Below are positions 1-64,000 of a stretch of 64,000 nucleotides of DNA, piece after piece. Source of the stretch: Alphaproteobacteria bacterium GWC2_42_16 (GTDB lineage: Bacteria > Pseudomonadota > Alphaproteobacteria > UBA9655). Positions within the stretch are counted from its first letter, which is position 1, and every line of letters starts with the position of its first letter. The notes under the pieces were generated by a model. It saw only the letters and a list, made by a program, of their open reading frames with translations, had not been told where the DNA came from and ran no database searches. The position numbers and the translations under genes were made by a program. The DNA is taken from the NCBI GenBank assembly GCA_001767835.1, contig MEMA01000052.1:5753-69752 (forward strand). Reading direction: 5' to 3'.

Positions 1-441
1 GGAGATATCGCTTCTCTCTATGGATGAGACTTTTAATGCACCTAAGGCGGGCAGAATAAATTGATTCCACAACCTTTGGTCTTCTTTGCAGCTTGACAGT
101 TTTTTGTGGGGGGCATGTTCTTTCATATATTTTTCTGCAAGTTCTTTGAGTATTGGAGTTTGGCGCACCTCTTGTTTTTCTCCGGAAGGATCCTTCCCTT
201 GGCTCACTTCCAAAAGCCACCGTTGGGCTATATTCCTGGCTTGCTCACAAGTCATAATTCCATGATCGCCAATCTTAGGACGGCGTTGCCTTCGATCCTG
301 AGTGCGATAATAAAGGAAATAACTCTTCTTCCCAGTAGGGGTAATTTTACAAAAAAAACCACTGATCTCAGAATCCCATAGAATCAGATCCTTCTCTTGT
401 GGGAGGATTGACTCAACAATTTTCTTAGTCAGTTTTTGCAT
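1..441 (-). CDS. Tyrosine integrase, N-terminal part only (continues beyond the left edge of the window)
   Basis: Hand translation of the minus strand from the ATG at 441 stays open to base 1 (147 codons): MQKLTKKIVESILPQEKDLILWDSEISGFFCKITPTGKKSYFLYYRTQDRRQRRPKIGDHGIMTCEQARNIAQRWLLEVSQGKDPS... This fits the Arm/DUF4102-type N-terminal domain of P4-like island and phage integrases. It is absent from the ORF track because it has no stop codon inside the window. Confidence 0.75.
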   Translation of the reverse strand, partial: MQKLTKKIVESILPQEKDLILWDSEISGFFCKITPTGKKSYFLYYRTQDRRQRRPKIGDHGIMTCEQARNIAQRWLLEVSQGKDPSGEKQEVRQTPILKELAEKYMKEHAPHKKLSSCKEDQRLWNQFILPALGALKVSSIERSDIS

Positions 442-597
442 AATCAGTTGCCCTTGTTTTTCATTCTAGGTAGCACATAGGTAGCAGCATAAAAAGATTT
501 TGGCAATATGAAAAAGAACGAGGGAGATCAAAAATCATTATAAAACAAACAATTATATACTTTTAGAGAACAAGAAATATTGAGAAAAATGTATGAA

Positions 598-649
598 TCT
601 AAGACTACGGATCAGAAGGTTAGGAGTTCGAGTCTCTTCGGGCGCGCCA
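598..649 (+). pseudogene. tRNA 3'-half-like fragment (T-arm, acceptor 3' strand, CCA) with no 5' half; possible att-site remnant
   Basis: T-arm aggag-ttcgagt-ctctt at 622-638, acceptor strand cgggcgc, discriminator G, and CCA at 647-649. No complementary 5' acceptor strand or D-arm lies upstream. The fragment sits 157 nt from the integrase start codon. Confidence 0.45.
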
Positions 650-739
650 GGAAACCACTGGGATTTTTAAGTCATTTGATTGAGAGAAAGCAACGACTAA
701 TACCAAAAGTTGTCTAGAAAATAATAAGGAACATTGTTA

Positions 740-1102
740 ATGGATAATAAAAAATATAGATATAATCATATAGGAATCCCTACTACAAAAAAGTTAAAGG
801 ATGAAAAATATCTACCAGATTATGATGTTTATATTTCTGGATACAATGAAAATGAGTTTAATGTAGAGTACATGAGATATGGTGAAAAGTGCACGATTCC
901 GGATATTGTAAAAAAACTGCCGCATGTTGCGTTTGAAGTAGATGATATTTATGAGGCAATCGAAGGCTGTGAAGTTATTATAGAGCCAAATAGCCCGTCT
1001 GAAGGAGTTACAGTTGCATTTATATTGGTAAATGATGCTCCAATAGAATTTATGCAATGGGTAGGACGAGGGGATTTTGATAATAAAGAACCCCGTCCAT
1101 GA
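740..1102 (+). CDS. VOC/glyoxalase-fold family protein (small)
   Basis: ORF track 734-1102; the ATG at 740 follows an aagga RBS. HIGIPT...LPHVAFEVDDIYEAIEG...IIEPNSP...VAFI resembles a glyoxalase/bleomycin-resistance (VOC) beta-alpha-beta module. The gene is AT-rich. Confidence 0.5.
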   Translation: MDNKKYRYNHIGIPTTKKLKDEKYLPDYDVYISGYNENEFNVEYMRYGEKCTIPDIVKKLPHVAFEVDDIYEAIEGCEVIIEPNSPSEGVTVAFILVNDAPIEFMQWVGRGDFDNKEPRP

Positions 1103-1193
1103 TACGATGGGCTGGTTTGATGTAAATCATTTGCCCGGTCCCATTATTCCTGCGTCAAGTTCGATATCGAGCAATATTTAAAGGGTGATCTTT

Positions 1194-1763
1194 ATGGAGA
1201 GTTCGGATATGGAGTTGAGTGGTCTGAAAACAAAGGTAGATCTGATTGCCATTGGGGATGCCCTTGAAGCCATTGCTCTGAGGAGTGTCTTAGAATCCTT
1301 TGGGGTTGAAGTTCGATGTCATTTTGTTGCCAGCGTGAAGAAGTTGATTTCATTTCTTAACGGGAACGAGTTTCTCCACAAGACAGTTATCATCTCTTGC
1401 CATGGGGATGAAAAGGGGATGATACTCCCAGAACTTACTCCAGAACTTGAAAATACAATGCCCTATCGTCGAGTCTTATCCGCATCAGATTGCACCGAAT
1501 TTTTAGAGCTCAAGGATCAAGTTATTATTAATACAGGATGTTGCTTAGGAAAGGATGGCTTTGCTAAAAGCTTTATACAAGGGGGAGCTTCGGCTTATGT
1601 AGGATTTGAGACCTATCCTGAAGGAAATGCAGTCGTACTTTTTGTCATTTCATTTTTGTACTTTTTTATTTGCCAAGATCAAACATTAAGAACCGCCTTC
1701 AAAAAGGCAAAATCTCTAGATGAGAGAGAAAGCTTCGTTAAACTCCATGAAAAAAAATCTTAA
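1194..1763 (+). CDS. Minimal CHAT/caspase-like cysteine protease-fold protein (hypothetical)
   Basis: Hydrophobic strand plus His (VIISCHGDEKG), then about 46 aa later a hydrophobic strand plus Cys (VIINTGCCLG). This is followed by GGASAYVGFE...FFICQDQTLRTAFKKAK, which resembles the C-terminal part of CHAT domains. The ATG at 1194 has an aaaggg RBS; the track starts at GTG 1185. Confidence 0.45.
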   Translation: MESSDMELSGLKTKVDLIAIGDALEAIALRSVLESFGVEVRCHFVASVKKLISFLNGNEFLHKTVIISCHGDEKGMILPELTPELENTMPYRRVLSASDCTEFLELKDQVIINTGCCLGKDGFAKSFIQGGASAYVGFETYPEGNAVVLFVISFLYFFICQDQTLRTAFKKAKSLDERESFVKLHEKKS

Positions 1764-1969
1764 CCATGGGTAAGACAACACCATCAAAATAATCTATCTT
1801 TTAGCTTTCTTTCGACGAATTGTTTAATGGCAATGGGGGTATATAGCTATGAACGCGGGACGCACGGCAAGATGTTATGAGACTATGCCCATGGCATTTC
1901 ACACCACTAGCTTCTGATCGGGCTTTTAGTTTAAACTAGAATAATAAATTATAAAAACGAAAGGCCCCA

Positions 1970-2590
1970 ATGATCACTCTGAATACCTTTCCCGACATTA
2001 TTGTCCTAACAGTGGCTTACCTTTTTGGCTCAATTCCTTCAGGCCTTCTTGTGAGTTGGTTAAGCGATCTCCCAGACCCTCGAACTATGGGCTCAGGAAA
2101 CATTGGCACGACTAATATGCTGCGCCTTGGAGACAAAAAAGCAGCTTTACTGACCCTTACCATTGACGTCCTCAAAGGAAGTTTCGCTGTTGTTTTTGCC
2201 CTCATTTTTATGCCGGCGCTGGCCCAATGGGCGGGGATCGTCGCTGTTATAGGTCATATATGGCCTCTCTGGCTGATGTTCAAAGGAGGAAAAGGTGTCG
2301 CAACCTCCTTTGGCGTTCTTTTGATGCTCAATTGGATTTTGACCTTGGCGTGCTTTGGGACATGGACCACTTTTGCCATTATGACTCGCTATTCTTCCCT
2401 TGCCTCCCTTATCACCTTTCTCTTAAGTTCATTCTATGCCTTGTTTGTTTCAGGAGAAAGCCTTGTTATTACATGTTTGATCTTGACGGCGCTTATTTTT
2501 TGGACGCATCGTCATAACATCGACCGTTTACGAAAAGGAAAAGAACCGAAAATTGGCGATCCCACTTCCCCACCCACTACCAAAAGATGA
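1970..2590 (+). CDS. plsY: Glycerol-3-phosphate acyltransferase PlsY
   Basis: LFGSIPSGLL, GSGNIGTTN and FKGGKGVAT motifs in a multi-TM protein of about 200 aa. Confidence 0.9.
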   Translation: MITLNTFPDIIVLTVAYLFGSIPSGLLVSWLSDLPDPRTMGSGNIGTTNMLRLGDKKAALLTLTIDVLKGSFAVVFALIFMPALAQWAGIVAVIGHIWPLWLMFKGGKGVATSFGVLLMLNWILTLACFGTWTTFAIMTRYSSLASLITFLLSSFYALFVSGESLVITCLILTALIFWTHRHNIDRLRKGKEPKIGDPTSPPTTKR

Positions 2591-3683
2591 CGATCTTTTC
2601 AGTTACTTGTGTCTTACGCGATCGGAAAACGTAGGGCCTGTTACCTTTCACAAATTGCTTGAGCGCTATGGCACAGCTGATAAAGCCTTGAAAGCTTTGC
2701 CAGAACTAGCCTCACAAGGTGGCCTTAAGCGATCCTTGCATATAGCTTCTCAAGCTAACATTGAAAAGGAACTAGAATCTATTGCCTCCTTTGGGGGCCA
2801 CTTCATCCCTTATCATAGCCCCTTATACCCCCGCCTTCTTCGGCATATTGATTCCGCCCCTCCCCTTTTAACGGTAAAGGGAAAGCTAGAACTCCTCCAA
2901 GAGCCCATTTTCTCGATCGTAGGCGCACGCAATGCCTCCGCCCTTGGCAAAAAAATGGCCCAATCCTTAGCCGAAAAGCTAGGGCGTGAAGGCTGGGTGA
3001 TCTCCTCTGGCCTTGCACGCGGGATTGATGCTGCGGCCCACAGGGGAAGCCTTTCAAAGGGCACGATTGCTGTGCTGGCAGGTGGAATTGATCAAATCTA
3101 TCCTCCTGAAAATGAGGAGCTTTATCTCCAAATTGCTGAAGAGGGCCTTCTTCTCGCCGAATCACCCTTTGGAACTCAGCCTCACGCTACTCTTTTTCCT
3201 CGGCGTAATCGTATCATTTCGGGCTTAAGTCGAGCCCTTCTCATTGTTGAAGCAGCTCTTAAATCAGGGTCTCTTATCACAGCCCGCAATGCAGCAGAAC
3301 AAGGGCGCGAGGTCTTTGCAATTCCTGGTCATCCTCTTGATCCAAGAGCGCGTGGGTGTAACCGCCTTATTAAAAATGGTGCTATTTTAGTGGAAGAGAT
3401 TGAAGATATCCTTAATGAAATCCATCCTTCTCAACCCCTTGAATTTAAAGAAGAGCGCCCACAACTCATAAATGCTGTTTCCCCAAAAGACCTCACGCAC
3501 GCTCGTGTCCTTGTTAACGAAAATTTAAGCGTTGTTCCAATAAGTATTGACGAATTGATCCGAGAATGTCAGTTGTCGACATCGGAAATATGGGTTGTCC
3601 TCTTGGAAATGGAAATAGCGGGACGTATAGAGCGCTTTCCAGGTGGAAAAGTGGCTCTAAAAGAGGAATGGAAAAGCTTATGA
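2553..3683 (+). CDS. dprA: DNA processing protein DprA/Smf
   Basis: IVGARNASALG, SGLARGIDAAAHRG and FAIPGHPLDPRARGCNRLIKNGA motifs. TTG start is uncertain. The stop overlaps the topA start (ATGA). Confidence 0.85.
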   Translation: MAIPLPHPLPKDDDLFSYLCLTRSENVGPVTFHKLLERYGTADKALKALPELASQGGLKRSLHIASQANIEKELESIASFGGHFIPYHSPLYPRLLRHIDSAPPLLTVKGKLELLQEPIFSIVGARNASALGKKMAQSLAEKLGREGWVISSGLARGIDAAAHRGSLSKGTIAVLAGGIDQIYPPENEELYLQIAEEGLLLAESPFGTQPHATLFPRRNRIISGLSRALLIVEAALKSGSLITARNAAEQGREVFAIPGHPLDPRARGCNRLIKNGAILVEEIEDILNEIHPSQPLEFKEERPQLINAVSPKDLTHARVLVNENLSVVPISIDELIRECQLSTSEIWVVLLEMEIAGRIERFPGGKVALKEEWKSL

Positions 3684-6037
3684 ACGTCGTCGTTGTTGAA
3701 TCCCCATCAAAGGCAAGAACAATCGAGAAGTATCTTGGTAAGAATTATAAGGTCCTTGCAAGTTATGGGCACGTGCGTGATTTGGTTTCAAAGGAAGGCT
3801 CCGTGAAACCAGACGAAGATTTTGCCATGACCTGGCAAGTTGATGAGCGTTCGAAAAAACATATCGACGCCATTACGAAGGCTCTTAAAGGGGCGGGACA
3901 TCTCTACCTTGCAACCGACCCTGATCGTGAAGGAGAAGCTATTTCCTGGCACATTCAGGAAATCTTAGCCCAAAAAGGCGCTTTAAAGGACATCAAGCCC
4001 GAGCGCATTGCTTTTAATGCCATTACAAAGGAAACCGTAGCCAATGCCTTGGCCCACCCCCGCCCTATTGATCGTCAACTTGTGGAAGCTTATTTAGCAC
4101 GGCTCAGTCTTGACTATCTTGTTGGTTTTAATCTTTCTCCTGTCTTGTGGAGGAAATTACCCGGGAGCCGGTCAGCAGGACGCGTCCAATCCGTAGCTTT
4201 GCGCCTTGTTGTTGAGCGTGAAAATGAGATTGAAACCTTTAAATCTCAAGAATATTGGACAATTGAAGTTGAGTTCTTAACAGAAGATCAAAAGCCTTTT
4301 AAGGCACGCCTCACCCATTTGGATGGGAAAAAACTGGACAAATTTAGTCTTGCTTCGGAAAAGGATGCACGAGACGCAGAGAAAAAAATCAGAGCCCAAG
4401 ACTTTCATATTGATGCAATCGAGAAAAAGCGACTCCAGCGCCATCCTCGTCCGCCTTTTATTACCTCGACCCTCCAACAGGAAGCCTCTCGGAAACTCGG
4501 CTTTAGCCCTAGAAGAACCATGCAGCTCGCCCAAAAACTTTATGAAGGTGTTTCTATTGGCTCTGAGATCGTAGGACTTATCACCTATATGCGTACCGAC
4601 AGCACCCAAGTGGAAGGGAGTGCTATTGCTGCATGTCGGAACGTCATCGAAAAAGTCTTTGGGAAGAAATATCTGCCTCCAAGCCCACGTCAATACAAAA
4701 CAAAAGTCAAAAATGCCCAAGAAGCTCACGAAGCCATCCGCCCTACAGATTCAAGACGTAATCCTCAAGAGATGACAAAATTTCTGGATCATGATCACGC
4801 AAAGCTTTATGAGCTTATTTGGAAGCGTATGATGGCCTCTCAAATGGCCAGTGCCGAGCTTGATCAAACCAGTGTTGATGTGGTCGATCAAAAAAAGGAG
4901 ATTATCCTCCGTGCCACAGGGTCAGTCCTCGTCTTTGATGGTTTTCTAACCCTTTATCGGGAGAGCCTTGATGCGGATCAAATGGAAGATGAGGACAACA
5001 AAATCCTCCCCCCTCTTCGCGAGAAAGAAACAGCGAAAAAGCAAAATATTCTTCCTGAACAACACTTTACACAACCCCCACCGCGCTATACGGAAGCAAG
5101 CCTTGTTAAAAAAATGGAAGAATTGGGTATTGGACGTCCATCGACCTACGCTCGCATTCTTCAGGTTCTCCAAGAGCGGGGGTATGTAAAAAATGAAAAG
5201 CGTACTCTGATCCCTGAAGATCGGGGGCGTATTGTAACGGCTTTTTTGCTGAACTATTTCCGTACCTATGTAGAGTATGACTTTACAGCCCAGCTGGAAG
5301 AGCAGCTCGATGAAATTTCGAATGGCGACTTGTTCTGGAAAGATGTGCTTATAAAGTTCTGGAAACCTTTTCATGGTGCCATTGATGAGGCTCAAAAGCT
5401 TAAAATACAAGAAGTCCTGGAGCAGCTCCAAAAGGACTTAGATGACTTTCTTTTTCCACCTCTTGAAGGTCAAGCGGACCCCCACCTATGCCCTCGCTGT
5501 AAAAAAGGAATGTTGGGCTTACGCTTGAGCAAATTTGGCTCCTTTATTGGATGTTCTGAATACCCTGAATGCAAGTATACACGCCCTCTCATCGTTTCAG
5601 AAGAAGGGATAGATCAAGTTCAAGAGGAACCTTATGAACGGGAATTAGGTATCGACCCTTCATCAGGCTTAACCGTTAAGGTTAAACGTGGCCCTTATGG
5701 ATTTTACATCCAATGGGGAGAGGTCATCTCAAAGAAGGAAAAGCCAAAACGCGCTTCCTTAACAGCAGGGATGAATCCTGACGAAATCACCCTGAAGGAG
5801 GCCCTTTCCTTGGGCGCCCTTCCACGAAGTGTGGGGTTTGATCCAGAAACCAAGGAGCCCATTACAGCAGCTGTCGGGCGCTTTGGCCCCTATGTTAAGC
5901 TTGGTAAAATATTCGCCTCACTCAAGAAGACCGATGATGTGTTAACCATTGATTTGACTCGAGCACTTCAGCTCATTGAAATCAAGAAGAATACTCCTCC
6001 AAGAAAAGCAAAAGGAAGCCGTGGCAAAAAAGGATAA
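3680..6037 (+). CDS. topA: DNA topoisomerase I
   Basis: MNVVVVESPSKARTIEKYLG N-terminus, Toprim TDPDREGE, active-site region YMRTDS, and C-terminal Cys4 fingers (CPRCKKG...CSEYPECKY). The start was moved to the ATG at 3680, in frame with track ORF 3566. Confidence 0.93.
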   Translation: MNVVVVESPSKARTIEKYLGKNYKVLASYGHVRDLVSKEGSVKPDEDFAMTWQVDERSKKHIDAITKALKGAGHLYLATDPDREGEAISWHIQEILAQKGALKDIKPERIAFNAITKETVANALAHPRPIDRQLVEAYLARLSLDYLVGFNLSPVLWRKLPGSRSAGRVQSVALRLVVERENEIETFKSQEYWTIEVEFLTEDQKPFKARLTHLDGKKLDKFSLASEKDARDAEKKIRAQDFHIDAIEKKRLQRHPRPPFITSTLQQEASRKLGFSPRRTMQLAQKLYEGVSIGSEIVGLITYMRTDSTQVEGSAIAACRNVIEKVFGKKYLPPSPRQYKTKVKNAQEAHEAIRPTDSRRNPQEMTKFLDHDHAKLYELIWKRMMASQMASAELDQTSVDVVDQKKEIILRATGSVLVFDGFLTLYRESLDADQMEDEDNKILPPLREKETAKKQNILPEQHFTQPPPRYTEASLVKKMEELGIGRPSTYARILQVLQERGYVKNEKRTLIPEDRGRIVTAFLLNYFRTYVEYDFTAQLEEQLDEISNGDLFWKDVLIKFWKPFHGAIDEAQKLKIQEVLEQLQKDLDDFLFPPLEGQADPHLCPRCKKGMLGLRLSKFGSFIGCSEYPECKYTRPLIVSEEGIDQVQEEPYERELGIDPSSGLTVKVKRGPYGFYIQWGEVISKKEKPKRASLTAGMNPDEITLKEALSLGALPRSVGFDPETKEPITAAVGRFGPYVKLGKIFASLKKTDDVLTIDLTRALQLIEIKKNTPPRKAKGSRGKKG

Positions 6038-8165
6038 ACATTTTCCCACCTTTGAGGAGATCCTCGACTTTATTCAATCTTCTGATAAAAAAGTTGGCAA
6101 ACGTGAGATTGCCCGCGCCTTTAACCTTAAGGGACACCAACGCATTTGGCTTAAAGATGTCCTCAAAGAAATGGGAGATAAGGGGCTGATTCAACGTGGT
6201 CACAAACGAAAGATGCGTCCATCAAAGTCTCTCCCTCCAGTTCTCCTCGTGGACGTCTCTCCCAACCTTTCTGAGGAAGGGGAAGTTCTTCTCATGCCTG
6301 TCGAAAAGGAGGAGACCTTTCTCCCCATTATTTTAGCAGAACCAGCAGCTTCTCGCGTCAAAACAGGAGAAAAACTCTTGGTCCGTCTAAAACGCCATCC
6401 CGATGGCTATTACATGGCGCGCCTTCTTAAAAAAATAGAAGTCAAACCTAAAACCTTAGTAGGTGCTATTATTAAAAGCCGTGGTGCCTTTTACTTCCAG
6501 CCCTCTGACCGGCGGCGGCAAGAAGATATTGCTCTCCTCCTCGAGCCAAAAAAGGCCAAGGAGGGAGATCTGGTCGTCGCTGAATTACAGCGTCAAGAGC
6601 GCCCCTTAAAGGCCAAGGTCCTCAAGACCCTGGGATCCCTTGATGATCCCCGTTCCATTAGCTTAATTTCCATTTACCAAGAAGGTCTGCCTCATGAGTT
6701 TTCCGAAGAGGTACTTCGAGAAGCCGAAGAGGTTCGCAAACTATCCCTTGAGGGGCGAGAGGATTTGCGTTCTATTCCCTTTGTCACCATCGATGGCGAT
6801 GATGCCCGCGACTTTGATGATGCGGTGTGGGCTAAGGAAGAGGAGGAAGGCTGGCACCTCATGGTAGCCATTGCTGACGTTGCCCATTATGTACGTCCTG
6901 AAAGTGCTCTCGACAAGGAAGCCTTTCTTCGTGGAAACTCGGTTTATTTTCCTGACCGGGTTGTGCCCATGCTCCCTGAAACCCTTTCCAATGACCTTTG
7001 CTCCTTGAGGCCTAAGGAAGACAAAGCTTGTTTTTCAGTCCACCTTTGGCTGGACCAAAAAGGACGCCTTAAGCGTTATAAGTTTGTTCGAGGCGTTATG
7101 CAGTCCATTGAACGCTTAACTTACGTCCAAGTCCAACAAGCCATAGACGGAAATCCGGATCAACAAACAAAACCGCTCCTTAACTCCGTTATCAAACCAC
7201 TGTATGGGGCCTATGCGCTTTTACAAAAGGCCAGGGAGTTTCGCGGTACCCTTGACCTGGAGATTCCCGAAAAGCAAGTTTTCTTGGGAAAAGAAGGACA
7301 CATTGAAGACATTCATCCGCGGTCTCGCCTTGAAAGTCATCGTCTCATTGAAGAGTTTATGATCTTGGCCAATGTAGCCGCAGCCCAACAACTGGAAGCC
7401 CGGAAAGCGCCATGTATTTATCGAATTCATGATGAACCCGACCCTGCCAAACTTTTTATCTTCCGAGAACTCGTTGAAGGGCTTGGTTTTTCATTTCCCA
7501 AATCCCAAGCTATCACACCTAAGGCATTTCTTCATCTTTTAAAGGCAGCTCATGGCACTCCACAACAGGCATTGATCAGCCAACTCACCTTAAGGACCCA
7601 AGCCCAGGCCCTTTATCACCCTGAAAACATTGGCCATTTTGGTTTGAGTCTGAAAAAATATAGCCACTTCACCTCCCCCATTCGACGGTACGCAGACATC
7701 ATTGTCCACCGAAGTTTGATTGAGGCCTTACAACTTGGGAAGGACGGACTTCAAAAGGAGATGGATTTAACCGCTATTGGCGAGCAGGTCTCGTTCACAG
7801 AAAGGCGCGCGGCCGCTGCCGAAAGGGCTGCCCTTGAGCGCTATGTGGCTGTTTATCTCAAAGATAAGGTTGGAGAGACCTTTGAGGGGCGGATCAATGG
7901 GGTTACGTCCTTCGGGCTTTTTGTTACATTGGAGCATTCCGGTGCTGATGGCTTGATTCCACTCGCCTACCTCACGGATGATTTTTATGTCTTTGAAGAG
8001 CGCAAACACCGCCTTATCGGACGCAGATCTCGGCATATCTATACCCTAGGTGATCCTATCATTGTTACTTTAAAGGAAGTTGATATGCTGACCAATTCGA
8101 TTACCTTAGCGCCTGTTCAAACGCGTCCTTTTAAGAAGAAAAAACGAGGAAAGCGAGAGCTCTGA
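5976..8165 (+). CDS. rnr: Ribonuclease R
   Basis: RNB-domain motifs (DGDDARDFDDAV, HFGL...YSHFTSPIRRYADIIVHR) and a C-terminal S1 domain with a basic tail. The start is uncertain: ATG 5976 overlaps topA by 62 nt, and an in-frame GTG at 6021 is an alternative. Confidence 0.88.
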   Translation: MKSRRILLQEKQKEAVAKKDKHFPTFEEILDFIQSSDKKVGKREIARAFNLKGHQRIWLKDVLKEMGDKGLIQRGHKRKMRPSKSLPPVLLVDVSPNLSEEGEVLLMPVEKEETFLPIILAEPAASRVKTGEKLLVRLKRHPDGYYMARLLKKIEVKPKTLVGAIIKSRGAFYFQPSDRRRQEDIALLLEPKKAKEGDLVVAELQRQERPLKAKVLKTLGSLDDPRSISLISIYQEGLPHEFSEEVLREAEEVRKLSLEGREDLRSIPFVTIDGDDARDFDDAVWAKEEEEGWHLMVAIADVAHYVRPESALDKEAFLRGNSVYFPDRVVPMLPETLSNDLCSLRPKEDKACFSVHLWLDQKGRLKRYKFVRGVMQSIERLTYVQVQQAIDGNPDQQTKPLLNSVIKPLYGAYALLQKAREFRGTLDLEIPEKQVFLGKEGHIEDIHPRSRLESHRLIEEFMILANVAAAQQLEARKAPCIYRIHDEPDPAKLFIFRELVEGLGFSFPKSQAITPKAFLHLLKAAHGTPQQALISQLTLRTQAQALYHPENIGHFGLSLKKYSHFTSPIRRYADIIVHRSLIEALQLGKDGLQKEMDLTAIGEQVSFTERRAAAAERAALERYVAVYLKDKVGETFEGRINGVTSFGLFVTLEHSGADGLIPLAYLTDDFYVFEERKHRLIGRRSRHIYTLGDPIIVTLKEVDMLTNSITLAPVQTRPFKKKKRGKREL

Positions 8166-8250
8166 ATTAGACCCTTTCCCCCCTTTCTTTCCCCAGTGAC
8201 AAAAGGCCATTGAAAGGTTAAATTTATTCAAAACAGAATTTAGGAAAAAT

Positions 8251-9555
8251 ATGACAATTTTTTATTGGCTTCTTTCAATTATCGCCCTTTTCATGCTTAT
8301 TCTTTTTTCAGCTTTCACATCAGCTTCTGAGGTAGCCGTGTTAGCCTCGTCCCGCGTGAGGCTCTACCATTTAGCAAAAAAGGGGAACACAAAAGCATCA
8401 ATTGTCATGAGCTTGCAATCCCATATCGGTGGATTTATTGGCTCAGTAATCCTTTTAAACACATGGTTTAATACCCTTGTTACCGCCCTTGGTACCGGCG
8501 TTATGACCTATCTTTTTGGCCCAATTGGCGCTCTTTATGCAGCTATCCTCATGGGAGCTCTCATCACAATTTATGCTGAAGTTGTTCCCAAAATGTACGT
8601 TTACACTTGCCCTGAACGTATTGCTATTGCCTTTGCGCCTCTTTTTAAACCCCTTCTCAAGGTCATGATGCCTTTAACAAAAACCATTAACTTTATCGGC
8701 CATGGATCTTTGAATCTCTTTGGAGTTCACATTAAAGGAGATTTATCTGAAGCTGCAGCCGCTGAAGAGCTCCGAGGTGCCATCGAGCTTCATGCTTCCT
8801 CTTCAAGTGAAGAAAGATCGATGTTACGGAGTATTTTGGATCTCACAGTCATTGAGGTTACCGAAGTTATGCATCATCGTAAGAGCATGTTTATGATAAA
8901 TGCAGACACGCCAAACCAAGAAATTGTCGACCAAGTCCTCAAAGCCCCCTATACTCGCATTCCTCTTTGGCAAGAAAACCCTGAAAACATTATAGGTGTT
9001 CTTCATACAAAAGATCTTCTTCGCGCTGTGCAAGCTCATAAGGGAGACCTTGAAAAGCTCAATATCAAGGGCATAGCAAGCCCCCCCTGGTTTATTCCAG
9101 AGACGACGACACTCATTTCACAGCTTGCCGCTTTTCGCGAACGCCGAGAACATTTTGCCCTTGTCATTGATGAATATGGAGATCTTCAAGGCATGATTAC
9201 TCTTGAAGATATTTTGGAGGAAATCGTCGGTGAAATCGTTGATGAACACGACATAGAAATTCCAGGCGTTCGCATTACGGCGGATGGGACCTACATCATC
9301 GATGGAACGGTCACCTTACGTGATTTAAATCGTCAATTTGGATGGGATCTCCCCGATGAACACGCTTCAACCTTAGCCGGTCTTATTCTCTATGAAACAC
9401 GTGAAATTCCTGATGTTGGACAGTCCTTTATGATTCATCACTGTCGATTGGATATTCTTCGTCGTCTCCGCCACCAGATAACACTCGTCAGGCTAACTCC
9501 CCCACCTCCTCAGGAGAAAGGAGCCTCAAGCAAAGAGCATGAACCCTTGAGTTAA
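8251..9555 (+). CDS. tlyC: HlyC/CorC (CNNM/TlyC) family transporter: DUF21, CBS pair and CorC_HlyC domains
   Basis: N-terminal TM helices, a CBS region (VMHHRKSM...IPLWQENPENIIGVLHTKDLL) and a C-terminal transporter-associated domain. Confidence 0.8.
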   Translation: MTIFYWLLSIIALFMLILFSAFTSASEVAVLASSRVRLYHLAKKGNTKASIVMSLQSHIGGFIGSVILLNTWFNTLVTALGTGVMTYLFGPIGALYAAILMGALITIYAEVVPKMYVYTCPERIAIAFAPLFKPLLKVMMPLTKTINFIGHGSLNLFGVHIKGDLSEAAAAEELRGAIELHASSSSEERSMLRSILDLTVIEVTEVMHHRKSMFMINADTPNQEIVDQVLKAPYTRIPLWQENPENIIGVLHTKDLLRAVQAHKGDLEKLNIKGIASPPWFIPETTTLISQLAAFRERREHFALVIDEYGDLQGMITLEDILEEIVGEIVDEHDIEIPGVRITADGTYIIDGTVTLRDLNRQFGWDLPDEHASTLAGLILYETREIPDVGQSFMIHHCRLDILRRLRHQITLVRLTPPPPQEKGASSKEHEPLS

Positions 9556-9563
9556 GGACATGA

Positions 9564-9929
9564 TTAAGAGAGCGGAAGGCTATCTGCCTCTTGGAGAGAA
9601 GGTGCCAAAGTTGCCCCTTCTCGAACCTTATCAAGTTGAGGTTCTTGTGCCCCCTCCTCATTCATCTTACGGGTATAAGGTAGTTTTGAAGGACGATTGG
9701 CTAAGGCAATTCGATAGTAGTGATCGGCATATTGATAATAATTCTCTGCTGAAATAGGATCGCCTGATGAAGCCGCATCTCGAGCAAGGGTTAGATATTT
9801 ATCAACACATTGCTGAGCATTGCCTCTGACTCTCAGCTCACTCGAATGACCGTTCATTTGTTTTGGTTGTTGTCTATGTCGCTCAGAAGAACGGCTGTTC
9901 TGCCGCTTGGAATAACCAGCTTGTTTCAT
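9564..9929 (-). CDS. DUF4167 domain-containing protein
   Basis: Basic N-terminus followed by RGNAQQCVDKYLTLARDAASSGDPISAENYYQYADHYYRI, typical of the alphaproteobacterial DUF4167 family. Confidence 0.7.
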   Translation of the reverse strand: MKQAGYSKRQNSRSSERHRQQPKQMNGHSSELRVRGNAQQCVDKYLTLARDAASSGDPISAENYYQYADHYYRIALANRPSKLPYTRKMNEEGAQEPQLDKVREGATLAPSLQEADSLPLS

Positions 9930-10075
9930 TAACTAATCTTCTATCTTGAAGTTAAACTCGATTTCCTCGTTGGAAATAATTATCTTGAGTTAAGTTGAAA
10001 GTGAATCCTTTCGCCCTTATAAATAACAATTAAATATTTTTTTGCAAGCTTTTTTTGTGTGTGTTATTGAGCCGC

Positions 10076-11392
10076 TCACCTTAAATGCTCAGGTAGCCCG
10101 TCAAAACGAATCAAATCTTGCAAAGTTTGTTCTTTTGAAACCCATTCATAAGCCCTATCTCTCACAAAGATAACTCCAGGAAGAAGATGTTTATTATAAT
10201 TGTTCACCATTGAATGAGTATAAGCTCCTGTTGAAAAAATAACGAGAACATCTCCCTCAACACAATGAGGAAGATGGATATTTTCGATTAATATATCCCC
10301 TGTCTCGCAACAGTTTCCCACAATTTTATAGGGCTGGTCACTATCTGGCTCATTCATCCTGTTGGCCAGAACAGCCGTGTGTTTGGCTTGATAAAGAGCC
10401 GGCCTTAAGTTATCTGTCATACCTCCATTTACAGCCGCATAAAGGATTTTGTTGGGTCCCCTTTTGATGGAGCCTATCTTATAAAGAGTACACCCTGCTG
10501 GACCTACAATCGACCGCCCAGGTTCAAACATTAAATGAGGAAGAGGAATCCCTTTGTCTTCACAGAGCTGTATCACTTTCTGAGATAAGGTTTTAATAAA
10601 CTTTTCTATATCAGGAAGAGGATCATGATCTTGATAGGCTATGCCCAAACCCCCACCCATATTCAGCTCTTCAATTTCTATCCCTTTTTCTTTAAGAAAA
10701 ACAACAAAATCAAAAACCTTATCCAAGGCATGCTCGTAAAAAGAGACTTTTTGAAGGTTTGACCCAATATGAAAATGGAGACCCTTAAATTTTATATATC
10801 CTCTGGAACAGGCATCATTTATGATTTCAGCAATTTTTGTCCGATCTACATGAAAACCAAACTTTGAGTCCTTTGCCCCTGTGACCATGTATTTATGGGT
10901 TTCTATATCATCAAGCCCGGGGTTAAGGCGCAGCAAAACACTACACTCTTTTTTTAAACTTGCCGTAATATGTTGAAGAAGGGCTAATTCTTCCACATTA
11001 TCAACTACAATTTTTTTAACACCATACTCTACGGCGGCTTGAAGTTCTCTTCTTGATTTGTTGTTCCCATGCATAAGAATTTTGTCAGATGGAATTTTTG
11101 CTGATTGAGCTATAAAAAGCTCCCCTCCTGAACACACATCGATACCAACCCCCTCTTGCTTGATCAAAGAGGCCATAGCAAGGTTCAAAAAGGCTTTTGA
11201 GGCATAAAAAATAGAGCTGGATTTTGGATAAAAAAGGGATAGGGCTTTTTGATAAAGGCGTAAATTTTCACGTATCAATAACTCATTAAAGACATAGATG
11301 GGCCGCTCACTTTCTCGAGAGAGGCTAACCAAATCAACGCCGTTAAGAACTAAATTTCCAGCCCCATTTACTGAAAAACCTTTTAGTTTCAT
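10076..11392 (-). CDS. lysA: Diaminopimelate decarboxylase (group IV PLP-dependent decarboxylase)
   Basis: YASKAF (PLP lysine), HFHIGS, EPGRSIVGPAG and CETGD motifs. Confidence 0.8.
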   Translation of the reverse strand: MKLKGFSVNGAGNLVLNGVDLVSLSRESERPIYVFNELLIRENLRLYQKALSLFYPKSSSIFYASKAFLNLAMASLIKQEGVGIDVCSGGELFIAQSAKIPSDKILMHGNNKSRRELQAAVEYGVKKIVVDNVEELALLQHITASLKKECSVLLRLNPGLDDIETHKYMVTGAKDSKFGFHVDRTKIAEIINDACSRGYIKFKGLHFHIGSNLQKVSFYEHALDKVFDFVVFLKEKGIEIEELNMGGGLGIAYQDHDPLPDIEKFIKTLSQKVIQLCEDKGIPLPHLMFEPGRSIVGPAGCTLYKIGSIKRGPNKILYAAVNGGMTDNLRPALYQAKHTAVLANRMNEPDSDQPYKIVGNCCETGDILIENIHLPHCVEGDVLVIFSTGAYTHSMVNNYNKHLLPGVIFVRDRAYEWVSKEQTLQDLIRFDGLPEHLR

Positions 11393-11423
11393 CCAGAGTT
11401 TATCGTTATTAACGCTATTTTCT

Positions 11424-12104
11424 TTAATACGAATGAGCCTCTTCCTTTCCTTTAATCTCTAAAAGGAGTTCAGTGGGAAGTCCTGATTGGCGAATCTCCA
11501 GCTTTCCCTTTAATTCCTCCACCAAACTATGAATCAAATAACAAGGAACGGTTCGCGGCGTAAGTTCAGTCAATAGTGCTTTTCCTTCTAAAGCCTCAAG
11601 CGTTCCCTGATGAAGAACGATAGAATTAGTTACAAGATGAAGCGATAAAAATAAAGATGTTTCATCAGGAATGATGAAATGGATCTCTCCTCCCTTTGGT
11701 GCACATTCACTAAGCCACAATGTAGCATTCAAAAGCAACCGACCCCATTTTTTCAACATCAGATCTTCAAGAAACGGTGTTTCCCAATGTAAGCTTATTT
11801 TGCTTCGCGCAAAGTATGTTTCGATAAGAGCTCGAGCTTCCCCAAAGGAAACTTGGTCCCCACTGGTGCCAAAGGCCATTCTAAAAAAACTCAACCGAGC
11901 AGCGGCTGCTTCAGCACTGTGACGAATAAGATCCATAATTTCACGGGAATCTTTACTCAAATTCGCCATATTTTCTTGAAAAAGTTCGAGCCCTGTATTA
12001 ATTGCTCCAATTGGTGTTACAAGGTCATGACAAAGGCGAGAGGAAAGAAGTTTAGCTATATGATAAGAATTTTGTGGCGCCATTTTTCTTTTCCTTATAT
12101 ACAA
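11424..12104 (-). CDS. chpT: Histidine phosphotransferase ChpT
   Basis: LSSRLCHDLVTPIGAINTGLELF phospho-His box with a degenerate CA-like C-terminus. Length is about 220 aa. The start may instead be the downstream ATG at 12083. Confidence 0.75.
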   Translation of the reverse strand: MYIRKRKMAPQNSYHIAKLLSSRLCHDLVTPIGAINTGLELFQENMANLSKDSREIMDLIRHSAEAAAARLSFFRMAFGTSGDQVSFGEARALIETYFARSKISLHWETPFLEDLMLKKWGRLLLNATLWLSECAPKGGEIHFIIPDETSLFLSLHLVTNSIVLHQGTLEALEGKALLTELTPRTVPCYLIHSLVEELKGKLEIRQSGLPTELLLEIKGKEEAHSY

Positions 12105-12200
12105 ATTTTAGCATCTTGTTAAGAAATTATCTGCTAAACTTTAGCAGAAAGCAAAAAGATTTATTAAAAATTTAAGCTTATACTACATAGAGAATGCGAC

Positions 12201-13274
12201 ATGAAAACCTATAAAAAAATTATAATTGCAGCTGTTCTTTGTGTTCTTGGCCTCGGAGGCGCTCTTTGGTTACTAAGGGGAAACAAAGTTACAGAGGTAG
12301 CCTTTAAAGAACCAATTCCTGTCGAAGCGAGCTACGCAAAAATCGGATCCATCCTTCGTCGTGTGCACACCGAGGGAAAACTTTCAGCCATCCAAACTGT
12401 CACGTTGCGCCCTCAGGTCAGCGGAAGAATTGAAAAAATTTTTTTCGAGGAAGGCTCCCGTGTTAAAGCCGGAGACCCCCTCTATAAAATTGAAGATAGC
12501 TTGTATAAGGCAAAAGTTAAAGAAATGGAAGCACGCCTCTTAGAAAAACGGGGGAATTACGAACGAGCAGCTAAATTACTCGAGAAAAAATTTGGAACCC
12601 CACAGGAAAGGGATCGTACATTTGCCGAAATGCGCATCGCAGAAGCTAACTTAGAGGAAGCAAAAATTCAGCTTGAAAATACAATACTTAAAGCGCCTTT
12701 CGAAGGTGTCATGGGCTTAAGCAAAGTCAGCAAGGGGGCATTAGTTTCTGAATCCGTTGAACTCGCTAATCTCGTAGATTTAGATCCCATCAACATAGAC
12801 TTTAGCATTCCTAATTCTTACCTTCCTTTTGTTCATGAGGGAGATGTAGTTGACGTTACGATTGAAGATTATGATATTCTACCCATCGAAGCGACCATTA
12901 AAGCCATCGCTCCTGAGCTTGATGAAGCCACACTCAAGATTATCATTCGCGCCCAAATGCCTAATACAGAGCTCTCCTATCGCCCAGGAGAATTTGCCCG
13001 CCTTTTGGTCCTTGCGGGTAAAACAGAGAATGCTGTTCTTATTCCTGTATCAGCTATCGAACGGGAAGGGGATGAAGAATACGTGATGCTTGTTGTTGAT
13101 AACGTTGCTGTTCGATCTACCATAAGTACAGGCATGAGAGATGGAGATGAAGTTGAAATTATCCATGGTGTCAAAGCAAAAGACCTCGTTGTCACAGCAG
13201 GTCAATTTAAACTACATGATGGTGATGAAGTGAAAGTCGTCAACTTAGAGAAGAGTGACGAACAGAAAAAATGA
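12201..13274 (+). CDS. RND efflux periplasmic adaptor (membrane fusion protein)
   Basis: N-terminal anchor, lipoyl/hairpin regions (VSGRIEKIFFEEGSRVKAGDPLYKIED), and a 4-nt overlap with the downstream RND pump. Confidence 0.85.
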   Translation: MKTYKKIIIAAVLCVLGLGGALWLLRGNKVTEVAFKEPIPVEASYAKIGSILRRVHTEGKLSAIQTVTLRPQVSGRIEKIFFEEGSRVKAGDPLYKIEDSLYKAKVKEMEARLLEKRGNYERAAKLLEKKFGTPQERDRTFAEMRIAEANLEEAKIQLENTILKAPFEGVMGLSKVSKGALVSESVELANLVDLDPINIDFSIPNSYLPFVHEGDVVDVTIEDYDILPIEATIKAIAPELDEATLKIIIRAQMPNTELSYRPGEFARLLVLAGKTENAVLIPVSAIEREGDEEYVMLVVDNVAVRSTISTGMRDGDEVEIIHGVKAKDLVVTAGQFKLHDGDEVKVVNLEKSDEQKK

Positions 13275-16200
13275 AAATCATAGAACTTCTTATTCGCCGT
13301 CCTGTTTTAGCCACCGTATTGACTATTATCATAGTTATGGTGGGGGCTGTCTCCTATACACGTCTTTCTCTCCGCCAATTCCCAGAAGTTGACAAACCTA
13401 TCATCAGTGTCACGACTTCTCTTGAAGGCGCAAGCCCCCAAATTATTGAGGCACAAATCACACGCCCCTTGGAAGAAGCCTTAGGCGGTGTAGAAGGCCT
13501 TGATTACATAGCCTCCAGAAGCGAAACAGAAAATAGTGTTATTAAACTCTATTTCAAGGTGGATCGTAATATTGATCTGGCTGCAGCTGACGTACGCGAT
13601 CGGCTCCAAAAAGTACGCAACAAACTCCCCGATGAAGCGGATGATCCCCTAATAAAAAAGACGGATGCTGATGCATTACCCATGATCTATCTTTCTCTTT
13701 TTAGTGACAAAAAAACCGTCAATGAGTTGGCTGACTATGCCCACCGTTTTCTGGAAAGTGAGCTTCAAACCATTAAAGGTGTGGCCACTGTTGACATTTT
13801 CGGAGGTGGCAACCTTGAAATGCACCTTATTTTAGATCCCATTCGTCTTAACGCCTATAAGATTACAGCCACTGACGTGGCCGCAGCGCTTAAGCGACAA
13901 AACATCAAAAAGCCCGCGGGGCGTCTCACCAGTGAAGAAAGAGAATTTCTCGTTACTACCATAACGGCTCTTTCAACGCCCACCCAATTTAACAATATGG
14001 TCATTGCTGAAAAGGAAGGCAGAATTATTCGCCTCAATGATGTCGGTTATGCAGAGCTCAATTCCGACGATAAAAGATTCTCATCTCGCTTTAATGATAA
14101 GAACGCTGTAAGCATAGGCATTGTTAAAAAATCTGTTGCTAACCCCCTTGAAGTCAAGGAAGGTGTAGAAGAAAAAATTGCTCAAATTCGGGAACGTTTG
14201 CCAGCTGGCACTGAAATTGAAATCTCTTCCGATAAAACAGTCTTTATTGAAAAATCCATTGAGCACGTCTATCGAACCATCTTGGAAGCAACGCTTCTCG
14301 TCATTATTGTTGTTTTCCTTTTCTTGAGATCGGCGAGAGCCTCTCTTATCCCTCTTGTAACAATCCCTGTATCCTTAATTGGAGCCTTTGCGTTGATGTT
14401 CGTTTTTGGCTTTACTATCAACATCTTAACCCTACTCGCTCTTGTGCTCGCCATTGGTCTTGTGGTGGACGATGCAATTGTTGTCTTAGAAAATATCTAC
14501 CGGTATATTGAAAAAGGGGAAAAACCTTTCCAGGCTGCCATTAAGGGAGCCAAAGAAATCAGTTTTGCTGTGGTAGCCATGACCTTAACCCTCGCGGCCG
14601 TGTATGCCCCTATTGCTCTTTCGAGTGGTATTACAGGGCGGTTCTTTACGGAATTTGCACTTACCCTTGCGGGTTCTGTGATTATCTCAGGTTTTGTGGC
14701 CTTAACCTTAACGCCGATGATGTGTTCCCGCCTCCTGACTCATCACACCCATGAAAGATTAAAGGGACATCCCATTGCAAAAGCCTATCAAACCTTTTAT
14801 GAAAAAATTGGGGGATGGCTCGATAAGATTGATTACATCTATAACAACCTTTTAAAGTATGTTCTTCATAAACGCCATTGGGTCGTTTTGAGTGGCATCT
14901 TTATTGCCCTAATCGGTCTTTATCTTGCTGTTTTTCAACTTAAACGTGAACTCACGCCTGCGGAAGACCAAGGCGTGCTTGTTACAACAGCTGATCCCCC
15001 TTATGGGGCAACTTTAAAGTACATCGAAAAGTATGCGCTTCAGATGGATCAAATCTTGGGGTCAGTTCCTGAGCTTGTCAAACGAATGACCATCGTTCAA
15101 GTAGGTGACTATACAACCTCTCAAAGTACATTGACCCCTTGGGAGGATCGCAAACGAAGCTGCAATGATATTAAAGTAGCCGTTTCTCCCCAACTTGAGA
15201 AAATCATTGGGCTTGACGTCCAAGCCAAGTGTCAAAATCGCTCTGTCATTGGCGGAAGCAGCGATTTTGACCTTTCCTTCGTGATTCAAACAACACGTTC
15301 TTATGAAGATCTTGCTGACCAAATGCAAAAGATATGGGCAGCTATGGGCCAACATCCAGGCATCGGAAAGATCCGTCCAGATATGGGCCAAGCTGGGCAA
15401 GATTATAAGGTGGAGGTTGATGTTGAAAAAGCGGCCACTTTGGGGGTTGAACCTGATGTGGTTGCGCAAACTTTGGATACACTCATTGGCGGGCGCCGTT
15501 CAACTACTTTTGAACGTGAGAGCAAGCAATATCCCGTTCGTGTTTGGGTGGGAGAACAATTCCGCAAATCCCCCGAAAATATTTTGGAAATGACCGTCAA
15601 AGGCAACCGGGGTGGGAAAGAAACCCTTGTTCCTTTGAAAGACATTGTTAAGGTTGTTAACGTTGTCACAACACCCGAAATTCGCCATTTTGATCGCTTA
15701 CGGTCAGTTACTTTGGATGCTGTCATTAATGAAGGCTATGGTTTAGGCCAAGTTCTTAATGATGTAAAGAAAGTTTCAGCCATGCTTCTCCCTGATGGGT
15801 ATCAAACAACAGTTTCGGGAGAAACGCGAGATTATTTGAAAGAAACCTATACAATTTTTCTCATCTTTGGACTTGCGCTTGCCTTTATTTTCCTTGTGAT
15901 GGCGGCCCAATTTGAAAGCTTTATTGACCCCTTTATTATTATCCTCAGTGTTCCCTTATCCTTGGCAGGAGCTATATTCACCCTGATGATCTTCAACGGC
16001 ACTCTTAATATCTACAGTGAAATAGGGCTGGTGACCTTAATAGGATTAATCACCAAACATGGTATTTTAATCGTGGACTTTGCAAACAAACTCCAAGAGC
16101 AAGGTCTCTCTCCCTTTGAAGCTGTGATACAAGCCTCGCGCTTGCGCTTACGCCCCATCCTCATGACAACTTTTGCTATGGTTTTTGGCGCTGTCCCCCT

Positions 16201-16357
16201 TGCTTTTTCGACAGGAGCAGGGGCAGAGACCCGGGAGCAAATTGGGCTTGTGATCGTCGGTGGAATGAGCTTTGGAACCCTTTTTACACTTTTTGTAATT
16301 CCGGTTGTCTATACTTATCTTACTCGAAAGTCTGTTGGCAAAAAGAAGCTCGGATAA
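13271..16357 (+). CDS. RND multidrug efflux permease (AcrB/HAE1 family)
   Basis: 1028 aa with a 12-TM layout and conserved VVDDAIVVLENI and ITKHGILIVDFAN segments. Confidence 0.9.
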   Translation: MKIIELLIRRPVLATVLTIIIVMVGAVSYTRLSLRQFPEVDKPIISVTTSLEGASPQIIEAQITRPLEEALGGVEGLDYIASRSETENSVIKLYFKVDRNIDLAAADVRDRLQKVRNKLPDEADDPLIKKTDADALPMIYLSLFSDKKTVNELADYAHRFLESELQTIKGVATVDIFGGGNLEMHLILDPIRLNAYKITATDVAAALKRQNIKKPAGRLTSEEREFLVTTITALSTPTQFNNMVIAEKEGRIIRLNDVGYAELNSDDKRFSSRFNDKNAVSIGIVKKSVANPLEVKEGVEEKIAQIRERLPAGTEIEISSDKTVFIEKSIEHVYRTILEATLLVIIVVFLFLRSARASLIPLVTIPVSLIGAFALMFVFGFTINILTLLALVLAIGLVVDDAIVVLENIYRYIEKGEKPFQAAIKGAKEISFAVVAMTLTLAAVYAPIALSSGITGRFFTEFALTLAGSVIISGFVALTLTPMMCSRLLTHHTHERLKGHPIAKAYQTFYEKIGGWLDKIDYIYNNLLKYVLHKRHWVVLSGIFIALIGLYLAVFQLKRELTPAEDQGVLVTTADPPYGATLKYIEKYALQMDQILGSVPELVKRMTIVQVGDYTTSQSTLTPWEDRKRSCNDIKVAVSPQLEKIIGLDVQAKCQNRSVIGGSSDFDLSFVIQTTRSYEDLADQMQKIWAAMGQHPGIGKIRPDMGQAGQDYKVEVDVEKAATLGVEPDVVAQTLDTLIGGRRSTTFERESKQYPVRVWVGEQFRKSPENILEMTVKGNRGGKETLVPLKDIVKVVNVVTTPEIRHFDRLRSVTLDAVINEGYGLGQVLNDVKKVSAMLLPDGYQTTVSGETRDYLKETYTIFLIFGLALAFIFLVMAAQFESFIDPFIIILSVPLSLAGAIFTLMIFNGTLNIYSEIGLVTLIGLITKHGILIVDFANKLQEQGLSPFEAVIQASRLRLRPILMTTFAMVFGAVPLAFSTGAGAETREQIGLVIVGGMSFGTLFTLFVIPVVYTYLTRKSVGKKKLG

Positions 16358-16479
16358 TCTTTTTAAATCAAACAGTTATAAAACTTAAAGACTTTGTCAA
16401 CCTTTCCCTAGAAAAAAATTAACCCTCTTTCTTTATACTTAAAATAAGAAAGAAGTTTTTAGAGATGAGAGGATTTGAG

Positions 16480-16644
16480 ATGTCAAAGATTATTGATTTA
16501 AATTTTTATAGAAAATTTCGCATCGTTCTACCTTGGCGAACCAAAAAAAAGAAAAGTCTTCCTTCTTCTTCATCCCGCTACACAAGGCCATTCCGTCGTC
16601 GACGTCGGGATCAGGAAGAGTCAAAGAGCACTCAAAAAGACTAA
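16480..16644 (+). CDS. Small, very basic hypothetical protein (54 aa; below the track cutoff)
   Basis: Hand-found ORF MSKIIDLNFYRKFRIVLPWRTKKKKSLPSSSSRYTRPFRRRRRDQEESKSTQKD with a gagagga RBS. An upstream in-frame ATG lies at 16465. No recognisable family. Confidence 0.25.
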   Translation: MSKIIDLNFYRKFRIVLPWRTKKKKSLPSSSSRYTRPFRRRRRDQEESKSTQKD

Positions 16645-16680
16645 AACGAGATCGAACTCATACACCACTCTGCAATTTAG

Positions 16681-16709
16681 TTGACACGCCTTTAAGAACC
16701 CCCTAAGGT
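16681..16709 (+). promoter_or_regulatory. Sigma-70-like promoter candidate (TTGACA-N17-TAAGGT)
   Basis: TTGACA at 16681-16686 and TAAGGT at 16704-16709 with 17-nt spacing, about 65 nt upstream of the ffh GTG. Confidence 0.3.
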
Positions 16710-16726
16710 CCCTCCATGTCCATAAC

Positions 16727-16761
16727 GTCAGTCCTCGCGTTGCGAGCACTGGCGCGTTTTT
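16727..16761 (+). terminator. Hairpin plus T-tract (terminator or attenuator-like) directly upstream of the ffh RBS
   Basis: gtcagtcctcgc-gtt-gcgagcactggc forms 11 bp with one C.C mismatch, followed by gcgTTTTTgTT. Confidence 0.4.
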
Positions 16762-16775
16762 GTTAGGAAAAAAGC

Positions 16776-18128
16776 GTGTTTGAAACATTAACGGGTCGAT
16801 TAGGCTCTATCATCGAGAAACTCAAAGGGCGCGGTGCTTTGACAGAAGCAGACGTCAAAGCCACCTTGCGTGAAGTGCGCATTGCCCTTTTGGAAGCCGA
16901 TGTGGCTTTACCTGTGGTGAAAGATTTTATCGCTCAAGTCCAAGAAAAAGCCATTGGACAAGAGGTTTTACGCAGCATTAGCGCGGGACAAATGGTGGTA
17001 AAAATCGTTCATGATGCTTTGATCGCGTTTTTGGGCGAAGAAGTGGTGGACATAGAGCTTAGGGCAACGCCACCTGCAATCATATTAATGGTGGGATTAC
17101 AAGGCTCGGGGAAGACTTCTATGACTGCCAAGCTGGGAAATTACTTAGCTAAAAAACAAAAACAAAAGGTTTTAATGGCCTCCCTTGACATCTACCGCCC
17201 TGCAGCCCGTGAACAGCTCCAAACCTTAGGTCAGCAATGTCAGATTGAGACTCTTTCCATTGTTCAAGATGAAAAGCCTCTTAAAATCACCGAGCGCGCC
17301 CTCACGAAAGCACGCCTTGAAGGCTTTGATGTCCTCATTTTAGATACGGCAGGACGCCTCCACATCGACCAAGAATTGATGGATGAAGTCGTAGCTGTAC
17401 GCGAGCTTGTTAACCCTACAGAAACGATTTTGGTGGCGGATGCCATGACGGGGCAAGACGCCATCACCATTGCTAAAGAATTCGATGCAAAGGTAGGGAT
17501 TACAGCCATTGCCCTCTCCCGTATTGATGGAGACGCCCGGGGTGGTGCTGCCCTTTCTATGCGTGCCGTGACCGGCAAGCCCTTAAAGCTTCTGGGAACA
17601 GGAGAAAAGCCTGATCAACTCGAGCTCTTTCATCCCGATCGCATTGCTACCCGTATTTTGGGCATGGGGGATGTGGTTGGCCTCGTTGAGAAAGCTATGG
17701 AGACGGTTGATCAAGAAGAAGCCGAGAAATTGGCTCTTCAAATGCAAAAGGGAGCTTTTGATTTTAACCTGCTTGAAGCCCAACTTTTACAAATGAACAA
17801 GATGGGTGGTCTTTCTAGCTTGATGCGAATGATTCCTGGTGTTAATAAGTTTCAAGATCAGATCGCTCAAGCAGGCTTCGATGATCGCTTTATTCAAAGG
17901 CAAGTCGCTATGATTCGCTCGATGACAGAGAAAGAGAGAAAGGACGCTCACCTTATCAATGGTTCTCGCAAACGGAGAATTGCTCTGGGAAGCGGCACAA
18001 CCGTTCAAGAGGTAAACAAGCTTCTCAAACAGTTTCGTGACATGAGCGATATGATGAAACGTATGAAAAAGATGGGCAAAAAAGGTTTTATGCGCCAAGG
18101 ATTACCGGGCCTAATGTCCAGACATTAA
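16776..18128 (+). CDS. ffh: Signal recognition particle protein Ffh
   Basis: MFETLTGRL N-terminus, GLQGSGKTS and DTAGR motifs, and a Met-rich M domain. Confidence 0.95.
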   Translation: MFETLTGRLGSIIEKLKGRGALTEADVKATLREVRIALLEADVALPVVKDFIAQVQEKAIGQEVLRSISAGQMVVKIVHDALIAFLGEEVVDIELRATPPAIILMVGLQGSGKTSMTAKLGNYLAKKQKQKVLMASLDIYRPAAREQLQTLGQQCQIETLSIVQDEKPLKITERALTKARLEGFDVLILDTAGRLHIDQELMDEVVAVRELVNPTETILVADAMTGQDAITIAKEFDAKVGITAIALSRIDGDARGGAALSMRAVTGKPLKLLGTGEKPDQLELFHPDRIATRILGMGDVVGLVEKAMETVDQEEAEKLALQMQKGAFDFNLLEAQLLQMNKMGGLSSLMRMIPGVNKFQDQIAQAGFDDRFIQRQVAMIRSMTEKERKDAHLINGSRKRRIALGSGTTVQEVNKLLKQFRDMSDMMKRMKKMGKKGFMRQGLPGLMSRH

Positions 18129-18155
18129 CACTTTTAACAAGGAAAGAAAGGAACC

Positions 18156-18644
18156 ATGTCTTTAAAAATTCGTCTAGCACGGGGTGGTGCTAAAAAACGC
18201 CCATACTATCAAATCGTTGTTGCAAACGTGCGTTCTCCGCGTGATGGTCGCTTTGTGGAAAAGGTGGGATCTTATAACCCCATGCTCCCTCAAGACAGTC
18301 AAGACCGCATTCGTTTGAATACAGATCGCATTCAATACTGGCTTAGCGTTGGGGCCCAACCCACAGATCGCGTCGCTCGCTTTTTAGGAAATGCTAAGCT
18401 TATTTCTATGCCAGAAATTCGTGAAACGCCTCAAAAATCTGCTCCCAAAACCAAAGCTCAAGAACGTGTAAAGGCAGAAGAGGAATCCCGAAAAGCCAAG
18501 GAAGAAGCTGCTAAAACCCCCGTCGTTGAGACAGAAGCCCTCCCTGAAGCTGAAGCCGTTGTAGAAGCTGAAGCTGTTGTAGAAGCTGAAAAGCCAGCTG
18601 AAGAGGTCCCTGCAGAAAAAGACGAAGAACCTGCTGCTTCATAA
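18156..18644 (+). CDS. rpsP: 30S ribosomal protein S16 with an Ala/Glu-rich C-terminal extension
   Basis: [24 protein letters not shown]-terminus. The tail contains [15 protein letters not shown]. Confidence 0.93.
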
Positions 18645-18653
18645 GGATATTAT

Positions 18654-19202
18654 ATGACTCAGCGCTCTCCCTCTTCTCCTTCACTTTTTTGCGCTGCTGT
18701 AATCGCATCTGCTCATGGCGTACGCGGTCATGTGAAGGTGAAGTGCTTTTTGGAAAACCCGGGGAAGTTCATAACCTTTTCACCATTCTTTAGCGCCAAG
18801 GGAGAAGAAGCCTTCTGGGTTGAAAAAGTTGTATCTCAAAACAAGGATGTGCTTATCATCTCCTTCAAAGATATTTCTGATCGTAATCAGGCGGAAAAAA
18901 TTAGGGGGGAGGAACTTTTTGTTCCACGTTCTAAACTACCCAAGCTTTCTGAAAATAGCTATTATCAACATGACCTTATCGGGCTTAAGGTCAAATCAAC
19001 TCGAGGAGACCTTCTTGGTAACGTGCAGAGCCTTCACAATTTTGGGGCGGGCGATATCGTTGAAATTAAGACGCTCCAGGGAAAATTTGAGATGATCCCT
19101 TTTACAAAAGACTTTATCCAAGACCTCCGCAAAGAGGAAGGAGAGATAGTCGTAAGCCCAGATGGGGAAGACCTTCTCAAAGGAGAAAAAGTCAATGCAT
19201 AA
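18654..19202 (+). CDS. rimM: 16S rRNA processing protein RimM
   Basis: Position between rpsP and trmD. Contains GVRGHVKV and a PRC-barrel-like C-terminus. Confidence 0.85.
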   Translation: MTQRSPSSPSLFCAAVIASAHGVRGHVKVKCFLENPGKFITFSPFFSAKGEEAFWVEKVVSQNKDVLIISFKDISDRNQAEKIRGEELFVPRSKLPKLSENSYYQHDLIGLKVKSTRGDLLGNVQSLHNFGAGDIVEIKTLQGKFEMIPFTKDFIQDLRKEEGEIVVSPDGEDLLKGEKVNA

Positions 19203-19899
19203 GGTAACGATCCTTACCCTTTTTCCCGAAATGTTCCCGGGTCCTTTGGGGCAATCGCTCCTCGGAAAAGCCCTTGATAAAAAGCTGTGGTCTTTAACTG
19301 TGGTGGACATCAGAGATTTTGCTGAAGACAAGCACCAGACTGTTGACGAACCCTGTTTTGGAGGCGGCCCTGGGATGGTCTTGCGCCCTGACATTATTGA
19401 TAAGGCCATCGCCTCTGTGATGGAAAAAGGCAAAGCCCGCCTTATTTACCTCACCCCTCGTGGCAAGGTTTTTGGCCAAACCTTAGCCAAAGATGTGGTT
19501 CAATCGTCCCTACCTCTTGTTTTCCTTTGTGGACGCTATGAGGGTATAGATCAACGCGTCTTGGATGCGTGGGAAGTCGAAGAGATTAGCTTAGGGGACT
19601 TTGTCCTCACTGGGGGTGAGCTCGCCGCCATGACCATTTTAGATGCCACCTTGCGCCTGATCCCTGGTGTAATTGGCGATGAAACGTCCCTTGAAGACGA
19701 AAGTTTTTCAAAGGGGCTCCTCGAATATCCTCATTATACGCGCCCTCGCATTTGGAAAGGCCGCGAAGTGCCTGAGGTCCTTTTATCCGGTCATCATGAG
19801 AAGATTGCCACATGGAGACATGAGCAGGCCCAACGAATCACAAAAGAACGTCGTCCAGACTTATGGAATCAATATACTCACTATCAGCATTTAAATTAA
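19195..19899 (+). CDS. trmD: tRNA (guanine37-N1)-methyltransferase TrmD
   Basis: [15 protein letters not shown]-terminus, [10 protein letters not shown], and [12 protein letters not shown]. The start was moved to ATG 19195, which overlaps the rimM stop. Confidence 0.92.
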
Positions 19900-19910
19900 G
19901 GAGAAGAGAG

Positions 19911-20372
19911 ATGAACCTTTTACAAAGTTTTGAGAAACAGCAACTCAATAAGTTAACAGAAAAGAAAAAAAACCCTACCTTTCGTGCCGGAGACACGTTG
20001 AAGGTCATGGTGAAAGTCGTGGAAGGCTCTCGTGAGCGTGTTCAGGCCTTTGAGGGCGTTTGCATCGCTCGCAAGAATGCAGGAATTAATTCCTCCTTTA
20101 CAGTGCGTAAAATTTCCTATGGAGAGGGCGTAGAACGAATCTTCCCCCTTTATTCTCCCAATATTGAAATCAAGGTGATTCGCAAAGGTATTGTACGCCG
20201 TGCCAAACTTTACTATCTCCGTGGCTTAACAGGTAAAAAGGCTCGTATCTCTGAAAAAATCAGTCGTAAAACCGGCTTGGATCTTATCCTTTCCCCAAAA
20301 CAAGAGGATATTATTCCTGCAGAACCCCTTGCTGAGGAGCCCCCTGCTCAAGAGATAAAGTCAGAGGAATAA
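19911..20372 (+). CDS. rplS: 50S ribosomal protein L19
   Basis: [33 protein letters not shown]...[13 protein letters not shown] 19911 follows a ggagaagagag RBS. Confidence 0.93.
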
Positions 20373-20467
20373 ATTTCAAATTCCTTAGCCTTTTTTCTCT
20401 GAATAGGCATACTTATATAAATGAGTAGAGGGCCCTCAATCGGCCCTCCCCAGAGAAAAGGATAACG

Positions 20468-23035
20468 ATGAATTTAAATCAATATACGGAACGCTCTCAA
20501 GGTTTTATCCAATCAGCCCAAACCCTTGCTCAACGTGAGGGTCACCAGCGTATTCTTCCCCTTCATTTATTAAAGGTGTTGCTCGATGACGAGGAAGGGC
20601 TCTGCGCGAGCTTAATTCGATCTGCTGGGGGAGATGCAAAAAATGCCCTTGAACGTACCAACGACGAGATGGGTCGTCTTCCCAAAGTTGGTGGCAGTGG
20701 CGCGGGCCAAGTCTTTCTTTCCCCTGAATTAACCAAAGTTTTTGAGCTCGCGGAAAAGGAAGCAAAAAAAGCTGGTGATACTTTTGTTACAGTAGAATAC
20801 CTCTTACTTGCCTTAGCCCTTTCCAAAGAGACAGATGCGCATAAGATTTTAGACTCCTCTGGCTTGGCTCCTGAAAAACTTAAATTGGCTATTGAGACCA
20901 TGAGGAAGGGGCGGCGCGCCGACACTGCCACGGCTGAATCCCAATATGATGCCCTCAAGAAATATGCAACCGACATGACCGCACTAGCCCGCCAAGGTAA
21001 GCTCGATCCTGTAATCGGCCGAGATGAAGAAATACGCCGCACCATTCAAGTTCTCTCTCGCCGCACCAAGAATAATCCCGTACTGATAGGGGAACCGGGG
21101 GTGGGGAAAACTGCCATTATTGAAGGCCTTGCCCATCGTATTGTCAAGGGGGACGTCCCCGAGACCCTTAAGGATACGCAATTGATGGCCCTTGATATGG
21201 GCGCCTTAATTGCTGGCGCTAAATACAGAGGTGAGTTTGAAGAGCGACTTAAGGCCGTGCTCTCGGAAATTATGCATGCAGAAGGTGATATTATCCTCTT
21301 CATTGATGAGCTTCACACCCTTGTGGGCGCGGGAAAGGCGGAAGGGTCTATGGATGCCTCCAACATGCTTAAACCTGCTCTTGCCCGCGGCGAACTCCAT
21401 TGCGTAGGCGCTACCACCCTTGATGAATATCGCAAACATATTGAAAAAGATGCGGCCCTTGCGCGCCGCTTCCAGCCCGTTTTTATAAGTGAACCCACCG
21501 TAGAAGATACGATTTCAATTTTACGCGGACTTAAAGAAAAGTATGAGGTCCACCATGGGATCCGTATCACAGATGGGGCCATTGTGGCAGCGGCCACCCT
21601 TTCCAACCGATATATCACCGATCGGTTTCTCCCCGATAAAGCAATTGACCTCATGGATGAAGCAGCAAGCCGCCTCCGCATGGAGGTGGATTCAAAACCG
21701 GAAGATATTGATGAGTTGGATCGCCGGATTATCCAGCTTAAAATTGAGCGAGAAGCGCTGAAGAAAGAAAAGGATCAGCCTTCAAAGGATCGCCTTGAGA
21801 AACTTGAGAAAGAGTTGGCTGACCTTGAATCCCAATCAAGCGTTCGCACGGCTGCTTGGCAAGCTGAAAAAGACAAATTGACCAGCTCCCAAAAGTTGAA
21901 GGAAAGCCTTGATAAGGCCCGCAATGAGCTTGAAATTGCTCAACGGAAAGGCGACCTCTCAAAAGCTGGAGAGTTGATGTATGGCGTAATTCCTGATTTA
22001 GAGAAAAAGTTGAAAGACGCTGAAGGGCAATCCCAAGACCGAATCATACGTGAAGAAGTCACTGCCGATGACATTGCAGGCATTGTCTCCCGCTGGACAG
22101 GAATTCCTGTTGATAAAATGCTGGAAGGAGAACGAGAAAAGCTCCTTCACATGGAAGAGAATCTGCGTAAACGCGTTGTAGGGCAAGATGAAGCTATTAC
22201 TGCCATCAGCCAAGCAGTCAGACGCGCTCGTGCGGGCCTTCAAGATGTGAACCGGCCGATCGGCTCTTTCCTCTTTCTTGGACCAACCGGCGTTGGGAAA
22301 ACCGAGCTGAGTAAAGCCCTTGCGGAATTCCTTTTTGATGATGACACGGCCATGATCCGCATTGATATGTCCGAGTTTATGGAAAAGCATTCCGTTGCGC
22401 GTCTTATTGGGGCCCCGCCTGGTTATGTAGGCTATGAGGAAGGTGGTACCTTAACCGAGTCAGTACGTCGCCGCCCCTATCAAGTTGTCCTCTTTGATGA
22501 AATTGAAAAGGCTCATCCGGATGTCTTCAATGTTCTCCTTCAAGTTTTGGATGATGGGCGCCTTACCGATGGGCAAGGACGCACCGTGGATTTTCGAAAT
22601 ACCCTCATCATTCTCACTTCAAATCTTGGTAGCTCCGTTTTAGCGGAGCACCCGGGTGAGCCTTCTGAAAAAGTCCGCGAACAAGTAATGGAAATGGTAC
22701 GGGCAGCCTTCCGTCCTGAATTTTTAAATCGTATTGATGAGATCTTGCTCTTCCGTCGTCTCTCGCGCGAGGACATGAATGGCATTGTGAAGATCCAGCT
22801 CCAGCGCCTTTCAAACCTTCTTAAGGATCGAAAGATTACTCTTAACCTCGATGATTTAGCACTCACCTGGCTTGGAGATCAAGGATACGATCCTACCTAT
22901 GGCGCGCGTCCCTTGAAACGAGTCATCCAAAAGGAACTGCAAAATACCCTTGCTGTCATGGTTTTGGAAGGCAAAATTAAAGACGGCCAAAAGGTGAAAG
23001 TCACCACCGATAAAAAAGGGCTTGTGATCGGGTAG
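20468..23035 (+). CDS. clpB: Chaperone ClpB
   Basis: Two AAA modules (GEPGVGKT and GPTGVGKT) with a coiled-coil middle domain; 855 aa. Confidence 0.95.
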
Positions 23036-23171
23036 ATCATCGTGAAAAATTTTAGATAAAATTGCAAAAATAGAATATATTTTTGGCACAATTTTATCTT
23101 GACTCGCACTTCAAGTATATACATTGTTTTGTGTAATAACTTTTTAAAAACCTAAAAGATAAAGGTATCTT

Positions 23172-24086
23172 ATGCGTGAGCGGTTGAGTTTAAATATTAG
23201 TGTCGCTCGATCTTGTTTTGTTAAATGTTTGGGCTGTTACAATCATTTTGGAAATAGCCCTAATTTAATAAGTACAGAGAATATCCTTTCTTTTTTAAGT
23301 GCTGCAAAAAAGAGAGGATTTACTAAAGTTACCCTTTGTGGCGGAGACCCCCTCTCTAGACCAAACATTACAGATCTATTAAAAAAAATAAACACACTAG
23401 GTTTTTTTATATCTCTCGACACTGTTGGGACTCCGATTCTGAGGGAAGCCAAAACTATATTTTATGGAAGTTCTTTAATAAGCAAGGTTGATGAAGCTGA
23501 TTTAGCAAAATATGTTGATTTAATTGGCATTCCATTAGATGGTCCTTCTAATGAGATCATTAGTCTTTTTAGGACAGAGCGCGTTAACCAGTTTGATGAA
23601 CAAATGCTTATTCTAGAAAAGCTCTCTGCAGCACAAGCCAAAATTTGCATTAATACTCTTGTTTACAAAGGAAACATTAATTATGTAGAAGAAATATTGC
23701 CAATTATAAAGAATTTCGACGGAATTAAGAAATGGCAAATATTTCAATTTATGCCAATTGGTCCCCTGGGATATAAAAATAGAAATATTTATGAAGTAAG
23801 CGATGAAGATTTTTTCTTGTTAAGAAATAGAATGAAAAAATATAAAGAGGAGCTATCCAAGCATATAAAATTAGAATTTAAAGCAAAGGCAGAGAGAAAA
23901 GGAAATTACATGTTTATTGATTCTGAAGGTTTGGCATGGGTACCTAACATTGCAATGAACGAAGAATGGAATGAACAAACAGATTCTACTCACAAGAGAC
24001 TTATTGTTGGTGATATAAATATTCCTGAAGATCACAAAAAAATTCTAGAGAGAGCTTTACACCCAAAGTCAATTAATATTGAATAA
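23172..24086 (+). CDS. Radical SAM enzyme, viperin (RSAD2)-like; candidate prokaryotic viperin
   Basis: A CX3CX2C cluster motif sits at aa 15-22 (RSCFVKCLGC) and a GGDP SAM-binding motif at KVTLCGGDPL. Segment-by-segment resemblance to viperin: DLIGIPLDGPSNEI, ICINTLVYKGN, KKWQIFQFMPI (compare RWKVFQCLLI), EVSDEDFFLL, and NYMFIDSEG. The gene is AT-rich. Confidence 0.6.
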   Translation: MRERLSLNISVARSCFVKCLGCYNHFGNSPNLISTENILSFLSAAKKRGFTKVTLCGGDPLSRPNITDLLKKINTLGFFISLDTVGTPILREAKTIFYGSSLISKVDEADLAKYVDLIGIPLDGPSNEIISLFRTERVNQFDEQMLILEKLSAAQAKICINTLVYKGNINYVEEILPIIKNFDGIKKWQIFQFMPIGPLGYKNRNIYEVSDEDFFLLRNRMKKYKEELSKHIKLEFKAKAERKGNYMFIDSEGLAWVPNIAMNEEWNEQTDSTHKRLIVGDINIPEDHKKILERALHPKSINIE

Positions 24087-24139
24087 GTTTCTGGCGATAT
24101 ACAAAATTATTCTGAAAATGTTATGTAAAACTTCTTTTA

Positions 24140-27100
24140 TTACAGAGTGAGCTTGTTAAGTTTAGCTTTAATCCTTATAAAATGAGGGGAGTCTTCTGGA
24201 AAATGAGCTTGAATAACTTCTAGCGCTTGCTTTAGATAATCAACGGATTGCTTTTTAAAGATTTCAGATTGTTGCATATCTTCCTTATTTATATGCTCAA
24301 AGGTTTCTTTTAGATACAGATCAGATAAGATTTCTAAGCATACGTAACTTTCCGCATATTTCTTAATTTGAAATATTCTTAAAGCCTTCTTAATGAGATT
24401 TTCAGCGGTTTTTATATCATTTTCTAACATATAGACTTGCCCAAGATTCATTATAACAGGAGCAACATCAATATGATCTTTGCCATAGGTCTTCTCATAA
24501 GTTTGAAAACTACGTTCAAGTAAATCTTTTGCTTTCTCATAGTTGCCTTGCTCTCTATAAACACTTCCTAGTCCTGCTAAAACCAGCGCAAACCAGGGAT
24601 GGTTTTCAAAATGGTTCCACCTATAAATCATAAGACTTTCTTCAAGGGATTGCTTTGCTTTCTCATAATTACCCATTTCTTTATAAATACTTCCTAAATG
24701 CTCCAAAGTCCGGGCAAACCATGGATGGTTTTCATACGAATTCTTCTTATAAACCATAAGGCTTTCTTCAAAGAGTTGTTTTGCCTTCTCATAATTACCT
24801 TGTTCTTTATATACACTTCCTAACCCTACTAGAGCCCGAGCAAACCACGGATGGTTTTCATAGGAATTTTTCTTATAAATCACGAGACTCTCTTCAAGGA
24901 GTTGTTTTGCTTTCTCATAGTTACCTTGCTCTCTATAAAGATTTCCCAACCATACCAAAGTCCAGGCAAACCAGGGCTGAGCTTCATGGGAGTTCTTTCT
25001 ATAAATCAAAAGACTTTCTTCAAGGAGTTGTTTTGCTTTCTCATAGTTACCCTGGTCTCTATAAACACTTCCTAGCCAAGCCAAAGCCCTAGCAAACCAA
25101 GGATTGTTTTCATAGGAATTTTTTCTATATATTACAAGACTTTCTTCAAGGAGTTGTCTTGCTTTCTCATAATTGCATTGCTCTCTATAAATGCTACCTA
25201 AACGTCCCAAAGCCTGAGCAAACCAAGGGTGGTTTTCATAGGAATTCTTTTTGTAAATCACAAGGCTTTCTTCAAAGAGTTGTTTGGCCTTCTCATAATT
25301 GCCTTGCTCTCTATAAACATTTCCGAGCCATCCCAAAGTCCGAGCAAACCAGGGGTGGTTTTCATAGGAACTCTTCCTATAAATTAAAATACATTGCTCT
25401 AGGAGTTGTTTTGCTTTCTCATAGTTGCCTTGGTCACTATAAACACACCCTAAACACCCCAAAGCTTTAGCAACCCAAAAATGGTTTTTATGAAAATTCT
25501 TTTTATAAATTGCAATACTTTGTTCAAAGAGTTGTTTTGCCTTCCCATAATTGCCGAGATCCCTATAAACATTTCCTAATTCACTACCTATAGAAGCTAT
25601 AACAAAATCTGTTAATAAATTAGGATGACTTAAAAACATTTCACAATGTCTTATGACAAAGCTCATTTTAGCAAAATCTTCCTTATCTATCACTTCACCA
25701 ACATAATTCTTAAACGCAGTTCCAATGGGTTCTATAAAACGTTTATTCTTTTCTGAGTTCTGTAATTTTGTAAGATAAGCTAGGGCTATAGCTTGGGTGC
25801 TCCGATGTATAGAAAAGGCTGGGATTGAACCAGAAGGAAGAACTACTTCATTTGTGACAAAAGAATGTTTTTTCAAGTTATAAATAAAATTATCAACCAC
25901 AGTACTTGTCTTGTACTTGTCTAATAAATCTCTTGGAATGTTCTGAGAATCGAGAAGACTGATAAACAATAAAAGATCCCAAAAATCCTTGTGGGAATTG
26001 ATAATATGTTGCAAAGATAAAGTGATGATCCCATAGCGAGTTTTAGTATAGTAACTTGCTTCCTCTAAAAGACTTTGTTGTACACTTTCAAAGTCTCTAT
26101 CATATTGGATGAGCTTCTCAAGATATGTCCCGTATGGTACATTTGTGGCCTTCAAGTAATAAGCAGCAATGGATACATCCAAAGGAAAAGGGGGAATATC
26201 ATTTAAAAACTTTTTTGCTTGCTCGGTTTGGGTAGCCGTGAATTTACTCGAATTTCCATTGGTCATAATCTTAACAAAGAGAGCTAGTTTGTCTTCAGGA
26301 GATAGCTCCCCTATTTGAATTGCTTCGTTAATATTGTTGTTATTTTTAATATTATTATCTCTTGTAATAAGGATTACTTTTCCTCTTCCCCAAACACTCG
26401 GATCATGGGGGAAAGACTTTTGGATATCCTTAAATTTTTCTACATTATCATAAATCAATATCCAATTTGGAATACGCTTTAATTTATCTCTCACAAAGAA
26501 AATAATCTTTTTTTCTCTTTCATCAGCGTTTTTAATATCCTTAATGCCCCTCACTTTTTCTTTCTCTGCTTCTGTTATGGCCAGAGCTTCAGCAAGATTT
26601 TCAAATGAATTAATCAGCTTGTCCTCTGACTCAGCATTAATTTCCCAAACTACCTTGGCATTTTGTTGACGCGTGTAATGTCGAGCGAGGGTTGTTTTAC
26701 CAGCACCTCCCATTCCTGTAAGAGCTATGGCTTGGATTTCATGATGTCCTTTTAAGCTTTTATCAATTCTTTCCATTAAATAAGGCCGATCTAAGAATAC
26801 GGATTGAGTAGGAATACTCAGATCATCTCTAACAGCTATACCATAATCCAAGGCTTTGTTTTGCGCGGACCCGCCTTCTTTTTTTTCAACAAAGGTTAAA
26901 AACCAAACGCAAAGAACCGCTATGCTTAATACGCTTCCTATAAAAAAGGATTTCTTTCTCAAATTCTTAGTATTGAAAAAATTGCTGATATACACCCTCA
27001 ATTGAGACACTAGGCCTATGCCTGACAAAGTTTTATCTTCTTGATGCAATTGCTTGTGCACTATATCTGAAGCACCACAAATTGATTCATAATGACTTTT

Positions 27101-27895
27101 AAAGTCTAAGATAATTTGGTCTAAAGCTATGTTTGGCAATAGTCTTTTTAAGACTGCGAAAGTAAAGTCATAATAATTTTCTCGCCGTAAATTATGTACA
27201 CATGCCATATTACCACGGTCTTGAAAAATATCATTTTTGATATTTTTGCTTGGGAATAGCGCAATAATACTATTTTGTGTTTTCCTGATTTTCTGTATGA
27301 AGGAAGTGACGTCTCGCTTATTTTTATTATCTACTCCTTCAACCTGCTCAATCATTGCTTCTGGAATAGCATAAATAATCAATTCGGATTTCAGCGTTTC
27401 GGTATTATTAACAGGATCTTTAATAAATATTTTACCTTCTCTGGCTTCAATGAATATCGTAACACCAGCTAGGTTTAGATGACTTTCTAGATAACGAATG
27501 AAAGAGGAGTGATATTCTTGATCCCGCCAATATACAATCACACAGGTAGGTTGCTCAGGATCAAGTTGGTCAGCAATTTTTAATAACTGTTCTTCAAAAG
27601 ATGCCCGAATTAATAAACTCAGGTAATGTTCTTTTAGCAGGGAAAGTTTCTTAGACTTTTCGATAAAATATATGATTCCATCCCGAGAATTACACTCCAG
27701 CTTCATCATGATGTTACGCATGTGAGCTTCGATTGTTTTCGGAGAAATAAATAGGCATGCGGCTATGGTTTTTGCCGATTTTCCGCTGAGAAGATAAGCC
27801 ATGATATCTATTTCTCTACATGTGAATTTAATTTCATTCACAATTTGCAAGTGTGATTCATAAATATCTTGAGGTAAGATAATATTGGCTTTCAT
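24140..27895 (-). CDS. STAND NTPase: N-terminal LuxR/GerE HTH, alpha/beta domain of unknown type, predicted TM helix, NB-ARC ATPase, and about 10 TPR units
   Basis: HTH: REIDIMAYLLSGKSAKTIAACLFISPKTIEAHMRNIMMKL (aa about 26-66). Hydrophobic helix: FFIGSVLSIAVLCVWFLTFV (aa about 316-336). NB-ARC: P-loop GMGGAGKTT (aa 394-402), Walker B WILIYDNV, and ILITRD. TPR: 42-aa units NHPWFARxLxxLGxVYREQGNYEKAKQLLEESLVIYKKNSYE. Confidence 0.8.
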   Translation of the reverse strand: MKANIILPQDIYESHLQIVNEIKFTCREIDIMAYLLSGKSAKTIAACLFISPKTIEAHMRNIMMKLECNSRDGIIYFIEKSKKLSLLKEHYLSLLIRASFEEQLLKIADQLDPEQPTCVIVYWRDQEYHSSFIRYLESHLNLAGVTIFIEAREGKIFIKDPVNNTETLKSELIIYAIPEAMIEQVEGVDNKNKRDVTSFIQKIRKTQNSIIALFPSKNIKNDIFQDRGNMACVHNLRRENYYDFTFAVLKRLLPNIALDQIILDFKSHYESICGASDIVHKQLHQEDKTLSGIGLVSQLRVYISNFFNTKNLRKKSFFIGSVLSIAVLCVWFLTFVEKKEGGSAQNKALDYGIAVRDDLSIPTQSVFLDRPYLMERIDKSLKGHHEIQAIALTGMGGAGKTTLARHYTRQQNAKVVWEINAESEDKLINSFENLAEALAITEAEKEKVRGIKDIKNADEREKKIIFFVRDKLKRIPNWILIYDNVEKFKDIQKSFPHDPSVWGRGKVILITRDNNIKNNNNINEAIQIGELSPEDKLALFVKIMTNGNSSKFTATQTEQAKKFLNDIPPFPLDVSIAAYYLKATNVPYGTYLEKLIQYDRDFESVQQSLLEEASYYTKTRYGIITLSLQHIINSHKDFWDLLLFISLLDSQNIPRDLLDKYKTSTVVDNFIYNLKKHSFVTNEVVLPSGSIPAFSIHRSTQAIALAYLTKLQNSEKNKRFIEPIGTAFKNYVGEVIDKEDFAKMSFVIRHCEMFLSHPNLLTDFVIASIGSELGNVYRDLGNYGKAKQLFEQSIAIYKKNFHKNHFWVAKALGCLGCVYSDQGNYEKAKQLLEQCILIYRKSSYENHPWFARTLGWLGNVYREQGNYEKAKQLFEESLVIYKKNSYENHPWFAQALGRLGSIYREQCNYEKARQLLEESLVIYRKNSYENNPWFARALAWLGSVYRDQGNYEKAKQLLEESLLIYRKNSHEAQPWFAWTLVWLGNLYREQGNYEKAKQLLEESLVIYKKNSYENHPWFARALVGLGSVYKEQGNYEKAKQLFEESLMVYKKNSYENHPWFARTLEHLGSIYKEMGNYEKAKQSLEESLMIYRWNHFENHPWFALVLAGLGSVYREQGNYEKAKDLLERSFQTYEKTYGKDHIDVAPVIMNLGQVYMLENDIKTAENLIKKALRIFQIKKYAESYVCLEILSDLYLKETFEHINKEDMQQSEIFKKQSVDYLKQALEVIQAHFPEDSPHFIRIKAKLNKLTL
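24400..25410. repeat. Tandem 126-bp (42-codon) near-identical repeats encoding the TPR array
   Basis: The motif ggttttcatagg recurs at exact multiples of 126 bp (positions about 24853, 25105, 25231, 25357). The translated units are nearly identical. Confidence 0.85.
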
Positions 27896-27985
27896 AAGAA
27901 TAAAATTTCTACATTTTTTCTCAGTATTATGCAGTTATACCTAAAAGGTTCAAGTTATTTTTACGTCAAGCTACTAAGTGATTTT

Positions 27986-28006
27986 CCCTTAGTCCTGTCC
28001 TAAGGG
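27986..28006. promoter_or_regulatory. Perfect 7-7 inverted repeat CCCTTAG-N7-CTAAGGG in a divergent promoter region (candidate HTH operator)
   Basis: cccttag at 27986-27992 and ctaaggg at 28000-28006. Extra CTAAG/CTTAG copies lie at 27974-27978 and 28051-28055, the latter within a second tttcccttag. The site sits between the divergent genes 24140-27895 (-) and 28083-28679 (+). Confidence 0.45.
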
Positions 28007-28082
28007 TATTCCCAGAATGACTAAACATACACTATTTTGCTAAAATTTCCCTTAGCATTTGAACGATTAAAGCTGAACTTTA

Positions 28083-28679
28083 ATGACAGGTAAATTATAT
28101 ATGTTTATCTCTATTGAACCAACAGAATATTATTATCACAAGGACATTTTGGAGCCATTTCTTGGCTATATCAAAGAAAATCCTAGCCTTAGATGGTCTT
28201 TTGAGAACCATAAAAATGCTATCTTTATTGTCTCTCTAGATGAGGCAAGAAGCATTTATGGAGGAGCTATGCTTCTTAAAGAAAAATTTAGTTCGTTACC
28301 TAGAGAAGTCCAAAAGAATATGAAAAATCTTGGGTTAATCAATAAAAATGTATGGACCTGCACCACCCTTCTTTATAAAAAGAATAATTATTCCGATCAG
28401 TGTGAATTCTTTTTCGAGACATTTTATCGAGATCTTTATAGGAAACTTGTTGAATTTGGAGTAAAAGAGAAAACGGGTTTTTTATACATGATGTTAGAAC
28501 CTGGCGAATATTTTTGTACTGAGGTCCTAGGCTGTTGGCCTTATATCAATAAAATTAAACTGCATGATTCTTTGAAAGACCTCTCTCATGGAGTTTTATC
28601 TCTAAGGGAAAATCAATCGCAATCCCATATAAAAACTGGGAGAAAGAAATTTCCTAAGGAGATAAAATTGGCGGCTTAG
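28083..28679 (+). CDS. Hypothetical protein (198 aa), no confident family assignment
   Basis: Clean AT-rich ORF followed by a strong terminator. Only a vague GNAT/LuxI-like secondary-structure pattern is visible (FFFETFYRDLYRKLVEFGVKEKTGFLYMML). Confidence 0.5.
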   Translation: MTGKLYMFISIEPTEYYYHKDILEPFLGYIKENPSLRWSFENHKNAIFIVSLDEARSIYGGAMLLKEKFSSLPREVQKNMKNLGLINKNVWTCTTLLYKKNNYSDQCEFFFETFYRDLYRKLVEFGVKEKTGFLYMMLEPGEYFCTEVLGCWPYINKIKLHDSLKDLSHGVLSLRENQSQSHIKTGRKKFPKEIKLAA

Positions 28680-28709
28680 CCTCCCTGTTCATAGCTGCCG
28701 TAAACTAAC

Positions 28710-28759
28710 GGAGAGATCTAAGAGTTTTATTGTGGTATAGATCTCTCCATATTTTTTTT
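28710..28759 (+). terminator. Rho-independent terminator
   Basis: An 11-bp stem (ggagagatcta ... tagatctctcc) with a 17-nt loop, followed by atatttttttt. Confidence 0.7.
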
Positions 28760-28815
28760 AATTGTAGGGAGTCGTTCTTAGGATTACTCTGAACCCCACA
28801 AAAACCAGAGGGAGA

Positions 28816-29148
28816 CTACATCAGATTCCGCGTTGCCGCAGGAAGACGGACCACAAGGCCATCAAGCTCGGGGCGCATGATGATTTGACATCCCAGACGA
28901 GAAGTCTGGGTAAGCCCAAAGGCGAGGTCAAGCATGTCTTCTTCATCCTCAGTGGCATCCACAAGAAGTTCATACCATTCGGGTTCAACGATAACATGAC
29001 AGGTAGAGCATGCCAAAGAGCCCTCACAAGCGCCCTCAAGAAAGAATTTATCGCTATTTTGATGGGCAATTTCTAAGACGGACAACCCATTAGGAGCCTC
29101 GACCTCAACACGCTCGCCATCTGGTTTAATAAAAGTCATCTTTGGCAT
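28816..29148 (-). CDS. fdx: 2Fe-2S ferredoxin (adrenodoxin/Fdx type, ISC-associated)
   Basis: [12 protein letters not shown]-terminus, [11 protein letters not shown]...RLGCQ cysteine ligands. The start was moved to ATG 29148, which has an aaagga RBS. Confidence 0.9.
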
Positions 29149-29224
29149 ATGCGGTCCTTTCCATAAATCCAATTTTTATATAGACTACTTCCTCTAAAAG
29201 TCCAACTTATTTCTCAAAGAGAGT

Positions 29225-29638
29225 TTGATGATCCGCGTACGAAAATTTAGAATGGAAAAGCTGGTTCGAGACAAAATGGCCGAAAAATTTCAAAAAAGAG
29301 GAGGCCGCTTAAAGCTTCGGACTTTAACTCCCCAAGATTTCCAAATTCAGCTATTAGAGAAACTCAAAGAAGAAGTTGCAGAAGTCATACATTCTGTCAC
29401 ACAAGAAGAGCTTTGTGAGGAAATGGCTGATCTCTTAGAGGTTATGCGTGCCCTTGCTAACATGAAACAAATTCCTTGGAGAGATATTGAACACATGCGT
29501 CTTGAAAAGAAAAAAACAAAGGGAGGTTTTGAAAAAGCAATTTTCGCTGAGTTTGTCGAGCTTGACTCAAAGGATCATCCCGGCATCGATTATTGTCTCA
29601 AACATCCCCAAAAATACCCAGAAGTTTTTGATTTTTAA
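29225..29638 (+). CDS. MazG-like / phosphoribosyl-ATP pyrophosphohydrolase-like NTP pyrophosphatase
   Basis: KLVRDKMAEKF N-terminus, then a helical EEVAEV...EEMADLLEVMRAL pair of acidic metal-binding helices. Confidence 0.6.
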   Translation: MMIRVRKFRMEKLVRDKMAEKFQKRGGRLKLRTLTPQDFQIQLLEKLKEEVAEVIHSVTQEELCEEMADLLEVMRALANMKQIPWRDIEHMRLEKKKTKGGFEKAIFAEFVELDSKDHPGIDYCLKHPQKYPEVFDF

Positions 29639-29997
29639 ACCACATCTATCAGGACAGAAATTTTGTCGATAACTTCAGTTATAACGTCTAAAGGGACTTT
29701 TCCTTCAAATTTGGCCTTCCTTACCCTCCAATCTAAGCTTTTAATTTGATCCGCAAGCACAACGCCTTTAATGGCTCCGTGAGAAGGGAGCTGAACTTCA
29801 AAGGGATATCCTTTTTTATGACTTGTGATAGGACACAATAAAGCCAGACCTACTTTTTTGTTATAGGTAAGGGGAGAAATCACTAAAGCAGGACGGGTCT
29901 TTCTGATTTCTGAGCCCTGGCTCGGATCAAGATCAATCCAAACAATATCCCCTCGTTCAGGAAAATAGTCTTTTTGTTTACCAAGACTCTTTGCCAC
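29635..29997 (-). CDS. mazF: Type II toxin, MazF/PemK family endoribonuclease
   Basis: RGDIVWIDLDPSQGSEIRKTRPALVISP...LLCPITS...VVLADQIKSLDW. Confidence 0.88.
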   Translation of the reverse strand: MAKSLGKQKDYFPERGDIVWIDLDPSQGSEIRKTRPALVISPLTYNKKVGLALLCPITSHKKGYPFEVQLPSHGAIKGVVLADQIKSLDWRVRKAKFEGKVPLDVITEVIDKISVLIDVV

Positions 29998-30208
29998 GAG
30001 AAGGCCCTATCTGAACTTCTTTATGAATATTATCTGGGGATACTTGATCAAGTAATGACTCGAGAGAGTAACTTTTACTAATAACGATGCGATGATCCTG
30101 AAGAGAAACATCGACAGAGGTTCCTGCGTGGATGCCAATCTTATCAGCCAAAACACGTGGTATCCTCAGGCCTAAGCTATTGCCCCATTTTGTAACATGG
30201 CTTTGCAT
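29978..30208 (-). CDS. mazE: Type II antitoxin, MazE (AbrB/SpoVT fold)
   Basis: VTKWGNSLGLRIPRVLADKIGIHAGTSVDVS. The gene overlaps mazF by 20 nt. Confidence 0.85.
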   Translation of the reverse strand: MQSHVTKWGNSLGLRIPRVLADKIGIHAGTSVDVSLQDHRIVISKSYSLESLLDQVSPDNIHKEVQIGPSRGKESW

Positions 30209-30220
30209 ATGTATCTTTCC

Positions 30221-30236
30221 CTATGTATATACATAG
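30221..30236. promoter_or_regulatory. Perfect 16-bp palindrome CTATGTATATACATAG upstream of mazE (probable MazE/MazEF operator)
   Basis: The sequence is self-complementary and starts 13 nt upstream of the mazE start codon. Confidence 0.55.
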
Positions 30237-30489
30237 TATACTTCATTTTTCAAATAAAGAAAAGCTTTAATCATCAAAAGTGTATGAAAGAAGTCAGATA
30301 AGAATCAAGCGTCAGTATCTCGCCTTTTATTCCCAAAAATATGTTTTCCCCGTTCGCCGCATTCCAATAGCGACCATGACTTTATTAGGGATTTCCGGAA
30401 ACCTTTCATCCCTAATGACACCATTTTTAAAGCTTTGTAACTTTTCTCGAAACTCTTCTAATAAGGTAAGAAGTAATATCCTCATTTTT

Positions 30490-30517
30490 AATCTGTCCTT
30501 CTATATAGGGACAGATT
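30490..30517. terminator. Hairpin just downstream of kefB (weak, orientation-ambiguous terminator)
   Basis: aatctgtcc-N10-ggacagatt. The T-run follows on the plus strand, and the A-run follows on the minus strand. Confidence 0.3.
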
Positions 30518-30522
30518 TTTAG

Positions 30523-32235
30523 TCAGATTTTTGGGCTGGAACTAACCATCCATTTTCGTTTCCGAAATGTTTCAATGAGTTGCTTAATCTCCTCAGATGG
30601 CATTCCCATGACATTTAAAAGAGAGGTCGCCAATTGCACCGTGGGTTCAACTGTCTCGGGAACCACAAGGCGCGCCCCAGATTTTATTAATTTTTCATGA
30701 TGCCTATGATCTTTTACGCGGACACATATGGGCAAATCAGGGTAGTGGCGCCTTAACATAGAAACAACCCGCACGGAAGAGGTGACTTGATTGAGGGTAA
30801 TGACAACGACTTTGGCTCGCTCCGCCCCTATAGCCTGCATGATTTTGAGTTGTTTTGCATCTCCATAAAAGACGGGATACCCCTTGTCCCTCCCTTCTGA
30901 TACACGCCGCATGTCCGTATCAAGGGCAATAAAGGGAATCATGCGGGATGTTAACAATTCCGCCAACATTTGACCGACACGACCAAACCCTGCAAGGATA
31001 ACATGTTTTTGAAATTCACGAATCTCACCAGCATCACCATCTAGATCTGCATGGGCTTCCCGAATAGAAAATCTATCAGAAAGCCATTTTCCAAGTAAGC
31101 CAAGAAGAGGCGTTAAAGCCATAGATAGAATAACAACGGAAAAAAGAATATCTTCATACCCAGGAGGCAAAATATTCCGGGCAATTGTGGGTGAAAAAAT
31201 GACGAAAACAAATTCTCCTCCTCCTGATAGCAGCAAACCAACACGCATAGATGTCGATGTTTTTAACCAACTCAAACGACAAAGGATGAAAGTAATAAGC
31301 GTTTTCACCAACAACATAAAGGTAAGGAGTGTGAGGATGAGAACAGCAGAGCTTAGAAAAACGCTCAGGTTTATGCCCATACCAACTGACATGAAAAAAA
31401 CCCCCAACAAAAGTCCCCGGAAAGGTTGGATGTCCGCTTCAATTTGATGGCGATATTCCGTTTCAGCTAAAAGGATACCCGCCAAAAATGCCCCTAATTC
31501 CCGCGATAACCCAAATGATTCCGTAAGATAGGCCGTGCCCAAAACCACTAAAAAGGTTGTGGCCATAAAAAGTTCAGAACTCCCGCTTTGAGCAACAGCT
31601 CGAAAAAGGGGACGAAAGACAAACCGTCCTAAGGCCCCAATAATTAAAAATGCCGTTAAAGCTTTCATAATAGCAAAGGAAACGCCTAAAAACAGACTCT
31701 CTCCTATTCCACTTAAGGTTGTTGCTAAAATCAAAAGGAACACAACTGCGAGATCCTGGAATAAAAGAACGGAAAAAGAAATCCGCCCAAAACGTGTTGC
31801 GAGTTCCCGCCGATCACTTAAGACTTGAAGAACTACGGCCGTTGAGGAAAGGGAAATAGCTCCTCCTAACAAAATAGCAGTTTCCTTTGGAAAACCCGCC
31901 CAAATCCCCAAGAAGCCAAAAAGTGCTCCTGTGATAACAACTTGCGTCGCCCCCAGTCCAAAAACATACTTTTTCAAAGAATTCAGACGCTGGAGAGGGA
32001 GTTCTAATCCAAGGGTAAAAAGAAGGAATATAACACCAATTTCCCCAAGAAATTGAGTTTCTGTGGGATCCTTAATAATTTGCAGCACATGAGGACCGAC
32101 AAGCATGCCAGCTGCAAGATAACCTAAAACAGGGCTGGCCTTCATACGGCGAAAAATGAAAACAACACCAACAGCCGCCATTAAAAAGGCTAAAATTGTA
32201 TACAAATAATGAATATCTGGATCTACCAGCGTCAC
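30523..32235 (-). CDS. kefB: Monovalent cation:proton antiporter-2 (KefB/KefC-type K+ efflux) with a TrkA-N domain
   Basis: About 12 TM helices, followed by HVILAGFGRVGQMLAELL (Rossmann GxGxxG). GTG start. Confidence 0.85.
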   Translation of the reverse strand: MTLVDPDIHYLYTILAFLMAAVGVVFIFRRMKASPVLGYLAAGMLVGPHVLQIIKDPTETQFLGEIGVIFLLFTLGLELPLQRLNSLKKYVFGLGATQVVITGALFGFLGIWAGFPKETAILLGGAISLSSTAVVLQVLSDRRELATRFGRISFSVLLFQDLAVVFLLILATTLSGIGESLFLGVSFAIMKALTAFLIIGALGRFVFRPLFRAVAQSGSSELFMATTFLVVLGTAYLTESFGLSRELGAFLAGILLAETEYRHQIEADIQPFRGLLLGVFFMSVGMGINLSVFLSSAVLILTLLTFMLLVKTLITFILCRLSWLKTSTSMRVGLLLSGGGEFVFVIFSPTIARNILPPGYEDILFSVVILSMALTPLLGLLGKWLSDRFSIREAHADLDGDAGEIREFQKHVILAGFGRVGQMLAELLTSRMIPFIALDTDMRRVSEGRDKGYPVFYGDAKQLKIMQAIGAERAKVVVITLNQVTSSVRVVSMLRRHYPDLPICVRVKDHRHHEKLIKSGARLVVPETVEPTVQLATSLLNVMGMPSEEIKQLIETFRKRKWMVSSSPKI

Positions 32236-32288
32236 TTCTCCCTTTTTTCTGAGTATATCAATTTAAAAGGAAGATTCATAGGCTGGAA

Positions 32289-32362
32289 TGGCTGGGGGAC
32301 CTGGATTCGAACCAGGGCTGCCCGGTCCAGAGCCGGGAGTTCTACCGCTAAACTATCCCCCA
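32289..32362 (-). tRNA. tRNA-Gln (anticodon CTG)
   Basis: Hand-folded cloverleaf: tggggga / tccccca acceptor stem, cccgg-CTCTGGA-ccggg anticodon arm, cctgg-ttcgaat-ccagg T-arm, and an encoded GCCA end. Confidence 0.9.
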
Positions 32363-32434
32363 AGAAAGGTTTTGAAATACCATACTTCCTTATCTTTGCA
32401 AAGGGGACTTCAGCCAAAACAGTGTTGTGATTAT

Positions 32435-33940
32435 TTATCCATTTCTTAAATAAAGGGTTTTCTCCATCGTGAAACGTTTCTCCATATCTTCTCGCCCGTA
32501 TTTTTGGCTTTCAAGAAGTATAGTGGAAAGGGTTTTTTCATCAAAGCTATAAGAAGGACGCACCTCGATGTATTGTGAAAGGCCCGTTGTTTTCTCAAGT
32601 GCGCTGACCGTTAAAAGCCCTTCGACATCAAGAGCAAAATCAACTCGAACACGCGCGATCCCTGCAGGCAAAGGGGGAAGTCCTTGCAATTCAAATCGCG
32701 CAAGTGACCTGCAATCTTGCACGAACTCGCGCTCTCCTTGAACGACATGAATGACCATGCCGTCTTGCCCATCTTGATGAGTTGTAAATTCTTGACTTGC
32801 AAGGGCGGGCAGGGGAGTATTGCGAGGAATGATTTTTTCTACAAGACCTCCCAGCGTTTCAAGTCCCAAAGAAAGAGGCGTCACATCGAGGAGAAGGGTT
32901 TCCGCCCCATAAGTCAATCCATGAGCGGAGAGAGCTGCTCCCAAAGCGACAGCCAAATCGGGATCAACATCACGGAGGGGCGCTTTGCCAAAAAAGGCTT
33001 CTACTTCTTGTCTAATCAAGGGCATACGGGTCATTCCCCCTACTAAGACCACCCCTTCTAGATCTTCTGAATTCAGAGAGGCATCCTTAAGGACCTCTTT
33101 GGAAATTTCAAGGGTTTTGTTCACAAAGTGCTGTGCTATGGTTTCCAAATCTTTTCGTGATACACCTTCATAGTCTTCTTTATGGGATAGATTTTCTTTT
33201 AGGATACGTGCATAAGAGATATCTTTAGTTTTCAAAAAGGCTGCAAAAACATGATCAATATCATCACCGCCTAGGTTGAGATCGCCACCTGTAGCAAGAA
33301 CCTGGAATACACCCTTTTGAAGCTTTAAAAGGGACAAATCAAATGTTCCCCCCCCCAAATCGTAGATGGCATAAATACCCTCGGCCCCTGATTCTAAACC
33401 ATAAGCAAGAGCTGCTGCTGTGGGTTCATTAATAAGGCGTAAAACCTTAATGCCTGCGATGGCTGCGGCTTGCTTTGTGGCTACGCGTGCCGCTTCATCA
33501 AAGTATGCTGGCACTGTAATCACAGCGGCTTCTAAGGGCGCCCTAAGTTTCTTTTCTACCCCGCTCCGAATGTAGCTTAAAATATAGCTTGCCACCTCAA
33601 CAGGAGTTAAGGTGTGTGCCCCCAATTTTAACCGAATATCTCTTCCAGACATGAGCTGAGGAAATTGCAAACAAATGGCATCCTCCACGCCTCGTCCCAT
33701 CAAGCGTTTCGTTGAGGAAAGGCTTTCTCTTAACTTTTTCCCTATACAAAACCCATCCTCAGCAACGCTCAGAATCGAGGGAATCAATAATCCTCCCTCA
33801 ATCTCCAAGACGGTCGGAACATTATTGTGAACATAGGCTACTACGGAGTGGGTTGTACCAAGATCAATGCCGACCACAACACCTTGGGAGGCCTCATGAC
33901 GATCAGGAAATTGTCCAGGTTCAACAAGCTGTAAGGGCAT
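32435..33940 (-). CDS. hscA: Fe-S cluster chaperone HscA (Hsp70 type), short form lacking most of the C-terminal lid
   Basis: GIDLGTTHSVVA, DLGGGTFD and VLVGGMTRMP motifs. Only 501 aa. Confidence 0.88.
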   Translation of the reverse strand: MPLQLVEPGQFPDRHEASQGVVVGIDLGTTHSVVAYVHNNVPTVLEIEGGLLIPSILSVAEDGFCIGKKLRESLSSTKRLMGRGVEDAICLQFPQLMSGRDIRLKLGAHTLTPVEVASYILSYIRSGVEKKLRAPLEAAVITVPAYFDEAARVATKQAAAIAGIKVLRLINEPTAAALAYGLESGAEGIYAIYDLGGGTFDLSLLKLQKGVFQVLATGGDLNLGGDDIDHVFAAFLKTKDISYARILKENLSHKEDYEGVSRKDLETIAQHFVNKTLEISKEVLKDASLNSEDLEGVVLVGGMTRMPLIRQEVEAFFGKAPLRDVDPDLAVALGAALSAHGLTYGAETLLLDVTPLSLGLETLGGLVEKIIPRNTPLPALASQEFTTHQDGQDGMVIHVVQGEREFVQDCRSLARFELQGLPPLPAGIARVRVDFALDVEGLLTVSALEKTTGLSQYIEVRPSYSFDEKTLSTILLESQKYGREDMEKRFTMEKTLYLRNG

Positions 33941-34379
33941 TCGTCCTCACCTTTTGAACATAATTTAATCGATAAAGAGCTTTGCGGGCCTTCTCATGAT
34001 CATATTTCTCAAGCCCTCTCTCAAGCTCACCATAAAGTTTTTCTTCCTCGTGAACTAACTCTAGCGTAATATTTTCACCTTCTTTATGGCGCTCATGCCA
34101 TTCAATCACTTTGTGAAGAAATTTAAGATCATAGGCCAACAGAGAAACGCCCCTATCTTCCAGAAGAAAGGCTGCACGGGTCAATGGATTTTTTAAAAGG
34201 GTATAGGCTTGATTCACAAGGCTTGCTTTACGGGAAGCTTCCCTTTTTTTTGGCTCATCTGCCAGCGCAAACCGATCAGGGTGGGTCAGCTTTTGAGCCT
34301 CAAAATAAGCCTTCTCCAGCACCTGTAAATCAAGGGTGTAGGTTTTCTCAAGTCCAAGAATGTCAAACGGATCAAACAT
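33921..34379 (-). CDS. hscB: Fe-S co-chaperone HscB
   Basis: J-domain with THPDRF. The start was moved to ATG 34379 (MFDPFDILGL), which overlaps the iscA stop in ATGTTTGA. Confidence 0.85.
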   Translation of the reverse strand: MFDPFDILGLEKTYTLDLQVLEKAYFEAQKLTHPDRFALADEPKKREASRKASLVNQAYTLLKNPLTRAAFLLEDRGVSLLAYDLKFLHKVIEWHERHKEGENITLELVHEEEKLYGELERGLEKYDHEKARKALYRLNYVQKVRTNALTAC

Positions 34380-34707
34380 GGAATGATTCTCCACATCCAC
34401 ATATCCCCTTAGCATTGGGATTATTAAAAACAAAGCCTGAGGAAAGTTTATCTCCCACATAATCCATTTCCGATCCCATAATAAACATCACAGCCTTTGG
34501 ATCAATCAAAACCGCAATTCCATAGGCCTCAATCACCTCATCATAGGGGCCCACCTCGTCAGCAAATTCCAGGGTATAGGAAAGGCCTGAACAGCCCTTT
34601 GACTTCAAGCCAATACGAATCCCGCGAGATGGCTTTCCACGACCTTCCAGCAAAGTTTTCACGCGGTTTGCAGCAGCGTTGGTTAAGGTCAAAACTGGTT
34701 GTGTCAT
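34372..34707 (-). CDS. iscA: Iron-sulfur cluster insertion protein IscA (A-type carrier)
   Basis: GCSGLSY plus a C-terminal CGCGESF motif. Confidence 0.9.
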   Translation of the reverse strand: MTQPVLTLTNAAANRVKTLLEGRGKPSRGIRIGLKSKGCSGLSYTLEFADEVGPYDEVIEAYGIAVLIDPKAVMFIMGSEMDYVGDKLSSGFVFNNPNAKGICGCGESFHV

Positions 34708-35093
34708 TTTGTGCTTTGATGTTTTTCTTTGTAATCACGAATGGCTGCCCGAATGGCGTCTTCCGCTAACATGGAACAGTGAATTTTCACTGGCGGCAAG
34801 GACAAATGCTGGGCAATGGCTGTATTCTTAATTTCGACGGCTTCATTTAAAGACTTTCCCTTGAGCCACTCAGTTACAAGGGAACTGGAGGCTATGGCTG
34901 ACCCACATCCAAAGGCTTTAAACTTCGCATCCTCAATAATCCCCCGATCATTGACTTTAATCTGAAGCTTCATCACGTCTCCGCATGCAGGTGCTCCCAC
35001 AAGGCCCGTGCCAACAGCGTCATCTTTTGCATCCAAGGCTCCCACATTTCGAGGATTCTCATAATGATCGATCACTTTTTCTGAATAAGCCAT
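34704..35093 (-). CDS. iscU: Fe-S cluster scaffold IscU
   Basis: MAYSEKVIDHYENPRNVG N-terminus, with GAPACGD, GCGSAIAS and IHCS motifs. Confidence 0.93.
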   Translation of the reverse strand: MAYSEKVIDHYENPRNVGALDAKDDAVGTGLVGAPACGDVMKLQIKVNDRGIIEDAKFKAFGCGSAIASSSLVTEWLKGKSLNEAVEIKNTAIAQHLSLPPVKIHCSMLAEDAIRAAIRDYKEKHQSTK

Positions 35094-35107
35094 ATGCTTT
35101 TCCTTTC

Positions 35108-36325
35108 TTAATGTTCTGCCCATTGAATAGATTTAATATCGATGCCTTGACGGCTCATCTCCCACAAGGGACTCATGTCCCGAAGACGATTTACTTCTTT
35201 AATGATAAGTTTCGCAGCGTGATCCACGTCCTCCTCATTTGTAAAGCGCCCAAACCCAATGCGCAAGGAGGTATGCGCCATTTCCTCATCCACCCCCAAA
35301 GCCCTCAAAACATAAGAGGGTTCAAGGGACGCGGACGTACAGGCCGATCCCGAGGAAAGAGCTAACTCTTTGATTCCCATCATTAATCCCTCTCCTTCCA
35401 CATGAGCAAAACTTATGTTTAAATTTCCAGGAATGCGTTGTTTCGCATCACCATTAAGGTAAATTTCCTCAAGGTTAACACGAAGAGTCTCATAAAAACG
35501 ATCCCGTAAGGCCTCTATACGGATAGCTTCTGCCCTCATTTCCTTTTGCGCCAAGGCGCAAGCTTCCCCAAGCCCCACACACAAAGGCGTTGAAAGGGTG
35601 CCTGAGCGCATGCCGCGCTCCTGTCCACCCCCATTAATGAGGGCCGCAAGCCTCACTCGGGGCTTACGTCGCACATAAAGGACCCCTATTCCCTTAGGTC
35701 CATAAATTTTATGGGCCGAAAGGCTCAAAAGATCGATGTTCATTTCATTCACATCAAGGGGAATTTTTCCGACTGCTTGGGCTGCATCCGTGTGAAAAAA
35801 AACTCCCCTCTCGCGAGTGATTTTCCCAATCTCTGCGAGCGGTTGAATCACCCCAATTTCATTGTTGACGGCCATAATGGACACAAGGGCTGTTTGCTCA
35901 GTAATAGCTTTCTTCAATTCAGCCAGATCTAGTATTCCATTGGGTTTTACAGGCAAGTAGGTAACTTTAAAGCCCTCTTGCTCCAAATGGCGACAGCTAT
36001 CCAAAACACATTTGTGCTCAGTGGCACATGTCACGATGTGGTTTTTTTTGTCCTTATAAAAATGAGCCACGCCCTTTAAGGCTAAATTATTGGATTCCGT
36101 AGCTCCACTTGTAAATATCACTTCCCGAGGATTCGCATGAAGGATGGCCGCCACTTGCTTGCGGGCATGCTCAACCGCTTCTTCCGCCTTCCAGCCATAG
36201 GCATGGCTACGGGAATGCGGGTTCCCAAATTCTTCTGAAAAGTAAGGCAACATCATCTTGAGAACCCGTGGATCACAGGGCGTTGTTGACTGATAATCTA
36301 AATATATGGGGCGTGTAACCGTCAA
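35108..36325 (-). CDS. iscS: Cysteine desulfurase IscS
   Basis: [10 protein letters not shown] (PLP lysine) and SSGSACTS (active-site Cys loop). Confidence 0.93.
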
Positions 36326-37413
36326 CTGGCCTCCTTCATGTGCTGCGACAGATAAATCTCATTCCATGCTTGAATAAAACAATCAATATCCTTCTCAAAA
36401 GTGTTCCATCCCATACTCATCCGGATGGTACATTTGACCTCTTCTGAGGGAAGGCCCATGGCGACAAGCACATGAGATTCCTTAGATTTTCCTGAGGAAC
36501 ATGCAGATCCCATACTGATGGCAATCCCTTTTAAATCAAAGGACATGAGCTGAAGCTCAGAGGGAACCCCCGGCATCCCTAGAGAAAGAACGTGAGAAGC
36601 TCGAGGACTTTCCTTTCCATAAACACGTGCGTCTGGCAAGGCTTCTTCCACCTTTTCCTGCCATTTCAGAAGGCGCTTCGATTGCTCTTCTCTCTCAAAC
36701 AAAGCTTCCTTAACCGCTGCTGCAAACCCTACAATCAGAGGAGCAGCCAAGGTTCCTGAGCGCATACCAAATTCTTGTCCCCCTCCGCGGATCAGAGGCT
36801 GAAGATGAAGGCCCTCCTTTAGAATAAGGGCGCCAATGCCTGTGGGCCCTCCACATTTGTGAGAAGAGATAGTCATCATATCTACCCCCAGCTCCTCAAA
36901 GGAAAAGGGAATCTGTCCCAAGGCTTGGCTGGCGTCAGTATGAACTTTCCATCCCCGCTCCTGTGCTAGACTGACCGCCTCTTGAAGAGGTTGAATCACC
37001 CCGGTTTCATTGTTTACCAGCATCAGGGAAAGAAGCCCTGGTGTTTCAAAGGAGGAGAGAGTCTTTTCGAGTTTTCCAAGATCCACTATTCCTTTTGAAG
37101 TAACAGGCACTAAATAAGGATTCAACCGGGCCTTCAAAATAGATTCGTGTTCAATAGAGGAAATAACAAGGGGCATTTCTCCAAGTCCAGAAAGGGCTAA
37201 CCCATTGGCTTCCGTGCCCCCACTTGTAAAAACAAGGTGCTGTCCTTTGACCTCTTTTAAAATTGTTTTTCGAGCCTCTTCTATAAGCGCACGCACTTTC
37301 CGTCCCGCATAGTGAGGAGAGGAAGCATTGCCTGTAAAATTATACGCCTCAATCGTGGCTTCTTTAGCACATGGCCTTAAAGGAACAGAGGCATTGTAAT
37401 CTAAATAAATCAT
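36322..37413 (-). CDS. Second class-V aminotransferase / NifS-like cysteine desulfurase
   Basis: [10 protein letters not shown] and MGSACSSG motifs. Lies in tandem upstream of iscS. Confidence 0.85.
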
Positions 37414-37826
37414 GTAATGCGCCTTTCACAAAGGTCCGCTAAGGAAATTCTGTGCAAGTACTGATGCATCTGAACGCCAAGTCCAGTCCACAAAGCATGT
37501 GTTAAACATTTTTCTTTTGTTCCAAGGCATCCCATTTCTGACGTGTTTTCGCAGCGGGTGGTTTTTAGAGGCTCGCCAATTGCCTCCAAAATTTCAGCGA
37601 TACGGATTGTACCCGGCTCACGCGCCAAGGTATACCCTCCCAAATGACCCCGTGTGCTTGCAACAAATCCCTTTTGCCGCAATTTAAGGAAAAGTTGCTC
37701 CAGATAGGAAATGGGTAAAGCTTGACGCTCAGCAATCTCAGTTAACGCCAGAGGCTTCCCTTGCCCATAATAAGCAAGATCTACCAAAGCCATTACCGCA
37801 TAGCGCCCTTTTGTGCCGAGTTTCAT
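37410..37826 (-). CDS. iscR: Rrf2-family transcriptional regulator IscR
   Basis: MKLGTKGRYAVMALVDLA N-terminus, with Cys residues in CENTSEMGCLGTKEKC. First gene of the isc cluster. Confidence 0.88.
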   Translation of the reverse strand: MKLGTKGRYAVMALVDLAYYGQGKPLALTEIAERQALPISYLEQLFLKLRQKGFVASTRGHLGGYTLAREPGTIRIAEILEAIGEPLKTTRCENTSEMGCLGTKEKCLTHALWTGLGVQMHQYLHRISLADLCERRIT

Positions 37827-37858
37827 CCACATCTTCCTTCGTTTTCTTTATTTGTAGG

Positions 37859-37883
37859 ATTCCCGACTGTTTTAGTCAAGTAT
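37859..37883. promoter_or_regulatory. IscR type-1-like binding site
   Basis: ATTCCCGACTGTTTTAGTCAAGTAT matches the recalled E. coli type-1 consensus ATASYYGACTRwwwYAGTCRRSTAT at 24 of 25 positions. It lies about 30 nt upstream of iscR. Confidence 0.6.
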
Positions 37884-37984
37884 GAAAATAAGCTAAGATT
37901 ACCCACATGCTTGTCACATTTTATTGACACATTCGGGATGATGTTACAGATTATAAACGGATCGAACTGATAGAAAGTGAAAAT

Positions 37985-38275
37985 ATGAGACCGTCAATCG
38001 CATTTGAGTCACATAGAAAAGCTATCCGACGCATTGTAGAGGAGAATCATGCACGCAATGCGCGTATTTTTGGATCTGTTTTGCATGGGGATGATAGAGA
38101 GAATAGTGACCTTGATTTGCTTATAGATCCAATACAAGACACAACCTTAATGGATATTGCAAGAATTCAAAACCAACTTCAAGTTCTACTAGGGGTTCCT
38201 GTTGATGTTCTAACCCCAAAAGCCTTACCAGAACAATTTCGAGATGAGATTCTGAAAGAGGCAAAATTAATATGA
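37985..38275 (+). CDS. mntA: MNT-type nucleotidyltransferase antitoxin (HepT/MNT system)
   Basis: Exact GSX10DXD motif (GSVLHGDDRENSDLD). Confidence 0.8.
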   Translation: MRPSIAFESHRKAIRRIVEENHARNARIFGSVLHGDDRENSDLDLLIDPIQDTTLMDIARIQNQLQVLLGVPVDVLTPKALPEQFRDEILKEAKLI

Positions 38276-38640
38276 ATAAAAAATCTAAAATTCATTTACA
38301 CCTTTATCTCGAACACATTTTAACTGCCATCAAGCGAATACATCACTATACGGACGATTTAACTGAAATCACTTTTCTTCAAAGTGAACTTATTCAGGAT
38401 GCTGTTATACGTAATATTGAAATTATTGGAGAGGCTTCACGCAATATAGATCGCCATCACCCTTATTTTACGGCCGACCATCCAGAAGTTCCCTGGAGTG
38501 ACCTTTATTGGATGCGCAATCGCGTATCACATGGTTATTTTTCAGTCGATTTAGAGCTCGTTTGGAAAACACTTGAAAAAGACATTCCTAAGCTTGAAGA
38601 ACAGATTCAAAAACTTTACGAAAAGATCCCTTCAAAATAA
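38272..38640 (+). CDS. hepT: HepT-like (DUF86) HEPN ribonuclease toxin
   Basis: RX4HXY HEPN motif (RNRVSHGY). A 4-nt overlap links it to the upstream MNT gene. Confidence 0.8.
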   Translation: MNKKSKIHLHLYLEHILTAIKRIHHYTDDLTEITFLQSELIQDAVIRNIEIIGEASRNIDRHHPYFTADHPEVPWSDLYWMRNRVSHGYFSVDLELVWKTLEKDIPKLEEQIQKLYEKIPSK

Positions 38641-38713
38641 GGCTTGCAAAGCCCGAAGTTACATTGTTGTATTCGCTATGCGCAACGATGAAGCTTAAAA
38701 AACGAAACAAAGG

Positions 38714-39754
38714 ATGAGTAAAATTCCCGACCTTTTAACCCATTTGGAGGGAGGAATTGCCTGTCTGACCTTAAACCGTCCTAAGGCTTTGAATGCCCTT
38801 TCTTTAGCCATGATTCGCGAAATAACACGCCTTTTAAGAGAATGGGAGGAAGATCCCTCCATCAAAGCTGTTCTTATCGAAGGAGCTGGTGATAAGGCCT
38901 TTTGTGCAGGCGGAGATGTGCGCGCTGTTTATGAAGCGAAAAAGGAGGGAAACCTTGAGATGTGTGACGCTTTTTTCCGGGAAGAATATACACTAAATGC
39001 TTATATTCATACCTTCCCAAAGCCTTATATTGCTCTCATTAACGGCATCAATATGGGAGGCGGGCTTGGAGTTTCTATTAATGGCTCTCACCGTCTCGTT
39101 ACAGAGCGGGCCGTTTTAGCTATGCCTGAAACGGGCATTGGTTTCTTTCCTGATGTGGGCGCCACCACCTTTTTGAACAATACCCCTGGGAAAACAGGAC
39201 TTTACTTAGGCCTCACAAGCAAAAGGATTAAGGCCGCTTGCGCTTTGTGGAGTGGTCTTGGAACCCATTTTATTCCTGGATCTTCTCTTTCTCTTTTTAA
39301 AGAGGATTTGTTTGAGGGTGTATCCCTCGAAAGAGCACTTAAAAACCATTGCAAATCTCTTTTAGAACAAAGCATTCTTGAAGAAAAATCCTCAGAAATT
39401 CACTCTCATTTTTCCCACGCTTCTGTGAAAGACATTATAGACAGTCTTTCAAAAGATACTTCTTCCTTTGCAACAGAAACATTGGCAACCCTAAAAGCCA
39501 AGTCTCCCACAAGCTTGAAGGTAGTCTTTCGTCAACTCACCCAACATAAGAGAAGTTTTACTGAACGCATGAAGGACGAATTTCGCCTCAGTCAGCGGTT
39601 TGTGGAGGGTCATGATTTCCTTGAAGGGGTTCGTTCTGTCCTGGTGGATAAGGACGGAGAGCCGCGCTGGAAACCGGCGAGTCTTGAGGAAGTCACAGAT
39701 GAAACCGTTGACCACTATTTCGCGCCCCTGGATGAGCGAGAATTGATTTTATAG
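38714..39754 (+). CDS. Enoyl-CoA hydratase/isomerase family, 3-hydroxyisobutyryl-CoA hydrolase-like
   Basis: FCAGGDVRAV, INGINMGGGLG and MPETGIGFFPDVG motifs, with a long C-terminal extension. Confidence 0.75.
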   Translation: MSKIPDLLTHLEGGIACLTLNRPKALNALSLAMIREITRLLREWEEDPSIKAVLIEGAGDKAFCAGGDVRAVYEAKKEGNLEMCDAFFREEYTLNAYIHTFPKPYIALINGINMGGGLGVSINGSHRLVTERAVLAMPETGIGFFPDVGATTFLNNTPGKTGLYLGLTSKRIKAACALWSGLGTHFIPGSSLSLFKEDLFEGVSLERALKNHCKSLLEQSILEEKSSEIHSHFSHASVKDIIDSLSKDTSSFATETLATLKAKSPTSLKVVFRQLTQHKRSFTERMKDEFRLSQRFVEGHDFLEGVRSVLVDKDGEPRWKPASLEEVTDETVDHYFAPLDERELIL

Positions 39755-39799
39755 GAAGAGTTCATAACCCACATTGTTTACCTTTAAGAGAAGGTAATG

Positions 39800-41572
39800 C
39801 TAGTTCCAGACATCGTAGTAGTCTAGTGGCGGAGGGCTAGGAGAACGTGATGGTAAGGGGCTCGACCGATTAGTCTCCGTCTCATCATCTTTACTATTCT
39901 CTGACTGATTTGAAGTACTAACTAAAGCTATTTCGAATGGTTCATAAGGGTGGACAAGAGAGAAAGTCTCATTGTCAGAAAGCCTCAATGAATTAGTTTT
40001 ATCCTCTTCGTCAGTATCTTTAATGGTCTCTTTCTTATCATCTGCAGCGTCAGAACTCCTCTCGTTTCTGCTGTCTGATGACGAGCCTGAATCATCAGAC
40101 CTTTCATCGTCGCGCTTTTCATCATTCCCTCCAACAACAGCAGAATGTGAATCACCTCCAAAAAAGCGCGCCCATAAGCTCGGCTTTTTTTCCTTTTTAT
40201 CCTTCTTGACTGGGGTCTCTTTTTCATTCCCCAAAGGAGAACTATGTGAAGACAAGGGTGGTGAGGATGATGCGGACGGAGATGGAAAATCATCAATATC
40301 TGAAAAATTTTCAACTGGAATAGAGCTGTTTTTGCTGGAAAGCTGGCGTGGAAGAAATGAAGGAAAACTAAGACGTGATGCCGGAGAAAAATGTCTCCTC
40401 ACTCCAAATGGCGAGAATACCCCTGAAGCCGGTCCACCAAGAGCAGCTGGAAAAACAAGTAATGGGCTACGACCTCCTGAGCTGCTGCCTGAGGAACTAC
40501 TAGAAGCGGAGATAACAACAGGTGGAGCCACAGGTACGCCTCCTCCAGGAACTGGTACAGGCGCAGGAACTGGTGCTGGTGCGGGAACAGGAGCTGGCGC
40601 AGGAACGACTGCAGGACCAGGCGCAGGTACAGGTCCACCAAGCACTGGAACGGGGGCAGGAGGAGGTGCAGGTATTGCGGGACCTGGCGCCGGGACAGGA
40701 GCGACTGCAGGAGGCGCAACTACTACTGCGGGCCTAGGAGCGGGAGCAGCGGCAGGTATAGGCACGGCTACAGGTGCAGGTGGGAGCACGGGTATGGCTG
40801 CAGGCGCAGGTATAGCAGGAGCTGGCGCCGGGACAAGAACGACTGCAGGAGGTGCAATTACCACTGCAGGCATAGGAGCGGGAGCAGCGGCAGGTATAGG
40901 CACGGCTACAGGTGCAGGTGGGAGCACGGGTATGGCTGCAGGCCCAGGAGCAAGTCCACCAGGCACTAGAACAGGGGCAGGAGGAGGTGCAGGTATGGCA
41001 GGAGCTGGCGCCGGGACAGGAGCGACTGCAGGAGGCGCAACTACTACTGCGGGCCTAGGAGCGGGTGCCGCAGATGCTGGAACGACTTCAGGAGCAGGTG
41101 CAAATGCAGGAGAAGCTCCCCTAAAGGCTTCAGGCATTGGATTCGATTCTGCATTTCGAGAAGAAGATTGGCTATTTTGAGGGGCAGGGAGCTTTCTTTT
41201 TCCTGAGAGCTCCACTGCTTGAGGGAACTCTTGCATAGGCTCCTCCGGAGTAAACTCTACACGCTTACCCTTTGGAAAATGAATGGGGTTATTCCTTGCA
41301 GAAACAGATTCCGCCTCATGCCGAGGCAATTTCACAGGTGAAGGCCCTCCTCCCTTTGAAGAAGTTGAGGTTCCTTTTCCAAAACTTTCACTATGTCCAC
41401 CTCCTAATCCCCACCTAGAATCGAGGGTAATTTTCTCCTTCCCTTCAGAGGGATGAGAAAACTCTAAAAAAGGCATTATTTTTTCAGGGCGTAATAATAG
41501 GTAAATCAAAATAAGAATTGAGGCATATGCCAATTTTCGACTACCATCACGCCAATATATACTTTTCACCAT
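39800..41572 (-). CDS. Membrane-anchored or secreted Pro/Ala/Val-repeat low-complexity protein with a Ser/Asp/Glu-rich C-terminal half
   Basis: 590 aa. N-terminal hydrophobic helix LAYASILILIYLLL, about 200 aa of (A/V/I)PAP-type repeats, a poly-Ser stretch, and an acidic tail. The ORF fills the whole gap between neighbouring genes. Confidence 0.6.
   Translation of the reverse strand: MVKSIYWRDGSRKLAYASILILIYLLLRPEKIMPFLEFSHPSEGKEKITLDSRWGLGGGHSESFGKGTSTSSKGGGPSPVKLPRHEAESVSARNNPIHFPKGKRVEFTPEEPMQEFPQAVELSGKRKLPAPQNSQSSSRNAESNPMPEAFRGASPAFAPAPEVVPASAAPAPRPAVVVAPPAVAPVPAPAPAIPAPPPAPVLVPGGLAPGPAAIPVLPPAPVAVPIPAAAPAPMPAVVIAPPAVVLVPAPAPAIPAPAAIPVLPPAPVAVPIPAAAPAPRPAVVVAPPAVAPVPAPGPAIPAPPPAPVPVLGGPVPAPGPAVVPAPAPVPAPAPVPAPVPVPGGGVPVAPPVVISASSSSSGSSSGGRSPLLVFPAALGGPASGVFSPFGVRRHFSPASRLSFPSFLPRQLSSKNSSIPVENFSDIDDFPSPSASSSPPLSSHSSPLGNEKETPVKKDKKEKKPSLWARFFGGDSHSAVVGGNDEKRDDERSDDSGSSSDSRNERSSDAADDKKETIKDTDEEDKTNSLRLSDNETFSLVHPYEPFEIALVSTSNQSENSKDDETETNRSSPLPSRSPSPPPLDYYDVWN
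40540..41100. repeat. GC-rich long direct repeats (units about 46 codons) inside the Pro/Ala-rich gene
   Basis: The string gcaggtataggcacggctacaggtgcaggtgggagcacgggtatggctgcagg occurs twice (about 40753 and 40890). The string ggagcgactgcaggaggcgcaactactactgcgggcctaggagcggg also occurs twice (about 40699 and 41020). Confidence 0.8.
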
Positions 41573-41862
41573 TACCAGTACACTAAAATTAAACAGGACA
41601 TAAATATCAAATACATCCTATATAAGAAGCAAACGGTATTTTGTCTATCTTTTTCTTATGGTTTTTATTGAGATATATAAAAATATTTTAAAATTATTAA
41701 GGCCGCAAGTCGAATACATTTAATATTTAAATGTCTCAGATTTTTACTAATAATTCTGTACATACATAACAAAAAATACTATCCTTGAAAAAATAGTTAC
41801 CATTTAGTAACAAATACAATTTTTGATAAACTAGTCATAAATTTTAGAGAAGCTAAGGTTAA

Positions 41863-42843
41863 ATGCGATCCACGTCTGACTTTCTTCCCCACCTCTCCTT
41901 TATTGTTAACCAGGAGCACGAAGGACAACGCTTGGATAAGTTCTTAGCTATAAAGGCCCAAGACCTTTCCCGCACACGTCTTCAAGACCTCATTCAAACA
42001 GGTTTTGTCCAAATTAATGGCGTTGCGATGAATGATGTTGCGCTGAAAGTGAAAGAAGGTCAAAAGATTCAAATCAATATCCCTCCTGTTGTTGAGGCGG
42101 CTCCTGTTCCTCAAAAGATTCCTCTCGACATCTTTTATGAGGATGAAGACTTGATTGTCTTGAACAAGCCGGCTGGCCTTGTGGTACACCCCGCCCCTGG
42201 CAATCCTGAGGGCACCCTTGTGAACGCACTTCTCAACCATTGCGGGGAAAGCCTTTCAGGCATTAATGGGGTCAAGCGCCCCGGCATTGTGCATCGGCTG
42301 GACAAGGATACCAGCGGCCTTATGGTAGTCGCTAAAAATGATAAGACCCATCACAGCCTTGCTTACCAACTGGCCACACGTGAAATGAGCCGCGTATATC
42401 AAGCCCTCATTTGGGGTACGCTTATTCCCCATAAAGGGATCATTGAGGGTCCCATTGGGCGAGATCCGCATCATCGTCAACGAATGGCGCTTCGCGAAAA
42501 GGGAAAATTCGCACGCACTCATTATAAAACCATAAAAATCTTTGGACGCCTTGCGAGTTTGGTCGAATGTCGGCTGGAGACGGGCCGCACACATCAAATC
42601 CGCGTTCACCTGGCCTCCAAAGGGCATCCACTCATTGGTGATATTCTCTATGGTAAAAAGCCTAAAGGACTTCCCTGCCCCCTCGACGACTTTTTAGATG
42701 GGCAATGGATTAAGGGTCGTCAGGCTTTACACGCAAAGAAGATCTCTTTTGTTCACCCCAAAAGCCAAGACAGGCTTTCCTTTGAAACAGACCTTCCCCA
42801 GGATATACGAATTCTGCTAGATGTGTTAGAATCAATTGTATAA
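41863..42843 (+). CDS. rluD: 23S rRNA pseudouridine synthase, RluD/RluA family
   Basis: S4 domain followed by the HRLDKDTSGLMV catalytic motif. Confidence 0.88.
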   Translation: MRSTSDFLPHLSFIVNQEHEGQRLDKFLAIKAQDLSRTRLQDLIQTGFVQINGVAMNDVALKVKEGQKIQINIPPVVEAAPVPQKIPLDIFYEDEDLIVLNKPAGLVVHPAPGNPEGTLVNALLNHCGESLSGINGVKRPGIVHRLDKDTSGLMVVAKNDKTHHSLAYQLATREMSRVYQALIWGTLIPHKGIIEGPIGRDPHHRQRMALREKGKFARTHYKTIKIFGRLASLVECRLETGRTHQIRVHLASKGHPLIGDILYGKKPKGLPCPLDDFLDGQWIKGRQALHAKKISFVHPKSQDRLSFETDLPQDIRILLDVLESIV

Positions 42844-42865
42844 AAGCGCTTAAGGTTCAATCATC

Positions 42866-43780
42866 GTGTCCAAAAAGAAAAATAACCATTTACCCTCCAT
42901 TACTAAAGCCACTGTTCTTCCCAGCATGACAGACGGCTTAACGCGCTACTTGGCAGAAATTCGGCGCTTTCCCATTTTAGAGCCAGATGAAGAATACATG
43001 TTGGCCAAACGTTGGCAAGAACACCAAGATCCTAAAGCCGCAGAAAGGCTCGTGAGCTCTCACTTGCGCTTGGTTGCCAAAATTGCTGGCGGCTATCGTG
43101 GCTATGGATTGCCCTTGATTGATCTCATTGCTGAAGGCAACGTCGGATTAATGCAGGCTTTGCGGAAATTTGATCCTGAAAGAGGATTTCGTTTCTCAAC
43201 CTATGCTATGTGGTGGATCCGCGCGAGCATACAAGAGTACATTTTACATTCATGGTCCCTTGTGAAGATCGGGACTACCGCCGCTCAAAAGAAGCTCTTC
43301 TTTAATCTAAGGCGTCTTAAGGGTGAAATCCAATCCGTTAGTGAAGCAGGCATTACAGATAAAACGGTAAAGGATATTGCAAGCGAGCTCAATGTCTCTG
43401 AAAAAGAGGTCATTGAGATGAGCAAGCGGATGGCTGCCCCCGACCAATCCTTAAATGCGCCCCTCAAAGCTGAAGGCACTGAAGAATGGCAAGATTGGCT
43501 TGTTGATGAATCATCCACCCATGAAGCGAAAATCATGGATCACAATGAAAGCCAGCACAAAAACGTACTTTTAAAGACGGCGCTTCAAACCCTAAATGAG
43601 AGGGAAAGGCTGATTATTAAAGAAAGACGCCTAAAGGATCCTCCTAAAACACTTGAAACTCTTTCAGAAACCTTAGGCATTTCGCGAGAACGAGTGCGAC
43701 AAATTGAAATCCGCGCCTTTGAAAAACTCCAAAAAGCCGTAAAATCTGTGGCCCTTCAAAACCGTATCTTTGAGGATTAA
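42866..43780 (+). CDS. rpoH: RNA polymerase sigma-32 (heat shock) factor RpoH
   Basis: Region 2 (DLIAEGNVGLMQALRKFDPERGFRFSTYAMWWIRASIQEYIL) and an RpoH-box-like segment (AAQKKLFFNLRRLK). Confidence 0.88.
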   Translation: MSKKKNNHLPSITKATVLPSMTDGLTRYLAEIRRFPILEPDEEYMLAKRWQEHQDPKAAERLVSSHLRLVAKIAGGYRGYGLPLIDLIAEGNVGLMQALRKFDPERGFRFSTYAMWWIRASIQEYILHSWSLVKIGTTAAQKKLFFNLRRLKGEIQSVSEAGITDKTVKDIASELNVSEKEVIEMSKRMAAPDQSLNAPLKAEGTEEWQDWLVDESSTHEAKIMDHNESQHKNVLLKTALQTLNERERLIIKERRLKDPPKTLETLSETLGISRERVRQIEIRAFEKLQKAVKSVALQNRIFED

Positions 43781-43850
43781 GCTCTAGAAGCTGGACGAAT
43801 TTCGTTCTTCAAGTGGGTGAATTTCGACCAGCGCTGATATAGCACGCACC

Positions 43851-44372
43851 TTGAGTCTCGCTCAATCTTCTATCAAACGCTACATTCATTTGTTACAATC
43901 TGGCTTTATCATCTTTAAACTCAAACCTTGGTTTTCTAATATAGATAAGCGCCTTGCTAAATCGCCTAAGTTTTATTTCGTTGATAGTGGGCTTTTATCC
44001 CATCTTCTTCGTCTTCCCTTAACTTGGGGGATCACCCCACCCCCCTATTTTGGTCAGGTTCTAGAAAATTTTGTTGTCTCAGAAGCTCTTAAACAATGCT
44101 CGTGGCAAAAAAAACGTGTTGACACTTTTCATTTTCGCACACAAAGCGGCACAGAAGTTGACCTCATTTTACAAAATCGCCATGGTCATTTGGTGGAAAT
44201 TGAGGTGAAAGCCTCATCAACCCTTTCCCGAAAGGACTTTAAAGGACTCCTCGCCTTTAAAGAGATAGCCAAGGAAAATTTTTATAGTGGTCTTGTCCTT
44301 TATACAGGAGACACCGTTATTCCCTTTGGCGAAAAGCTATGGGGGGTGCCGCTTCAGGCTCTTTGGGAATAA
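43851..44372 (+). pseudogene. C-terminal remnant of a DUF4143-containing AAA ATPase (N-terminal ATPase domain missing)
   Basis: The DUF4143 pattern is present (SIKRYIHLLQSGFIIFKLKPWFSN...KSPKFYFVDSGLLSHLL). An in-frame TGA lies about 11 codons upstream of the annotated start, and no P-loop region is present. Confidence 0.6.
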
Positions 44373-44496
44373 ATATTTTAATCCTAGTAAAAAGAATAAG
44401 TATTAGCGAATTAATATAATATTAATTGTTTGTATATTATAATTGACTTGGGTTTGAATCACTCAAATTATTATCTAAACAGAAAGGAAAACTAAG

Positions 44497-44757
44497 ATGG
44501 GAAACAAATATAAAACTGATATTACTTGGCGTAGCGTACGTCATCTTTTTTATGTTTTTTTAATATTAACGACTGCTATGAGCGTTTTTTCTAACGGACT
44601 AGAAGCAACCTGCGGAGCAAAGCATTCTACTCAATGCCCTTGCGCACAGGCTCTCTCTAGCCAACAGACAACCAAGATGGAACCCTCTGGTTCAAAGAGG
44701 TGCAACTGTGCAAAATGCGATTGCGCATCAGCAATGCAGAAAAGCTCGAAATACTAA
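44497..44757 (+). CDS. Small Cys-rich hypothetical protein with an N-terminal hydrophobic segment
   Basis: 86 aa, with LFYVFLILTTAMSVF followed by 7 Cys, including CPC and CNCAKCDC. A terminator lies downstream. Confidence 0.4.
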   Translation: MGNKYKTDITWRSVRHLFYVFLILTTAMSVFSNGLEATCGAKHSTQCPCAQALSSQQTTKMEPSGSKRCNCAKCDCASAMQKSSKY

Positions 44758-44799
44758 GCAAGGAAGGAAGCTAGTCTTCTGACCAGAGAATATATCTAT

Positions 44800-44832
44800 G
44801 TCCCGCTACTTAATAGCGGGACACTTGTTTTT
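44800..44832 (+). terminator. Rho-independent terminator
   Basis: gtcccgcta-cttaa-tagcgggac followed by acttgTTTTTT. Confidence 0.7.
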
Positions 44833-44892
44833 TCAGCCATAACTCTATATTATTTTGTTCGACTTTGATCATTTTTAAAAGGACGCGCGTAC

Positions 44893-46191
44893 ATGTTTAA
44901 AAGGTTAGCCTTCACCCTTCTTTTGTTCTTAAGCATTTCATGGAACGCACGGGCAGAACTTCACATTGATATTACGGAAGGTACCTTTAAGCCCGTTCAA
45001 ATCGCAATCACCCCCTTTGATGGAGGCGGCGATCCAGAACTTGGAAACATCGCTCAAGAAATCTCCAAAGTAATCGGTAACGATCTCCAAAGTTGTGGTC
45101 TTTTTATAGTGGTTGATCCCCATGCGTACATACAAAATGCTCGCGATGTGATGAGCCACCCCCGCTTTGCCGATTGGAAAATCCTCCATGCAGAAGCCCT
45201 CGTCGGCGGTCTTGTCAAGCGCAGCGGTAATAACCTCCAAGTCGACTTCCGCCTCTTTGATGTCTTTACAGAATCTCAACTCACAGGCCTTGCTCTTGGA
45301 ACAGACCCTATCAACTGGCGCAGGGTTGCCCATAAGATTGCTGATGAGATTTATGAGCGCATCACAGGAGATAAAGGCTATTTCGACACGCGTGTTGTCT
45401 ATGTGGCTGAGTCTGGACCCGAAATGTCACGTTCCTCTCGCTTAGCCATTATGGATCAGGACGGAGAAAACCATCAATTCATTTCTACTGGCAACCGAAG
45501 AGTCCTCCTCCCCCGTTTCTCTCCATGCCGCAAAAAAATTGCCTATGTGGATTTTGGAGCCAACGATAAAACGCCAACCCTTCATATTCATAATCTTGAA
45601 ACAGGTGAAGCCGAAGCCTTAGGATCAGTTGACGGACAAAAAATGTCTCCTCGTTTTTCCCCACATGGAGACCACATCATCCTCAGCAGTGCTAAAAAAG
45701 GGGCCACAGCTCTTTACAAAATGGATTTAAAAACGAAACAATTTGAAAAAATAACGTCAACAACATCAACCATTGATGTGTCTCCTTGTTATTCTCCTGA
45801 TGAAACTAAAATTGTCTTTATTTCAGACCGTGGCGGACAACCACAAATTTACGTGCGGGATGCCGGAGGCAGCAATGACACGCGTATTAGCTTTAGCACA
45901 GGTCGTTATGATAACCCTGTGTGGTCTCCTCGTGGAGATCTTATTGCCTTTACCCGCCAAAACGGCGGAACCTTTTACATTGGAGTCATGCGCCCTGATG
46001 GATCGGGTGAGCGGATGTTGGATTCGGGATATCTCTTAGAAGGGCCCACTTGGTCTCCTAACGGACGTGAAGTTATGTATACGTGCCAAGACAGCACCCA
46101 TGGAAAAGTTGGGCTTTGCAGCATTGATATCGTAGGTTTTCACAAGAGAAAGGTTAACATTCCAGGGGAAGGATCTTATCCGACCTGGTAA
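44893..46191 (+). CDS. tolB: Tol-Pal system beta-propeller protein TolB
   Basis: Signal peptide, N-terminal TolB domain, and repeated propeller blades (PRFSP, PCYSPD, PVWSPRG, PTWSPNG). Confidence 0.9.
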   Translation: MFKRLAFTLLLFLSISWNARAELHIDITEGTFKPVQIAITPFDGGGDPELGNIAQEISKVIGNDLQSCGLFIVVDPHAYIQNARDVMSHPRFADWKILHAEALVGGLVKRSGNNLQVDFRLFDVFTESQLTGLALGTDPINWRRVAHKIADEIYERITGDKGYFDTRVVYVAESGPEMSRSSRLAIMDQDGENHQFISTGNRRVLLPRFSPCRKKIAYVDFGANDKTPTLHIHNLETGEAEALGSVDGQKMSPRFSPHGDHIILSSAKKGATALYKMDLKTKQFEKITSTTSTIDVSPCYSPDETKIVFISDRGGQPQIYVRDAGGSNDTRISFSTGRYDNPVWSPRGDLIAFTRQNGGTFYIGVMRPDGSGERMLDSGYLLEGPTWSPNGREVMYTCQDSTHGKVGLCSIDIVGFHKRKVNIPGEGSYPTW

Positions 46192-46374
46192 TCATTGTCC
46201 CTCTTGATCCCGTTCATTCAATAGGTTATATTATGCTCTAAGGTGTCTTAAGTCTTCGGACAAGGCATGGCGCTGCATAGGCGAAGGACATCAAAAAAAA
46301 GATACACTTTTAATATTTTTTTAATGTTCTCCCGCTATAGTGGGCGAATGAAAACAAAAAAAGGAGAAAACTCA

Positions 46375-46878
46375 ATGCGTTTAAAAATTTCTAGTCTTTT
46401 AGCAACAGCGGCTCTTGCACTCTCTGCTTGCGATTGTTGCACAGATGAATGTCTTGATGCGTCAGGCCAAGGTGCTCTCGCAGCTGCACAAGCTGCAGCA
46501 GCAGAAGAGGCCTGCACACCAGGTACAGTCGCTGATTTCGTTGACAACGTCGGCGATCGCGTCTTCTTCGACTTCGATCGTTCACAAGTCCGTCCTGAAG
46601 GATTAGAGACCTTGAAGCGTCAAGCTGCTTGGCTCTCTACCTACAGCAACTACGTTGTAACAATCAATGGTCATTGCGACAAGCGTGGAACAACTGAATA
46701 CAACCTAGCTCTCGGTGAGCGTCGTGCAAACGCCGCAAAAGAGAAGCTTGTTGCTTTCGGTGTTGATGCAAACCGCATGAAAGTTGTTAGCTACGGTAAA
46801 AATCGTCCAATCGTTGAACAAGATGGCAGCGAGTGGGCTTACCAACAAAACCGTGTTGCGATCACAGTTTTGGACTAA
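46375..46878 (+). CDS. pal: Peptidoglycan-associated lipoprotein Pal
   Basis: Lipobox LALSAC and an OmpA-like domain (VTINGHCDKRGTTEYNLALGERRANA...NRVAI). The start was moved to ATG 46375 after an aaggag RBS. Confidence 0.9.
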   Translation: MRLKISSLLATAALALSACDCCTDECLDASGQGALAAAQAAAAEEACTPGTVADFVDNVGDRVFFDFDRSQVRPEGLETLKRQAAWLSTYSNYVVTINGHCDKRGTTEYNLALGERRANAAKEKLVAFGVDANRMKVVSYGKNRPIVEQDGSEWAYQQNRVAITVLD

Positions 46879-46906
46879 ATTACTTAGTCAACTAGCTTTA
46901 AATCAA

Positions 46907-46935
46907 ACACCACCCTTAGGGGTGGTGTTTTTTTG
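46907..46935 (+). terminator. Rho-independent terminator after pal
   Basis: acaccaccc-ttag-gggtggtgt followed by TTTTTTg. Confidence 0.8.
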
Positions 46936-46982
46936 TGAAACGTATTGAATTGTCTTGGCGTCTTACATCTTTTTACAGATGG

Positions 46983-47378
46983 TCATTTGTTTTCTGTGAC
47001 TTTACACGAGTTTATATCTAAATTACAAACTATATCGTAATGACTCGTGGTATTGTATGTATATAATGAGCCTTTTGTCCCTGTAATTGTTAGGGGGAGT
47101 TGATGTTCTTGCATCGTTGTACAATCATATGCTAGTATTTCAAGTTGAATCGTTGATCCCTTAGAAGATAAATTTAAGGTCTGATTCTCTCCGAGTTTGA
47201 GGGAACCACACGGTTTTGAAGTTTCGATTGTTTCAGAAGTAGACAGAGAGTGCATTTTAAATTGAAATAAGTGGGCAGTACCTTTTGTTATAAAATTAAC
47301 ATCTCCCGGCGCTTGTCCAGACATCGCCGGTGTCCCAAGGAACAGTAATGCGATTAAAGCTATTCTATTAAAGTTCAT
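46983..47378 (-). CDS. Hypothetical secreted protein
   Basis: Signal peptide MNFNRIALIALLFLGTPAMSG. AT-rich, with no recognisable family. Confidence 0.45.
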   Translation of the reverse strand: MNFNRIALIALLFLGTPAMSGQAPGDVNFITKGTAHLFQFKMHSLSTSETIETSKPCGSLKLGENQTLNLSSKGSTIQLEILAYDCTTMQEHQLPLTITGTKGSLYTYNTTSHYDIVCNLDINSCKVTENK

Positions 47379-47413
47379 GATTTATTTCCTCCTTTTTTAT
47401 TGTTAAGTACTTC

Positions 47414-47830
47414 TTATTGCAATTTCTCATGCGTTAAAACCTCCATCAACTTGGCCCGGGCGACATCTAAAACTTCACCAACCTGCTCGCGTTCTTCTTT
47501 TGTTTTACTCTCTTCGATGTCTTCTAACAAGTTTTGAATTTCCATCTCCAAGGTTGACTTATCCAACGCTTCTAAGGATGTTCCTTCCGTCACAAGGGCT
47601 GTACATTTTTGAGGAGTGATTTCAGAAAACCCCCCATCCACAAAGATCCTTAAGAGAATATCGGAACCTTCATAAATCCTTACAACCCCAGGACGCAAAA
47701 CAGTTAGAAGGGGCGCATGATTGGAAAGCACCCCAATATCTCCCTCAAGGCCAGGGATGACGACCATACTCACATCTTTTTTAAAGAGGATTTTTTCTGG
47801 TGTAACAAGGGTAAAGGAAAAAATTTCCAT
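47414..47830 (-). CDS. atpC: ATP synthase F1 epsilon subunit
   Basis: Last gene of the atp cluster. Contains VVIPGLEGDIGVLSNHAPLLT. Confidence 0.88.
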   Translation of the reverse strand: MEIFSFTLVTPEKILFKKDVSMVVIPGLEGDIGVLSNHAPLLTVLRPGVVRIYEGSDILLRIFVDGGFSEITPQKCTALVTEGTSLEALDKSTLEMEIQNLLEDIEESKTKEEREQVGEVLDVARAKLMEVLTHEKLQ

Positions 47831-47834
47831 AACC

Positions 47835-50163
<2,329 letters not shown>

Positions 50164-50164
<1 letters not shown>

Positions 50165-51693
50165 CAGGTAAAGATTTTCACAAAGTTCTTAAAAAAAGCA
50201 TGGAGATTTTCTTCTGTTTTCTCGGATAGGGCTTTCTCTTTTCGAATAGATTCCACAAGTTTTGGCTGCTCATGATGAATGGCACCGAGGGCGGCTTGTT
50301 CAAAGCGGCTCACATCATGAACAGGCAACTCATCAAGATACCCTTTAACTCCCGCAAAAATACTAATTACTTGGTCTTCGACAGGCATGGGAGAGTACTG
50401 AGATTGTTTCAAAAGCTCCGTTAAGCGGCTTCCACGGTTCAAAAGTTTTTGCGTAGCCACATCGAGATCGGAAGCAAACTGAGCAAAGGCAGCCATTTCA
50501 CGATATTGAGCAAGCTCGAGCTTAATAGAGCCTGCAACTTGCTTCATAGCCTTAATTTGAGCGGCTGAACCCACGCGGCTTACGGAAAGGCCTACGTTAA
50601 TGGCGGGGCGAATGCCCTTATAGAACAGATCCGTCTCAAGAAAAATTTGCCCATCTGTGATGGAAATCACGTTAGTCGGGATATAAGCGGATACATCTCC
50701 TGCCTGGGTTTCAACGATGGGAAGAGCGGTCAACGACCCTCCACCTTTTTCATCATTCAACTTTGCGGCCCGCTCTAAAAGACGAGAATGGAGGTAGAAA
50801 ACATCCCCTGGATAGGCTTCACGTCCCGGCGGACGGCGGAGTAAAAGAGACATTTGACGGTAGGCTACGGCTTGCTTGGACAAGTCATCGTATACAATCA
50901 AAGCATGGGCGGCGTGATCCCTAAAATATTCGCCCATAGCACAGCCCGCATAAGGAGACAAAAACTGCATGGGCGCAGGATCTGAAGCCGTGGCCGCCAC
51001 CACAATGGAATAATCCATGGCCCCACGTTCTTCAAGAGCTTTTACGAGCTGCGCCACCGTTGAGCGTTTCTGGCCAATGGCCACATACACACAGTAAAGC
51101 TTTTGGAATTCATCATCTCCTTCATTAGTTTGTCGTTGATTTAAGATTGCATCAATGGCTACTGCGGTTTTTCCTGTTTGCCGGTCCCCAATAATCAGCT
51201 CACGTTGACCACGTCCAATGGGAACCAAAGAATCCACAGCCTTAAGCCCTGTTTGCATGGGCTCATAAACAGAACGGCGCGCAATTATCCCTGGCGCTTT
51301 CACATCAACACGGGCTTTTTTGACATCCTTAAGAGGGCCTTTTCCATCAATAGGGTTGCCGAGTGCATCTACCACACGCCCTAAAAGGCCCCGTCCAACG
51401 GGAACCTCCACAATGTGCCCTGTGCGTTTAACTGTATCCCCTTCGCGAATTTCCCGATCATCGCCAAAAATAACGATTCCTACGTCCCCCTCTTCAAGGT
51501 TAAGGGCCATCCCACGAATGCCGCATGAAAACTCCACCATCTCACCTGCTTGAACCTTATCAAGACCCCAAGCACGCGCAATACCGTCCCCAACTGAAAT
51601 GACTTGCCCCACCTCGGCGATTTCGATCGTTTTATCAAAATTGGCAATTTCTTGTTTTAAGATTGATGAAATCTCTACAGCTCGTAATTCCAT
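50164..51693 (-). CDS. atpA: ATP synthase F1 alpha subunit
   Basis: [10 protein letters not shown]-loop; 509 aa. Confidence 0.95.
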
Positions 51694-51696
51694 CTT

Positions 51697-52257
51697 TTAC
51701 CCTTTCATTTGAAGACGCAATCGATTTAACTGCGCCCTTAAGGACGCATCAATCATTAAGGAGCCCAAGCGCAAAACAACCCCTGCAATTAACTCTTCCT
51801 TAATCACTTGGGTTAAGGAGATTTTTTTCCCAAGGTGTGCTTCCAGGCTTTTCTCAAGATCTTGCTGTTCTTTTTGCGTGAGTTTTTGCGAAGTTTCAAG
51901 TACTCCCTTTAGTAATCCCTCCTCAATCTGGGAACGAAGAAACACATTCTCCAAGATGATTCTTAAATTGGAAAGACGCCGGTTTTTGCATAACACCAGA
52001 AGGAAATGAGACATTAAAGGGCTTAGCTTTAAGACTGAGGCCACGTTTTGAATAATCTTCTGCTGAAGTTGAATGGAAAGCATAGGATTTATAATGCGTA
52101 CCCATGCACGGGAATCTTTTTCAAGTAATTTTTGCAAAAGGATAATTTCCTTCAAAGTTGCTTTTACTTGCTTTTTTTCTTGAGCCAAATCAAAGAGCAC
52201 GCCACCATAACGTTTTGCAATTTTATAGCCTTCGACCTCTAAATTTGCCACAAACAA
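51697..52257 (-). CDS. atpH: ATP synthase F1 delta (OSCP) subunit
   Basis: First gene of the atpHAGDC cluster. About 186 aa, with IAKRYGGVLFDLA. Confidence 0.85.
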   Translation of the reverse strand: MFVANLEVEGYKIAKRYGGVLFDLAQEKKQVKATLKEIILLQKLLEKDSRAWVRIINPMLSIQLQQKIIQNVASVLKLSPLMSHFLLVLCKNRRLSNLRIILENVFLRSQIEEGLLKGVLETSQKLTQKEQQDLEKSLEAHLGKKISLTQVIKEELIAGVVLRLGSLMIDASLRAQLNRLRLQMKG

Positions 52258-52348
52258 AACTCCGTGGTTTCTATATTATTGTTATTGGTTTACCACACAG
52301 AATACGGCCTGACAACATGGAGTTGCCCATATCTTATGCTCAAAGCAT

Positions 52349-52448
52349 TTCAAGTTTCCGGACAGGCGCCCGAGCGGCGAGCTCGATGAGCGTAGTCATC
52401 TACGTGACAGAGAGCGAGTCCCGAAGGGCAACGCATCCGGAACTTGAA
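52349..52448. other. GC-rich 100-nt structured element: 13-bp closing stem enclosing three short hairpins. Function and strand unknown.
   Basis: Closing stem: ttcaagtttccgga (52349-52362) pairs with tccggaacttgaa (52436-48), leaving one bulged T. Inner hairpins are cgagc-ggcga-gctcg (52371-85), cgtag-tcat-ctacg (52391-404) and ccc-gaa-ggg (52420-28). Confidence 0.4.
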
Positions 52449-52501
52449 AGGCGAAGAGTATATTTACATTTTTTTTAGTTTGAGTATGGTGGAGAAATTA
52501 A

Positions 52502-52578
52502 GCGCCCTTAGCTCAGTTGGATAGAGCGTCGGCCTTCTAAGCCGCAGGTCGCAGGTTCGAATCCTGCAGGGCGCGCCA
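52502..52578 (+). tRNA. tRNA-Arg (anticodon TCT)
   Basis: Hand-folded cloverleaf: gcgccct / agggcgc acceptor stem, anticodon loop cTTCTaa, gcagg-ttcgaat-cctgc T-arm, and an encoded CCA. Confidence 0.9.
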
Positions 52579-52605
52579 ACTTTTTTGAAGGTCCATAAGG
52601 AAGAG

Positions 52606-54123
52606 CTATGTAGCTTGTGGGGGCTCGGTTTTTTCTTGGTATAATTTAGAAAGCCCTTTCACAGCCCCCATCCATATCAGCATAATAAAAATAAGGACCC
52701 CACTTAAGTAAGGCATAATCGTCATTTGCGTGCCTGCAGTTAGTATCAAAAGGAAGATTTGAATAATCCCCCCACTTGATTTTCCAAAACGGCTGAAAAT
52801 CACATCTACAGCAGCCTTGCCCTTCACTTTGAGCTCTTGGTCAAGGGGGATGTAGGTCATTTCCTTTGTTGGATCGAAAAGAGAGTATTTCATACTCTTA
52901 CCTAGAATATTCTGAATAGCTCCGACATAAACGGCCATTAAAAGAGAAGTGACCCCAAAAAGAAGAAGGAGCCCTTCGAGGTAATCTTTAAAAAGAATGA
53001 AGGAGAAGAAGAGGATCGTTGTGATGAGAAAAACAGAAGGGGTCACCATAGCGCCAACAAACCAACCAAAACGCCGAACAATTCCCTTTGTTAAAAGAAT
53101 AAAAATGACAGTCGAAATGCCGGTCCAAAATGAGAAATTTGCCATAAATGAAAAATAATCATTAGGTTCTGGGAAGTTCTCTTTCACTTGGCTTTTCCAG
53201 GTGACATCGATGATGTTGGCCGTGATGCCATAACTGATCACAAGAAGGGCGATAAAGCCTAAGTATTTTGATGTCAAAAGGTACCGGAGACTCTCTGAGA
53301 GGGAGAGTTTCGGGGTCAGATTTTCTTTTTTATTGCCAACACGAGCAGCAGCATCGTAATAGCGAGGATCTGTTAACACATAACGATCCATCCATTTGTA
53401 AAGTAAAAGGACTCCTATTCCAGAAACAATAACAGCCGTGATTAAATAAAGGATGTTTAAAGCCCAAGCTTCCGATTGAGATGAAAGTTGTTTGTTTAAA
53501 TTTACTAGATACTGCCCAAAGGTCCCGGCTGAAATAAGAGCAAAGTTCCCCAGGAACCCAAAAAAAGAATAAAAGCGCTTGGCCTCATTGGTGCGTGTAA
53601 TTTCATTTGCAAACTGCCAAAAAAGTAAATTAACAACGATGCTCCCATAAAGGTCGGAGAAAAGATAAAAAAGAGCAAAGGACCAAATACCATAAAGGGA
53701 AATAAACCATTTTAAATGAGGGCATGTCTCTCTTAAAATAAAGATGGTTTCTTCGGATGGGTGCAAGAACTCTCGATTGGGATAAATATAAAGAGCAAAA
53801 GCAGCAAAGAAAAGAAGGTAGGGGATCAAGCAAGCATAAAAAAGGTGCGCCCGACCTAACACGTTGCTTAACTTTGCATAAAGAAAGAAAAAAAGAAAAG
53901 CGATGGGTACGTCCCAAAGCTTGATAAAAGAAATGACCTCAGCACCGCAAGACGGTGCTGTGATCACAAGTGCATCCTTTGTATTCCGCAGAAGTGTATA
54001 ACTAAAGAGAACTAAAAACATCATCCCTCCCATGGGTAGAAATTTTTTTAGTTCACTGTTTTGAATTGGCCAAAGGGCTGCGCGAAACTTAGAAAACTCC
54101 GGACCTGCAGAGGAGTCAGACAT
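52606..54123 (-). CDS. tlc: ATP/ADP translocase (Tlc/NTT nucleotide transporter family)
   Basis: Characteristic N-terminus (FSKFRAALWPIQNSELKKFLPMGGMMFLVLFSYTLLRNTKDALV). About 12 TM helices; 505 aa. Confidence 0.88.
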   Translation of the reverse strand: MSDSSAGPEFSKFRAALWPIQNSELKKFLPMGGMMFLVLFSYTLLRNTKDALVITAPSCGAEVISFIKLWDVPIAFLFFFLYAKLSNVLGRAHLFYACLIPYLLFFAAFALYIYPNREFLHPSEETIFILRETCPHLKWFISLYGIWSFALFYLFSDLYGSIVVNLLFWQFANEITRTNEAKRFYSFFGFLGNFALISAGTFGQYLVNLNKQLSSQSEAWALNILYLITAVIVSGIGVLLLYKWMDRYVLTDPRYYDAAARVGNKKENLTPKLSLSESLRYLLTSKYLGFIALLVISYGITANIIDVTWKSQVKENFPEPNDYFSFMANFSFWTGISTVIFILLTKGIVRRFGWFVGAMVTPSVFLITTILFFSFILFKDYLEGLLLLFGVTSLLMAVYVGAIQNILGKSMKYSLFDPTKEMTYIPLDQELKVKGKAAVDVIFSRFGKSSGGIIQIFLLILTAGTQMTIMPYLSGVLIFIMLIWMGAVKGLSKLYQEKTEPPQAT

Positions 54124-54141
54124 TCATTTTATCCCTAATTC

Positions 54142-54219
<78 letters not shown>

Positions 54220-54335
54220 AACACAATTCATATACCCCAACTCGTTTTAGGGGGCAAGAATTTTGACAAGGAAGTTACTATTTTCTAAGAAGAAAGAATC
54301 AATCATTCATAGGTACGCTTACGCCTTGCTTAGGC

Positions 54336-54752
54336 TTAGGGAAGAGAAGATAGAACACAATCCCTTGTTATCCCTAATTTTTTAATGGTACCGGCTTTAA
54401 TTTCAAGAACTTGAGCTGTATTTGCAACTGGTCCTATCGTTTTTGTAGAAAAGGGAGTTGTATTTTCGTGGATGGCTAGAATTTCACCCTTTGAATTTGC
54501 GAAAATCATATCCAAAGAGAGGGGCGTGTCTTTCATCCACATCCCCACCTTTTGAGCCGCTGGGAAGAGAAAAAGCATCCCCCCATCATCTGCCAAATCC
54601 GCGCGAAACATAAGCCCCTTGTCCCTCTCTTGAGATGTCTGGGCCACTTCAACCTCTAGGAAAATAGTTCCATGCGAACAAGTGAGGGTTAGGGGAGTTG
54701 CTTGAAGAGCTAGGGGAGTAAAAAAACCAAGGATCAAGCAAATACGTTTCAT
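54336..54752 (-). CDS. DUF192 domain-containing secreted protein
   Basis: Signal peptide followed by GLMFRADLADDGGMLFLF...MWMKDTPLSLDMIF. Confidence 0.75.
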   Translation of the reverse strand: MKRICLILGFFTPLALQATPLTLTCSHGTIFLEVEVAQTSQERDKGLMFRADLADDGGMLFLFPAAQKVGMWMKDTPLSLDMIFANSKGEILAIHENTTPFSTKTIGPVANTAQVLEIKAGTIKKLGITRDCVLSSLP

Positions 54753-55248
54753 AAGGCAGACCTATGCATAAAAAATCTCATCTGAAGAGGCTAATCCAGA
54801 TTAAACGCGCGTTCAACAGCAGATAATAGTTGAATAAAAGTGCCTTTTGATGTGATGTTTTTTTGCAACACGCAAGAAATAAGTTGTGCCGGGAGAAAAA
54901 GCAGGGTATGGTAAAGATAATAAAGTTTCTTTTTGGTGTCTAGAGATCGTTTGCGGGCAAACTAAAAATGAGAAAAGCCCTCAGTTAGAGAGACATCAAA
55001 AAAATTTTTAACGTTAACGCAAGATGAAGCCGATGATAGGTTCGATTTTAAAAATGGATGGACATGCTAGGTCAAACAAAGAGATGAAGACATCGAAAGA
55101 TAAAAGACCCTTTATATCTCTCCTGGCGAGATTTCTGTTTTCTCTCCCCTTAATTAAGTTTAAGAGGCGATTAGAGAGTTAATCGAACATCCCGGTTTCC
55201 AATTGCCAATAAATGTCCTTCTATGAGGACAAGAAATGGAGTTGGACC

Positions 55249-57336
55249 ATGGGTAAAAGAATGTTAATTGATGCGACTCATTCTGAAGAGTCACGCGTCG
55301 CTATTTTAAGTCAAGATCGACTTGAAGAATTTGATTTTGAAACCACCACAAAAAAACAGCTCAAGGGGAATGTCTATTTAGCGAAGATCATTCGCATAGA
55401 GCCATCACTTCAAGCAGCTTTCGTTGAATTTGGAGGCAATCGTCACGGTTTTCTTGCCTTCAATGAAATTCACCCCCATTACTACCGCGTTCCAGTTGAA
55501 GATCAGCAAGCAATTCTTAATCAACAAAAAGAAACTGCTGAACAGGCCGAGGAGGTTGTTGAAGAGTCTCTCAGAGACAGCGAAGTAGAAACCATGGGTG
55601 GAGAAGACGTTGAAGAAATCCAAGAACACCCTCAGCGACGGCGTTCTCCACGTCAATATAAAATTCAAGAAGTTATTAAGAGACGACAAGTCGTGCTTGT
55701 TCAGGTTGTCAAAGAAGAAAGAGGAGGCAAGGGCGCAGCTCTTACCACTTATCTTTCCCTCCCTGGACGTTACTGCGTCCTTATGCCAAACGCCGAAAGG
55801 GGCGGCGGCATTTCCCGTAAAATTACCAATATAGCCGACCGAAAGCGGTTACGAGAAATCATTGAATCTATTAAACTGCCAGAGAATATGTCCCTCATCA
55901 TCCGCACCGCCGGAATGGCGCGGAACAAAGTTGAGATCAAACGGGATTGCGATTACCTTATCCGCCTTTGGAACGACATTCGCGAAAAGACACTTCATTC
56001 TATTGCTCCCAGCCTGATTTATGAAGAGGGAAATCTAATCAAGCGAGCACTTCGTGATTATTATACCCGCGACATTGATGAAGTTATCATTGAAGGAGAT
56101 GAGGGTTATAAGGAAGCAAAAGTCTTTATTCGAAAATTGATGCCCAGTCATACCAAGAAAATAATTGAATATAAGGACGAAAAAATACCTCTTTTTAATC
56201 GCTATGGGGCGGAAAAGCAAATTGATGCCATGCACAGCCCTATTGTCCATTTAAAAGCAGGAGGATACATTGTATTTGGCACAACAGAAGCTTTGGTTGC
56301 TATTGACGTAAACTCAGGGCGGGCCACGCGTGAACGCCACATTGAAGAAACAGCTTTTAAAACCAATCTTGAAGCGGCAGAAGAAATCGCACGTCAGCTG
56401 CGCCTCCGCGACCTAGCAGGGCTTGTTGTTATTGACTTTATTGATATGGAAGAACCTCGAAATATCGAAGCTGTGGAACGCCGTTTAAAGGACGCTATGC
56501 GCCATGACCGAGCCCGCGTTCAGGTGGGAAAAATCAGCCCCTTTGGACTTTTGGAGTTGTCCCGCCAACGTTTAAGACCCAACATTATTGAGTCAACAAG
56601 TATTCCTTGTACAGCCTGTCATGGAAGCGGCATGATTCGCTCCGTTGAATCTTCATCTCTCCATATTTTACGGGCCATCGAGGAAGAGGCTCTTCAACAG
56701 AAAGCAAGTTCTCTTGTTGTCCATATCCCCACGCCAATCACTCTTTATCTTTTGAATCAAAAGAAAAAGGTCCTCCAAGAACTTGAAAACAAATGGAATA
56801 TTTCAATCAAATTTTCACAGGACGACTCTCTGACTCCTCCAGACTATCGTCTTGAGTGCATACCACTCCGCAAGGAAGGCCACGTGATAGAGAAGCAAAA
56901 GGAAGAGAGAGGAACGGAAATACACCATCCACCAAAAGAAACTCGGAAGGCTATGCCCGCAAGGCAGCACGGACGTAAAGGCCCTCCCAAGTCTCTTCAC
57001 TTAAAGGAAGAGGAAGCTCGTGTTCCAGAAGTCAGCTCTTCAGAACCCCAAGCTAGCCCAGCTGATAGACAAGTCACGAGCGCACCTCAACGCAGACGCT
57101 TTCGCAAATACGATCGCCACCATAGGTCAAAACAGTCGACTAATGTGAGCGCTGCTGAGACTCCGTCTTCTGCTTCTCAGGACCAAAAGGAAAACCCAGC
57201 TCTTCCTGTAAAAAGAGACCCCTCTGATCCAAAGAACGCCAAAAAGAATGAATCTGCTAATATAAACGTTACAGCAAACTCTCATACGAAAACAACTTCC
57301 AGCCGCAAAGGGTGGTGGCAAAAACTTTTAGATTAA
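55249..57336 (+). CDS. rne: Ribonuclease E
   Basis: MGKRMLIDATHSEESRVAIL N-terminus, S1 domain, ALVAIDVNSG, CxxCxG Zn-link (CTACHGSG), and a basic disordered C-terminus. The start was moved to ATG 55249, which has a ggag RBS. Confidence 0.9.
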   Translation: MGKRMLIDATHSEESRVAILSQDRLEEFDFETTTKKQLKGNVYLAKIIRIEPSLQAAFVEFGGNRHGFLAFNEIHPHYYRVPVEDQQAILNQQKETAEQAEEVVEESLRDSEVETMGGEDVEEIQEHPQRRRSPRQYKIQEVIKRRQVVLVQVVKEERGGKGAALTTYLSLPGRYCVLMPNAERGGGISRKITNIADRKRLREIIESIKLPENMSLIIRTAGMARNKVEIKRDCDYLIRLWNDIREKTLHSIAPSLIYEEGNLIKRALRDYYTRDIDEVIIEGDEGYKEAKVFIRKLMPSHTKKIIEYKDEKIPLFNRYGAEKQIDAMHSPIVHLKAGGYIVFGTTEALVAIDVNSGRATRERHIEETAFKTNLEAAEEIARQLRLRDLAGLVVIDFIDMEEPRNIEAVERRLKDAMRHDRARVQVGKISPFGLLELSRQRLRPNIIESTSIPCTACHGSGMIRSVESSSLHILRAIEEEALQQKASSLVVHIPTPITLYLLNQKKKVLQELENKWNISIKFSQDDSLTPPDYRLECIPLRKEGHVIEKQKEERGTEIHHPPKETRKAMPARQHGRKGPPKSLHLKEEEARVPEVSSSEPQASPADRQVTSAPQRRRFRKYDRHHRSKQSTNVSAAETPSSASQDQKENPALPVKRDPSDPKNAKKNESANINVTANSHTKTTSSRKGWWQKLLD

Positions 57337-57357
57337 AGGCATAGAACATCCCAATTC

Positions 57358-59439
57358 TTATCTTGCTAGGACAGCAAGAAGCAAGAGTGCTACGATGTTA
57401 ATGATTTTGATCATAGGGTTTACCGCAGGCCCTGCTGTGTCTTTGTAAGGATCACCAACCGTATCCCCTGTTACGGCAGCCTTATGAGTTTCAGAGCCCT
57501 TTCCACCAAGATTGCCCTCTTCAATGTATTTCTTGGCATTATCCCAAGCTCCTCCTCCGGAGGTCATAGAAATTGCAACGAAAAGCCCTGTGATAATGGT
57601 TCCTAATAACATGGCTCCTAAAGTAGTAAAGGCTTCGGCTTGGCCTGCAAGCGATGAGATCCCGAAATAAACAAGGGGTGGCGCTAAGACAGGAAGCAAG
57701 GAAGGAACAACCATCTCGCGGATTGCTGCCTTCGTTAAAATATCAACCGCACGGCCATATTCAGGCTTGTTTTTCCCGGTCATAATTCCCTTAATTTCCC
57801 GGAACTGACGACGCACTTCGACAACCACTTCGGCTCCCGCACGCCCTACAGCCATCATTCCCAAAGCGCCAAAAAGGTAAGGCAAAAGCCCCCCAATAAA
57901 AAGTCCCACAACAACGTAAGGATTTTGGAGTTGAAAGTGTATGTTTAAATAGGGAAAGAAGTTATCAAGATCTTCCGTATAAGCTGCAAACAAAACAAGA
58001 GCCGCCAAACCTGCAGAGCCTATCGCATAGCCCTTTGTTACAGCTTTGGTAGTATTCCCAACTGCATCTAAAGCGTCCGTAATCTTACGCACAGAAGCAG
58101 GCAATTCTGCCATTTCGGCAATGCCGCCGGCATTATCCGTCACCGGACCATAGGCATCAAGGGCCACAATTAATCCTGCAAGAGCAAGCATTGTGGTAGC
58201 CGCAATCCCAATCCCAAAAAGTCCAGCGTTCGTATAGGCTACTAAAATACCGCCACAAATAACGAGCACAGGCAAAGCCGTGGCTTCCATAGAAACGGCA
58301 AGCCCTTGGATGATATTGGTAGCATGCCCAGTTACCGAGGCTTGAGCTATGCTCCTAACAGGGCGGTGTCTTGTTGAAGTATAATATTCTGTGATCACTA
58401 CAAGAAGACCTGTGACCACAAGGCCTGTAAGAGCACTATAGAGGATGTTCATACCCGTAAAAATATGCCCATCGGCCATAAGAGGAAGATCTAGTCCTAT
58501 CAGACTCATGGTAACCCAAACGATGAGACCGAAAGATATGAGACTTGCCATAATCAATCCTTTGTAAAGGGCCCCCATGATGTTTTGTTTGGACCCCAAA
58601 CGGACAAAAAAGGTTCCCATGACAGATCCCACAATGCAAACAGCTCCTATCGCCAAGGGATAAACCATAAGAATTTCTTGAGCCATTCCAGAAAAGAAGA
58701 GAGCAGCCAGCTGCATGGTCGCCACAATGGTAACAACATAGGTTTCAAAAAGATCGGCCGCCATTCCTGCGCAGTCTCCAACGTTATCTCCAACGTTATC
58801 TGCAATGACGGCTGCATTTCGGGGGTCATCTTCAGGAATTCCAGCTTCAATTTTTCCAACAAGGTCTGCCCCAACATCTGCTCCCTTTGTAAAAATACCA
58901 CCACCTAGACGAGCAAAAATTGAAATAAGGGAGGCACCAAAGCTAAGAGAAAGAAGGGCTTCCATAATATAACGGGTAGATTCACCACTTTGACGAAGGA
59001 ACATATAATACAAAGTCACACCTAAGAGCCCAAGGCCAACGACAAGCATTCCAGTAATGGCGCCTGATTTGAAAGCAATATCTAAAGCAGGGACAAGGCC
59101 TGTGCGCGCCGCTTCTGTCGTACGCACATTGGCACGTATAGAAACGTTCATCCCTAGGTATCCTGCAAGTCCCGACAAACACGCCCCAGTCACGAAACCA
59201 ATTGCCGCATGTATGCCCAGAATCCATCCTAAGAAAAGGGCCACGAGGATGCCAACACTTCCGATGGTTTTATATTGCCGATTAAGGTAGGCGCTTGCCC
59301 CCTCTTGAATGGCTAAAGCAATTTCTTGCATACGAGGAGTTCCTGTGGAACAGGCAAAAACCTTACGGGCAGCGTAGGCACTATAAAGAAGAGCAAGAAC
59401 GGCTGCGGCTGCAATCATAAAAAGTATCGACATGTACAT
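57358..59439 (-). CDS. hppA: Membrane-bound H+-translocating pyrophosphatase
   Basis: [19 protein letters not shown] and [14 protein letters not shown] motifs. About 16 TM helices. Confidence 0.93.
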
Positions 59440-59622
59440 CCCTTTTTAGTAGTTAAGCATAATAATTACATGAAAGGACGATGCCAGAAACTTCGCTTTT
59501 GAGCAATGGTGTTTGTTTGCCCGTGTAGAGAGTAAGCAGCCATTAATTTCTTGACAAAGTCTTAAATACTATTACATAAATATAAAAGATAGCTTCTTTT
59601 ATAGGAAAACAGGAATTCTATT

Positions 59623-61200
59623 ATGTTCCATTTAAAAAGGTTTAGACCAACACTTTTCATAGCCGTTGCCACTTTTTGTTCAGGAATACTGATACCAATA
59701 AACTCCTATGCGGTTTGGTCTGATGAAGAGTCCTCTGATGAATCTGATAGTGAAGAGAGCCGAAGCCCTGTGATAGCAGCCCCTTCTGGCAGTTCTTCTT
59801 CTCCTTCGTCCTATAGACCCTATCTTTCTGAAAAGTCAACTATAGACGACGCTATAGAAAAATCGAAAACGATAAGATCTTGTTACGACAGGGGTTTAGC
59901 AACAACTCCTGAAGATATAGCTGATTTTTGGAAGGAAGTAATCACTAGATTTCCCTTCGATTCCCAATTTATTGATGAAAAAAAAGAAGTTCATAAGATT
60001 CTTAAAGAGGGAGTCAAGACATATCGCGGAAAAAAATTTGATGCCTTTCTAAAGTGTTATGAACTCCTTCCCCCTAAGAGCCTTGACGCTGAAGACCACA
60101 GATATGTGGCTACTCTTTATACTAATTTTGCCAAAACGAGCATTGGAATAGATACAGAGACAAAACGCAAGGAATATTATAAGAAGGCTATACAAATTTG
60201 GGAAGTACTTATAAGAGGAGGCTATGGAACGCTTGCCGAAGATTATAGAACGGCCGCCAATTGTTGTTATTACTTCAATAAGGATAAAAGAGCGGCTGAA
60301 TTAATTACCATAGCTCTGTCGATGTTCGAGAATCAAAGTCCTCCCCATAAAACAACATGGGATCCAAGTTCTTACGAATACGATCACCAACTCAAAAAAG
60401 ATCGTGAATTAGCCTTTAGAATTTATTTTTTTGCAAAAGAATGGGCCAAAACGACACAAACCTGGGAACGAATGGGTAAGAAAGCTAACTATGACTCAAA
60501 TGATTATAGAAAAGCGGCTAAAGCCTATTTTGCACTTAAGAAATATCAGGAGGCTGCTGAATGGAGTGAAAAAGCTTTAGGGCTTGAGTTTCAACATATA
60601 TCCTATCACCCAAAAACAACTAAATCTTTTTATGCTGCAGATCTTGCGAGGACTGCACATACCCAAAGACGCGCAGGAAATTATGAGAGAGCTGAAGAGC
60701 TATGGGACAAATTTTATGCCCTTGATAGAGATGACGATAGGGGGGAAACGAATGAACAACGTTTAGAAAACCTTAGAGAAGCTGCTGAAGTCTATTATCA
60801 TAACGGCAAATATAAAGAGGCTGCAAGGAAATGGCAAGATGCATACGAAAAAGCATACGAAAAAAAAGATACCGCCATGTGGGATGATCGGCTGAAAGCT
60901 GCACAAGCCTGGTTCAAGTGTTCCAACCTTTTTGATTGTGATAATGGTAGGGTTATATGCGAAGGCTTCATCAATGGCACCATAGAAAATAAAGAGATCT
61001 ATATTCCCAACGAAGCCGGAAAATATGTTACAGAGACCATCAAACTGCCGGGACTCACACCGGAGTTACAGGAGCGTGCGAAAAAATTATTAGAGGCAAA
61101 CCCTTCCAAACTATGGAAGGACGATAAGTCCGGTTCTTCGAATATGAGCTCTTCAACAAAGAAGAATGGCCTTTTTAGCAAATGCTGGAGGAAAAAATAA
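59623..61200 (+). CDS. Secreted hypothetical protein: acidic Ser-rich N-terminal region plus TPR/Sel1-like helical repeats
   Basis: Signal peptide (LFIAVATFCSGILIPINSYA), then SDEESSDESDSEESRS. Recurrent Y/W-rich helix pairs follow (GNYERAEELWDKFYAL, GKYKEAARKWQDAYEKAYE). AT-rich. Confidence 0.5.
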   Translation: MFHLKRFRPTLFIAVATFCSGILIPINSYAVWSDEESSDESDSEESRSPVIAAPSGSSSSPSSYRPYLSEKSTIDDAIEKSKTIRSCYDRGLATTPEDIADFWKEVITRFPFDSQFIDEKKEVHKILKEGVKTYRGKKFDAFLKCYELLPPKSLDAEDHRYVATLYTNFAKTSIGIDTETKRKEYYKKAIQIWEVLIRGGYGTLAEDYRTAANCCYYFNKDKRAAELITIALSMFENQSPPHKTTWDPSSYEYDHQLKKDRELAFRIYFFAKEWAKTTQTWERMGKKANYDSNDYRKAAKAYFALKKYQEAAEWSEKALGLEFQHISYHPKTTKSFYAADLARTAHTQRRAGNYERAEELWDKFYALDRDDDRGETNEQRLENLREAAEVYYHNGKYKEAARKWQDAYEKAYEKKDTAMWDDRLKAAQAWFKCSNLFDCDNGRVICEGFINGTIENKEIYIPNEAGKYVTETIKLPGLTPELQERAKKLLEANPSKLWKDDKSGSSNMSSSTKKNGLFSKCWRKK

Positions 61201-61346
61201 ACTTTTTCACGAGCATTTCTGGGGAAATGCGCTAAGGTTATACCTTATAGAAAAAGTGAAGAAGAAGAGTGGTTGTCTTCCAATATCAGACAGATGATAG
61301 GTTAAAGTCAAGCAGTAAGGGGGGGACAGGCATCAAAAATGAGTGA

Positions 61347-61895
61347 CTATCTAAAAAGTTCCCTTTTGAGAATGTGATAAGCCTCATTAATTGTTTTCAA
61401 GCGCTCTTCAGCTTTGACATCATTGGGATTTAGATCAGGGTGATGTTTTTTTGCAAGCTTTTTATAGTGTTTTTTCAAGACTTCCATCGTAAGGGGAAGG
61501 GAAAGGTTTAAAACACTTAAAGCCCTTTTGACATCCTTTGAAACACTGGGTGGTGGCTTTGTTGAGGACCTTAAAAAGAATTCGACATCTTCCGTTGAGC
61601 TTAACTTATCTAAAAGCCCCCGCCATCCACCAACAGGCCATGAGGGTCGATTCCATGTCACATCTGAAATGCGGCTCGCCTCAATTTCTCCCGGGCTCAT
61701 ATCGCGATAAAAGTCCCAGCTTTTATTATATTCCCGAACATGGTCAAGGCAAAACCAGTAGTAGTCTTTTAGAGTGAGAGAACTTTTTGGAGCTTTGAAT
61801 TCTCCAGCATTTTGACATCCCTTATGGTCACAAAGTCTGACTTCCGGATTTTCGGGATAGGTCATATTTAAAGGAATAAAGCATGGCTTCTTCAT
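61347..61895 (-). CDS. J-domain protein (C-terminal DnaJ domain, Cys/His-containing N-terminal domain)
   Basis: KKHYKKLAKKHHPDLNPND...INEAYHILK at the C-terminus. The N-terminus contains CDHKGCQNAGEFKAPKS...WFCLDHVREYN. Confidence 0.75.
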   Translation of the reverse strand: MKKPCFIPLNMTYPENPEVRLCDHKGCQNAGEFKAPKSSLTLKDYYWFCLDHVREYNKSWDFYRDMSPGEIEASRISDVTWNRPSWPVGGWRGLLDKLSSTEDVEFFLRSSTKPPPSVSKDVKRALSVLNLSLPLTMEVLKKHYKKLAKKHHPDLNPNDVKAEERLKTINEAYHILKRELFR

Positions 61896-61932
61896 ACCTT
61901 ATATATGTGAAAAAATATGAAAAAAATCAAGT

Positions 61933-62520
61933 CTATACCCAATCACCCATGGGCTCATGCACAACCGGCTCCGGTCCTCTTGTAAGAACCTGGAAAGCTT
62001 CCGGCACGGTATCAACAAAATGGAAACATTTTTTATGTTCCGGTTTTGCAAAGTGCTGTTTAATAATCTTCTTTGTTAGGATTTTTAAGGGTGTCCAATA
62101 GTTCTTTATATTAATAAAAATGATGGGCTTATCATGGAGCTCAAGTTGATGCCACGTAATCAATTCAAAGGCCTCATCCAAGGTTCCAAATCCTCCTGGA
62201 AGAATAAAAAAGCCATCGCCCTTTTCAAACATTAAGCGCTTTCGGGTATGCATCGAATCAACCATATGCATTTCTGTAATGCCCCAATTAGGTTCCTCAA
62301 ATTCCTTCAAATGATCAGGCATGTATCCTATAACATAACCTCCATGTTTCATGGCCGTGTTTGCAACTTCTCCCATCAAACCTTTATTTCCACCGCCATA
62401 AATGAGAGTGATCTTTCGTTTTGCAAGTTCCTTCCCTAATGTCACCGCTGCTTTTTTGTAGATAGAATTTACCGTATCATAGGAACTACAATAAACACCA
62501 ATTGCTCGAATTTCTCTCAT
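61933..62520 (-). CDS. LOG family protein (TIGR00730; nucleotide 5'-monophosphate nucleosidase)
   Basis: GGGNKGLMG and PGGFGTLDE motifs. The start was moved to ATG 62520 (MREIRAIGVYCSS). Confidence 0.8.
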   Translation of the reverse strand: MREIRAIGVYCSSYDTVNSIYKKAAVTLGKELAKRKITLIYGGGNKGLMGEVANTAMKHGGYVIGYMPDHLKEFEEPNWGITEMHMVDSMHTRKRLMFEKGDGFFILPGGFGTLDEAFELITWHQLELHDKPIIFINIKNYWTPLKILTKKIIKQHFAKPEHKKCFHFVDTVPEAFQVLTRGPEPVVHEPMGDWV

Positions 62521-62602
62521 TTGTTTTTGCCTTTTTAGAAATAAGATAGCCATTTTTATGCAAAACCGGTATAAATTACCATAGGTTTTTATAGGAGAAC
62601 AT

Positions 62603-63289
62603 ATGGTAGCTTTCTTTGCACCACTGCATCGTGCTGGCTGGCCTTTTGTTGCTCTTTTTTCAGGTGTTACGCTGATTCTTTATTTATTCTCATCTGTTTT
62701 TGGTCTTATAGGTCTTCTCTTGACTATTTGGTGCGCTTATTTCTTTAGAAACCCTCAACGAATCACTCCTTTAGGCGATGGTCTTGTGATCAGCCCCGCT
62801 GATGGAATCATAACAAGAATTGAAGAGTCAATCCCCCCCAATGAGCTTAAATGGAAAAAGGAAGTTCACACACGCATTAGTATCTTTCTCAATATATTTG
62901 ATGTTCATGTGAATCGTATTCCAGTCGATGGCATTATTAAAAAAATCCATTATCATCCTGGCAAATTTTTTAATGCCGCTCTCGATAAAGCAAGCGATCA
63001 CAACGAAAGAAACTTCATTCTCATTGAAACACCTCAGCACAAAGAAATCCTCGTTATTCAAATTGCGGGGTTCATCGCCCGGCGGATTCTCTGTGATGTT
63101 CATAAAGGAGATACAGTGAGGAGTGGACAAGTGTTTGGCATGATTCGCTTTGGAAGTCGTGTTGACATTTATCTTCCAAGGGGTGTTCATCCCCAAGTTG
63201 TTAAGGGGCAACGCATGATTGGCGGGGAAACAATTCTTGCTGATCTCACCTCAAAGGCATCCCAACGAATAGGAGAAAACCGGGCATGA
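62603..63289 (+). CDS. psd: Phosphatidylserine decarboxylase proenzyme (short type)
   Basis: Two N-terminal TM helices, FNAALDKASDHNER, and the self-cleavage region MIRFGSRVDIYLP. Confidence 0.88.
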   Translation: MVAFFAPLHRAGWPFVALFSGVTLILYLFSSVFGLIGLLLTIWCAYFFRNPQRITPLGDGLVISPADGIITRIEESIPPNELKWKKEVHTRISIFLNIFDVHVNRIPVDGIIKKIHYHPGKFFNAALDKASDHNERNFILIETPQHKEILVIQIAGFIARRILCDVHKGDTVRSGQVFGMIRFGSRVDIYLPRGVHPQVVKGQRMIGGETILADLTSKASQRIGENRA

Positions 63290-64000
63290 GTGCGCATCAC
63301 CCACCCGGGCTTAGACCGCCGCCTGTTGTTCGCATTATTCCTAATGCTATTACGATTACTGCATTGTGCACAGGCTTGACCGCAATACGTTTTGCCCTTA
63401 TTGAGCGGTGGGAATTTGCTGTCACCCTCATTTTCATAGCGGCGATTTTAGATGCTTTAGACGGGCGGGTGGCACGTTTTTTAAGAGTCGATAGTCCTTT
63501 TGGGGCTGAGCTTGACTCTCTTTCAGACTTCATTAGTTTCGGCGTTGCCCCTGCCGTGATGATTTACCTTTATAGCCTTCATGCCTGGAAAGGAATTGGG
63601 TGGGGATTGGCGCTTTTCTTTTCAACCTGCATGGCTCTGCGTCTTGCGCGTTTTAACATCGGCATAACACGTCCAACTCCCGAATGGTCTAAACGCTTTT
63701 CAGTGGGCGTACCAGCTCCCGCAGGAGCTGTTCTAAGCCTTCTCCCTTTGATGGTGAGCTTTGCTCTTGAGGAAAACTTTCAAGATTATCCTTTATTTTT
63801 TGCGTCCAGCCTTCTTTTAAGCAGCCTCTTACTCATCAGTCGAATTCCAACATTTCTTTTAAAAAATGTGCCCGTTCCGCATCATTATGTTCGTCTTCTC
63901 CTAGTCCTCATTGTATTTTTCATGGCAGGTATCTTCAGTGCCCCATGGTATACTTTAAGTTTTTGTACAGTTTTATACCTCTTTTCGATCCCAGTAAGTT
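63286..64000 (+). CDS. pssA: CDP-diacylglycerol-serine O-phosphatidyltransferase, 3'-partial (runs off the window)
   Basis: Hand translation from ATG 63286, which overlaps the psd stop. CDP-alcohol phosphatidyltransferase motif DGRVARFLRVDSPFGAELDSLSD (DGx2ARx8Gx3Dx3D). Confidence 0.85.
   Translation, partial: MSAHHPPGLRPPPVVRIIPNAITITALCTGLTAIRFALIERWEFAVTLIFIAAILDALDGRVARFLRVDSPFGAELDSLSDFISFGVAPAVMIYLYSLHAWKGIGWGLALFFSTCMALRLARFNIGITRPTPEWSKRFSVGVPAPAGAVLSLLPLMVSFALEENFQDYPLFFASSLLLSSLLLISRIPTFLLKNVPVPHHYVRLLLVLIVFFMAGIFSAPWYTLSFCTVLYLFSIPVS

Follow-up and report, generated by a model that had tools for sequence, protein, structure and literature searches.

AfsR, the SARP-NB-ARC-TPR global regulator of Streptomyces, and the MalT and LAL regulators couple a DNA-binding domain to a STAND NTPase and a TPR-type sensor. 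AfsR begins with a SARP/BTAD domain, whereas MalT and the LAL family carry a LuxR-type helix-turn-helix (HTH) at the C-terminus. In the bitopic regulators ToxR and CadC, an N-terminal OmpR-type winged helix is joined through one transmembrane (TM) helix to a large external sensor, and in LuxI/LuxR pairs such as TraI/TraR a LuxI gene adjoins the gene of a regulator with a LuxR HTH and an autoinducer-binding domain. Two antiviral groups are also relevant: viperin and pVip, with a radical SAM core and a C-terminal extension, and Avs and other antiviral STANDs, NTPases with a C-terminal TPR sensor, rapidly diversifying repeats and an association with mobile DNA.

The window analysed here (the whole stretch of 64,000 nt) contains, between the stop codons of clpB and fdx, a 5.8-kb island of three genes, encoding a radical SAM enzyme (rSAM), an NLR/STAND-type protein and a protein that a sequence-only reading had called an orphan (Table 1). 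We interpret the island, with about as much confidence as doubt, as a horizontally mobile regulatory cassette that would combine an NLR-type transcription switch with a short-lived LuxI-fold protein and an enzyme acting on a small molecule. The three genes as first read, with the rSAM and STAND genes convergent and 53 nt apart, were borne out by the ORF list. The AT-rich character of the block also held: the island has 30–38% GC and its flanks 43–46%, with values of 0.30–0.38 in all 500-nt windows from 23000 to 28500, against 0.44–0.52 to the left and 0.41–0.43 just to the right, and of 0.342 for the whole cassette, against 0.456 and 0.432 in the flanks. Neither flanking direct repeats nor an integrase was found, and a MazG-like gene and a PemK/MazE pair lie near the cassette. 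The window further encodes a TLC ATP/ADP translocase (605 bits), which confirms the intracellular lifestyle that had been thought probable.

Table 1. Coordinates of the island, its genes and the predicted elements in the window.
Feature	Position	Strand	Basis
AT-rich mobile island, three-gene cassette	23036–28815		GC contrast; recurrence in other neighbourhoods
clpB	20468–23035	+	ORF list
Promoter-like block upstream of rSAM, TTGACT (23099–23104) then AAGTATATACATTG	23090–23130	+	Conservation
304-aa radical SAM enzyme (rSAM), distant viperin relative	23172–24086	+	Pfam, NCBIfam, PDB profile, Foldseek
1251-aa NLR/STAND-type regulator: LuxR HTH, TIR-like, TM helix, NB-ARC, TPR	24140–27895	-	Pfam; paralogue comparison
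TPR_10/TPR_12 sensor array, ~10 TPRs, residues ~765–1180	24356–25603	-	Pfam
NB-ARC NTPase, residues 372–581	26153–26782	-	PF00931, E 7e-13
Single TM helix, residues 316–336	26888–26950	-	Hydropathy; paralogues
Alpha/beta domain, tentatively TIR-like or flavodoxin-like, residues ~116–232	27200–27550	-	PDB profile search
GerE/LuxR-type HTH, residues 24–75	27671–27826	-	PF00196, E 1.5e-16
Candidate STAND promoter, sigma-70-type, TTGAAC-16-CATAAT	27926–27953	-	Prediction
Operator-like palindromes, CTAAGTGA-TTT-TCCCTTAG (27974–27992) overlapping CCCTTAG-N7-CTAAGGG (27986–28006)	27974–28006		Inverted repeat; conservation
Predicted promoter of LuxI-fold gene, ATGACT-18-TAAAAT, TG extension	28017–28046	+	Prediction
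Third TTCCCTTAG half-site, immediately past predicted -10 box	28047–28055	+	Motif count
LuxI/FeeM-fold (GNAT-like) protein, 192 aa, ending ...KLAA	28101–28679	+	Conserved start, Foldseek, hhalign
Perfect 14-nt inverted copy of operator half-site, CTAAGGGAAAATCA, in 3' end of LuxI-fold gene	28602–28615		Partner 27979–27992
fdx	28816–29148/29172	-	ORF list

Recurrence of the cassette in related genomes

An identical arrangement of the rSAM, STAND and orphan genes is seen between clpB and fdx in the window, between RPE65 and ntrX genes (L006) and between adenine glycosylase and FIST genes (L007), and a further cassette (L033) has the rSAM gene inverted; we infer the existence of four more. The three genes thus move together in other genomes as well, and the cassette was found in at least five unrelated neighbourhoods of related genomes, although the co-occurrence count is biased in that the majority of the orphan-containing loci were chosen via the orphan itself. 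Cassette GC in the other hosts is 0.33–0.36 in each, despite the different neighbourhoods. This recurrence, always at low GC, shows the cassette to be a unit that is both functional and mobile. A search for phage and plasmid homologues returned none that was meaningful.

The core STAND/orphan pair stands without rSAM in L032 and L020, and in L012/L016 the rSAM position is held by a different radical SAM enzyme and two nucleotide kinases (thymidylate-kinase-like and adenylate-kinase-like). The divergent STAND/LuxI-fold pair is therefore the constant core of the cassette, and rSAM is dispensable or replaced in some copies. Since no member of the orphan family adjoins the distant LuxR-STAND paralogues of L039 and L040, the pairing holds for one clade only. 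Three unrelated accessory genes brought together by chance in a variable region would agree with the independent promoter of rSAM and with its absence from some cassettes; nevertheless, recurrence of the gene set with conserved intergenic DNA makes this exceedingly improbable, and the synteny data effectively refute it.

The STAND protein and its predicted topology

The DNA-binding HTH, membrane helix, NB-ARC and TPR regions proposed for the STAND protein were confirmed by Pfam matches and by a conserved hydrophobic segment. As in AfsR, an N-terminal DNA-binding domain precedes NB-ARC and TPR regions, and the protein shares an MHD-like histidine motif with AfsR, MalT and the LAL family. Unlike in AfsR, the DNA-binding domain is a LuxR/GerE HTH, which is N-terminal rather than C-terminal as in MalT and LAL proteins, and, unlike in all of these, a TIR-like domain and a TM helix lie between HTH and NB-ARC; scores against the NCBIfam AfsR and MalT models were 85 and 52 bits, compared with cutoffs of 1430 and 537. 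The NTPase motifs comprise Walker A (GMGGAGKT at 394), Walker B (ILIYDN) and an MHD-like IHR close to residue 696, a short way beyond the NB-ARC span, and are intact in 118/118, 115/118 and 112/118 paralogues, respectively. The AfsR-like domain order and these intact motifs support the predicted role as a regulator. Matches of the sensor array to TPR_12 (E 6e-86, 283 bits) and TPR_10 (E 2e-67, 222 bits) are reflected in the DNA by tandem 126-nt units; between 24487 and 25542, a 300-nt stretch occurs seven times at a 126-nt period with 71–77% identity. The protein has in common with Avs and other antiviral STANDs the NTPase, the TPR sensor at the C-terminus with its rapidly diversifying repeats, and a place on mobile DNA. 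Pfam revealed no autoinducer-binding domain in the protein, where LuxR has one and the STAND has NB-ARC-TPR.

No Pfam family matched the alpha/beta domain, and a profile of 31 paralogues searched against the PDB gave sub-threshold matches only, 7 of 11 being TIR domains (among them TLR2, E 0.055; TRR2, 0.1; SARM1, 0.56). A conserved catalytic residue was sought in this domain among the paralogues and none was found. In 109 of 118 paralogues, the TM segment (residues 318–336; Kyte-Doolittle KD19 of 2.44) has a hydrophobic counterpart at the matching position, ~76 aa ahead of Walker A. The net charge of its flanks is +3.3 N-terminally and +0.4 C-terminally; the N flank has the higher charge in 75 of 108 paralogues and the C flank in 10. 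From these hydropathy and charge heuristics, the NB-ARC-TPR sensor is predicted to be extracytoplasmic, a plausible location in an ATP-importing symbiont. Such a protein would resemble ToxR and CadC in its predicted layout, with an N-terminal DNA-binding domain in the cytoplasm, a single TM helix and a large external C-terminal sensor, but with a LuxR-type HTH; an external ATPase-TPR module of about 900 residues is, to our knowledge, unprecedented.

This topology leads to a specialised version of our preferred explanation, narrowed to one topology and one kind of input, in which a trans-envelope receptor would meet host ATP/ADP and host molecules through its periplasmic NB-ARC-TPR region and relay the state of the host to the cytoplasmic HTH. 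The positive-inside bias around the single helix is in line with it, as are related NB-ARC/TPR proteins of 790–797 aa with signal-peptide or anchor-like starts (Walker A 78–82 residues in), kinases of the L016 operon with signal-peptide-like N-termini and the TLC translocase, given which host ATP would have to reach the periplasm. However, the topology is drawn from heuristics, the helix could anchor the protein without spanning the membrane, a 900-residue TPR-rich domain would require export, and we know of no extracytoplasmic STAND NTPase. We regard host sensing of this kind as rather unlikely.

The LuxI-fold partner and the intergenic palindromes

The third gene proved to be no orphan, since an exhaustive search placed it in an unnamed family of 172 representative clusters. 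Its ORF stands, but not its proposed start: the longest frame begins at 28083 (198 aa), whereas the conserved MFxxIEP start points to 28101 as the probable initiation site. The AF2 model, of moderate confidence (pLDDT 74), matched FeeM, BjaI and LasI in Foldseek, with TM-scores of 0.40–0.49, and hhalign aligned the family with LuxI at 69% probability (E 4.4e-5, 169 collinear columns), a value that is not decisive with a profile of five AHL synthases only; a generic-GNAT control gave 1.3%. The similarity therefore appears to be specific to the LuxI branch rather than to generic GNATs. As in LuxI/LuxR pairs, a LuxI-fold gene adjoins a LuxR-HTH gene, and orphan homologues in L019/L021 lie close to an Autoind_bind protein (E 4e-9). 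Unlike LuxI and FeeM-type N-acyl amino acid synthases, the family gave no match to Pfam Autoind_synth among the 86 members searched, and the protein lacks the SAM-binding and catalytic residues of LuxI: deletions cover the positions of the invariant R25, F29 and W35, and M, T and T are found opposite R70, E101 and R104. Because these residues are absent, the partner may be no enzyme at all. Also unlike LuxI, it has a degron-like end, an invariant, ssrA-like LAA; this terminus occurs in 20 of 155 family representatives and in none of 240 control proteins, and each of the 13 ORFs with this ending in the cassette loci is an orphan.

AtaT, TacT and other tRNA-acetylating GNAT toxins also appear among the fold matches of the orphan, and the cassette could accordingly be selfish DNA in which a GNAT-fold toxin (e.g. 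an aminoacyl-tRNA acetyltransferase) or host-directed effector is governed transcriptionally by the STAND protein. The mobility of the cassette, the nearby PemK/MazE pair and the many toxin-antitoxin (TA) systems reported for Paracaedibacter-like symbionts (PMC8163844) are compatible with such an addiction module. Against it, the toxins rank below LuxI, FeeM and Dat, the GNAT acetyl-CoA motif (Q/RxxGxG/A) is not visible by eye at the start of helix 3, and no small antitoxin gene shares an operon with the LuxI-fold gene. Moreover, the labile partner in TA systems is usually the antitoxin, whereas here the degron-like end would be on the candidate toxin. We consider this explanation improbable.

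As in LuxI/LuxR pairs, the promoter region of the cassette contains a lux-box-like inverted repeat of roughly 20 bp, and the operator-like block sits between the predicted divergent promoters of the STAND and LuxI-fold genes. The CTTAG/CTAAG palindromes already noticed there include a perfect inverted repeat, CCCTTAG-N7-CTAAGGG, with a chance expectation of 0.19, and are conserved in other cassettes: the block is kept in four aligned cassettes though the flanking proteins are only 45–68% identical, and in 9 loci a regular expression for the operator had a single match in each cassette, located upstream of the orphan. The TTCAAG box of the STAND promoter is unchanged across four cassettes, and the TTCCCTTAG half-site is present in four copies in the window (0.84 expected).

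The radical SAM enzyme and the proposed circuit

The enzyme matched Pfam Radical_SAM (E 1.9e-14), with CxxxCxxC at C15/C19/C22, and shares with viperin and pVip the C-terminal extension and a W-x-x-FQ motif, here within an invariant K-W188-Q189-x-F-Q. Its description as viperin-like held insofar as viperins are its nearest solved relatives, coming first in a PDB profile search (E ~1e-9) and in fold comparison (TM 0.69–0.76; for the AF2 model, pLDDT 94, the top Foldseek match was mouse viperin with CTP, TM 0.69–0.71). It did not hold at family level, since identity is ~17% and the NCBIfam viperin score of 65 bits falls short of the curated cutoff, 180. At the basic positions of viperin 'FK-x-N' and 'R-W-K', rSAM has a nearly invariant C159 (C-x-N) and an invariant Q189 (K-W-Q); on the mouse structure, both positions are assigned to the viperin substrate pocket. 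Relatives outside the cassette, some fused to HAD, accompany kinases and phosphatases, as those of viperin and pVip do, but they lie in operons of a biosynthetic kind and not in defence islands; the operons contain HAD phosphatases, kinases, PEP mutase-cytidylyltransferase, an SDR and glycosyltransferase/PIG-L genes. The enzyme probably transforms a phosphorylated, nucleotide-like small molecule.

The sequence-only reading had likened the rSAM/STAND pair to pairings in anti-phage defence islands. In a defence system of this kind, an Avs-like STAND would sense a phage protein through its TPRs, rSAM would make a chain-terminating ddh-nucleotide and the HTH would induce a GNAT-fold toxic effector. 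The viperin proximity, including PADLOC pVip scores of 77 and 69 bits, speaks for such a system, as do the kinases beside the L012/L016 enzyme, which echo the PADLOC model 'viperins associated with kinases', the mobile AT-rich island adjoining MazG-like and PemK/MazE genes, and the GNAT toxins lower in the fold list. Nevertheless, no defence-system model was matched, and the STAND protein hit generic TPR models only, with no match to Avs, bNACHT or other defence STAND models. Its N-terminus is a transcription-factor HTH facing a conserved operator, instead of a cell-killing effector such as a nuclease, protease or NADase, and its TIR-like domain has no conserved catalytic residue. The missed viperin threshold, the replaced basic residues, the LuxI-fold partner, the biosynthetic relatives, the cassettes lacking rSAM and the want of meaningful phage or plasmid homologues all weigh the same way, as does the expansion of the STAND family in obligate endosymbionts, with several tandem copies per genome. 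We therefore judge defence unlikely; the evidence is in better agreement with the fallback of the same reading, in which the genes would serve regulation or interaction with the host in an intracellular bacterium. The observation of that reading was confirmed and its interpretation partly supported.

In the regulatory cassette that we favour, the STAND protein would be a single-pass membrane NLR-type transcription factor, with the LuxR HTH and TIR-like domain in the cytoplasm before the TM helix, and the intact NB-ARC switch and TPR array after it. The HTH would bind the palindromes between the divergent promoters. By homology with AfsR, MalT and other NLRs, a ligand on the TPR array may trigger nucleotide exchange at NB-ARC and oligomerisation, and the activated protein would switch on the LuxI-fold gene and its own. 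ClpXP may keep the LuxI-fold protein short-lived through its LAA end, and its level would therefore closely track regulator activity. The promoter-like block of rSAM is near-invariant in four cassettes, including L033 with its other orientation. Because the operator expression is absent upstream of rSAM, any control by the STAND protein would be hypothetical; rSAM, which has its own promoter, accompanies the pair in one sub-clade and, together with the LuxI-fold protein, would make or modify the output or signal of the circuit. The cassette is confined to one clade of alphaproteobacteria, obligate intracellular relatives of Paracaedibacter and Caedibacter, in which the circuit looks more like an undescribed signal-and-response system than an anti-phage system.

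The cassette, its neighbourhood and its distribution

Three genes lie between clpB and fdx: a radical SAM gene, a gene for a LuxR-type STAND protein and a small gene that had been regarded as an orphan. An ORF listing of the window placed all three where the sequence-only reading had put them, and the radical SAM and STAND genes are convergent, with a gap of 53 nt. The region had also been described as AT-rich, and GC content is indeed 0.30-0.38 in all 500-nt windows from 23000 to 28500, against 0.44-0.52 to the left of the island and ~0.41-0.43 to the right. No insertion signature in the form of direct repeats, an integrase or a tRNA gene was found where the island begins and ends; tRNA-Gln is the tRNA gene closest to it. 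The window is identical to a contig of the MAG 'Alphaproteobacteria bacterium RIFCSPHIGHO2_12_42_13' (GCA_001768775.1).

Positions of the cassette genes, their regulatory elements and related loci
Feature	Locus	Coordinates	Strand	Details
clpB	window	stop at 23035		left border gene
Radical SAM gene, 304 aa	window	23172-24086	+	Pfam Radical_SAM
STAND gene, 1251 aa	window	24140-27895	-	GerE, NB-ARC, TPR_10/12
TPR repeat units	window	24487-25542		head-to-tail 126-nt (42-aa) units
Predicted STAND gene promoter	window	27953-27926	-	consensus scan
Conserved element	window	27974-27992		CTAAGTGA-TTT-TCCCTTAG
Perfect palindrome	window	27986-28006		CCCTTAG-N7-CTAAGGG; overlaps the conserved element
Predicted small-gene promoter	window	28017-28046	+	consensus scan
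Small gene, ORF of 198 aa	window	28083-28679	+	divergent from STAND gene
Half-site copy	window	28602-28615		perfect 14-nt inverted copy of 27979-27992
fdx	window	end at 28816		right border gene
MazG/PRA-PH-like gene	window	29225-29638	+	accessory patch right of fdx
PemK toxin / MazE antitoxin pair	window	29635-29997 and 29978-30208	-	accessory patch right of fdx
tRNA-Gln	window	32289-32362		
590-aa protein	window	39800-41572	-	no Pfam family at E<=1e-5
tRNA-Arg	window	52502-52578		
TLC ATP/ADP translocase	window	52606-54123	-	PF03219, 605 bits
tRNA-Pro	window	54143-54219		
525-aa protein	window	59623-61200	+	weak TPR_12 match
Cassette with radical SAM gene	L006			neighbours RPE65 / ntrX
Cassette with radical SAM gene	L007			neighbours adenine glycosylase / FIST
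Cassette, all three genes	L033			radical SAM gene co-directional with STAND gene
Divergent STAND and ~192-aa pair, no radical SAM gene	L032			ntrX-side position same as L006
Divergent STAND and ~192-aa pair only	L020			
Variant cassette operon	L012 / L016	107-3442 / 1061-4396		STAND, 539-aa weak radical SAM, thymidylate-kinase/dNK-like gene, adenylate kinase
STAND gene beside small gene	L018	1-1875		broken into two ORFs (match residues 5-223, 325-623); a pseudogene or a misassembly is possible
Three tandem STAND paralogues	L040	6217-18149		Caedibacter-like MAG
NB-ARC/TPR proteins, 790-797 aa	L016; L021	14397-16769; 13336-15729		signal-peptide/anchor-like N-termini, Walker A at 78-82
Alternative small-gene context	L019; L021	8012-10585; 7886-10576		160-172-aa autoinducer-binding-domain-only protein, peptide deformylase, 216-223-aa XRE-like HTH gene, divergent small gene
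F-box-like and ankyrin-repeat proteins	L006; L033	1-1847; 1-678		eukaryote-like
Radical SAM relative	L008	3996-9299		TPP enzyme, HAD, radical SAM, hydrolase, HAD, MFS, extra class-Ib aminoacyl-tRNA synthetases
Radical SAM relative	L009	8371-11428		PhyH, radical SAM, cytidylyltransferase/PEP-mutase fusion, ABC transporter
Radical SAM relative	L011	8902-11544		glycosyltransferase (GT4), radical SAM, PIG-L
Radical SAM relative	L038	4511-8767		AAA_28 kinase-like, RibB-like, radical SAM, SDR, HAD

The three genes are a mobile unit whose core consists of two genes, those for the STAND protein and the ~192-aa protein. Close homologues of the radical SAM protein (75-81% identical) are found in differing neighbourhoods with the same order of radical SAM gene (+), STAND gene (-) and ~192-aa gene (+). 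The grouping of the three genes into one island held, since they occur together in the window and in L006, L007 and L033, loci from related genomes; four further three-gene cassettes are implied by the hit tables. The divergent pair also occurs without the radical SAM gene (L032, L020), and cassette GC content is 0.33-0.36 in every host, with flanks of 0.37-0.46. A LuxR-STAND gene is the divergent neighbour in 9 of 13 informative non-redundant small-gene loci, a count that is biased because these loci were found through the small gene itself; the sample of cassette loci as a whole is small and partly biased.

In the variant operon of L012 and L016, the radical SAM slot is taken by a differing 539-aa radical-SAM-like gene and two kinase-like genes. 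The 539-aa protein of L012 was rejected as a homologue of the window enzyme, as the BLASTP alignment is confined to the cluster motif (E 0.12). The adenylate kinase of this operon begins MMQRLILFISLIFFLFSSAEAQD, a signal-peptide-like stretch, and export of this kinase is therefore possible. Carriage of the cassette by phages or plasmids was likewise rejected: the small protein was absent from PLSDB in a plasmid search, and in phages the radical SAM protein gave an N-terminal core match only, in two Enterococcus phages.

The window also encodes a TLC ATP/ADP translocase, from which we conclude that the organism is an obligate intracellular energy parasite, as had been guessed of its intracellular habit; the gene lies between tRNA-Arg and tRNA-Pro. 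Eukaryote-like F-box-like and ankyrin-repeat proteins encoded in cassette-carrying genomes would suit life in association with protists. To the right of fdx lies another small accessory patch (29225-30208, GC 0.37-0.41), and the 525-aa and 590-aa proteins of the window are products of further lineage-specific genes.

The STAND protein and the divergent promoter region

Pfam assigned to the STAND protein the domains predicted for it, namely GerE (residues 24-75), NB-ARC (372-581) and ~10 TPR_10/12 repeats. A search with its first 757 residues retrieved >450 proteins of the same GerE, NB-ARC and TPR architecture, with several LuxR-STANDs per genome in Caedibacter sp. 38-128, Ca. Paracaedimonas acanthamoebae (plasmid), Ca. 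Paracaedibacter symbiosus and 'Alphaproteobacteria bacterium 41-28'. Three paralogues with this LuxR-TM-NB-ARC-TPR layout stand in tandem in L040, adjoining the T6SS sheath genes VipA/VipB; the small unannotated divergent genes there (286 and 226 aa) are not members of the small-gene family. A universal pairing of LuxR-STAND paralogues with that family was rejected, none being found in L039 and L040. Walker A is present in 118/118 paralogues, Walker B in 115/118 and an MHD-like histidine in 112/118. Within the TPR array of the window protein, the head-to-tail units share 71-77% DNA identity, suggesting that the repeats of the sensor domain have recently expanded or turned over.

NLR/STAND proteins have been studied mainly as immune sensors, although AfsR and MalT are also transcription factors, and AfsR has recently been analysed explicitly as an NLR-type transcription factor. 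Like AfsR, the STAND protein combines DNA-binding, NB-ARC and TPR domains in one polypeptide and in the same order, with its NTPase switch motifs intact. In contrast to AfsR, it contains neither a SARP (OmpR-type wHTH) nor a BTAD domain (NCBIfam AfsR, 85 bits versus 1430), and it carries a LuxR HTH, an extra middle domain and a TM helix, whereas the AfsR class is soluble. It also differs from LuxR-type quorum-sensing receptors, as its GerE domain is N-terminal and the autoinducer-binding domain PF03472 is absent.

A single hydrophobic segment (residues 318-336, KD 2.44) lies ~76 residues before Walker A and recurs in 109/118 paralogues, where its position is conserved and its sequence is not; a second candidate segment was found in just 4/108. 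The flanks of the segment are strongly asymmetric in net charge, +3.3 before it and +0.4 after it; the N-side value is the higher one in 75 paralogues and the lower one in 10. By the positive-inside rule, hydropathy and charge would place the HTH and the ~240-residue domain that comes after it in the cytoplasm and the NB-ARC-TPR part outside. This middle domain matched no Pfam family, and its profile gave only sub-threshold matches in the PDB, 7 of 11 to TIR domains. A catalytic TIR domain was rejected on account of these sub-threshold scores and because no conserved catalytic-type or acidic residue was found; we tentatively regard the domain as TIR-like and non-catalytic.

The intergenic stretch that separates the STAND and small genes is conserved between cassettes that encode proteins just 45-68% identical. 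The conserved block reads CTAAGGGA-TTT-TCCCTTAG, then CCTTAGGGGTATTTCCAGAAT. Palindromes had been noticed in this promoter region, and a perfect one is present, with 1 found versus 0.19 expected; the corresponding regular expression matches exactly once in the cassette of each of nine loci, and the match invariably precedes the small gene. Given the predicted promoter positions, the palindromes would therefore fall between the two -35 boxes, as one would expect if a dimeric LuxR-type HTH governed both divergent genes. Upstream of the radical SAM gene is a promoter-like block of its own (TTGACT...AAGTATATACATTG), which is strongly conserved and lacks the palindrome; an operator-like palindrome there was discarded as absent. 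The perfect inverted copy of the operator half-site at the 3' coding end of the small gene, 609 nt from the operator-like palindrome, may be an additional binding site (looping) or be due to chance.

The small protein and the radical SAM enzyme

The description of the small gene as an orphan did not stand, as an exhaustive profile search assembled 172 representative clusters (six clusters only by word-index search). The protein had no match in Pfam, NCBIfam, PADLOC or PHROGs; over 86 family members, no Pfam family matched consistently and PF00765 was not matched, and PDB sequence profiles gave nothing significant, only TofI at E 0.84. Its AlphaFold model has a GNAT-like fold of moderate confidence (pLDDT 74, pTM 0.72), for which the best PDB matches in Foldseek were FeeM, arylalkylamine acetyltransferases and the AHL synthases BjaI and LasI (E ~1e-3, TM 0.40-0.49). 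FeeM is an N-acyl amino acid synthase. A LuxI profile of five sequences only (TraI and four annotated AHL synthases from plasmids) aligned to the family by hhalign with 69% probability (E 4.4e-5) over 169 collinear columns covering both proteins, against 1.3% over 23 columns for generic GNATs as control. Thus, model and profile give moderate support to a LuxI/GNAT-like fold, collinear over the full length.

The LuxI invariants in the alignment of the five synthases (TraI numbering) are R25, F29, W35, E44, D46, D49, R70, E101 and R104. In the hhalign alignment, the small-protein family has deletions at R25, F29 and W35, and M, T and T stand opposite R70, E101 and R104. Consequently, despite its LuxI/FeeM-type fold, the protein is not a LuxI-family enzyme. 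A role as a GNAT tRNA-acetylating toxin (TacT/AtaT) is disfavoured by a Foldseek rank of these toxins below LuxI, FeeM and Dat, the missing upstream antitoxin gene and the low hhalign score of generic GNATs. The gene is linked to LuxR-type signalling by its divergence from a LuxR-HTH gene and, in L019 and L021, by an autoinducer-binding-domain protein (PF03472, E 4e-9) two genes away from a homologue whose neighbour is an XRE-like HTH gene. More distant paralogues (24-28% identity) stand beside other NB-ARC/TPR proteins with signal-peptide-like starts. The genes for the 790-797-aa NB-ARC/TPR proteins each share an overlap with an upstream gene of ~540-560 aa; a distant paralogue of the small gene and an XRE-type HTH gene are close by.

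All 8 close homologues of the small protein end in LAA. This end occurs in 20/155 family representatives, with variable preceding residues, and in 0/240 unrelated control proteins; moreover, every one of the 13 ORFs in the cassette loci that end in LAA and are 150 aa or longer belongs to this family. Within the ssrA tag, the part that ClpX recognises is a free C-terminal LAA; from this likeness we infer that the protein is probably constitutively unstable.

The radical SAM protein belongs to a distinct family of ~300-aa proteins from Alphaproteobacteria, Verrucomicrobiota, Oligoflexia and Streptomyces-like actinomycetes, some of them fused to HAD phosphatases (P0061, P0105, P0111). It matches Pfam Radical_SAM (E 1.9e-14), and C15, C19 and C22 of its CxxxCxxC motif are invariant in 40 family members. 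The profile of 40 sequences retrieved viperins first from the PDB (E ~1e-9), nearly full-length and including the post-core 'RWKxFQ' region, while PqqE, SkfB and MoaA matched the core only. The AF2 model (pLDDT 94), with a partial barrel and a C-terminal extension as in viperins, is closest to mouse viperin with CTP (TM 0.69-0.71, 17% identity), and viperins fill the top 16 places among its PDB matches in Foldseek (TM 0.62-0.76, E as low as 7e-14), with SkfB and SuiB close behind.

The enzyme nevertheless departs from viperins in several respects. It scores 65.3 bits against a curated NCBIfam NF038283 cutoff of 180, and 77 and 69 bits with the PADLOC pVip models, which carry no curated cutoff. 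In the alignment with T. virens viperin, FK-L-N is replaced by C159-I-N161 and R-W-K-x-FQ by K-W188-Q189-x-FQ; within the family, Q189 does not vary and C159 hardly does. The equivalent mouse viperin residues are K220, N222, R245 and K247, which we take to be nucleotide-triphosphate pocket residues. PMC11970327 supports this pocket location indirectly. The designation 'viperin-like' therefore holds in that viperins are nearest by profile and fold, but not as to the curated cutoff and the basic residues of the pocket, which are replaced.

Relatives outside the cassette clade (at least 70% identity) occur in biosynthetic-looking operons without a STAND gene. Judging from these neighbours, the substrates of the family are most likely phosphorylated, nucleotide-like or sugar-phosphate small molecules, and one branch of the family was recruited into the cassette. 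The family is a viperin sister family found in uncharacterised operons.

Possible roles: transcription switch, phage defence or host sensing

With moderate confidence, we prefer a signal-responsive transcription switch to phage defence as the reading of this evidence. In such a switch, an AfsR-like NLR regulator, membrane-anchored and equipped with a LuxR HTH, would act on the conserved predicted operator and control its own gene and the short-lived LuxI-fold protein. The viperin-related enzyme would be an accessory partner, possibly making or modifying a small molecule that serves as output or input of the circuit. The pairing of a radical SAM enzyme with a STAND protein had first been read as possibly anti-phage. 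The viperin kinship of the enzyme, the kinases of the variant cassette and the mobile AT-rich context adjoining a MazG-like gene and a PemK/MazE pair speak for such a role. A PADLOC check, however, gave no system-level match, so a named defence system was rejected: beyond pVip for the radical SAM protein, no Avs or defence STAND profile matched, and the STAND protein hit generic TPR models and, weakly, VakA, CARF-HTH and gop. Furthermore, its N-terminus is GerE and not a cell-killing effector as in Avs/antiviral STANDs. We consider an anti-phage function unlikely, and 'radical SAM plus STAND' should not automatically be taken as phage defence.

The combination of LuxR HTH, TIR-like domain, membrane helix, NB-ARC and TPR is an undescribed architecture present in many copies in protist endosymbionts; a search of the available literature found no description of the LuxR-TM-NB-ARC-TPR architecture or protein family. 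The cassette joins this regulator to two further new elements, an unnamed LuxI-fold family with a predicted built-in degradation tag and a viperin sister family that also occurs in phosphonate-like, sugar- or nucleotide-type biosynthetic operons.

A more speculative and rather unlikely extension is that, in an energy-parasitic endosymbiont, the LuxR-TM-NB-ARC-TPR proteins are trans-envelope NLRs with a periplasmic STAND switch and TPR sensor. The periplasmic NB-ARC-TPR part would be fed by host ATP/ADP passing the outer membrane and exposed to host molecules, and the cytoplasmic HTH would turn host input into transcription of the labile LuxI-fold protein. Four heuristic arguments point this way: the charge bias of the TM flanks, NB-ARC paralogues bearing signal peptides, the signal-peptide-like adenylate kinase of the variant operon and host ATP import through TLC. 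If true, this would be the first extracytoplasmic STAND NTPase and would give an intracellular bacterium a direct means of reading host energy or state across its envelope with an ATP-driven switch, and the expansion of the LuxR-STAND family would represent many parallel host-sensing channels.

Follow-up and report, generated by a model that had tools for sequence, protein, structure and literature searches.

A remote relative of viperin in a low-GC island of an alphaproteobacterial genome: a distinct radical SAM family with a probable nucleotide-linked substrate

Introduction

Is a bacterial protein that resembles animal viperin block by block an antiviral viperin, or does it belong to another family of radical SAM (rSAM) enzymes? 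The question is raised by a gene in a 64,000-nucleotide stretch of the genome of Alphaproteobacteria bacterium GWC2_42_16, which is referred to here as the window. A sequence-only reading of this DNA had proposed that the gene encodes a prokaryotic viperin (pVip). Here, the predicted protein is compared with viperins, with other rSAM families and with its own homologues, and the genes that surround it are described.

Results

Radical SAM identity of the gene product

The gene and its two cofactor motifs are located as follows (positions are those of the window):

23172..24086, forward strand: rSAM gene, encoding a 304-aa radical SAM protein of an unnamed viperin-related family (alignment A1)
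23214..23237, forward strand: CX3CX2C motif for the [4Fe-4S]/SAM cluster (C15, C19 and C22), reading RSCFVKCLGC
23340..23348, forward strand: GGD (G57-G58-D59), at the position of the GGE SAM-binding motif of viperin

Both strands of 23172..24086 were checked and held no rival ORF of comparable size. The Pfam profile Radical_SAM (PF04055) matched residues 9-173 of the protein with an E-value of 1.9e-14 (54.6 bits, cutoff 29.5). The ORF and this match confirm the sequence-only reading in its description of a 304-aa protein with a C15-C19-C22 radical SAM motif. The CX3CX2C motif was invariant in 42 out of 42 family members, whose signature is SCFVxCxGCYNHF, and the three cysteines align with C84, C88 and C91 of viperin (mouse numbering). 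D59 was nearly invariant, being present in at least 90% of the 42 family sequences. In the sequences compared at this column, D was found in 21 out of 21 family members and E in 14 out of 14 viperins, which is a conservative change. The AF2 model of the protein had a pLDDT of 95.1. No SPASM match was retrieved with Pfam, and no cysteine is present beyond C159. Public annotations name the protein 'PqqE' or assign it to the 'MoaA/NifB/PqqE/SkfB family'.

As judged from its sequence, the ORF encodes a real radical SAM enzyme. Since the cluster site CX3CX2C and the GGD motif are combined with a predicted viperin-like partial barrel and C-terminal extension, the enzyme should cleave SAM reductively to yield the 5'-deoxyadenosyl radical.

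Homology to viperin

Profile–profile alignments (hhalign) of A1 with eukaryotic viperins, and with 14 viperins including pVips, gave probabilities of 98-99.6% and E-values of 1.6e-13 to 1.8e-24, a resemblance well past chance. The human viperin sequence used for alignment was verified against mouse viperin 5VSL (633 bits). Seven motif blocks were collinear between the rSAM protein and viperin, reproducing all the correspondences with animal viperin that had been proposed from the sequence. They are listed with the rSAM protein first and viperin second:

Block 1: LNISVARSCFVKCLGC and VNYHFTRQCNYKCGFC
Block 2: KVTLCGGDPL and KINFSGGEPF
Block 3: DLIGIPLDG and DILAISCDS
Block 4: CINTLVYKGN and KINSVINRFN
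Block 5: KWQIFQF and RWKVFQC
Block 6: YEVSDEDF and FVIGDEEF
Block 7: NYMFIDS and SYLILDE

In a profile search of the PDB, the top matches were all viperins (37 bits, residues 5-253 of the rSAM protein). The AF2 model showed a viperin-like fold in Foldseek, where the top 17 PDB matches were viperins (E-values of 5e-14 to 3e-12, TM 0.63-0.77) and SkfB (5e-12) and SuiB trailed them by one to two orders of magnitude in E-value. By sequence profile and predicted fold, viperins are the closest solved relatives of the rSAM protein, and the profile alignments mark it as a remote yet genuine homologue of viperin.

Separation from viperins and pVips

Against the NCBIfam viperin model NF038283, the rSAM protein scored 65.3 bits, below the curated cutoff of 180. 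TIGR04053 was nearly level with viperin (62 bits, cutoff 395), and the scores of TIGR04053, AhbD, NirJ and MoaA all lay within 3-20 bits of the viperin score. When 42 family members were scanned singly, 40 matched NF038283 at E <= 1e-5 (best E-value 2.4e-24), and no curated NCBIfam cutoff was reached by any of them. The pVip models of PADLOC, which derive from the original pVip set, matched the rSAM protein with 77 bits and an E-value of 3e-22 over 86% of the model. On the same models, five PGAP-annotated pVips from several phyla scored 223-324 bits, family members 56-87 and an unrelated TIGR04053 SPASM enzyme 47. The pVips used for comparison were drawn from plasmid annotations; a metagenome scan for pVips with eukaryotic viperin motifs retrieved mostly eukaryotic-looking sequences, many of which had fungal-type hydrophobic N-termini. 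HMM cross-scores separated the family cleanly from viperins (329-438 vs 33-75 bits), and the rSAM protein itself scored 432 bits on the family HMM vs 66 on the viperin HMM. TIGR04053 reached 66 bits on the family HMM, level with the best pVips.

The phylogeny with pVips and eukaryotic viperins goes against the pVip proposal. In a neighbour-joining (NJ) tree built from 66 sequences over 273 columns, the viperins (10 pVips and four eukaryotic sequences) formed a clade with bootstrap support of 100/100 and the family fell outside it, the bipartition of family plus viperins receiving 0/100 support. Viperins have been defined operationally as sequences that branch with known viperins and not with the outgroup, and have been filtered by the GGE SAM-binding motif together with CxxxCxxC (10.1101/2023.09.13.557418). 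The rSAM protein contains CxxxCxxC and has GGD in place of GGE, and so does not pass this filter.

Of the 35 columns invariant in 14 viperins, 13 were common to the family and 22 differed. The residues that hold the NTP in mouse viperin (H79, K120, R194, K220, N222, K247, Y302 and R347; structure 6Q2P) were cross-checked against these invariant columns. N222 and Y302 are kept in the rSAM protein as N161 and Y246, and K120 probably corresponds to K52, a position occupied by Lys in most family members. H79, K220 and K247 are swapped for S10, C159 and Q189, respectively, and R347 had no counterpart in the profile alignments. The case of R194 is ambiguous, as R134 of the rSAM protein sits one alignment column off and may be equivalent. 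Further swaps from viperin to the family are E127 to D, N85 to F and N158 to V, while equivalents of mouse D182, N222, V224, N229, W246, F277 and Y302 are kept. Identity between the rSAM protein and viperin is about 16-21%, and the family carries an insertion of about 15 residues after beta-3 relative to viperin. The profile alignments end at family residue ~258, the last 45 residues being unalignable to the viperin extension. In viperins, the beta-8 loop of this extension reads the nucleobase through Cys314/Lys319, Arg257 or a conserved Asn (10.1101/2023.09.13.557418). In the AF2 model, the extension of the rSAM protein is structured, with strands at 254-258 and 276-281 and a helix at 285-296.

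On these sequence comparisons, the rSAM family is separate from viperins and pVips and is their remote sister. What stands of the sequence-only proposal is the radical SAM assignment and the position of viperins as closest solved relatives; membership in the viperins or pVips is not supported by the HMM scores, the NJ clade or the invariant columns. By the condition that the sequence-only reading had itself set, the proposal comes close to being refuted: in the profile alignments the C-terminal nucleotide-binding residues have no conserved counterpart, and other rSAM profiles score nearly as high, with viperin still the nominal best match. Calling the protein an antiviral viperin is premature. 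As membership is unsupported, ddhNTP synthesis and antiviral defence are likewise unsupported.

The unnamed family and its HIT-like partner

The family is small, with about 156 clusters at 50% identity. Its invariant residues are C15, F16, C19, G21, C22, T54, G57, G58, D83, T84, G86, P121, D123, G124, F133, R134, N161, T162, N168, W188, Q189, F191, P195, G197, K237, G253 and G280. The rSAM protein carries 27 out of 27 of these columns and belongs to the family profile, a membership that is partly by construction because it was among the 42 sequences from which the profile and the invariant columns were built.

A sequence-divergent HIT-like protein, here termed X (alignment A2), was adjacent or fused in 44 out of 56 family loci, within 2.5 kb, and an rSAM-X fusion was found in locus L004. 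The pairing occurs in Actinomycetota, Bacillota, Chlamydiota, Verrucomicrobiota, Pseudomonadota and Bdellovibrionota-like MAGs. Other fusions of the family involve HAD, NUDIX and TPP enzyme domains. Recurring neighbours are PNP_UDP_1, NDK, NUDIX, NT5C-like HAD, HD and AAA_28 kinase, together with TPP enzymes, DHBP synthase, SDR, GT4/PIG-L and CTP_transf-PEP_mutase (cytidylyltransferase-PEP mutase). The neighbours in gut Firmicutes are often housekeeping genes (pheST, asnS and relA), which plain synteny could explain. These contexts lead us to infer that the family serves small-molecule or nucleotide metabolism as a tailoring enzyme and does not behave like a stand-alone defence gene.

A search of the 64-kb window in all six frames gave no homologue of X (best E-value 1.1), and X is likewise missing from the related loci L010-L013. 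Because the window clade is without X, lessons drawn from the X-partnered majority may fail for it. The 198-aa neighbour described below was considered as a diverged copy of X and rejected (hhalign probability 0.05%). As had been noted from the sequence, no nucleotide kinase is adjacent to the window gene.

Family members were sought on plasmids, in GenBank phages and in IMG/VR, and none were found, the best plasmid match being about 28% identical; their absence from phages and IMG/VR is neutral with respect to a pVip function. A literature search on the HIT and radical SAM cassette, on distant viperin homologues and on PDB 8WM2 returned nothing relevant.

A three-gene island with a STAND protein and a GNAT-like protein

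The genomic context of the rSAM gene comprises the following features:

23040..28700: three-gene low-GC island, between clpB and a 2Fe-2S ferredoxin gene
23099..23133, forward strand: promoter-like block 5' of the rSAM gene (TTGACT, a spacer of 15-17 nt, TACATT/ACATTG, then TTTT)
24140..27895, reverse strand: 1251-aa STAND protein, convergent with the rSAM gene
27671-27826 (aa 24-75): N-terminal LuxR/GerE HTH of the STAND protein (Pfam GerE, 1.5e-16)
aa 315-337 of the STAND protein: 23-aa hydrophobic stretch, in a region without domain assignment between HTH and NB-ARC
26153-26782 (aa 372-581): NB-ARC of the STAND protein (Pfam, 7e-13)
About 24356-25618: about ten TPRs of the STAND protein (TPR_12, 6e-86; seven 126-nt repeat units)
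27974..28006: candidate LuxR-HTH operator in the promoter region from which the STAND and GNAT-like genes diverge, consisting of a 19-bp palindrome (CTAAGtGATTTTCCCTTAG) and a third half-site (CCTAAGGG)
28083..28679, forward strand: 198-aa GNAT-like protein, ending in ...KLAA

The island spans 5.6 kb and has a GC content of 31-36%, low in all three genes, against 45-50% in the flanks. A tRNA, an integrase and a flanking direct repeat were sought at its borders, and none was found. From its composition, we infer that the island is foreign and horizontally acquired. MazEF and a MazG-like NTP pyrophosphatase are encoded 1-2 kb from the rSAM gene. The trio of rSAM, STAND and GNAT-like genes was complete in six loci (the window, L010, L011, L012, L013 and L160) with differing outer neighbours. 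In each of the six loci that include the 3' flank of the STAND gene, this flank holds the rSAM gene next to STAND, in inverted orientation in two of them. The promoter-like block, which was read by eye, is near-identical 5' of the rSAM gene in the window, L010, L011, L012 and L013, and the surrounding sequence differs. It contains no copy of the palindrome found between the STAND and GNAT-like genes. A scan for consensus promoters and terminators performed no better than on shuffled sequences.

The STAND ATPase that had been recognized beside the rSAM gene was recovered as a protein with a GerE/LuxR HTH, NB-ARC and TPRs. Orthologues with 64-75% identity adjoin the rSAM gene in L010-L013. Partial NCBIfam matches were to MalT and AfsR. 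In PADLOC, its matches were limited to generic TPR models and to weak, partial ones such as VakA (5e-05); no Avs model matched.

The palindrome occurs once in the window, where 0.02 occurrences are expected. Its core (TAAGGGAnnnTCCCTTA) was present in exactly seven out of 159 fetched loci, corresponding to six distinct places, as L006 and L012 lie on the same contig. The GNAT-like gene was found in all seven of these loci and the STAND gene in six, and the site was always in their intergenic region. The palindrome is a likely candidate for the operator of the STAND HTH. It was not found 5' of the rSAM gene, so that regulation of rSAM by the STAND protein is a possibility suggested by adjacency.

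The GNAT-like protein probably starts at M7 (28101). It had no Pfam, NCBIfam or PADLOC match, the LuxI-type AHL synthase family Autoind_synth included, and its homologues fall into 18 clusters, every one of which is labelled hypothetical. Foldseek assigned a GNAT fold to its AF2 model (pLDDT 77.5), with the highest TM values (0.47-0.48) for BjaI, MesI and EsaI at E-values of about 2e-4. The predicted shape is closest, at a weak level of similarity, to LuxI-type AHL synthases and FeeM. Wherever the flank is present, the gene is divergent from the GerE-STAND gene, except in L162/L163, and among the trio loci the protein has diverged to 29-32% identity.

Discussion

Proposed function

The reading that we prefer, with a probability of roughly 60%, is that the protein is a functional member of a distinct radical SAM family, remote sister to viperin, that would act on a nucleotide-linked substrate, and that the island would make and regulate a modified nucleotide-derived metabolite. 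The class of substrate is deduced from distant homology and gene neighbourhood. A nucleotide-type substrate is suggested because equivalents of viperin N222, W246, Y302 and D182 are kept (and K120 in most members), because the HIT-like protein is so frequently adjacent or fused, and because the family recurs or is fused with HAD nucleotidases, NUDIX, NDK, PNP, AAA_28 kinases, HD proteins, TPP enzymes and cytidylyltransferase-PEP mutase. The substrate would be either a nucleotide or some small molecule linked to one, such as NMP-X or NDP-X, or perhaps an NTP bound in another way. By analogy with viperin, the radical would probably attack its sugar. The triphosphate and base clamps of viperin (K220, K247, H79, R347 and the beta-8 loop) appear to be replaced by the family invariants C159, Q189, S10, K237 and R242, so the substrate or its binding mode would differ from that of CTP in viperin. 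The family-specific basic invariants R134, K237 and R242 could rebuild an NTP site.

Within the island, the most likely arrangement is that an rSAM enzyme with its own promoter-like block, a LuxR-HTH/NB-ARC/TPR STAND transcription factor and a GNAT-like protein resembling LuxI and FeeM would together make and regulate a modified nucleotide-derived metabolite, which might serve as a signal, an antibiotic or an antiviral. A bolder proposal, which we regard as tentative and rather doubtful, has two parts. The rSAM enzyme and X would form an undescribed nucleotide-modifying pathway outside immunity, and in one alphaproteobacterial lineage an rSAM of this kind would have been captured in a mobile, STAND-gated three-gene circuit with a LuxI/FeeM-like GNAT protein. 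The LuxR-HTH STAND NTPase would bind the 19-bp palindrome and control the GNAT protein, and the rSAM and GNAT proteins would jointly make a modified-nucleotide-derived signal or antiviral.

Alternative readings

The protein could instead be a divergent but functional pVip that converts an NTP into a 3'-deoxy-3',4'-didehydro-NTP chain terminator and so protects against phages, the STAND protein sensing infection via its TPRs and switching expression on. This would accord with viperins being the best structural and profile relatives, with the extent of the PADLOC match and with the retained equivalents of Y302, N222 and W246. It would also fit a low-GC mobile island beside an NTPase of the STAND class, which is frequent in defence, near MazEF and the MazG-like protein. 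Some family members adjoin an NDK or AAA_28 kinase or are fused to NUDIX, recalling pVip-kinase pairs, and an Escherichia coli plasmid holds a related rSAM with a deoxynucleoside kinase and NudI. However, the HMM scores are three to four times under those of every true pVip tested and near the generic rSAM background, the family lies outside the viperin clade, and K220, K247 and H79 are replaced, with no alignable counterpart for R347 and the beta-8 loop. Most family loci resemble biosynthetic or housekeeping operons and not defence islands. The effector of the STAND protein is a DNA-binding HTH with no match to Avs in PADLOC, and the candidate operator does not lie 5' of the rSAM gene. We consider a functional pVip unlikely.

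A slightly poorer prospect is a maturase or tailoring enzyme of the MoaA/NifB/PqqE/SkfB kind whose substrate would be not a nucleotide but, for instance, a peptide, a sugar or the precursor of a cofactor, in which case the likeness to viperin would be one of the core only. The public annotations favour it, as do the near-viperin profile scores of TIGR04053, AhbD, NirJ and MoaA, the narrow gap to SkfB and SuiB in Foldseek, the score of TIGR04053 on the family HMM and a small NHase-alpha-like ORF nearby in one locus. These near-viperin scores of non-nucleotide enzymes (62 bits for TIGR04053, AhbD close by, and SkfB and SuiB in Foldseek) count against the preferred, nucleotide-linked reading. The rSAM protein, however, lacks both SPASM and twitch domains, and its last cysteine is C159. 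Such families match only the core (residues ~10-200), whereas the viperin alignment reaches ~258 and includes the WQxFQ and YxxID blocks. No precursor-peptide, PQQ, Moco or heme gene is conserved in the vicinity; what recurs there is the HIT-like partner, with accessory genes for nucleotide-handling enzymes.

It is less probable still that the rSAM gene is a passenger, its adjacency being due to kinship among the MAGs, and that the true unit consists of the LuxR-STAND gene, the GNAT-like gene and the operator in a quorum-sensing-like or toxin-control role. The palindrome is confined to the STAND/GNAT-like intergenic region, rSAM has its own promoter-like block, and in L162/L163 homologues of the GNAT-like protein occur without STAND or rSAM. 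Against this, the rSAM gene kept its place at the STAND 3' end in 6/6 loci despite differing flanks, GNAT-like identities of only 29-32% and two rSAM inversions, and the low GC content is common to all three genes. Readings as a glycyl-radical activase or QueE were rejected, since their matches span only the first ~90 residues and the partner genes are absent.

Comparison with known systems

The nucleotide-linked reading can be set beside several known systems. With viperin/pVip (RSAD2; NF038283; SAM-dependent nucleotide dehydratase), the rSAM protein shares the rSAM core, an N-terminal CX3CX2C, a length of about 300 aa and a predicted partial barrel with a C-terminal extension and without an auxiliary cluster. 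The family differs in its typical partner, which is a HIT-like protein and not a nucleotide kinase, and in contexts that are mostly biosynthetic or housekeeping. The E. coli IncK2/Z plasmid NZ_CP027324 (L153) carries a cassette of rSAM, deoxynucleoside kinase and NudI beside an IS element. Its viperin-like rSAM, not named as viperin by PGAP, was the best plasmid match (28.5% identity, E-value 3e-14). However, it groups with the sister lineage of viperins and not with the window family, scores 105 bits on PADLOC pVip, and has kinase and Nudix partners without HIT-like, STAND or GNAT-like genes. MoaA/SPASM/twitch enzymes (TIGR04053, PqqE, SkfB and AhbD) resemble the rSAM protein in the generic core, in annotation names and in near-viperin scores. 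Unlike them, it lacks a second Fe-S domain and cognate pathway genes, and the matches end at about residue 200.

The STAND neighbour resembles LuxR-HTH STAND regulators (MalT, LAL and AfsR-like) in combining a GerE/LuxR HTH, a STAND NTPase and TPRs, and in having a palindromic candidate operator in the adjacent promoter region. The HTH is C-terminal in MalT and LAL but N-terminal here, and the window protein differs from this group in its NB-ARC-type NTPase and in the 23-aa hydrophobic segment between HTH and NTPase. With LuxI/LuxR pairs and FeeM-type N-acyl amino acid synthases, the island shares a predicted GNAT-like fold of about 200 aa with AHL synthases as best matches by TM, and a GNAT-like gene divergent from a LuxR-family HTH gene with a lux-box-like 19-bp palindrome between them. 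It differs in that Autoind_synth is unmatched in Pfam, that the TM is only ~0.48 and that NB-ARC-TPR takes the place of the autoinducer-binding domain in the LuxR partner.

Significance

Matches of permissive pVip models to this family extend along most of the model and have E-values of about 1e-22 (3e-22 in the case of PADLOC), so that scans for defence systems can miscount its members as viperin. Viperin is, to our knowledge, so far the only characterised enzyme with such a fold variant. Its sister family, in which the substrate pocket is rebuilt and a HIT-like partner looks obligate, could lead to a second radical modification of nucleotides and to new nucleoside analogues. The unit of LuxR-NB-ARC-TPR protein, GNAT-like protein and palindrome offers a compact test case for a STAND NTPase acting as a transcription factor. 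If the bolder proposal is true, the rSAM-X pathway would be a second ddh-like nucleotide chemistry, outside immunity, and the captured circuit would represent a novel kind of small-molecule module gated by a STAND protein.

Kinship with viperin

The radical SAM protein that the sequence-only reading proposed as a prokaryotic viperin (pVip) is encoded by the following gene:

23172-24086, + strand: radical SAM ORF, 304 aa (ORF call)

There is no comparable ORF on the other strand of this interval. The CX3CX2C motif noted in that reading is present (C15/C19/C22), and Pfam matches comprised only the generic Radical_SAM (residues 9-173, E 1.9e-14) and Fer4_12 profiles. An identical protein, from a MAG, is already on record.

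The protein is related to viperin. When a profile of 42 of its homologues was searched against PDB sequences, viperins were the best matches (37 bits, E ~1e-8, residues 5-253), followed by PqqE, SkfB and MoaA, which matched over the core only. Profile-profile alignment (hhalign) of the family gave 98% probability (E 1.6e-13) against four eukaryotic viperins and 99.6% (E 1.8e-24, 228 columns, 20% identity) against a set of 14 viperins, ten of them plasmid pVips annotated by PGAP; family-viperin alignment recovered all seven of the viperin block correspondences proposed from sequence (7/7). The human viperin sequence used was checked against mouse viperin 5VSL (633 bits). In Foldseek searches of the PDB with the AlphaFold model (pLDDT 95.1, pTM 0.92), viperins or viperin-like enzymes filled the first 17 places (E 5e-14 to 3e-12, TM 0.63-0.77), with SkfB and SuiB close behind. 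Profile alignment and predicted fold thus establish real homology, at 16-21% identity between viperins and the family.

Separation from viperin

The protein is not a viperin, a label that fails the viperin family's own tests: NCBIfam, PADLOC and HMM cross-scores, phylogeny and residue losses all speak against it. It scored 65 bits with NCBIfam NF038283, whose curated cutoff is 180, virtually level with the 62 bits obtained with TIGR04053. Scanned one by one, 40 of the 42 family members matched NF038283 at E <= 1e-5 (best E 2.4e-24). For calibration we used ten pVips named 'viperin family antiviral radical SAM protein' by PGAP, all plasmid-borne (hosts Nostoc, Anabaena, Thiodictyon, Sulfitobacter, Methanomethylovorans, Moraxella, Acinetobacter, Pseudoalteromonas and Treponema), with 25-40% identity to human viperin. 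With the independent PADLOC pVip models, PGAP-annotated pVips reached 223-324 bits. The window protein obtained 77 and further members of the family 56-87, against 47 for an unrelated SPASM enzyme of TIGR04053. Our viperin HMM gave viperins 302-381 bits and family members 33-75; the family HMM gave 329-438 bits for the family, 20-72 for viperins and 66 for the TIGR04053 enzyme. In a neighbour-joining tree (66 sequences, 273 columns, 100 bootstraps), the viperin clade had 100% support and left the family outside, with the window protein deep within the latter. The group nearest the viperins is another one, containing an unnamed radical SAM protein of an E. coli plasmid.

Thirty-five columns were invariant in at least 13 of the 14 viperins, and 13 of these are common to the family (mouse numbering throughout): the three Cys, GG, G159, D182, N222, V224, N229, W246, F277 and Y302. 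Those that differ, with the family residue in brackets, include H79 (S), N85 (F), N122 (T), E127 (D), N158 (V), S180 (P), S183 (G), K220 (C), K247 (Q), E293 (K) and M298 (R), and R347 had no counterpart in this comparison. K220, K247, H79 and R347 reportedly contact the triphosphate and nucleotide of CTP in the 6Q2P structure. An independent docking study assigns S124, K220, N222 and K247 to the active site of the mouse enzyme (PMC11970327), and the C-terminal extension of viperin carries the beta-8 loop, which reads the base (10.1101/2023.09.13.557418). The last 45 residues of the window protein could not be aligned with this extension in profile alignments.

The family and its HIT-like partner

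The word-indexed search retrieved 140 relatives of the window protein, and an exhaustive profile search retrieved 156 representatives at 50% identity (E <= 1e-30). No curated Pfam or NCBIfam model names the family. Its hosts are Alphaproteobacteria, Verrucomicrobia, Chlamydiae, Oligoflexia, gut Clostridia and Bacilli MAGs, Bacillus, Paenibacillus, Mycobacterium szulgai and many Streptomyces and Kitasatospora; searches of GenBank phages, IMG/VR and PLSDB plasmids yielded no member.

Neighbour clustering at 54 loci, followed by a six-frame HMM search across 56, revealed a partner protein of ~200 aa encoded within 2.5 kb of the radical SAM gene in 44 of the 56 loci, usually directly upstream; at one locus (L004) the two are fused into a 485-aa protein. 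The partner has no strong family match. Pfam HIT was touched by 6 of 27 members, and four HIT proteins were the sole matches among PDB sequences. Its invariant His aligns with the central His of the HIT signature; the partner reads H-phi-H-phi-W-x-x-P where HIT has H-phi-H-phi-H. Other fusions in the family are HAD-rSAM, rSAM-NUDIX and rSAM-TPP enzyme, the last represented by P0121, the top-scoring family representative. Recurrent neighbours encode an NT5C-like HAD nucleotidase, PNP_UDP_1, NDK, NUDIX, HD, AAA_28 kinase, DHBP synthase, SDR, PLP decarboxylase and TPP enzyme; GT4 with PIG-L recurs in actinomycetes, and a cytidylyltransferase-PEP mutase fusion is likewise recurrent. At the Verrucomicrobia MAG locus L008/L014, the radical SAM gene lies between a PhyH dioxygenase and this fusion, a phosphonate-type context, and at L007/L015 it comes after a TPP enzyme and HAD.

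The recurrence of aminoacyl-tRNA synthetase genes is striking. They lie by the rSAM/HIT-like pair in L001, L004, L007/L015, L020, L022, L023, L026, L029, L036, L049, L055, L057 and L058: ProRS in actinomycetes, PheS/PheT plus Asn/Asp-type in gut Firmicutes, and two TyrRS/TrpRS-class paralogues in several MAGs. Housekeeping synteny, self-resistance or an aminoacyl-adenylate link could account for this.

The E. coli protein of the viperins' sister group (L153; 105 bits on PADLOC pVip) is encoded on the conjugative IncK2/Z plasmid NZ_CP027324 (116684-118694), in an operon with a deoxynucleoside kinase and NudI that adjoins IS600. This operon may be an unrecognised viperin-like defence cassette.

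The island in the window

Around the radical SAM gene, GC content falls to 31-36% (genome, 45-50%) over 5.6 kb. This stretch is bounded by clpB and a 2Fe-2S ferredoxin gene and also holds the following:

24140-27895, - strand: STAND protein, 1251 aa, with N-terminal GerE/LuxR HTH, NB-ARC NTPase and about ten TPRs
24487-25542: TPR-encoding part of the STAND gene, a tandem run of seven 126-nt units (42 aa each) sharing 71-77% identity
about 26885-26953: Lys-flanked hydrophobic stretch KKSFFIGSVLSIAVLCVWFLTFVEKK of the STAND protein, 23 residues (315-337)
27974-28006: palindrome plus extra half-site, between the divergent LuxR-STAND and GNAT-like genes
28083-28679: GNAT-like ORF, 198 aa, C-terminus at 28668-28676

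The STAND neighbour and the lack of an adjacent nucleotide kinase, both remarked on earlier, were borne out. The three genes occur together in the window and in L010, L011, L012, L013 and L160, with outer neighbours that are unrelated from locus to locus; the radical SAM gene is inverted in L011 and L160, where it lies downstream of, and codirectional with, the STAND gene and is still adjacent to it. The HIT-like partner was absent from the window clade in the six-frame HMM search. The radical SAM gene has its own conserved promoter-like block upstream, from which the 19-bp palindrome is absent, so that its link to the STAND/GNAT-like pair consists of persistent adjacency and shared base composition.

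The STAND hydrophobic stretch, between the HTH region and NB-ARC, is kept in the L012 orthologue; as a single transmembrane helix it would place HTH and ATPase on opposite membrane sides, an arrangement that is hard to make sense of. The interval from the end of clpB to the promoter-like block holds an AT-rich inverted repeat (AGATAAAATTG...CAATTTTATCT, 23048-23098), which may be a clpB terminator or an island junction. Directly 3' of the island (28816-30208) lie the ferredoxin gene, a small MazG/PRA-PH-like NTP pyrophosphohydrolase and a MazE/MazF pair, none of them kept beside the trio in other loci.

Homologues of the GNAT-like protein form no more than 18 clusters, each annotated as hypothetical. 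A GNAT-like fold is predicted for it (model pLDDT 77.5), and the best Foldseek TM, only ~0.48, goes to the AHL synthases BjaI, MesI and EsaI and to FeeM; read by eye, the sequence contains no acetyl-CoA pyrophosphate loop. Translation probably begins at the ATG at 28101, since the first six codons (MTGKLY) are missing from homologues. An -LAA C-terminus, resembling that of the ssrA degradation tag, is found in the window protein (EIKLAA) and 8 of 15 aligned homologues (9 of 16 sequences), which suggests by analogy that the protein may be held unstable by ClpXP.

Wherever the flank is visible, bar one lineage, the GNAT-like gene is divergent from the GerE-STAND gene. The palindrome between them, CTAAGGGAnnnTCCCTTAG, has a single site in the window (one mismatch allowed, 0.02 expected). 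Its core was present in exactly 7 of the 159 loci retrieved; since L006 and L012 belong to one contig, these amount to six separate places. The GNAT-like gene accompanies it in 7/7 and the STAND gene in 6/7, and the site was seen nowhere but in the interval between these divergent genes. Judged from sequence, it makes a strong operator candidate for the LuxR-type HTH.

Positions of the palindrome in comparison loci
L010: 4997-5015
L011: 5825-5843
L012: 14831-14847
L013: 5595-5613
L156: 35-51
L158: 3636-3652

At 28602-28615, within the GNAT-like ORF at its 3' end and 609 nt away from the candidate operator, the operator arm recurs as a perfect inverted copy of 14 nt (CTAAGGGAAAATCA), which could be a second site or chance.

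Proposed function

With its cluster site, SAM motif, predicted viperin-like barrel and family-wide invariant pocket residues, the protein should generate a 5'-deoxyadenosyl radical. This would attack the sugar of a nucleotide or nucleotide-linked molecule, as argued by the kept equivalents of N222, W246 and Y302 and by the context of HIT-like and nucleotide enzymes. The viperin clamps for outer phosphates and base are replaced, so the substrate is probably not bound like CTP in viperin. The family invariants R134, K237 and R242 could bind phosphate, and an NTP substrate would then be possible. For all its viperin-like barrel, a protein with those clamps replaced is unlikely to be a true antiviral synthase of 3'-deoxy-3',4'-didehydro-NTP. 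Somewhat less probable again is a non-nucleotide maturase, with SkfB and SuiB among the close structural matches and nucleotide enzymes among the neighbours. That the radical SAM protein is a mere passenger, promoter-like block of its own and persistent adjacency taken together, is the most doubtful reading. We favour, with a probability of about 0.6, a distinct sister family of viperin that acts on a nucleotide-type substrate and whose window member belongs to the STAND/GNAT island.

Neither the HIT-partnered family nor the LuxR-STAND/GNAT/operator module was found in the searchable literature; the module appears to be previously undescribed and the family, with its conserved HIT-like partner, uncharacterised. 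The family's context bears the marks of a tailoring pathway that handles nucleotides and not those of a defence island.

Follow-up and report, generated by a model that had tools for sequence, protein, structure and literature searches.

A LuxR-type helix-turn-helix gene with NB-ARC and TPR modules from an alphaproteobacterium is one of a large, undescribed family of probable self-regulating gene switches concentrated in protist-associated bacteria

The 64,000-nucleotide stretch of Alphaproteobacteria bacterium GWC2_42_16 analysed here (the window) carries one intact open reading frame with an ATG start on its reverse strand, encoding a protein of 1251 aa, together with a divergent and a convergent neighbouring gene. 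Coordinates, strand and supporting evidence are given below for each feature.

24140..27895, minus strand: whole gene, 1251 aa, with HTH, helix, alpha/beta domain, TM, NB-ARC and TPR (ORF, Pfam)
27671..27826, minus strand: GerE/LuxR-type helix-turn-helix, aa 24-75 (PF00196, 60.2 bits, E 1.5e-16)
27566..27646, minus strand: long conserved helix YxxLLxxxxFExxL, aa 84-110 (AF2 helix, pLDDT about 90)
27077..27547, minus strand: degenerate five-stranded alpha/beta (flavodoxin/TIR-like) domain, aa 117-273 (AF2 secondary structure, Foldseek)
26888..26947, minus strand: one predicted transmembrane helix, aa 317-336, after a K/R cluster (R312, K313, K314) (hydropathy, family conservation)
26153..26782, minus strand: NB-ARC NTPase core, aa 372-581 (PF00931, 48.8 bits)
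25793..25813, minus strand: MHD-like motif SIHRSTQ, aa 695-701 (family alignment)
24356..25603, minus strand: TPR array, about aa 765-1180 (TPR_12 5.7e-86, TPR_10 2.3e-67)
27926..27953, minus strand: promoter-like element of the regulator gene, TTGAAC, 16 nt, CATAAT, immediately downstream of the dyad (consensus scan)
27974-27992, no strand: operator dyad CTAAGtG-ATTTT-CCCTTAG (phylogenetic footprint)
28000-28006, no strand: third half-site CTAAGGG, part of the operator 27974..28006
28049-28055, no strand: further CCCTTAG heptamer near the operator
28101..28679, plus strand: divergent partner "orf198", GNAT-fold, FeeM/AHL-synthase-like (AF2, Foldseek, synteny)
23172..24086, plus strand: convergent radical SAM gene, 304 aa, distantly viperin-like (PF04055)

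Pfam matches, the AlphaFold2 (AF2) model and hydropathy bore out the domain order of the original prediction, namely an N-terminal GerE helix-turn-helix (HTH), an alpha/beta region, a hydrophobic helix, NB-ARC and TPR; the GerE and NB-ARC scores both exceed the Pfam cut-off, which is 23.5 bits for either model. That a sequencing error might have merged two genes into this ORF, or that it might be a pseudogene, has next to no probability. A few truncated copies occur in other genomes (L007, L031, L042 and L045), but a frameshift or two-gene artefact is excluded because the identical 1251-aa protein is present in contigs from independent NCBI, ENA and JGI assemblies and because its homologues, about 1000-1370 aa long and of the same layout, are each encoded by one ORF, both at more than 40 loci and among the representatives described next.

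The survey of this domain order across genomes, suggested originally, returned the same layout in at least 145 representatives of 50%-identity clusters in an exhaustive search. At E <= 1e-30 there were 1320 representatives, of which the best 150 all had E-values below 1e-147 and in most cases aligned from about residue 1. The 55 genomic loci, collected by a pattern-based scan that favours close relatives and mostly from hosts that are unclassified MAGs, belong to Holosporales/Paracaedibacteraceae, Rickettsiaceae, Legionella, Francisellaceae and further proteobacterial MAGs with small genomes; several paralogues frequently share a genome. Fusions of the HTH, alpha/beta and TM cassette to other C-terminal modules also occur: ankyrin repeats in L043, TPR alone in L053 and unknown domains in L048 and L051. 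Swapped modules of this sort are what one would expect if a cytoplasmic output cassette were combined with interchangeable sensors. The family to which the gene belongs is large and undescribed, and its members are probably self-regulating gene switches of bacteria living inside protists.

The GerE HTH is the best-conserved part of the family and was modelled with a pLDDT of about 90. In the helix that follows it (aa 84-110), Y91, L94, F100 and L104 are kept at >= 93% in the family alignment of 141 sequences, making it a candidate dimerisation helix. Upstream of the gene, the conserved dyad CTAAGGG-N5-CCCTTAG is invariant in 10 orthologous intergenic regions that have otherwise diverged. The match at 27974-27992 is the only one in the window, where three of the 11 heptamers cluster at the operator (27974..28006), and the TTGAAY and TAATAAT blocks near the dyad are kept in alignment A5. 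Related dyads sit upstream of paralogues: with two or fewer mismatches, the dyad was found at -88 to -151 upstream of the gene in 15/47 related loci, including paralogues without the GNAT gene, against a chance expectation that we estimate at about 1e-3 per locus. Judging by this footprint, the HTH appears to be functional and hence would lie in the cytoplasm; the protein is likely to be an autoregulated LuxR-type STAND regulator. The concentration of the family in protist-associated intracellular bacteria, its paralogous expansion and the eukaryote-like kinds of module that are common in effectors (NB-ARC, TPR, ankyrin) would also suit a secreted, for instance type IV, effector whose helix inserts in a host membrane while NB-ARC/TPR or ankyrin repeats act on host targets. 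We regard this as very improbable, because a bacterial-type GerE HTH as the most conserved part, with a matching dyad upstream of its own gene, argues for a function on the bacterium's own DNA.

The C-terminal half retains the elements of a nucleotide switch. Walker A (G394-T402, with K400), Walker B (around D483), TRD (511-513) and PFPLD (569-573) were located in the NB-ARC core; across 41 full-length homologues Walker A, Walker B, TTRD, PFPLD and SIHRxxQ are all conserved, and the His of SIHRSTQ is kept at >= 90% in the family alignment. The switch is, judging by these intact motifs, under selection. The Pfam TPR_12/TPR_10 matches run from about aa 800 to 1180. Within the TPR array, Tandem Repeats Finder detected 8.4 tandem units of 126 bp (42 aa) at 24527-25579 (period 126, 77% matches).

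Regarding the region between the helix and the hydrophobic segment, the strand-helix-strand start noticed originally was seen in the AF2 model (strand 117-123, helix 127-142, strand 146-152, and so on). The proposed TIR/flavodoxin-like character stood as far as the five-stranded beta/alpha fold and the presence of TIR domains among the top PDB matches in Foldseek (5for, 4c6s and 6o0v; TM-score by target 0.54-0.59); it did not stand in any specific sense, with no PDB match at E <= 1e-3 and generic flavodoxin-like folds ranking level with TIR. The model therefore weakly suggests a domain that is flavodoxin/TIR-like in a generic sense only. The domain has no conserved catalytic residue, and an enzymatic TIR/SIR2-type effector or a phospho-receiver is not supported, since across the 141 aligned sequences no acidic or polar residue of the domain is conserved and the conserved positions are hydrophobic only.

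The 20-residue hydrophobic helix originally placed at nt 26888-26950 (aa 316-336) is present and conserved family-wide. Its best 19-residue stretch on the Kyte-Doolittle (KD) scale, aa 318-336, has a mean of 2.44, whereas the next-best stretch in the 1251-aa protein reaches only 1.21, so that there is no second hydrophobic segment; the summed approximate apparent insertion free energy of aa 317-335 is -1.8. A single such helix occurs at the same place in about 48/50 full-length genomic homologues, with a hydrophobic core of 19-25 aa and charges flanking both ends, and 137 of the 145 independent 50%-identity representatives (95%) have a 19-mer with KD >= 1.6, the helix lying a median of 76 aa upstream of Walker A. 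According to hydropathy and charge statistics computed in this analysis, the N-terminal flank carries the higher net charge in 46/52 cases (p 4e-9) and in 116/137 representatives (p 6e-20), a strong positive-inside bias that predicts an N-in/C-out orientation.

STAND NTPases are otherwise cytoplasmic and require ATP, which favours a protein with both halves in the cytoplasm, an AfsR/MalT-style soluble or peripherally membrane-associated transcription factor in which a non-spanning helix would serve as a membrane-association, oligomerisation or buried element, perhaps in one conformational state. The strict conservation of the ATPase motifs is in keeping with this, as are the cysteine counts of the C-terminal part (54 odd, 60 even), which carry no even-count signature; Cys makes up 0.59% of that part, 0.35% of NB-ARC and 1.49% of the N-terminal part, as raw frequencies compared with no control set. 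Moreover, five of the 145 representatives are without the hydrophobic helix yet otherwise intact, through at least three separate losses, and one TM-less relative retains the same operator upstream; such intact relatives indicate that HTH and NB-ARC-TPR can work in one compartment. In contrast, the helix is hydrophobic throughout and has next to no amphipathic moment (Eisenberg H 0.81, muH 0.11), which, with its length and its charges on both flanks, is the profile of a spanning helix and unlike an in-plane anchor or hairpin. A central Pro is rare (6/138). The sequence varies freely while hydrophobicity is kept, as in lipid-facing helices, and the AF2 model of aa 1-370, in which the helix lies inside a long helix (288-339) with low-confidence segments before and after it, predicts no packing partner. 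Together with the very strong positive-inside bias and the retention of the helix in 95% of the family, this leaves the placement of both halves in the cytoplasm rather unlikely, and the original suggestion of a non-spanning helix keeps in its favour the rare TM-less relatives. We consider the protein probably membrane-anchored.

The topological paradox raised by the original prediction, with HTH and ATPase on opposite sides of the membrane, holds, and it holds family-wide. We know of no STAND/AAA+ NTPase at work outside the cytoplasm, and a search of the literature turned up nothing either way on such NTPases. The window encodes a TLC ATP/ADP translocase (52606..54123, PF03219, E 1e-181), described as a hallmark of obligate intracellular bacteria importing ATP from their hosts (PMC4198247), and two of the genomes sequenced in that study carry the LuxR-STAND family (L016, L031). 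An extracytoplasmic STAND module is less paradoxical with this translocase in the same window, and an ATP switch outside the cytoplasm is conceivable because host ATP is imported through the periplasm. An extracytoplasmic NB-ARC-TPR half is possible, at somewhat less than an even chance. The best fit to the data is the ToxR-like tethered regulator with an extracytoplasmic STAND module, one of the options put forward originally, with its topology predicted. In full, we tentatively read the protein, with confidence just short of even, as a membrane-anchored, autoregulated LuxR-type one-component factor that uses an NB-ARC/TPR (STAND) nucleotide switch as signal processor.

In such a regulator, the N-terminal 316 aa (HTH, helix and alpha/beta scaffold) would remain cytoplasmic, and the hydrophobic helix would act as a Sec/SRP signal anchor, so that NB-ARC-TPR would face the periplasm in the manner of ToxR or CadC. 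No Tat signature was found, which counts against this reading in that the domain would have to be exported by Sec and only then fold and take up nucleotide. Ligand capture by the TPR array and exchange of ADP for ATP by NB-ARC would lead to oligomerisation, whereupon the HTH domains in the cytoplasm would meet on the CTAAGGG-N5-CCCTTAG dyad and switch on the regulator's own promoter and, in the window's subgroup, probably the divergent GNAT gene. The ATP would be host ATP, the TLC substrate, entering the periplasm of intracellular energy parasites.

The convergent radical SAM gene scores 65 bits against the NCBIfam viperin model, below the cut-off of 180, and 3e-22 against PADLOC pVip. Because it adjoins the regulator in the closest orthologues only (L002, L003, L005 and L006), its membership of the module is uncertain. 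This viperin-like neighbour, the low-GC islet in which the locus lies and an adjoining integrase and AlpA-like gene in some gammaproteobacterial copies recall an NLR/Avs-like anti-phage or conflict system, in which NB-ARC-TPR would sense an invader and the activated helix would disrupt the membrane (abortive infection); STAND proteins that serve bacterial defence through TM effectors have been described (bioRxiv 10.1101/2022.07.19.500537). PADLOC models, however, matched generic TPR and short sub-domains only, the output domain at the N-terminus is a DNA-binding HTH, itself well conserved and served by a conserved operator of its own, and a single internal helix with an N-in charge bias stands in place of an N-terminal multi-helix effector. 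With the sub-threshold score and narrow linkage of the radical SAM gene, and with obligate intracellular hosts carrying several paralogues per genome, the membrane-disrupting effector envisaged originally is highly unlikely.

When compared to known systems, the family would represent a variant of STAND transcription regulators that is undescribed and has a predicted ToxR-like topology. The original contrast with MalT/LAL and the likeness to AfsR with a different DNA-binding fold proved correct. AfsR/SARP-type regulators of Streptomyces share the N-terminal DNA-binding domain, NB-ARC NTPase and C-terminal TPR sensor, and likely the control of transcription by nucleotide- and ligand-driven oligomerisation, but AfsR has an OmpR-type winged helix and BTAD instead of GerE and lacks the alpha/beta spacer domain and the transmembrane helix; the NCBIfam AfsR model matched the TPR part only (85 bits, cut-off 1430). 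MalT/LAL regulators likewise combine a STAND NTPase and TPR-like sensor with a GerE/LuxR HTH, and their oligomerisation requires both ATP and inducer. Their HTH is C-terminal, MalT is soluble, and the NTPase of our protein is of the NB-ARC type; the MalT model matched the HTH only (52 bits, cut-off 537). ToxR/CadC/TcpP share the N-terminal cytoplasmic DNA-binding domain, the one spanning helix, the large C-terminal sensor and the reuse of the cassette with varied C-terminal modules, whereas their winged helices are of the OmpR type, their periplasmic sensor domains are small, and none has an NTPase beyond the membrane, a periplasmic location that in our family is predicted. The FxSxx-COOH system TPR protein (NF040586) was the top curated model for the C-terminal half, with the TPR_12/TPR_10 repeat type (292.9 bits, below the cut-off of 300, best stretch in the TPR array), but neither this protein nor other bacterial NB-ARC-TPR proteins have the cassette of HTH, alpha/beta domain and TM.

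Finally, orf198 (192 aa from a conserved MF start, with a conserved C-terminal ...LAA) has counterparts upstream of and divergent from the regulator in 12 related loci, and the dyad in the window's subgroup lies between the two genes. Conserved synteny and the shared operator suggest a link between regulator and GNAT gene in this one subgroup (12 loci). Among Pfam, NCBIfam and PADLOC models, including Autoind_synth, orf198 had no family match. The top Foldseek matches of its AF2 model (pTM 0.77) were FeeM, MesI, BjaI and EsaI, with generic acetyltransferases scoring nearly as high, and the modelled fold suggests a possible acyl-signal synthase. Since FeeM and AHL synthases lead these matches, the layout is likened to luxI/luxR, in that a dyad operator separates a LuxR-type HTH gene from a divergent gene whose product of about 190 aa has a GNAT fold resembling AHL synthases and FeeM, although the regulator lacks an autoinducer-binding domain. 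FeeM-type N-acyl amino acid synthases adjoin LuxR-type EpsA regulators in PEP-CTERM loci. The family size, the operator, the GNAT partner and the hosts' intracellular life with ATP import are additions to the original prediction.

The regulator gene was found to be one uninterrupted ORF of 1251 aa (24140..27895, minus strand), whose protein is annotated only as a 'Tetratricopeptide repeat protein' or as hypothetical. The identical protein was found in independent NCBI, ENA, and JGI assemblies of the groundwater Holosporales MAG; therefore, the ORF is no frameshift artefact, the alternative raised in the original prediction of two genes fused by a frameshift was not sustained, and an artefactual ORF is considered unlikely. 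The following features were located in the gene:

aa 24-75, minus strand: GerE/LuxR HTH (PF00196), Pfam 60.2 bits against a gathering threshold of 23.5
aa 372-581, minus strand: NB-ARC (PF00931), Pfam 48.8 bits against 23.5
about aa 800-1180, minus strand: TPR_12/TPR_10 array (Pfam)
24527-25579, minus strand: tandem repeat in the TPR array, 8.4 copies of a 126-bp (42-aa) unit with 77% DNA identity

The N-terminal LuxR HTH anticipated by the original prediction was thus recovered at aa 24-75, with a confident helical model. The TPR repeats also gave rise to long but spurious reading frames in the antisense direction (24781-25092 and 25159-25470).

A scan at one genome per species revealed 55 loci related to the regulator. 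The named hosts comprise Candidatus Caedibacter acanthamoebae, Paracaedibacter symbiosus, Odyssella thessalonicensis (two copies), and Finniella; several Rickettsiaceae MAGs, one Legionella MAG, and one Francisellaceae MAG were also identified, the remainder being unclassified alpha- and gammaproteobacterial MAGs. Several genomes bear two or three paralogues of the family. Two short contigs assigned to Flavobacteriales and Nitrospinae bins hold genes closely related to the alphaproteobacterial ones, and their binning is probably wrong. To determine the size of the family, a profile was searched exhaustively against 1.84 billion representatives, and 1320 proteins were retrieved at E <= 1e-30; the best 150 of these 1320 all lay below 1e-147, the majority aligning from about residue 1 and the majority being 1000-1280 aa long. 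A word-indexed homologue search had returned 9-20 matches, mainly fragments, and understated the family, which the exhaustive search put right. The layout of the regulator is common to at least 145 clusters at 50% identity. No further paralogue was found within the 64-kb window, where an ORF of 590 aa (39800-41572, minus strand, no Pfam family) and another of 525 aa (59623-61200, plus strand, a weak TPR_12 match alone) were not paralogous to the regulator. The evolutionary unit of the family is a cassette composed of the HTH, a helix, the alpha/beta domain, and the TM segment. At locus L043 (9959-12580), the cassette is followed by an ankyrin-repeat array (Ank_2, 9e-93) in place of NB-ARC-TPR; at L053, it is joined to TPR alone, without NB-ARC, and at L048 and L051 to unknown C-terminal domains.

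The NB-ARC domain retains the elements of a nucleotide switch, all of which were conserved in 41 full-length homologues: the Walker A motif GMGGAGKTT at aa 394-402 (GxGGxGKTT in the family; K400 in the regulator), the Walker B motif LIYDN at aa 480-484 (LLIYDN in the family; D483), TRD at aa 511-513 (family TTRD), the GxP-like PFPLD at aa 569-573, and SIHR at aa 695-698 (family SIHRxxQ), which contains the MHD-like His697. The full set expected of a STAND/NB-ARC protein, namely the profile, Walker A, Walker B, sensor Arg, GxP, and MHD-like His, was therefore present. This conservation indicates that the NTPase of the regulator is under selection, and since the ATPase motifs are conserved, the module is predicted to bind nucleotide, in whichever compartment it resides. 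A PDB sequence search with the NB-ARC region gave nothing significant, no solved structure being detectably related.

The hydrophobic segment predicted at nt 26888-26950 (aa 316-336) was confirmed as the sole segment of this kind in the protein. Within it, the best stretch of 19 residues has a mean Kyte-Doolittle value of 2.44 and a summed approximate insertion free energy of -1.8; the runner-up scores 1.21 and is located inside the HTH. About 48 of the 50 full-length genomic homologues carry one strong hydrophobic 19-mer, 60-100 aa ahead of Walker A. Among independent representatives, such a 19-mer was found in 137/145 (median 76 aa ahead of Walker A), and three more show a weaker yet clear hydrophobic segment. 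Across the family, the hydrophobic core spans 19-25 aa, with an Eisenberg mean hydrophobicity of 0.81, a moment of 0.11, and a central proline in 6/138 helices; the helix sequence itself is not conserved. The N-terminal flank carries the more positive net charge, both in the genomic loci (46/52, p 4e-9) and in the representatives (116/137, p 6e-20). By every hydropathy and charge measure computed, the helix is predicted to be a Sec/SRP-type signal anchor in the N-in/C-out orientation, and on hydropathy statistics the protein combines, in a ToxR-like manner, an N-terminal DNA-binding domain with exactly one N-in spanning helix. Export by Tat, which would carry the domain already folded and loaded with nucleotide, was rejected: an RR pair is present in 14/138 n-regions, and arginine usage equals the background.

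An AlphaFold2 model of aa 1-370, built on 18 sequences (mean pLDDT 72.5), resolved the HTH and a long helix at aa 84-110 confidently, followed by a five-stranded beta/alpha domain at aa 117-273 of mixed confidence (pLDDT 56-91), a low-confidence linker, and a long helix at aa 288-339 containing the hydrophobic segment. The proposal of a TIR/flavodoxin-like alpha/beta domain was weakly supported: the modelled fold is five-stranded beta/alpha with TIR domains among the best matches, but no Foldseek match against the PDB reached E <= 1e-3. The best matches were generic three-layer alpha/beta folds (GH3 C-terminal domain, B12-binding, flavodoxin-like, and TIR), and those to the TIR domains 5for, RRS1 4c6s, and SARM1 6o0v had TM-scores by target of 0.54-0.59 and E values of 3e-3 to 3e-2. 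In an alignment of 141 sequences, the positions conserved in at least 75% were hydrophobic (Y91, L94, F100, L104, L136, L140, Y241, Y242, L249, F265) or Cys, Gly, and Pro (C118, G144, P254); no Glu, Asp, His, or Arg was conserved in the domain (aa 110-290), and its middle is rich in indels. In these 141 sequences, a TIR NADase function was rejected for want of a conserved catalytic glutamate, and a SIR2 function as no polar residue is conserved; a receiver (REC) function was also rejected, with no conserved phospho-acceptor Asp and no Response_reg match in Pfam. We read the conservation pattern as that of a probable degenerate scaffold or dimerisation module, neither enzyme nor phospho-receiver.

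Evidence on DNA binding came from the 205-bp region between the regulator and the divergent partner gene orf198, which contains the following elements:

27974-28006, regulator-strand reading: CCCTTAG-N7-CTAAGGG-AAAAT-CaCTTAG
28049-28055, same intergenic region: an additional CCCTTAG heptamer

Across ten orthologous intergenic regions whose flanks have diverged, the block CTAAGGGAAAATCCCTTAG is all but invariant; it is followed by conserved promoter-like TTGAAY and TAATAAT blocks directed at the regulator gene. At up to 2 mismatches, the dyad occurs once in the 64-kb window, upstream of the regulator, and 3 of the 11 CCCTTAG heptamers of the window fall within about 70 bp at the operator. With the same tolerance, the dyad was located 88-151 bp 5' of the start codon in 15/47 loci, including paralogues with no orf198 upstream (L009, L013, and L016 (Caedibacter acanthamoebae)); by our own estimate, an upstream dyad is expected by chance about 1e-3 times per locus. 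From the placement of these sites, we conclude that the family comprises putatively autoregulated DNA-binding proteins, and the HTH must therefore be cytoplasmic.

The partner gene orf198 begins at a conserved MF, which sets its real start at window position 28101 and its length at 192 aa. It is the sole strongly conserved neighbour, found at 12 loci and always upstream and divergent. No Pfam, NCBIfam, or PADLOC family was assigned to it; a Pfam search with 14 members at E <= 1 gave no match, the Autoind_synth and NAS profiles included, and a PDB profile search returned noise matches only. Its AlphaFold2 model exhibited a GNAT topology (pLDDT 75, pTM 0.77), and the top Foldseek matches were FeeM 2g0b (7e-5), MesI 6wns, BjaI 5w8e, and EsaI 1kzf (TM 0.42-0.51), scores that ordinary GNAT acetyltransferases nearly match. 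The R/Q-x-x-G-x-G/A CoA-pyrophosphate motif at the beta4-alpha3 junction was not seen in the family alignment, and AHL/FeeM-type synthases are not known to carry it either. The divergent GNAT-fold gene and the dyad together mimic a luxI/luxR arrangement with a lux-box-like dyad; on its modelled fold, orf198 is a candidate member of the LuxI/FeeM family. Nearly all orthologues end in (E)I/L-x-LAA (window 28668-28676). The ssrA tag, which ClpXP recognises as a degron, also ends in LAA; by analogy, this ending may keep the GNAT protein short-lived.

With the HTH in the cytoplasm and a single N-in/C-out helix, the conserved ATP-dependent switch is predicted to lie outside the cytoplasm. A possible source of nucleotide there is indicated by another gene of the window:

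52606..54123, minus strand: full-length TLC ATP/ADP translocase (PF03219, E 1e-181)

An F-type ATP synthase operon is situated just upstream of it (about 47.8-52.3 kb), and a H+-pyrophosphatase at 57358-59439. TLC is described as characteristic of bacteria that live obligately inside cells and import ATP from the host, and two genomes bearing the regulator family were sequenced in the same study (PMC4198247). Its presence identifies the bacterium as an energy parasite living inside cells; as TLC takes up periplasmic ATP, nucleotide is expected in that compartment inside the host, which would make an extracytoplasmic STAND feasible in exactly the lineages with the family. No TLC gene was found in the 10 kb on either side of the related loci, a result that carries no weight either way.

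That the C-terminal NB-ARC-TPR module is extracytoplasmic is a serious possibility, if one short of probable. Five of the 145 representatives bear on it differently: they have no hydrophobic helix, and a hydrophilic linker connects the alpha/beta domain to the RSDLxIP motif before NB-ARC. These otherwise complete variants represent at least three independent losses, and one of them, the representative protein P0052 (L060:1142-4486), retains the family operator CTAAGGGGAAAATACTTAG upstream (L060:1032-1050). Both halves can therefore work in one compartment, which favours a regulator lying wholly in the cytoplasm, with a helix that does something other than span the membrane; set against the helix in 137/145 representatives and its N-in charge bias (p 6e-20), we consider this arrangement somewhat less likely than the extracytoplasmic one. 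Cysteine content and parity did not discriminate between the two locations. The divergent upstream neighbour of P0052, an ORF of 207 aa, showed no orf198 homology and fell into no Pfam family; close by is a Transposase_mut gene. A role as a defence effector is unlikely, since PADLOC shows only generic TPR models and short sub-domain matches (VakA 5e-5 over 46 aa), and beyond these no Avs, bNACHT, or other defence-system protein model in PADLOC matched the regulator; a protein secreted as an effector is likewise held to be unlikely.

Returning to the extracytoplasmic module, we tentatively propose, with more doubt than for its location, that the periplasmic NB-ARC-TPR would be the first extracytoplasmic STAND switch, supplied with host ATP/ADP in a TLC-bearing lineage, and that the protein would serve to detect the host. 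In the absence of a host, the periplasm would lack nucleotide and the switch would stay off; inside one, ATP together with a ligand on the TPR array, possibly an acyl signal from the divergent GNAT enzyme, would drive oligomerisation across the membrane, and transcription would be switched on at the dyad operator.

When compared to known systems, the regulator shares with AfsR the order of DNA-binding domain, NB-ARC, and TPR, a functional resemblance. In contrast to AfsR/SARP proteins, which have an OmpR-type winged helix and BTAD, it has no Trans_reg_C or BTAD match in Pfam, and membership was rejected at 85 bits against 1430 for NF053617, in the TPR region only. The MalT/LAL proteins likewise combine STAND with a LuxR HTH, located at the C-terminus, whereas PF00196 is N-terminal in the regulator; NF003420 remained below its cut-off (52 bits against 537, HTH only), so membership was rejected and the predicted contrast in HTH position stands. 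The predicted topology resembles that of ToxR/CadC, but the DNA-binding domain is GerE-type rather than an OmpR-type winged helix. Judged by these profiles, the regulator misses defining features of AfsR, MalT/LAL, and ToxR/CadC alike. Literature searches combining NB-ARC, LuxR, and transmembrane, or NB-ARC and Paracaedibacter, found no paper, and the architecture is unmentioned in two large comparative papers on STAND proteins (PMC7159879, PMC8195603) and in a Holosporales review (PMC11909080).

If confirmed, the topology would define a categorically new STAND transcription regulator. STAND/NLR switches are regarded as strictly cytoplasmic, ATP-dependent machines, and a conserved helix between output and ATPase-sensor would either break the cytoplasmic rule or represent a new use of a helix in a soluble regulator. 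The family is centred on protist-associated ATP importers (Holosporales, Rickettsiaceae, and Legionellales-like lineages), where it has expanded; to our knowledge, almost nothing is known about transcriptional host sensing in these bacteria. The operator and the FeeM/LuxI-like orf198 offer experimental handles (a target site on DNA, a candidate signal synthase, and a candidate for the receptor) for what would, if confirmed, be a circuit of obligate intracellular bacteria that resembles quorum sensing or senses the host.

On its other side, the regulator is adjoined by one further gene:

23172-24086, plus strand: radical SAM gene, 304 aa, converging on the 3' end of the regulator, its linkage limited to the four closest orthologous loci

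PADLOC pVip models match this protein at 3e-22; its identification as a prokaryotic viperin was rejected (NF038283, 65.3 bits against a cut-off of 180), and it would be a distant viperin relative at most. An unrelated radical SAM gene (about 506 aa, CGVGCPFC) is located downstream of the family gene on the same strand at L009, L010, and L054, so that radical SAM recurs beside the family in two forms. The radical SAM gene, the regulator, orf198, and their spacers form a low-GC islet (about 23100-28700; 0.345 vs about 0.45), flanked by clpB on one side and fdx/isc on the other. Since the orthologous loci lack this shared context, conserved synteny with clpB or fdx was rejected, and the module thus appears to have moved. 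Just past fdx, at about 29635-30208 (minus strand) in the gene table of the identical public contig, a MazE/PemK (MazF-type) toxin-antitoxin pair is situated beside a MazG-like PRA-PH gene. At L036, L038, and L039, the gammaproteobacterial copies adjoin an integrase of phage type (about 394 aa) and a small gene resembling AlpA, neighbours that suggest carriage on integrative elements.
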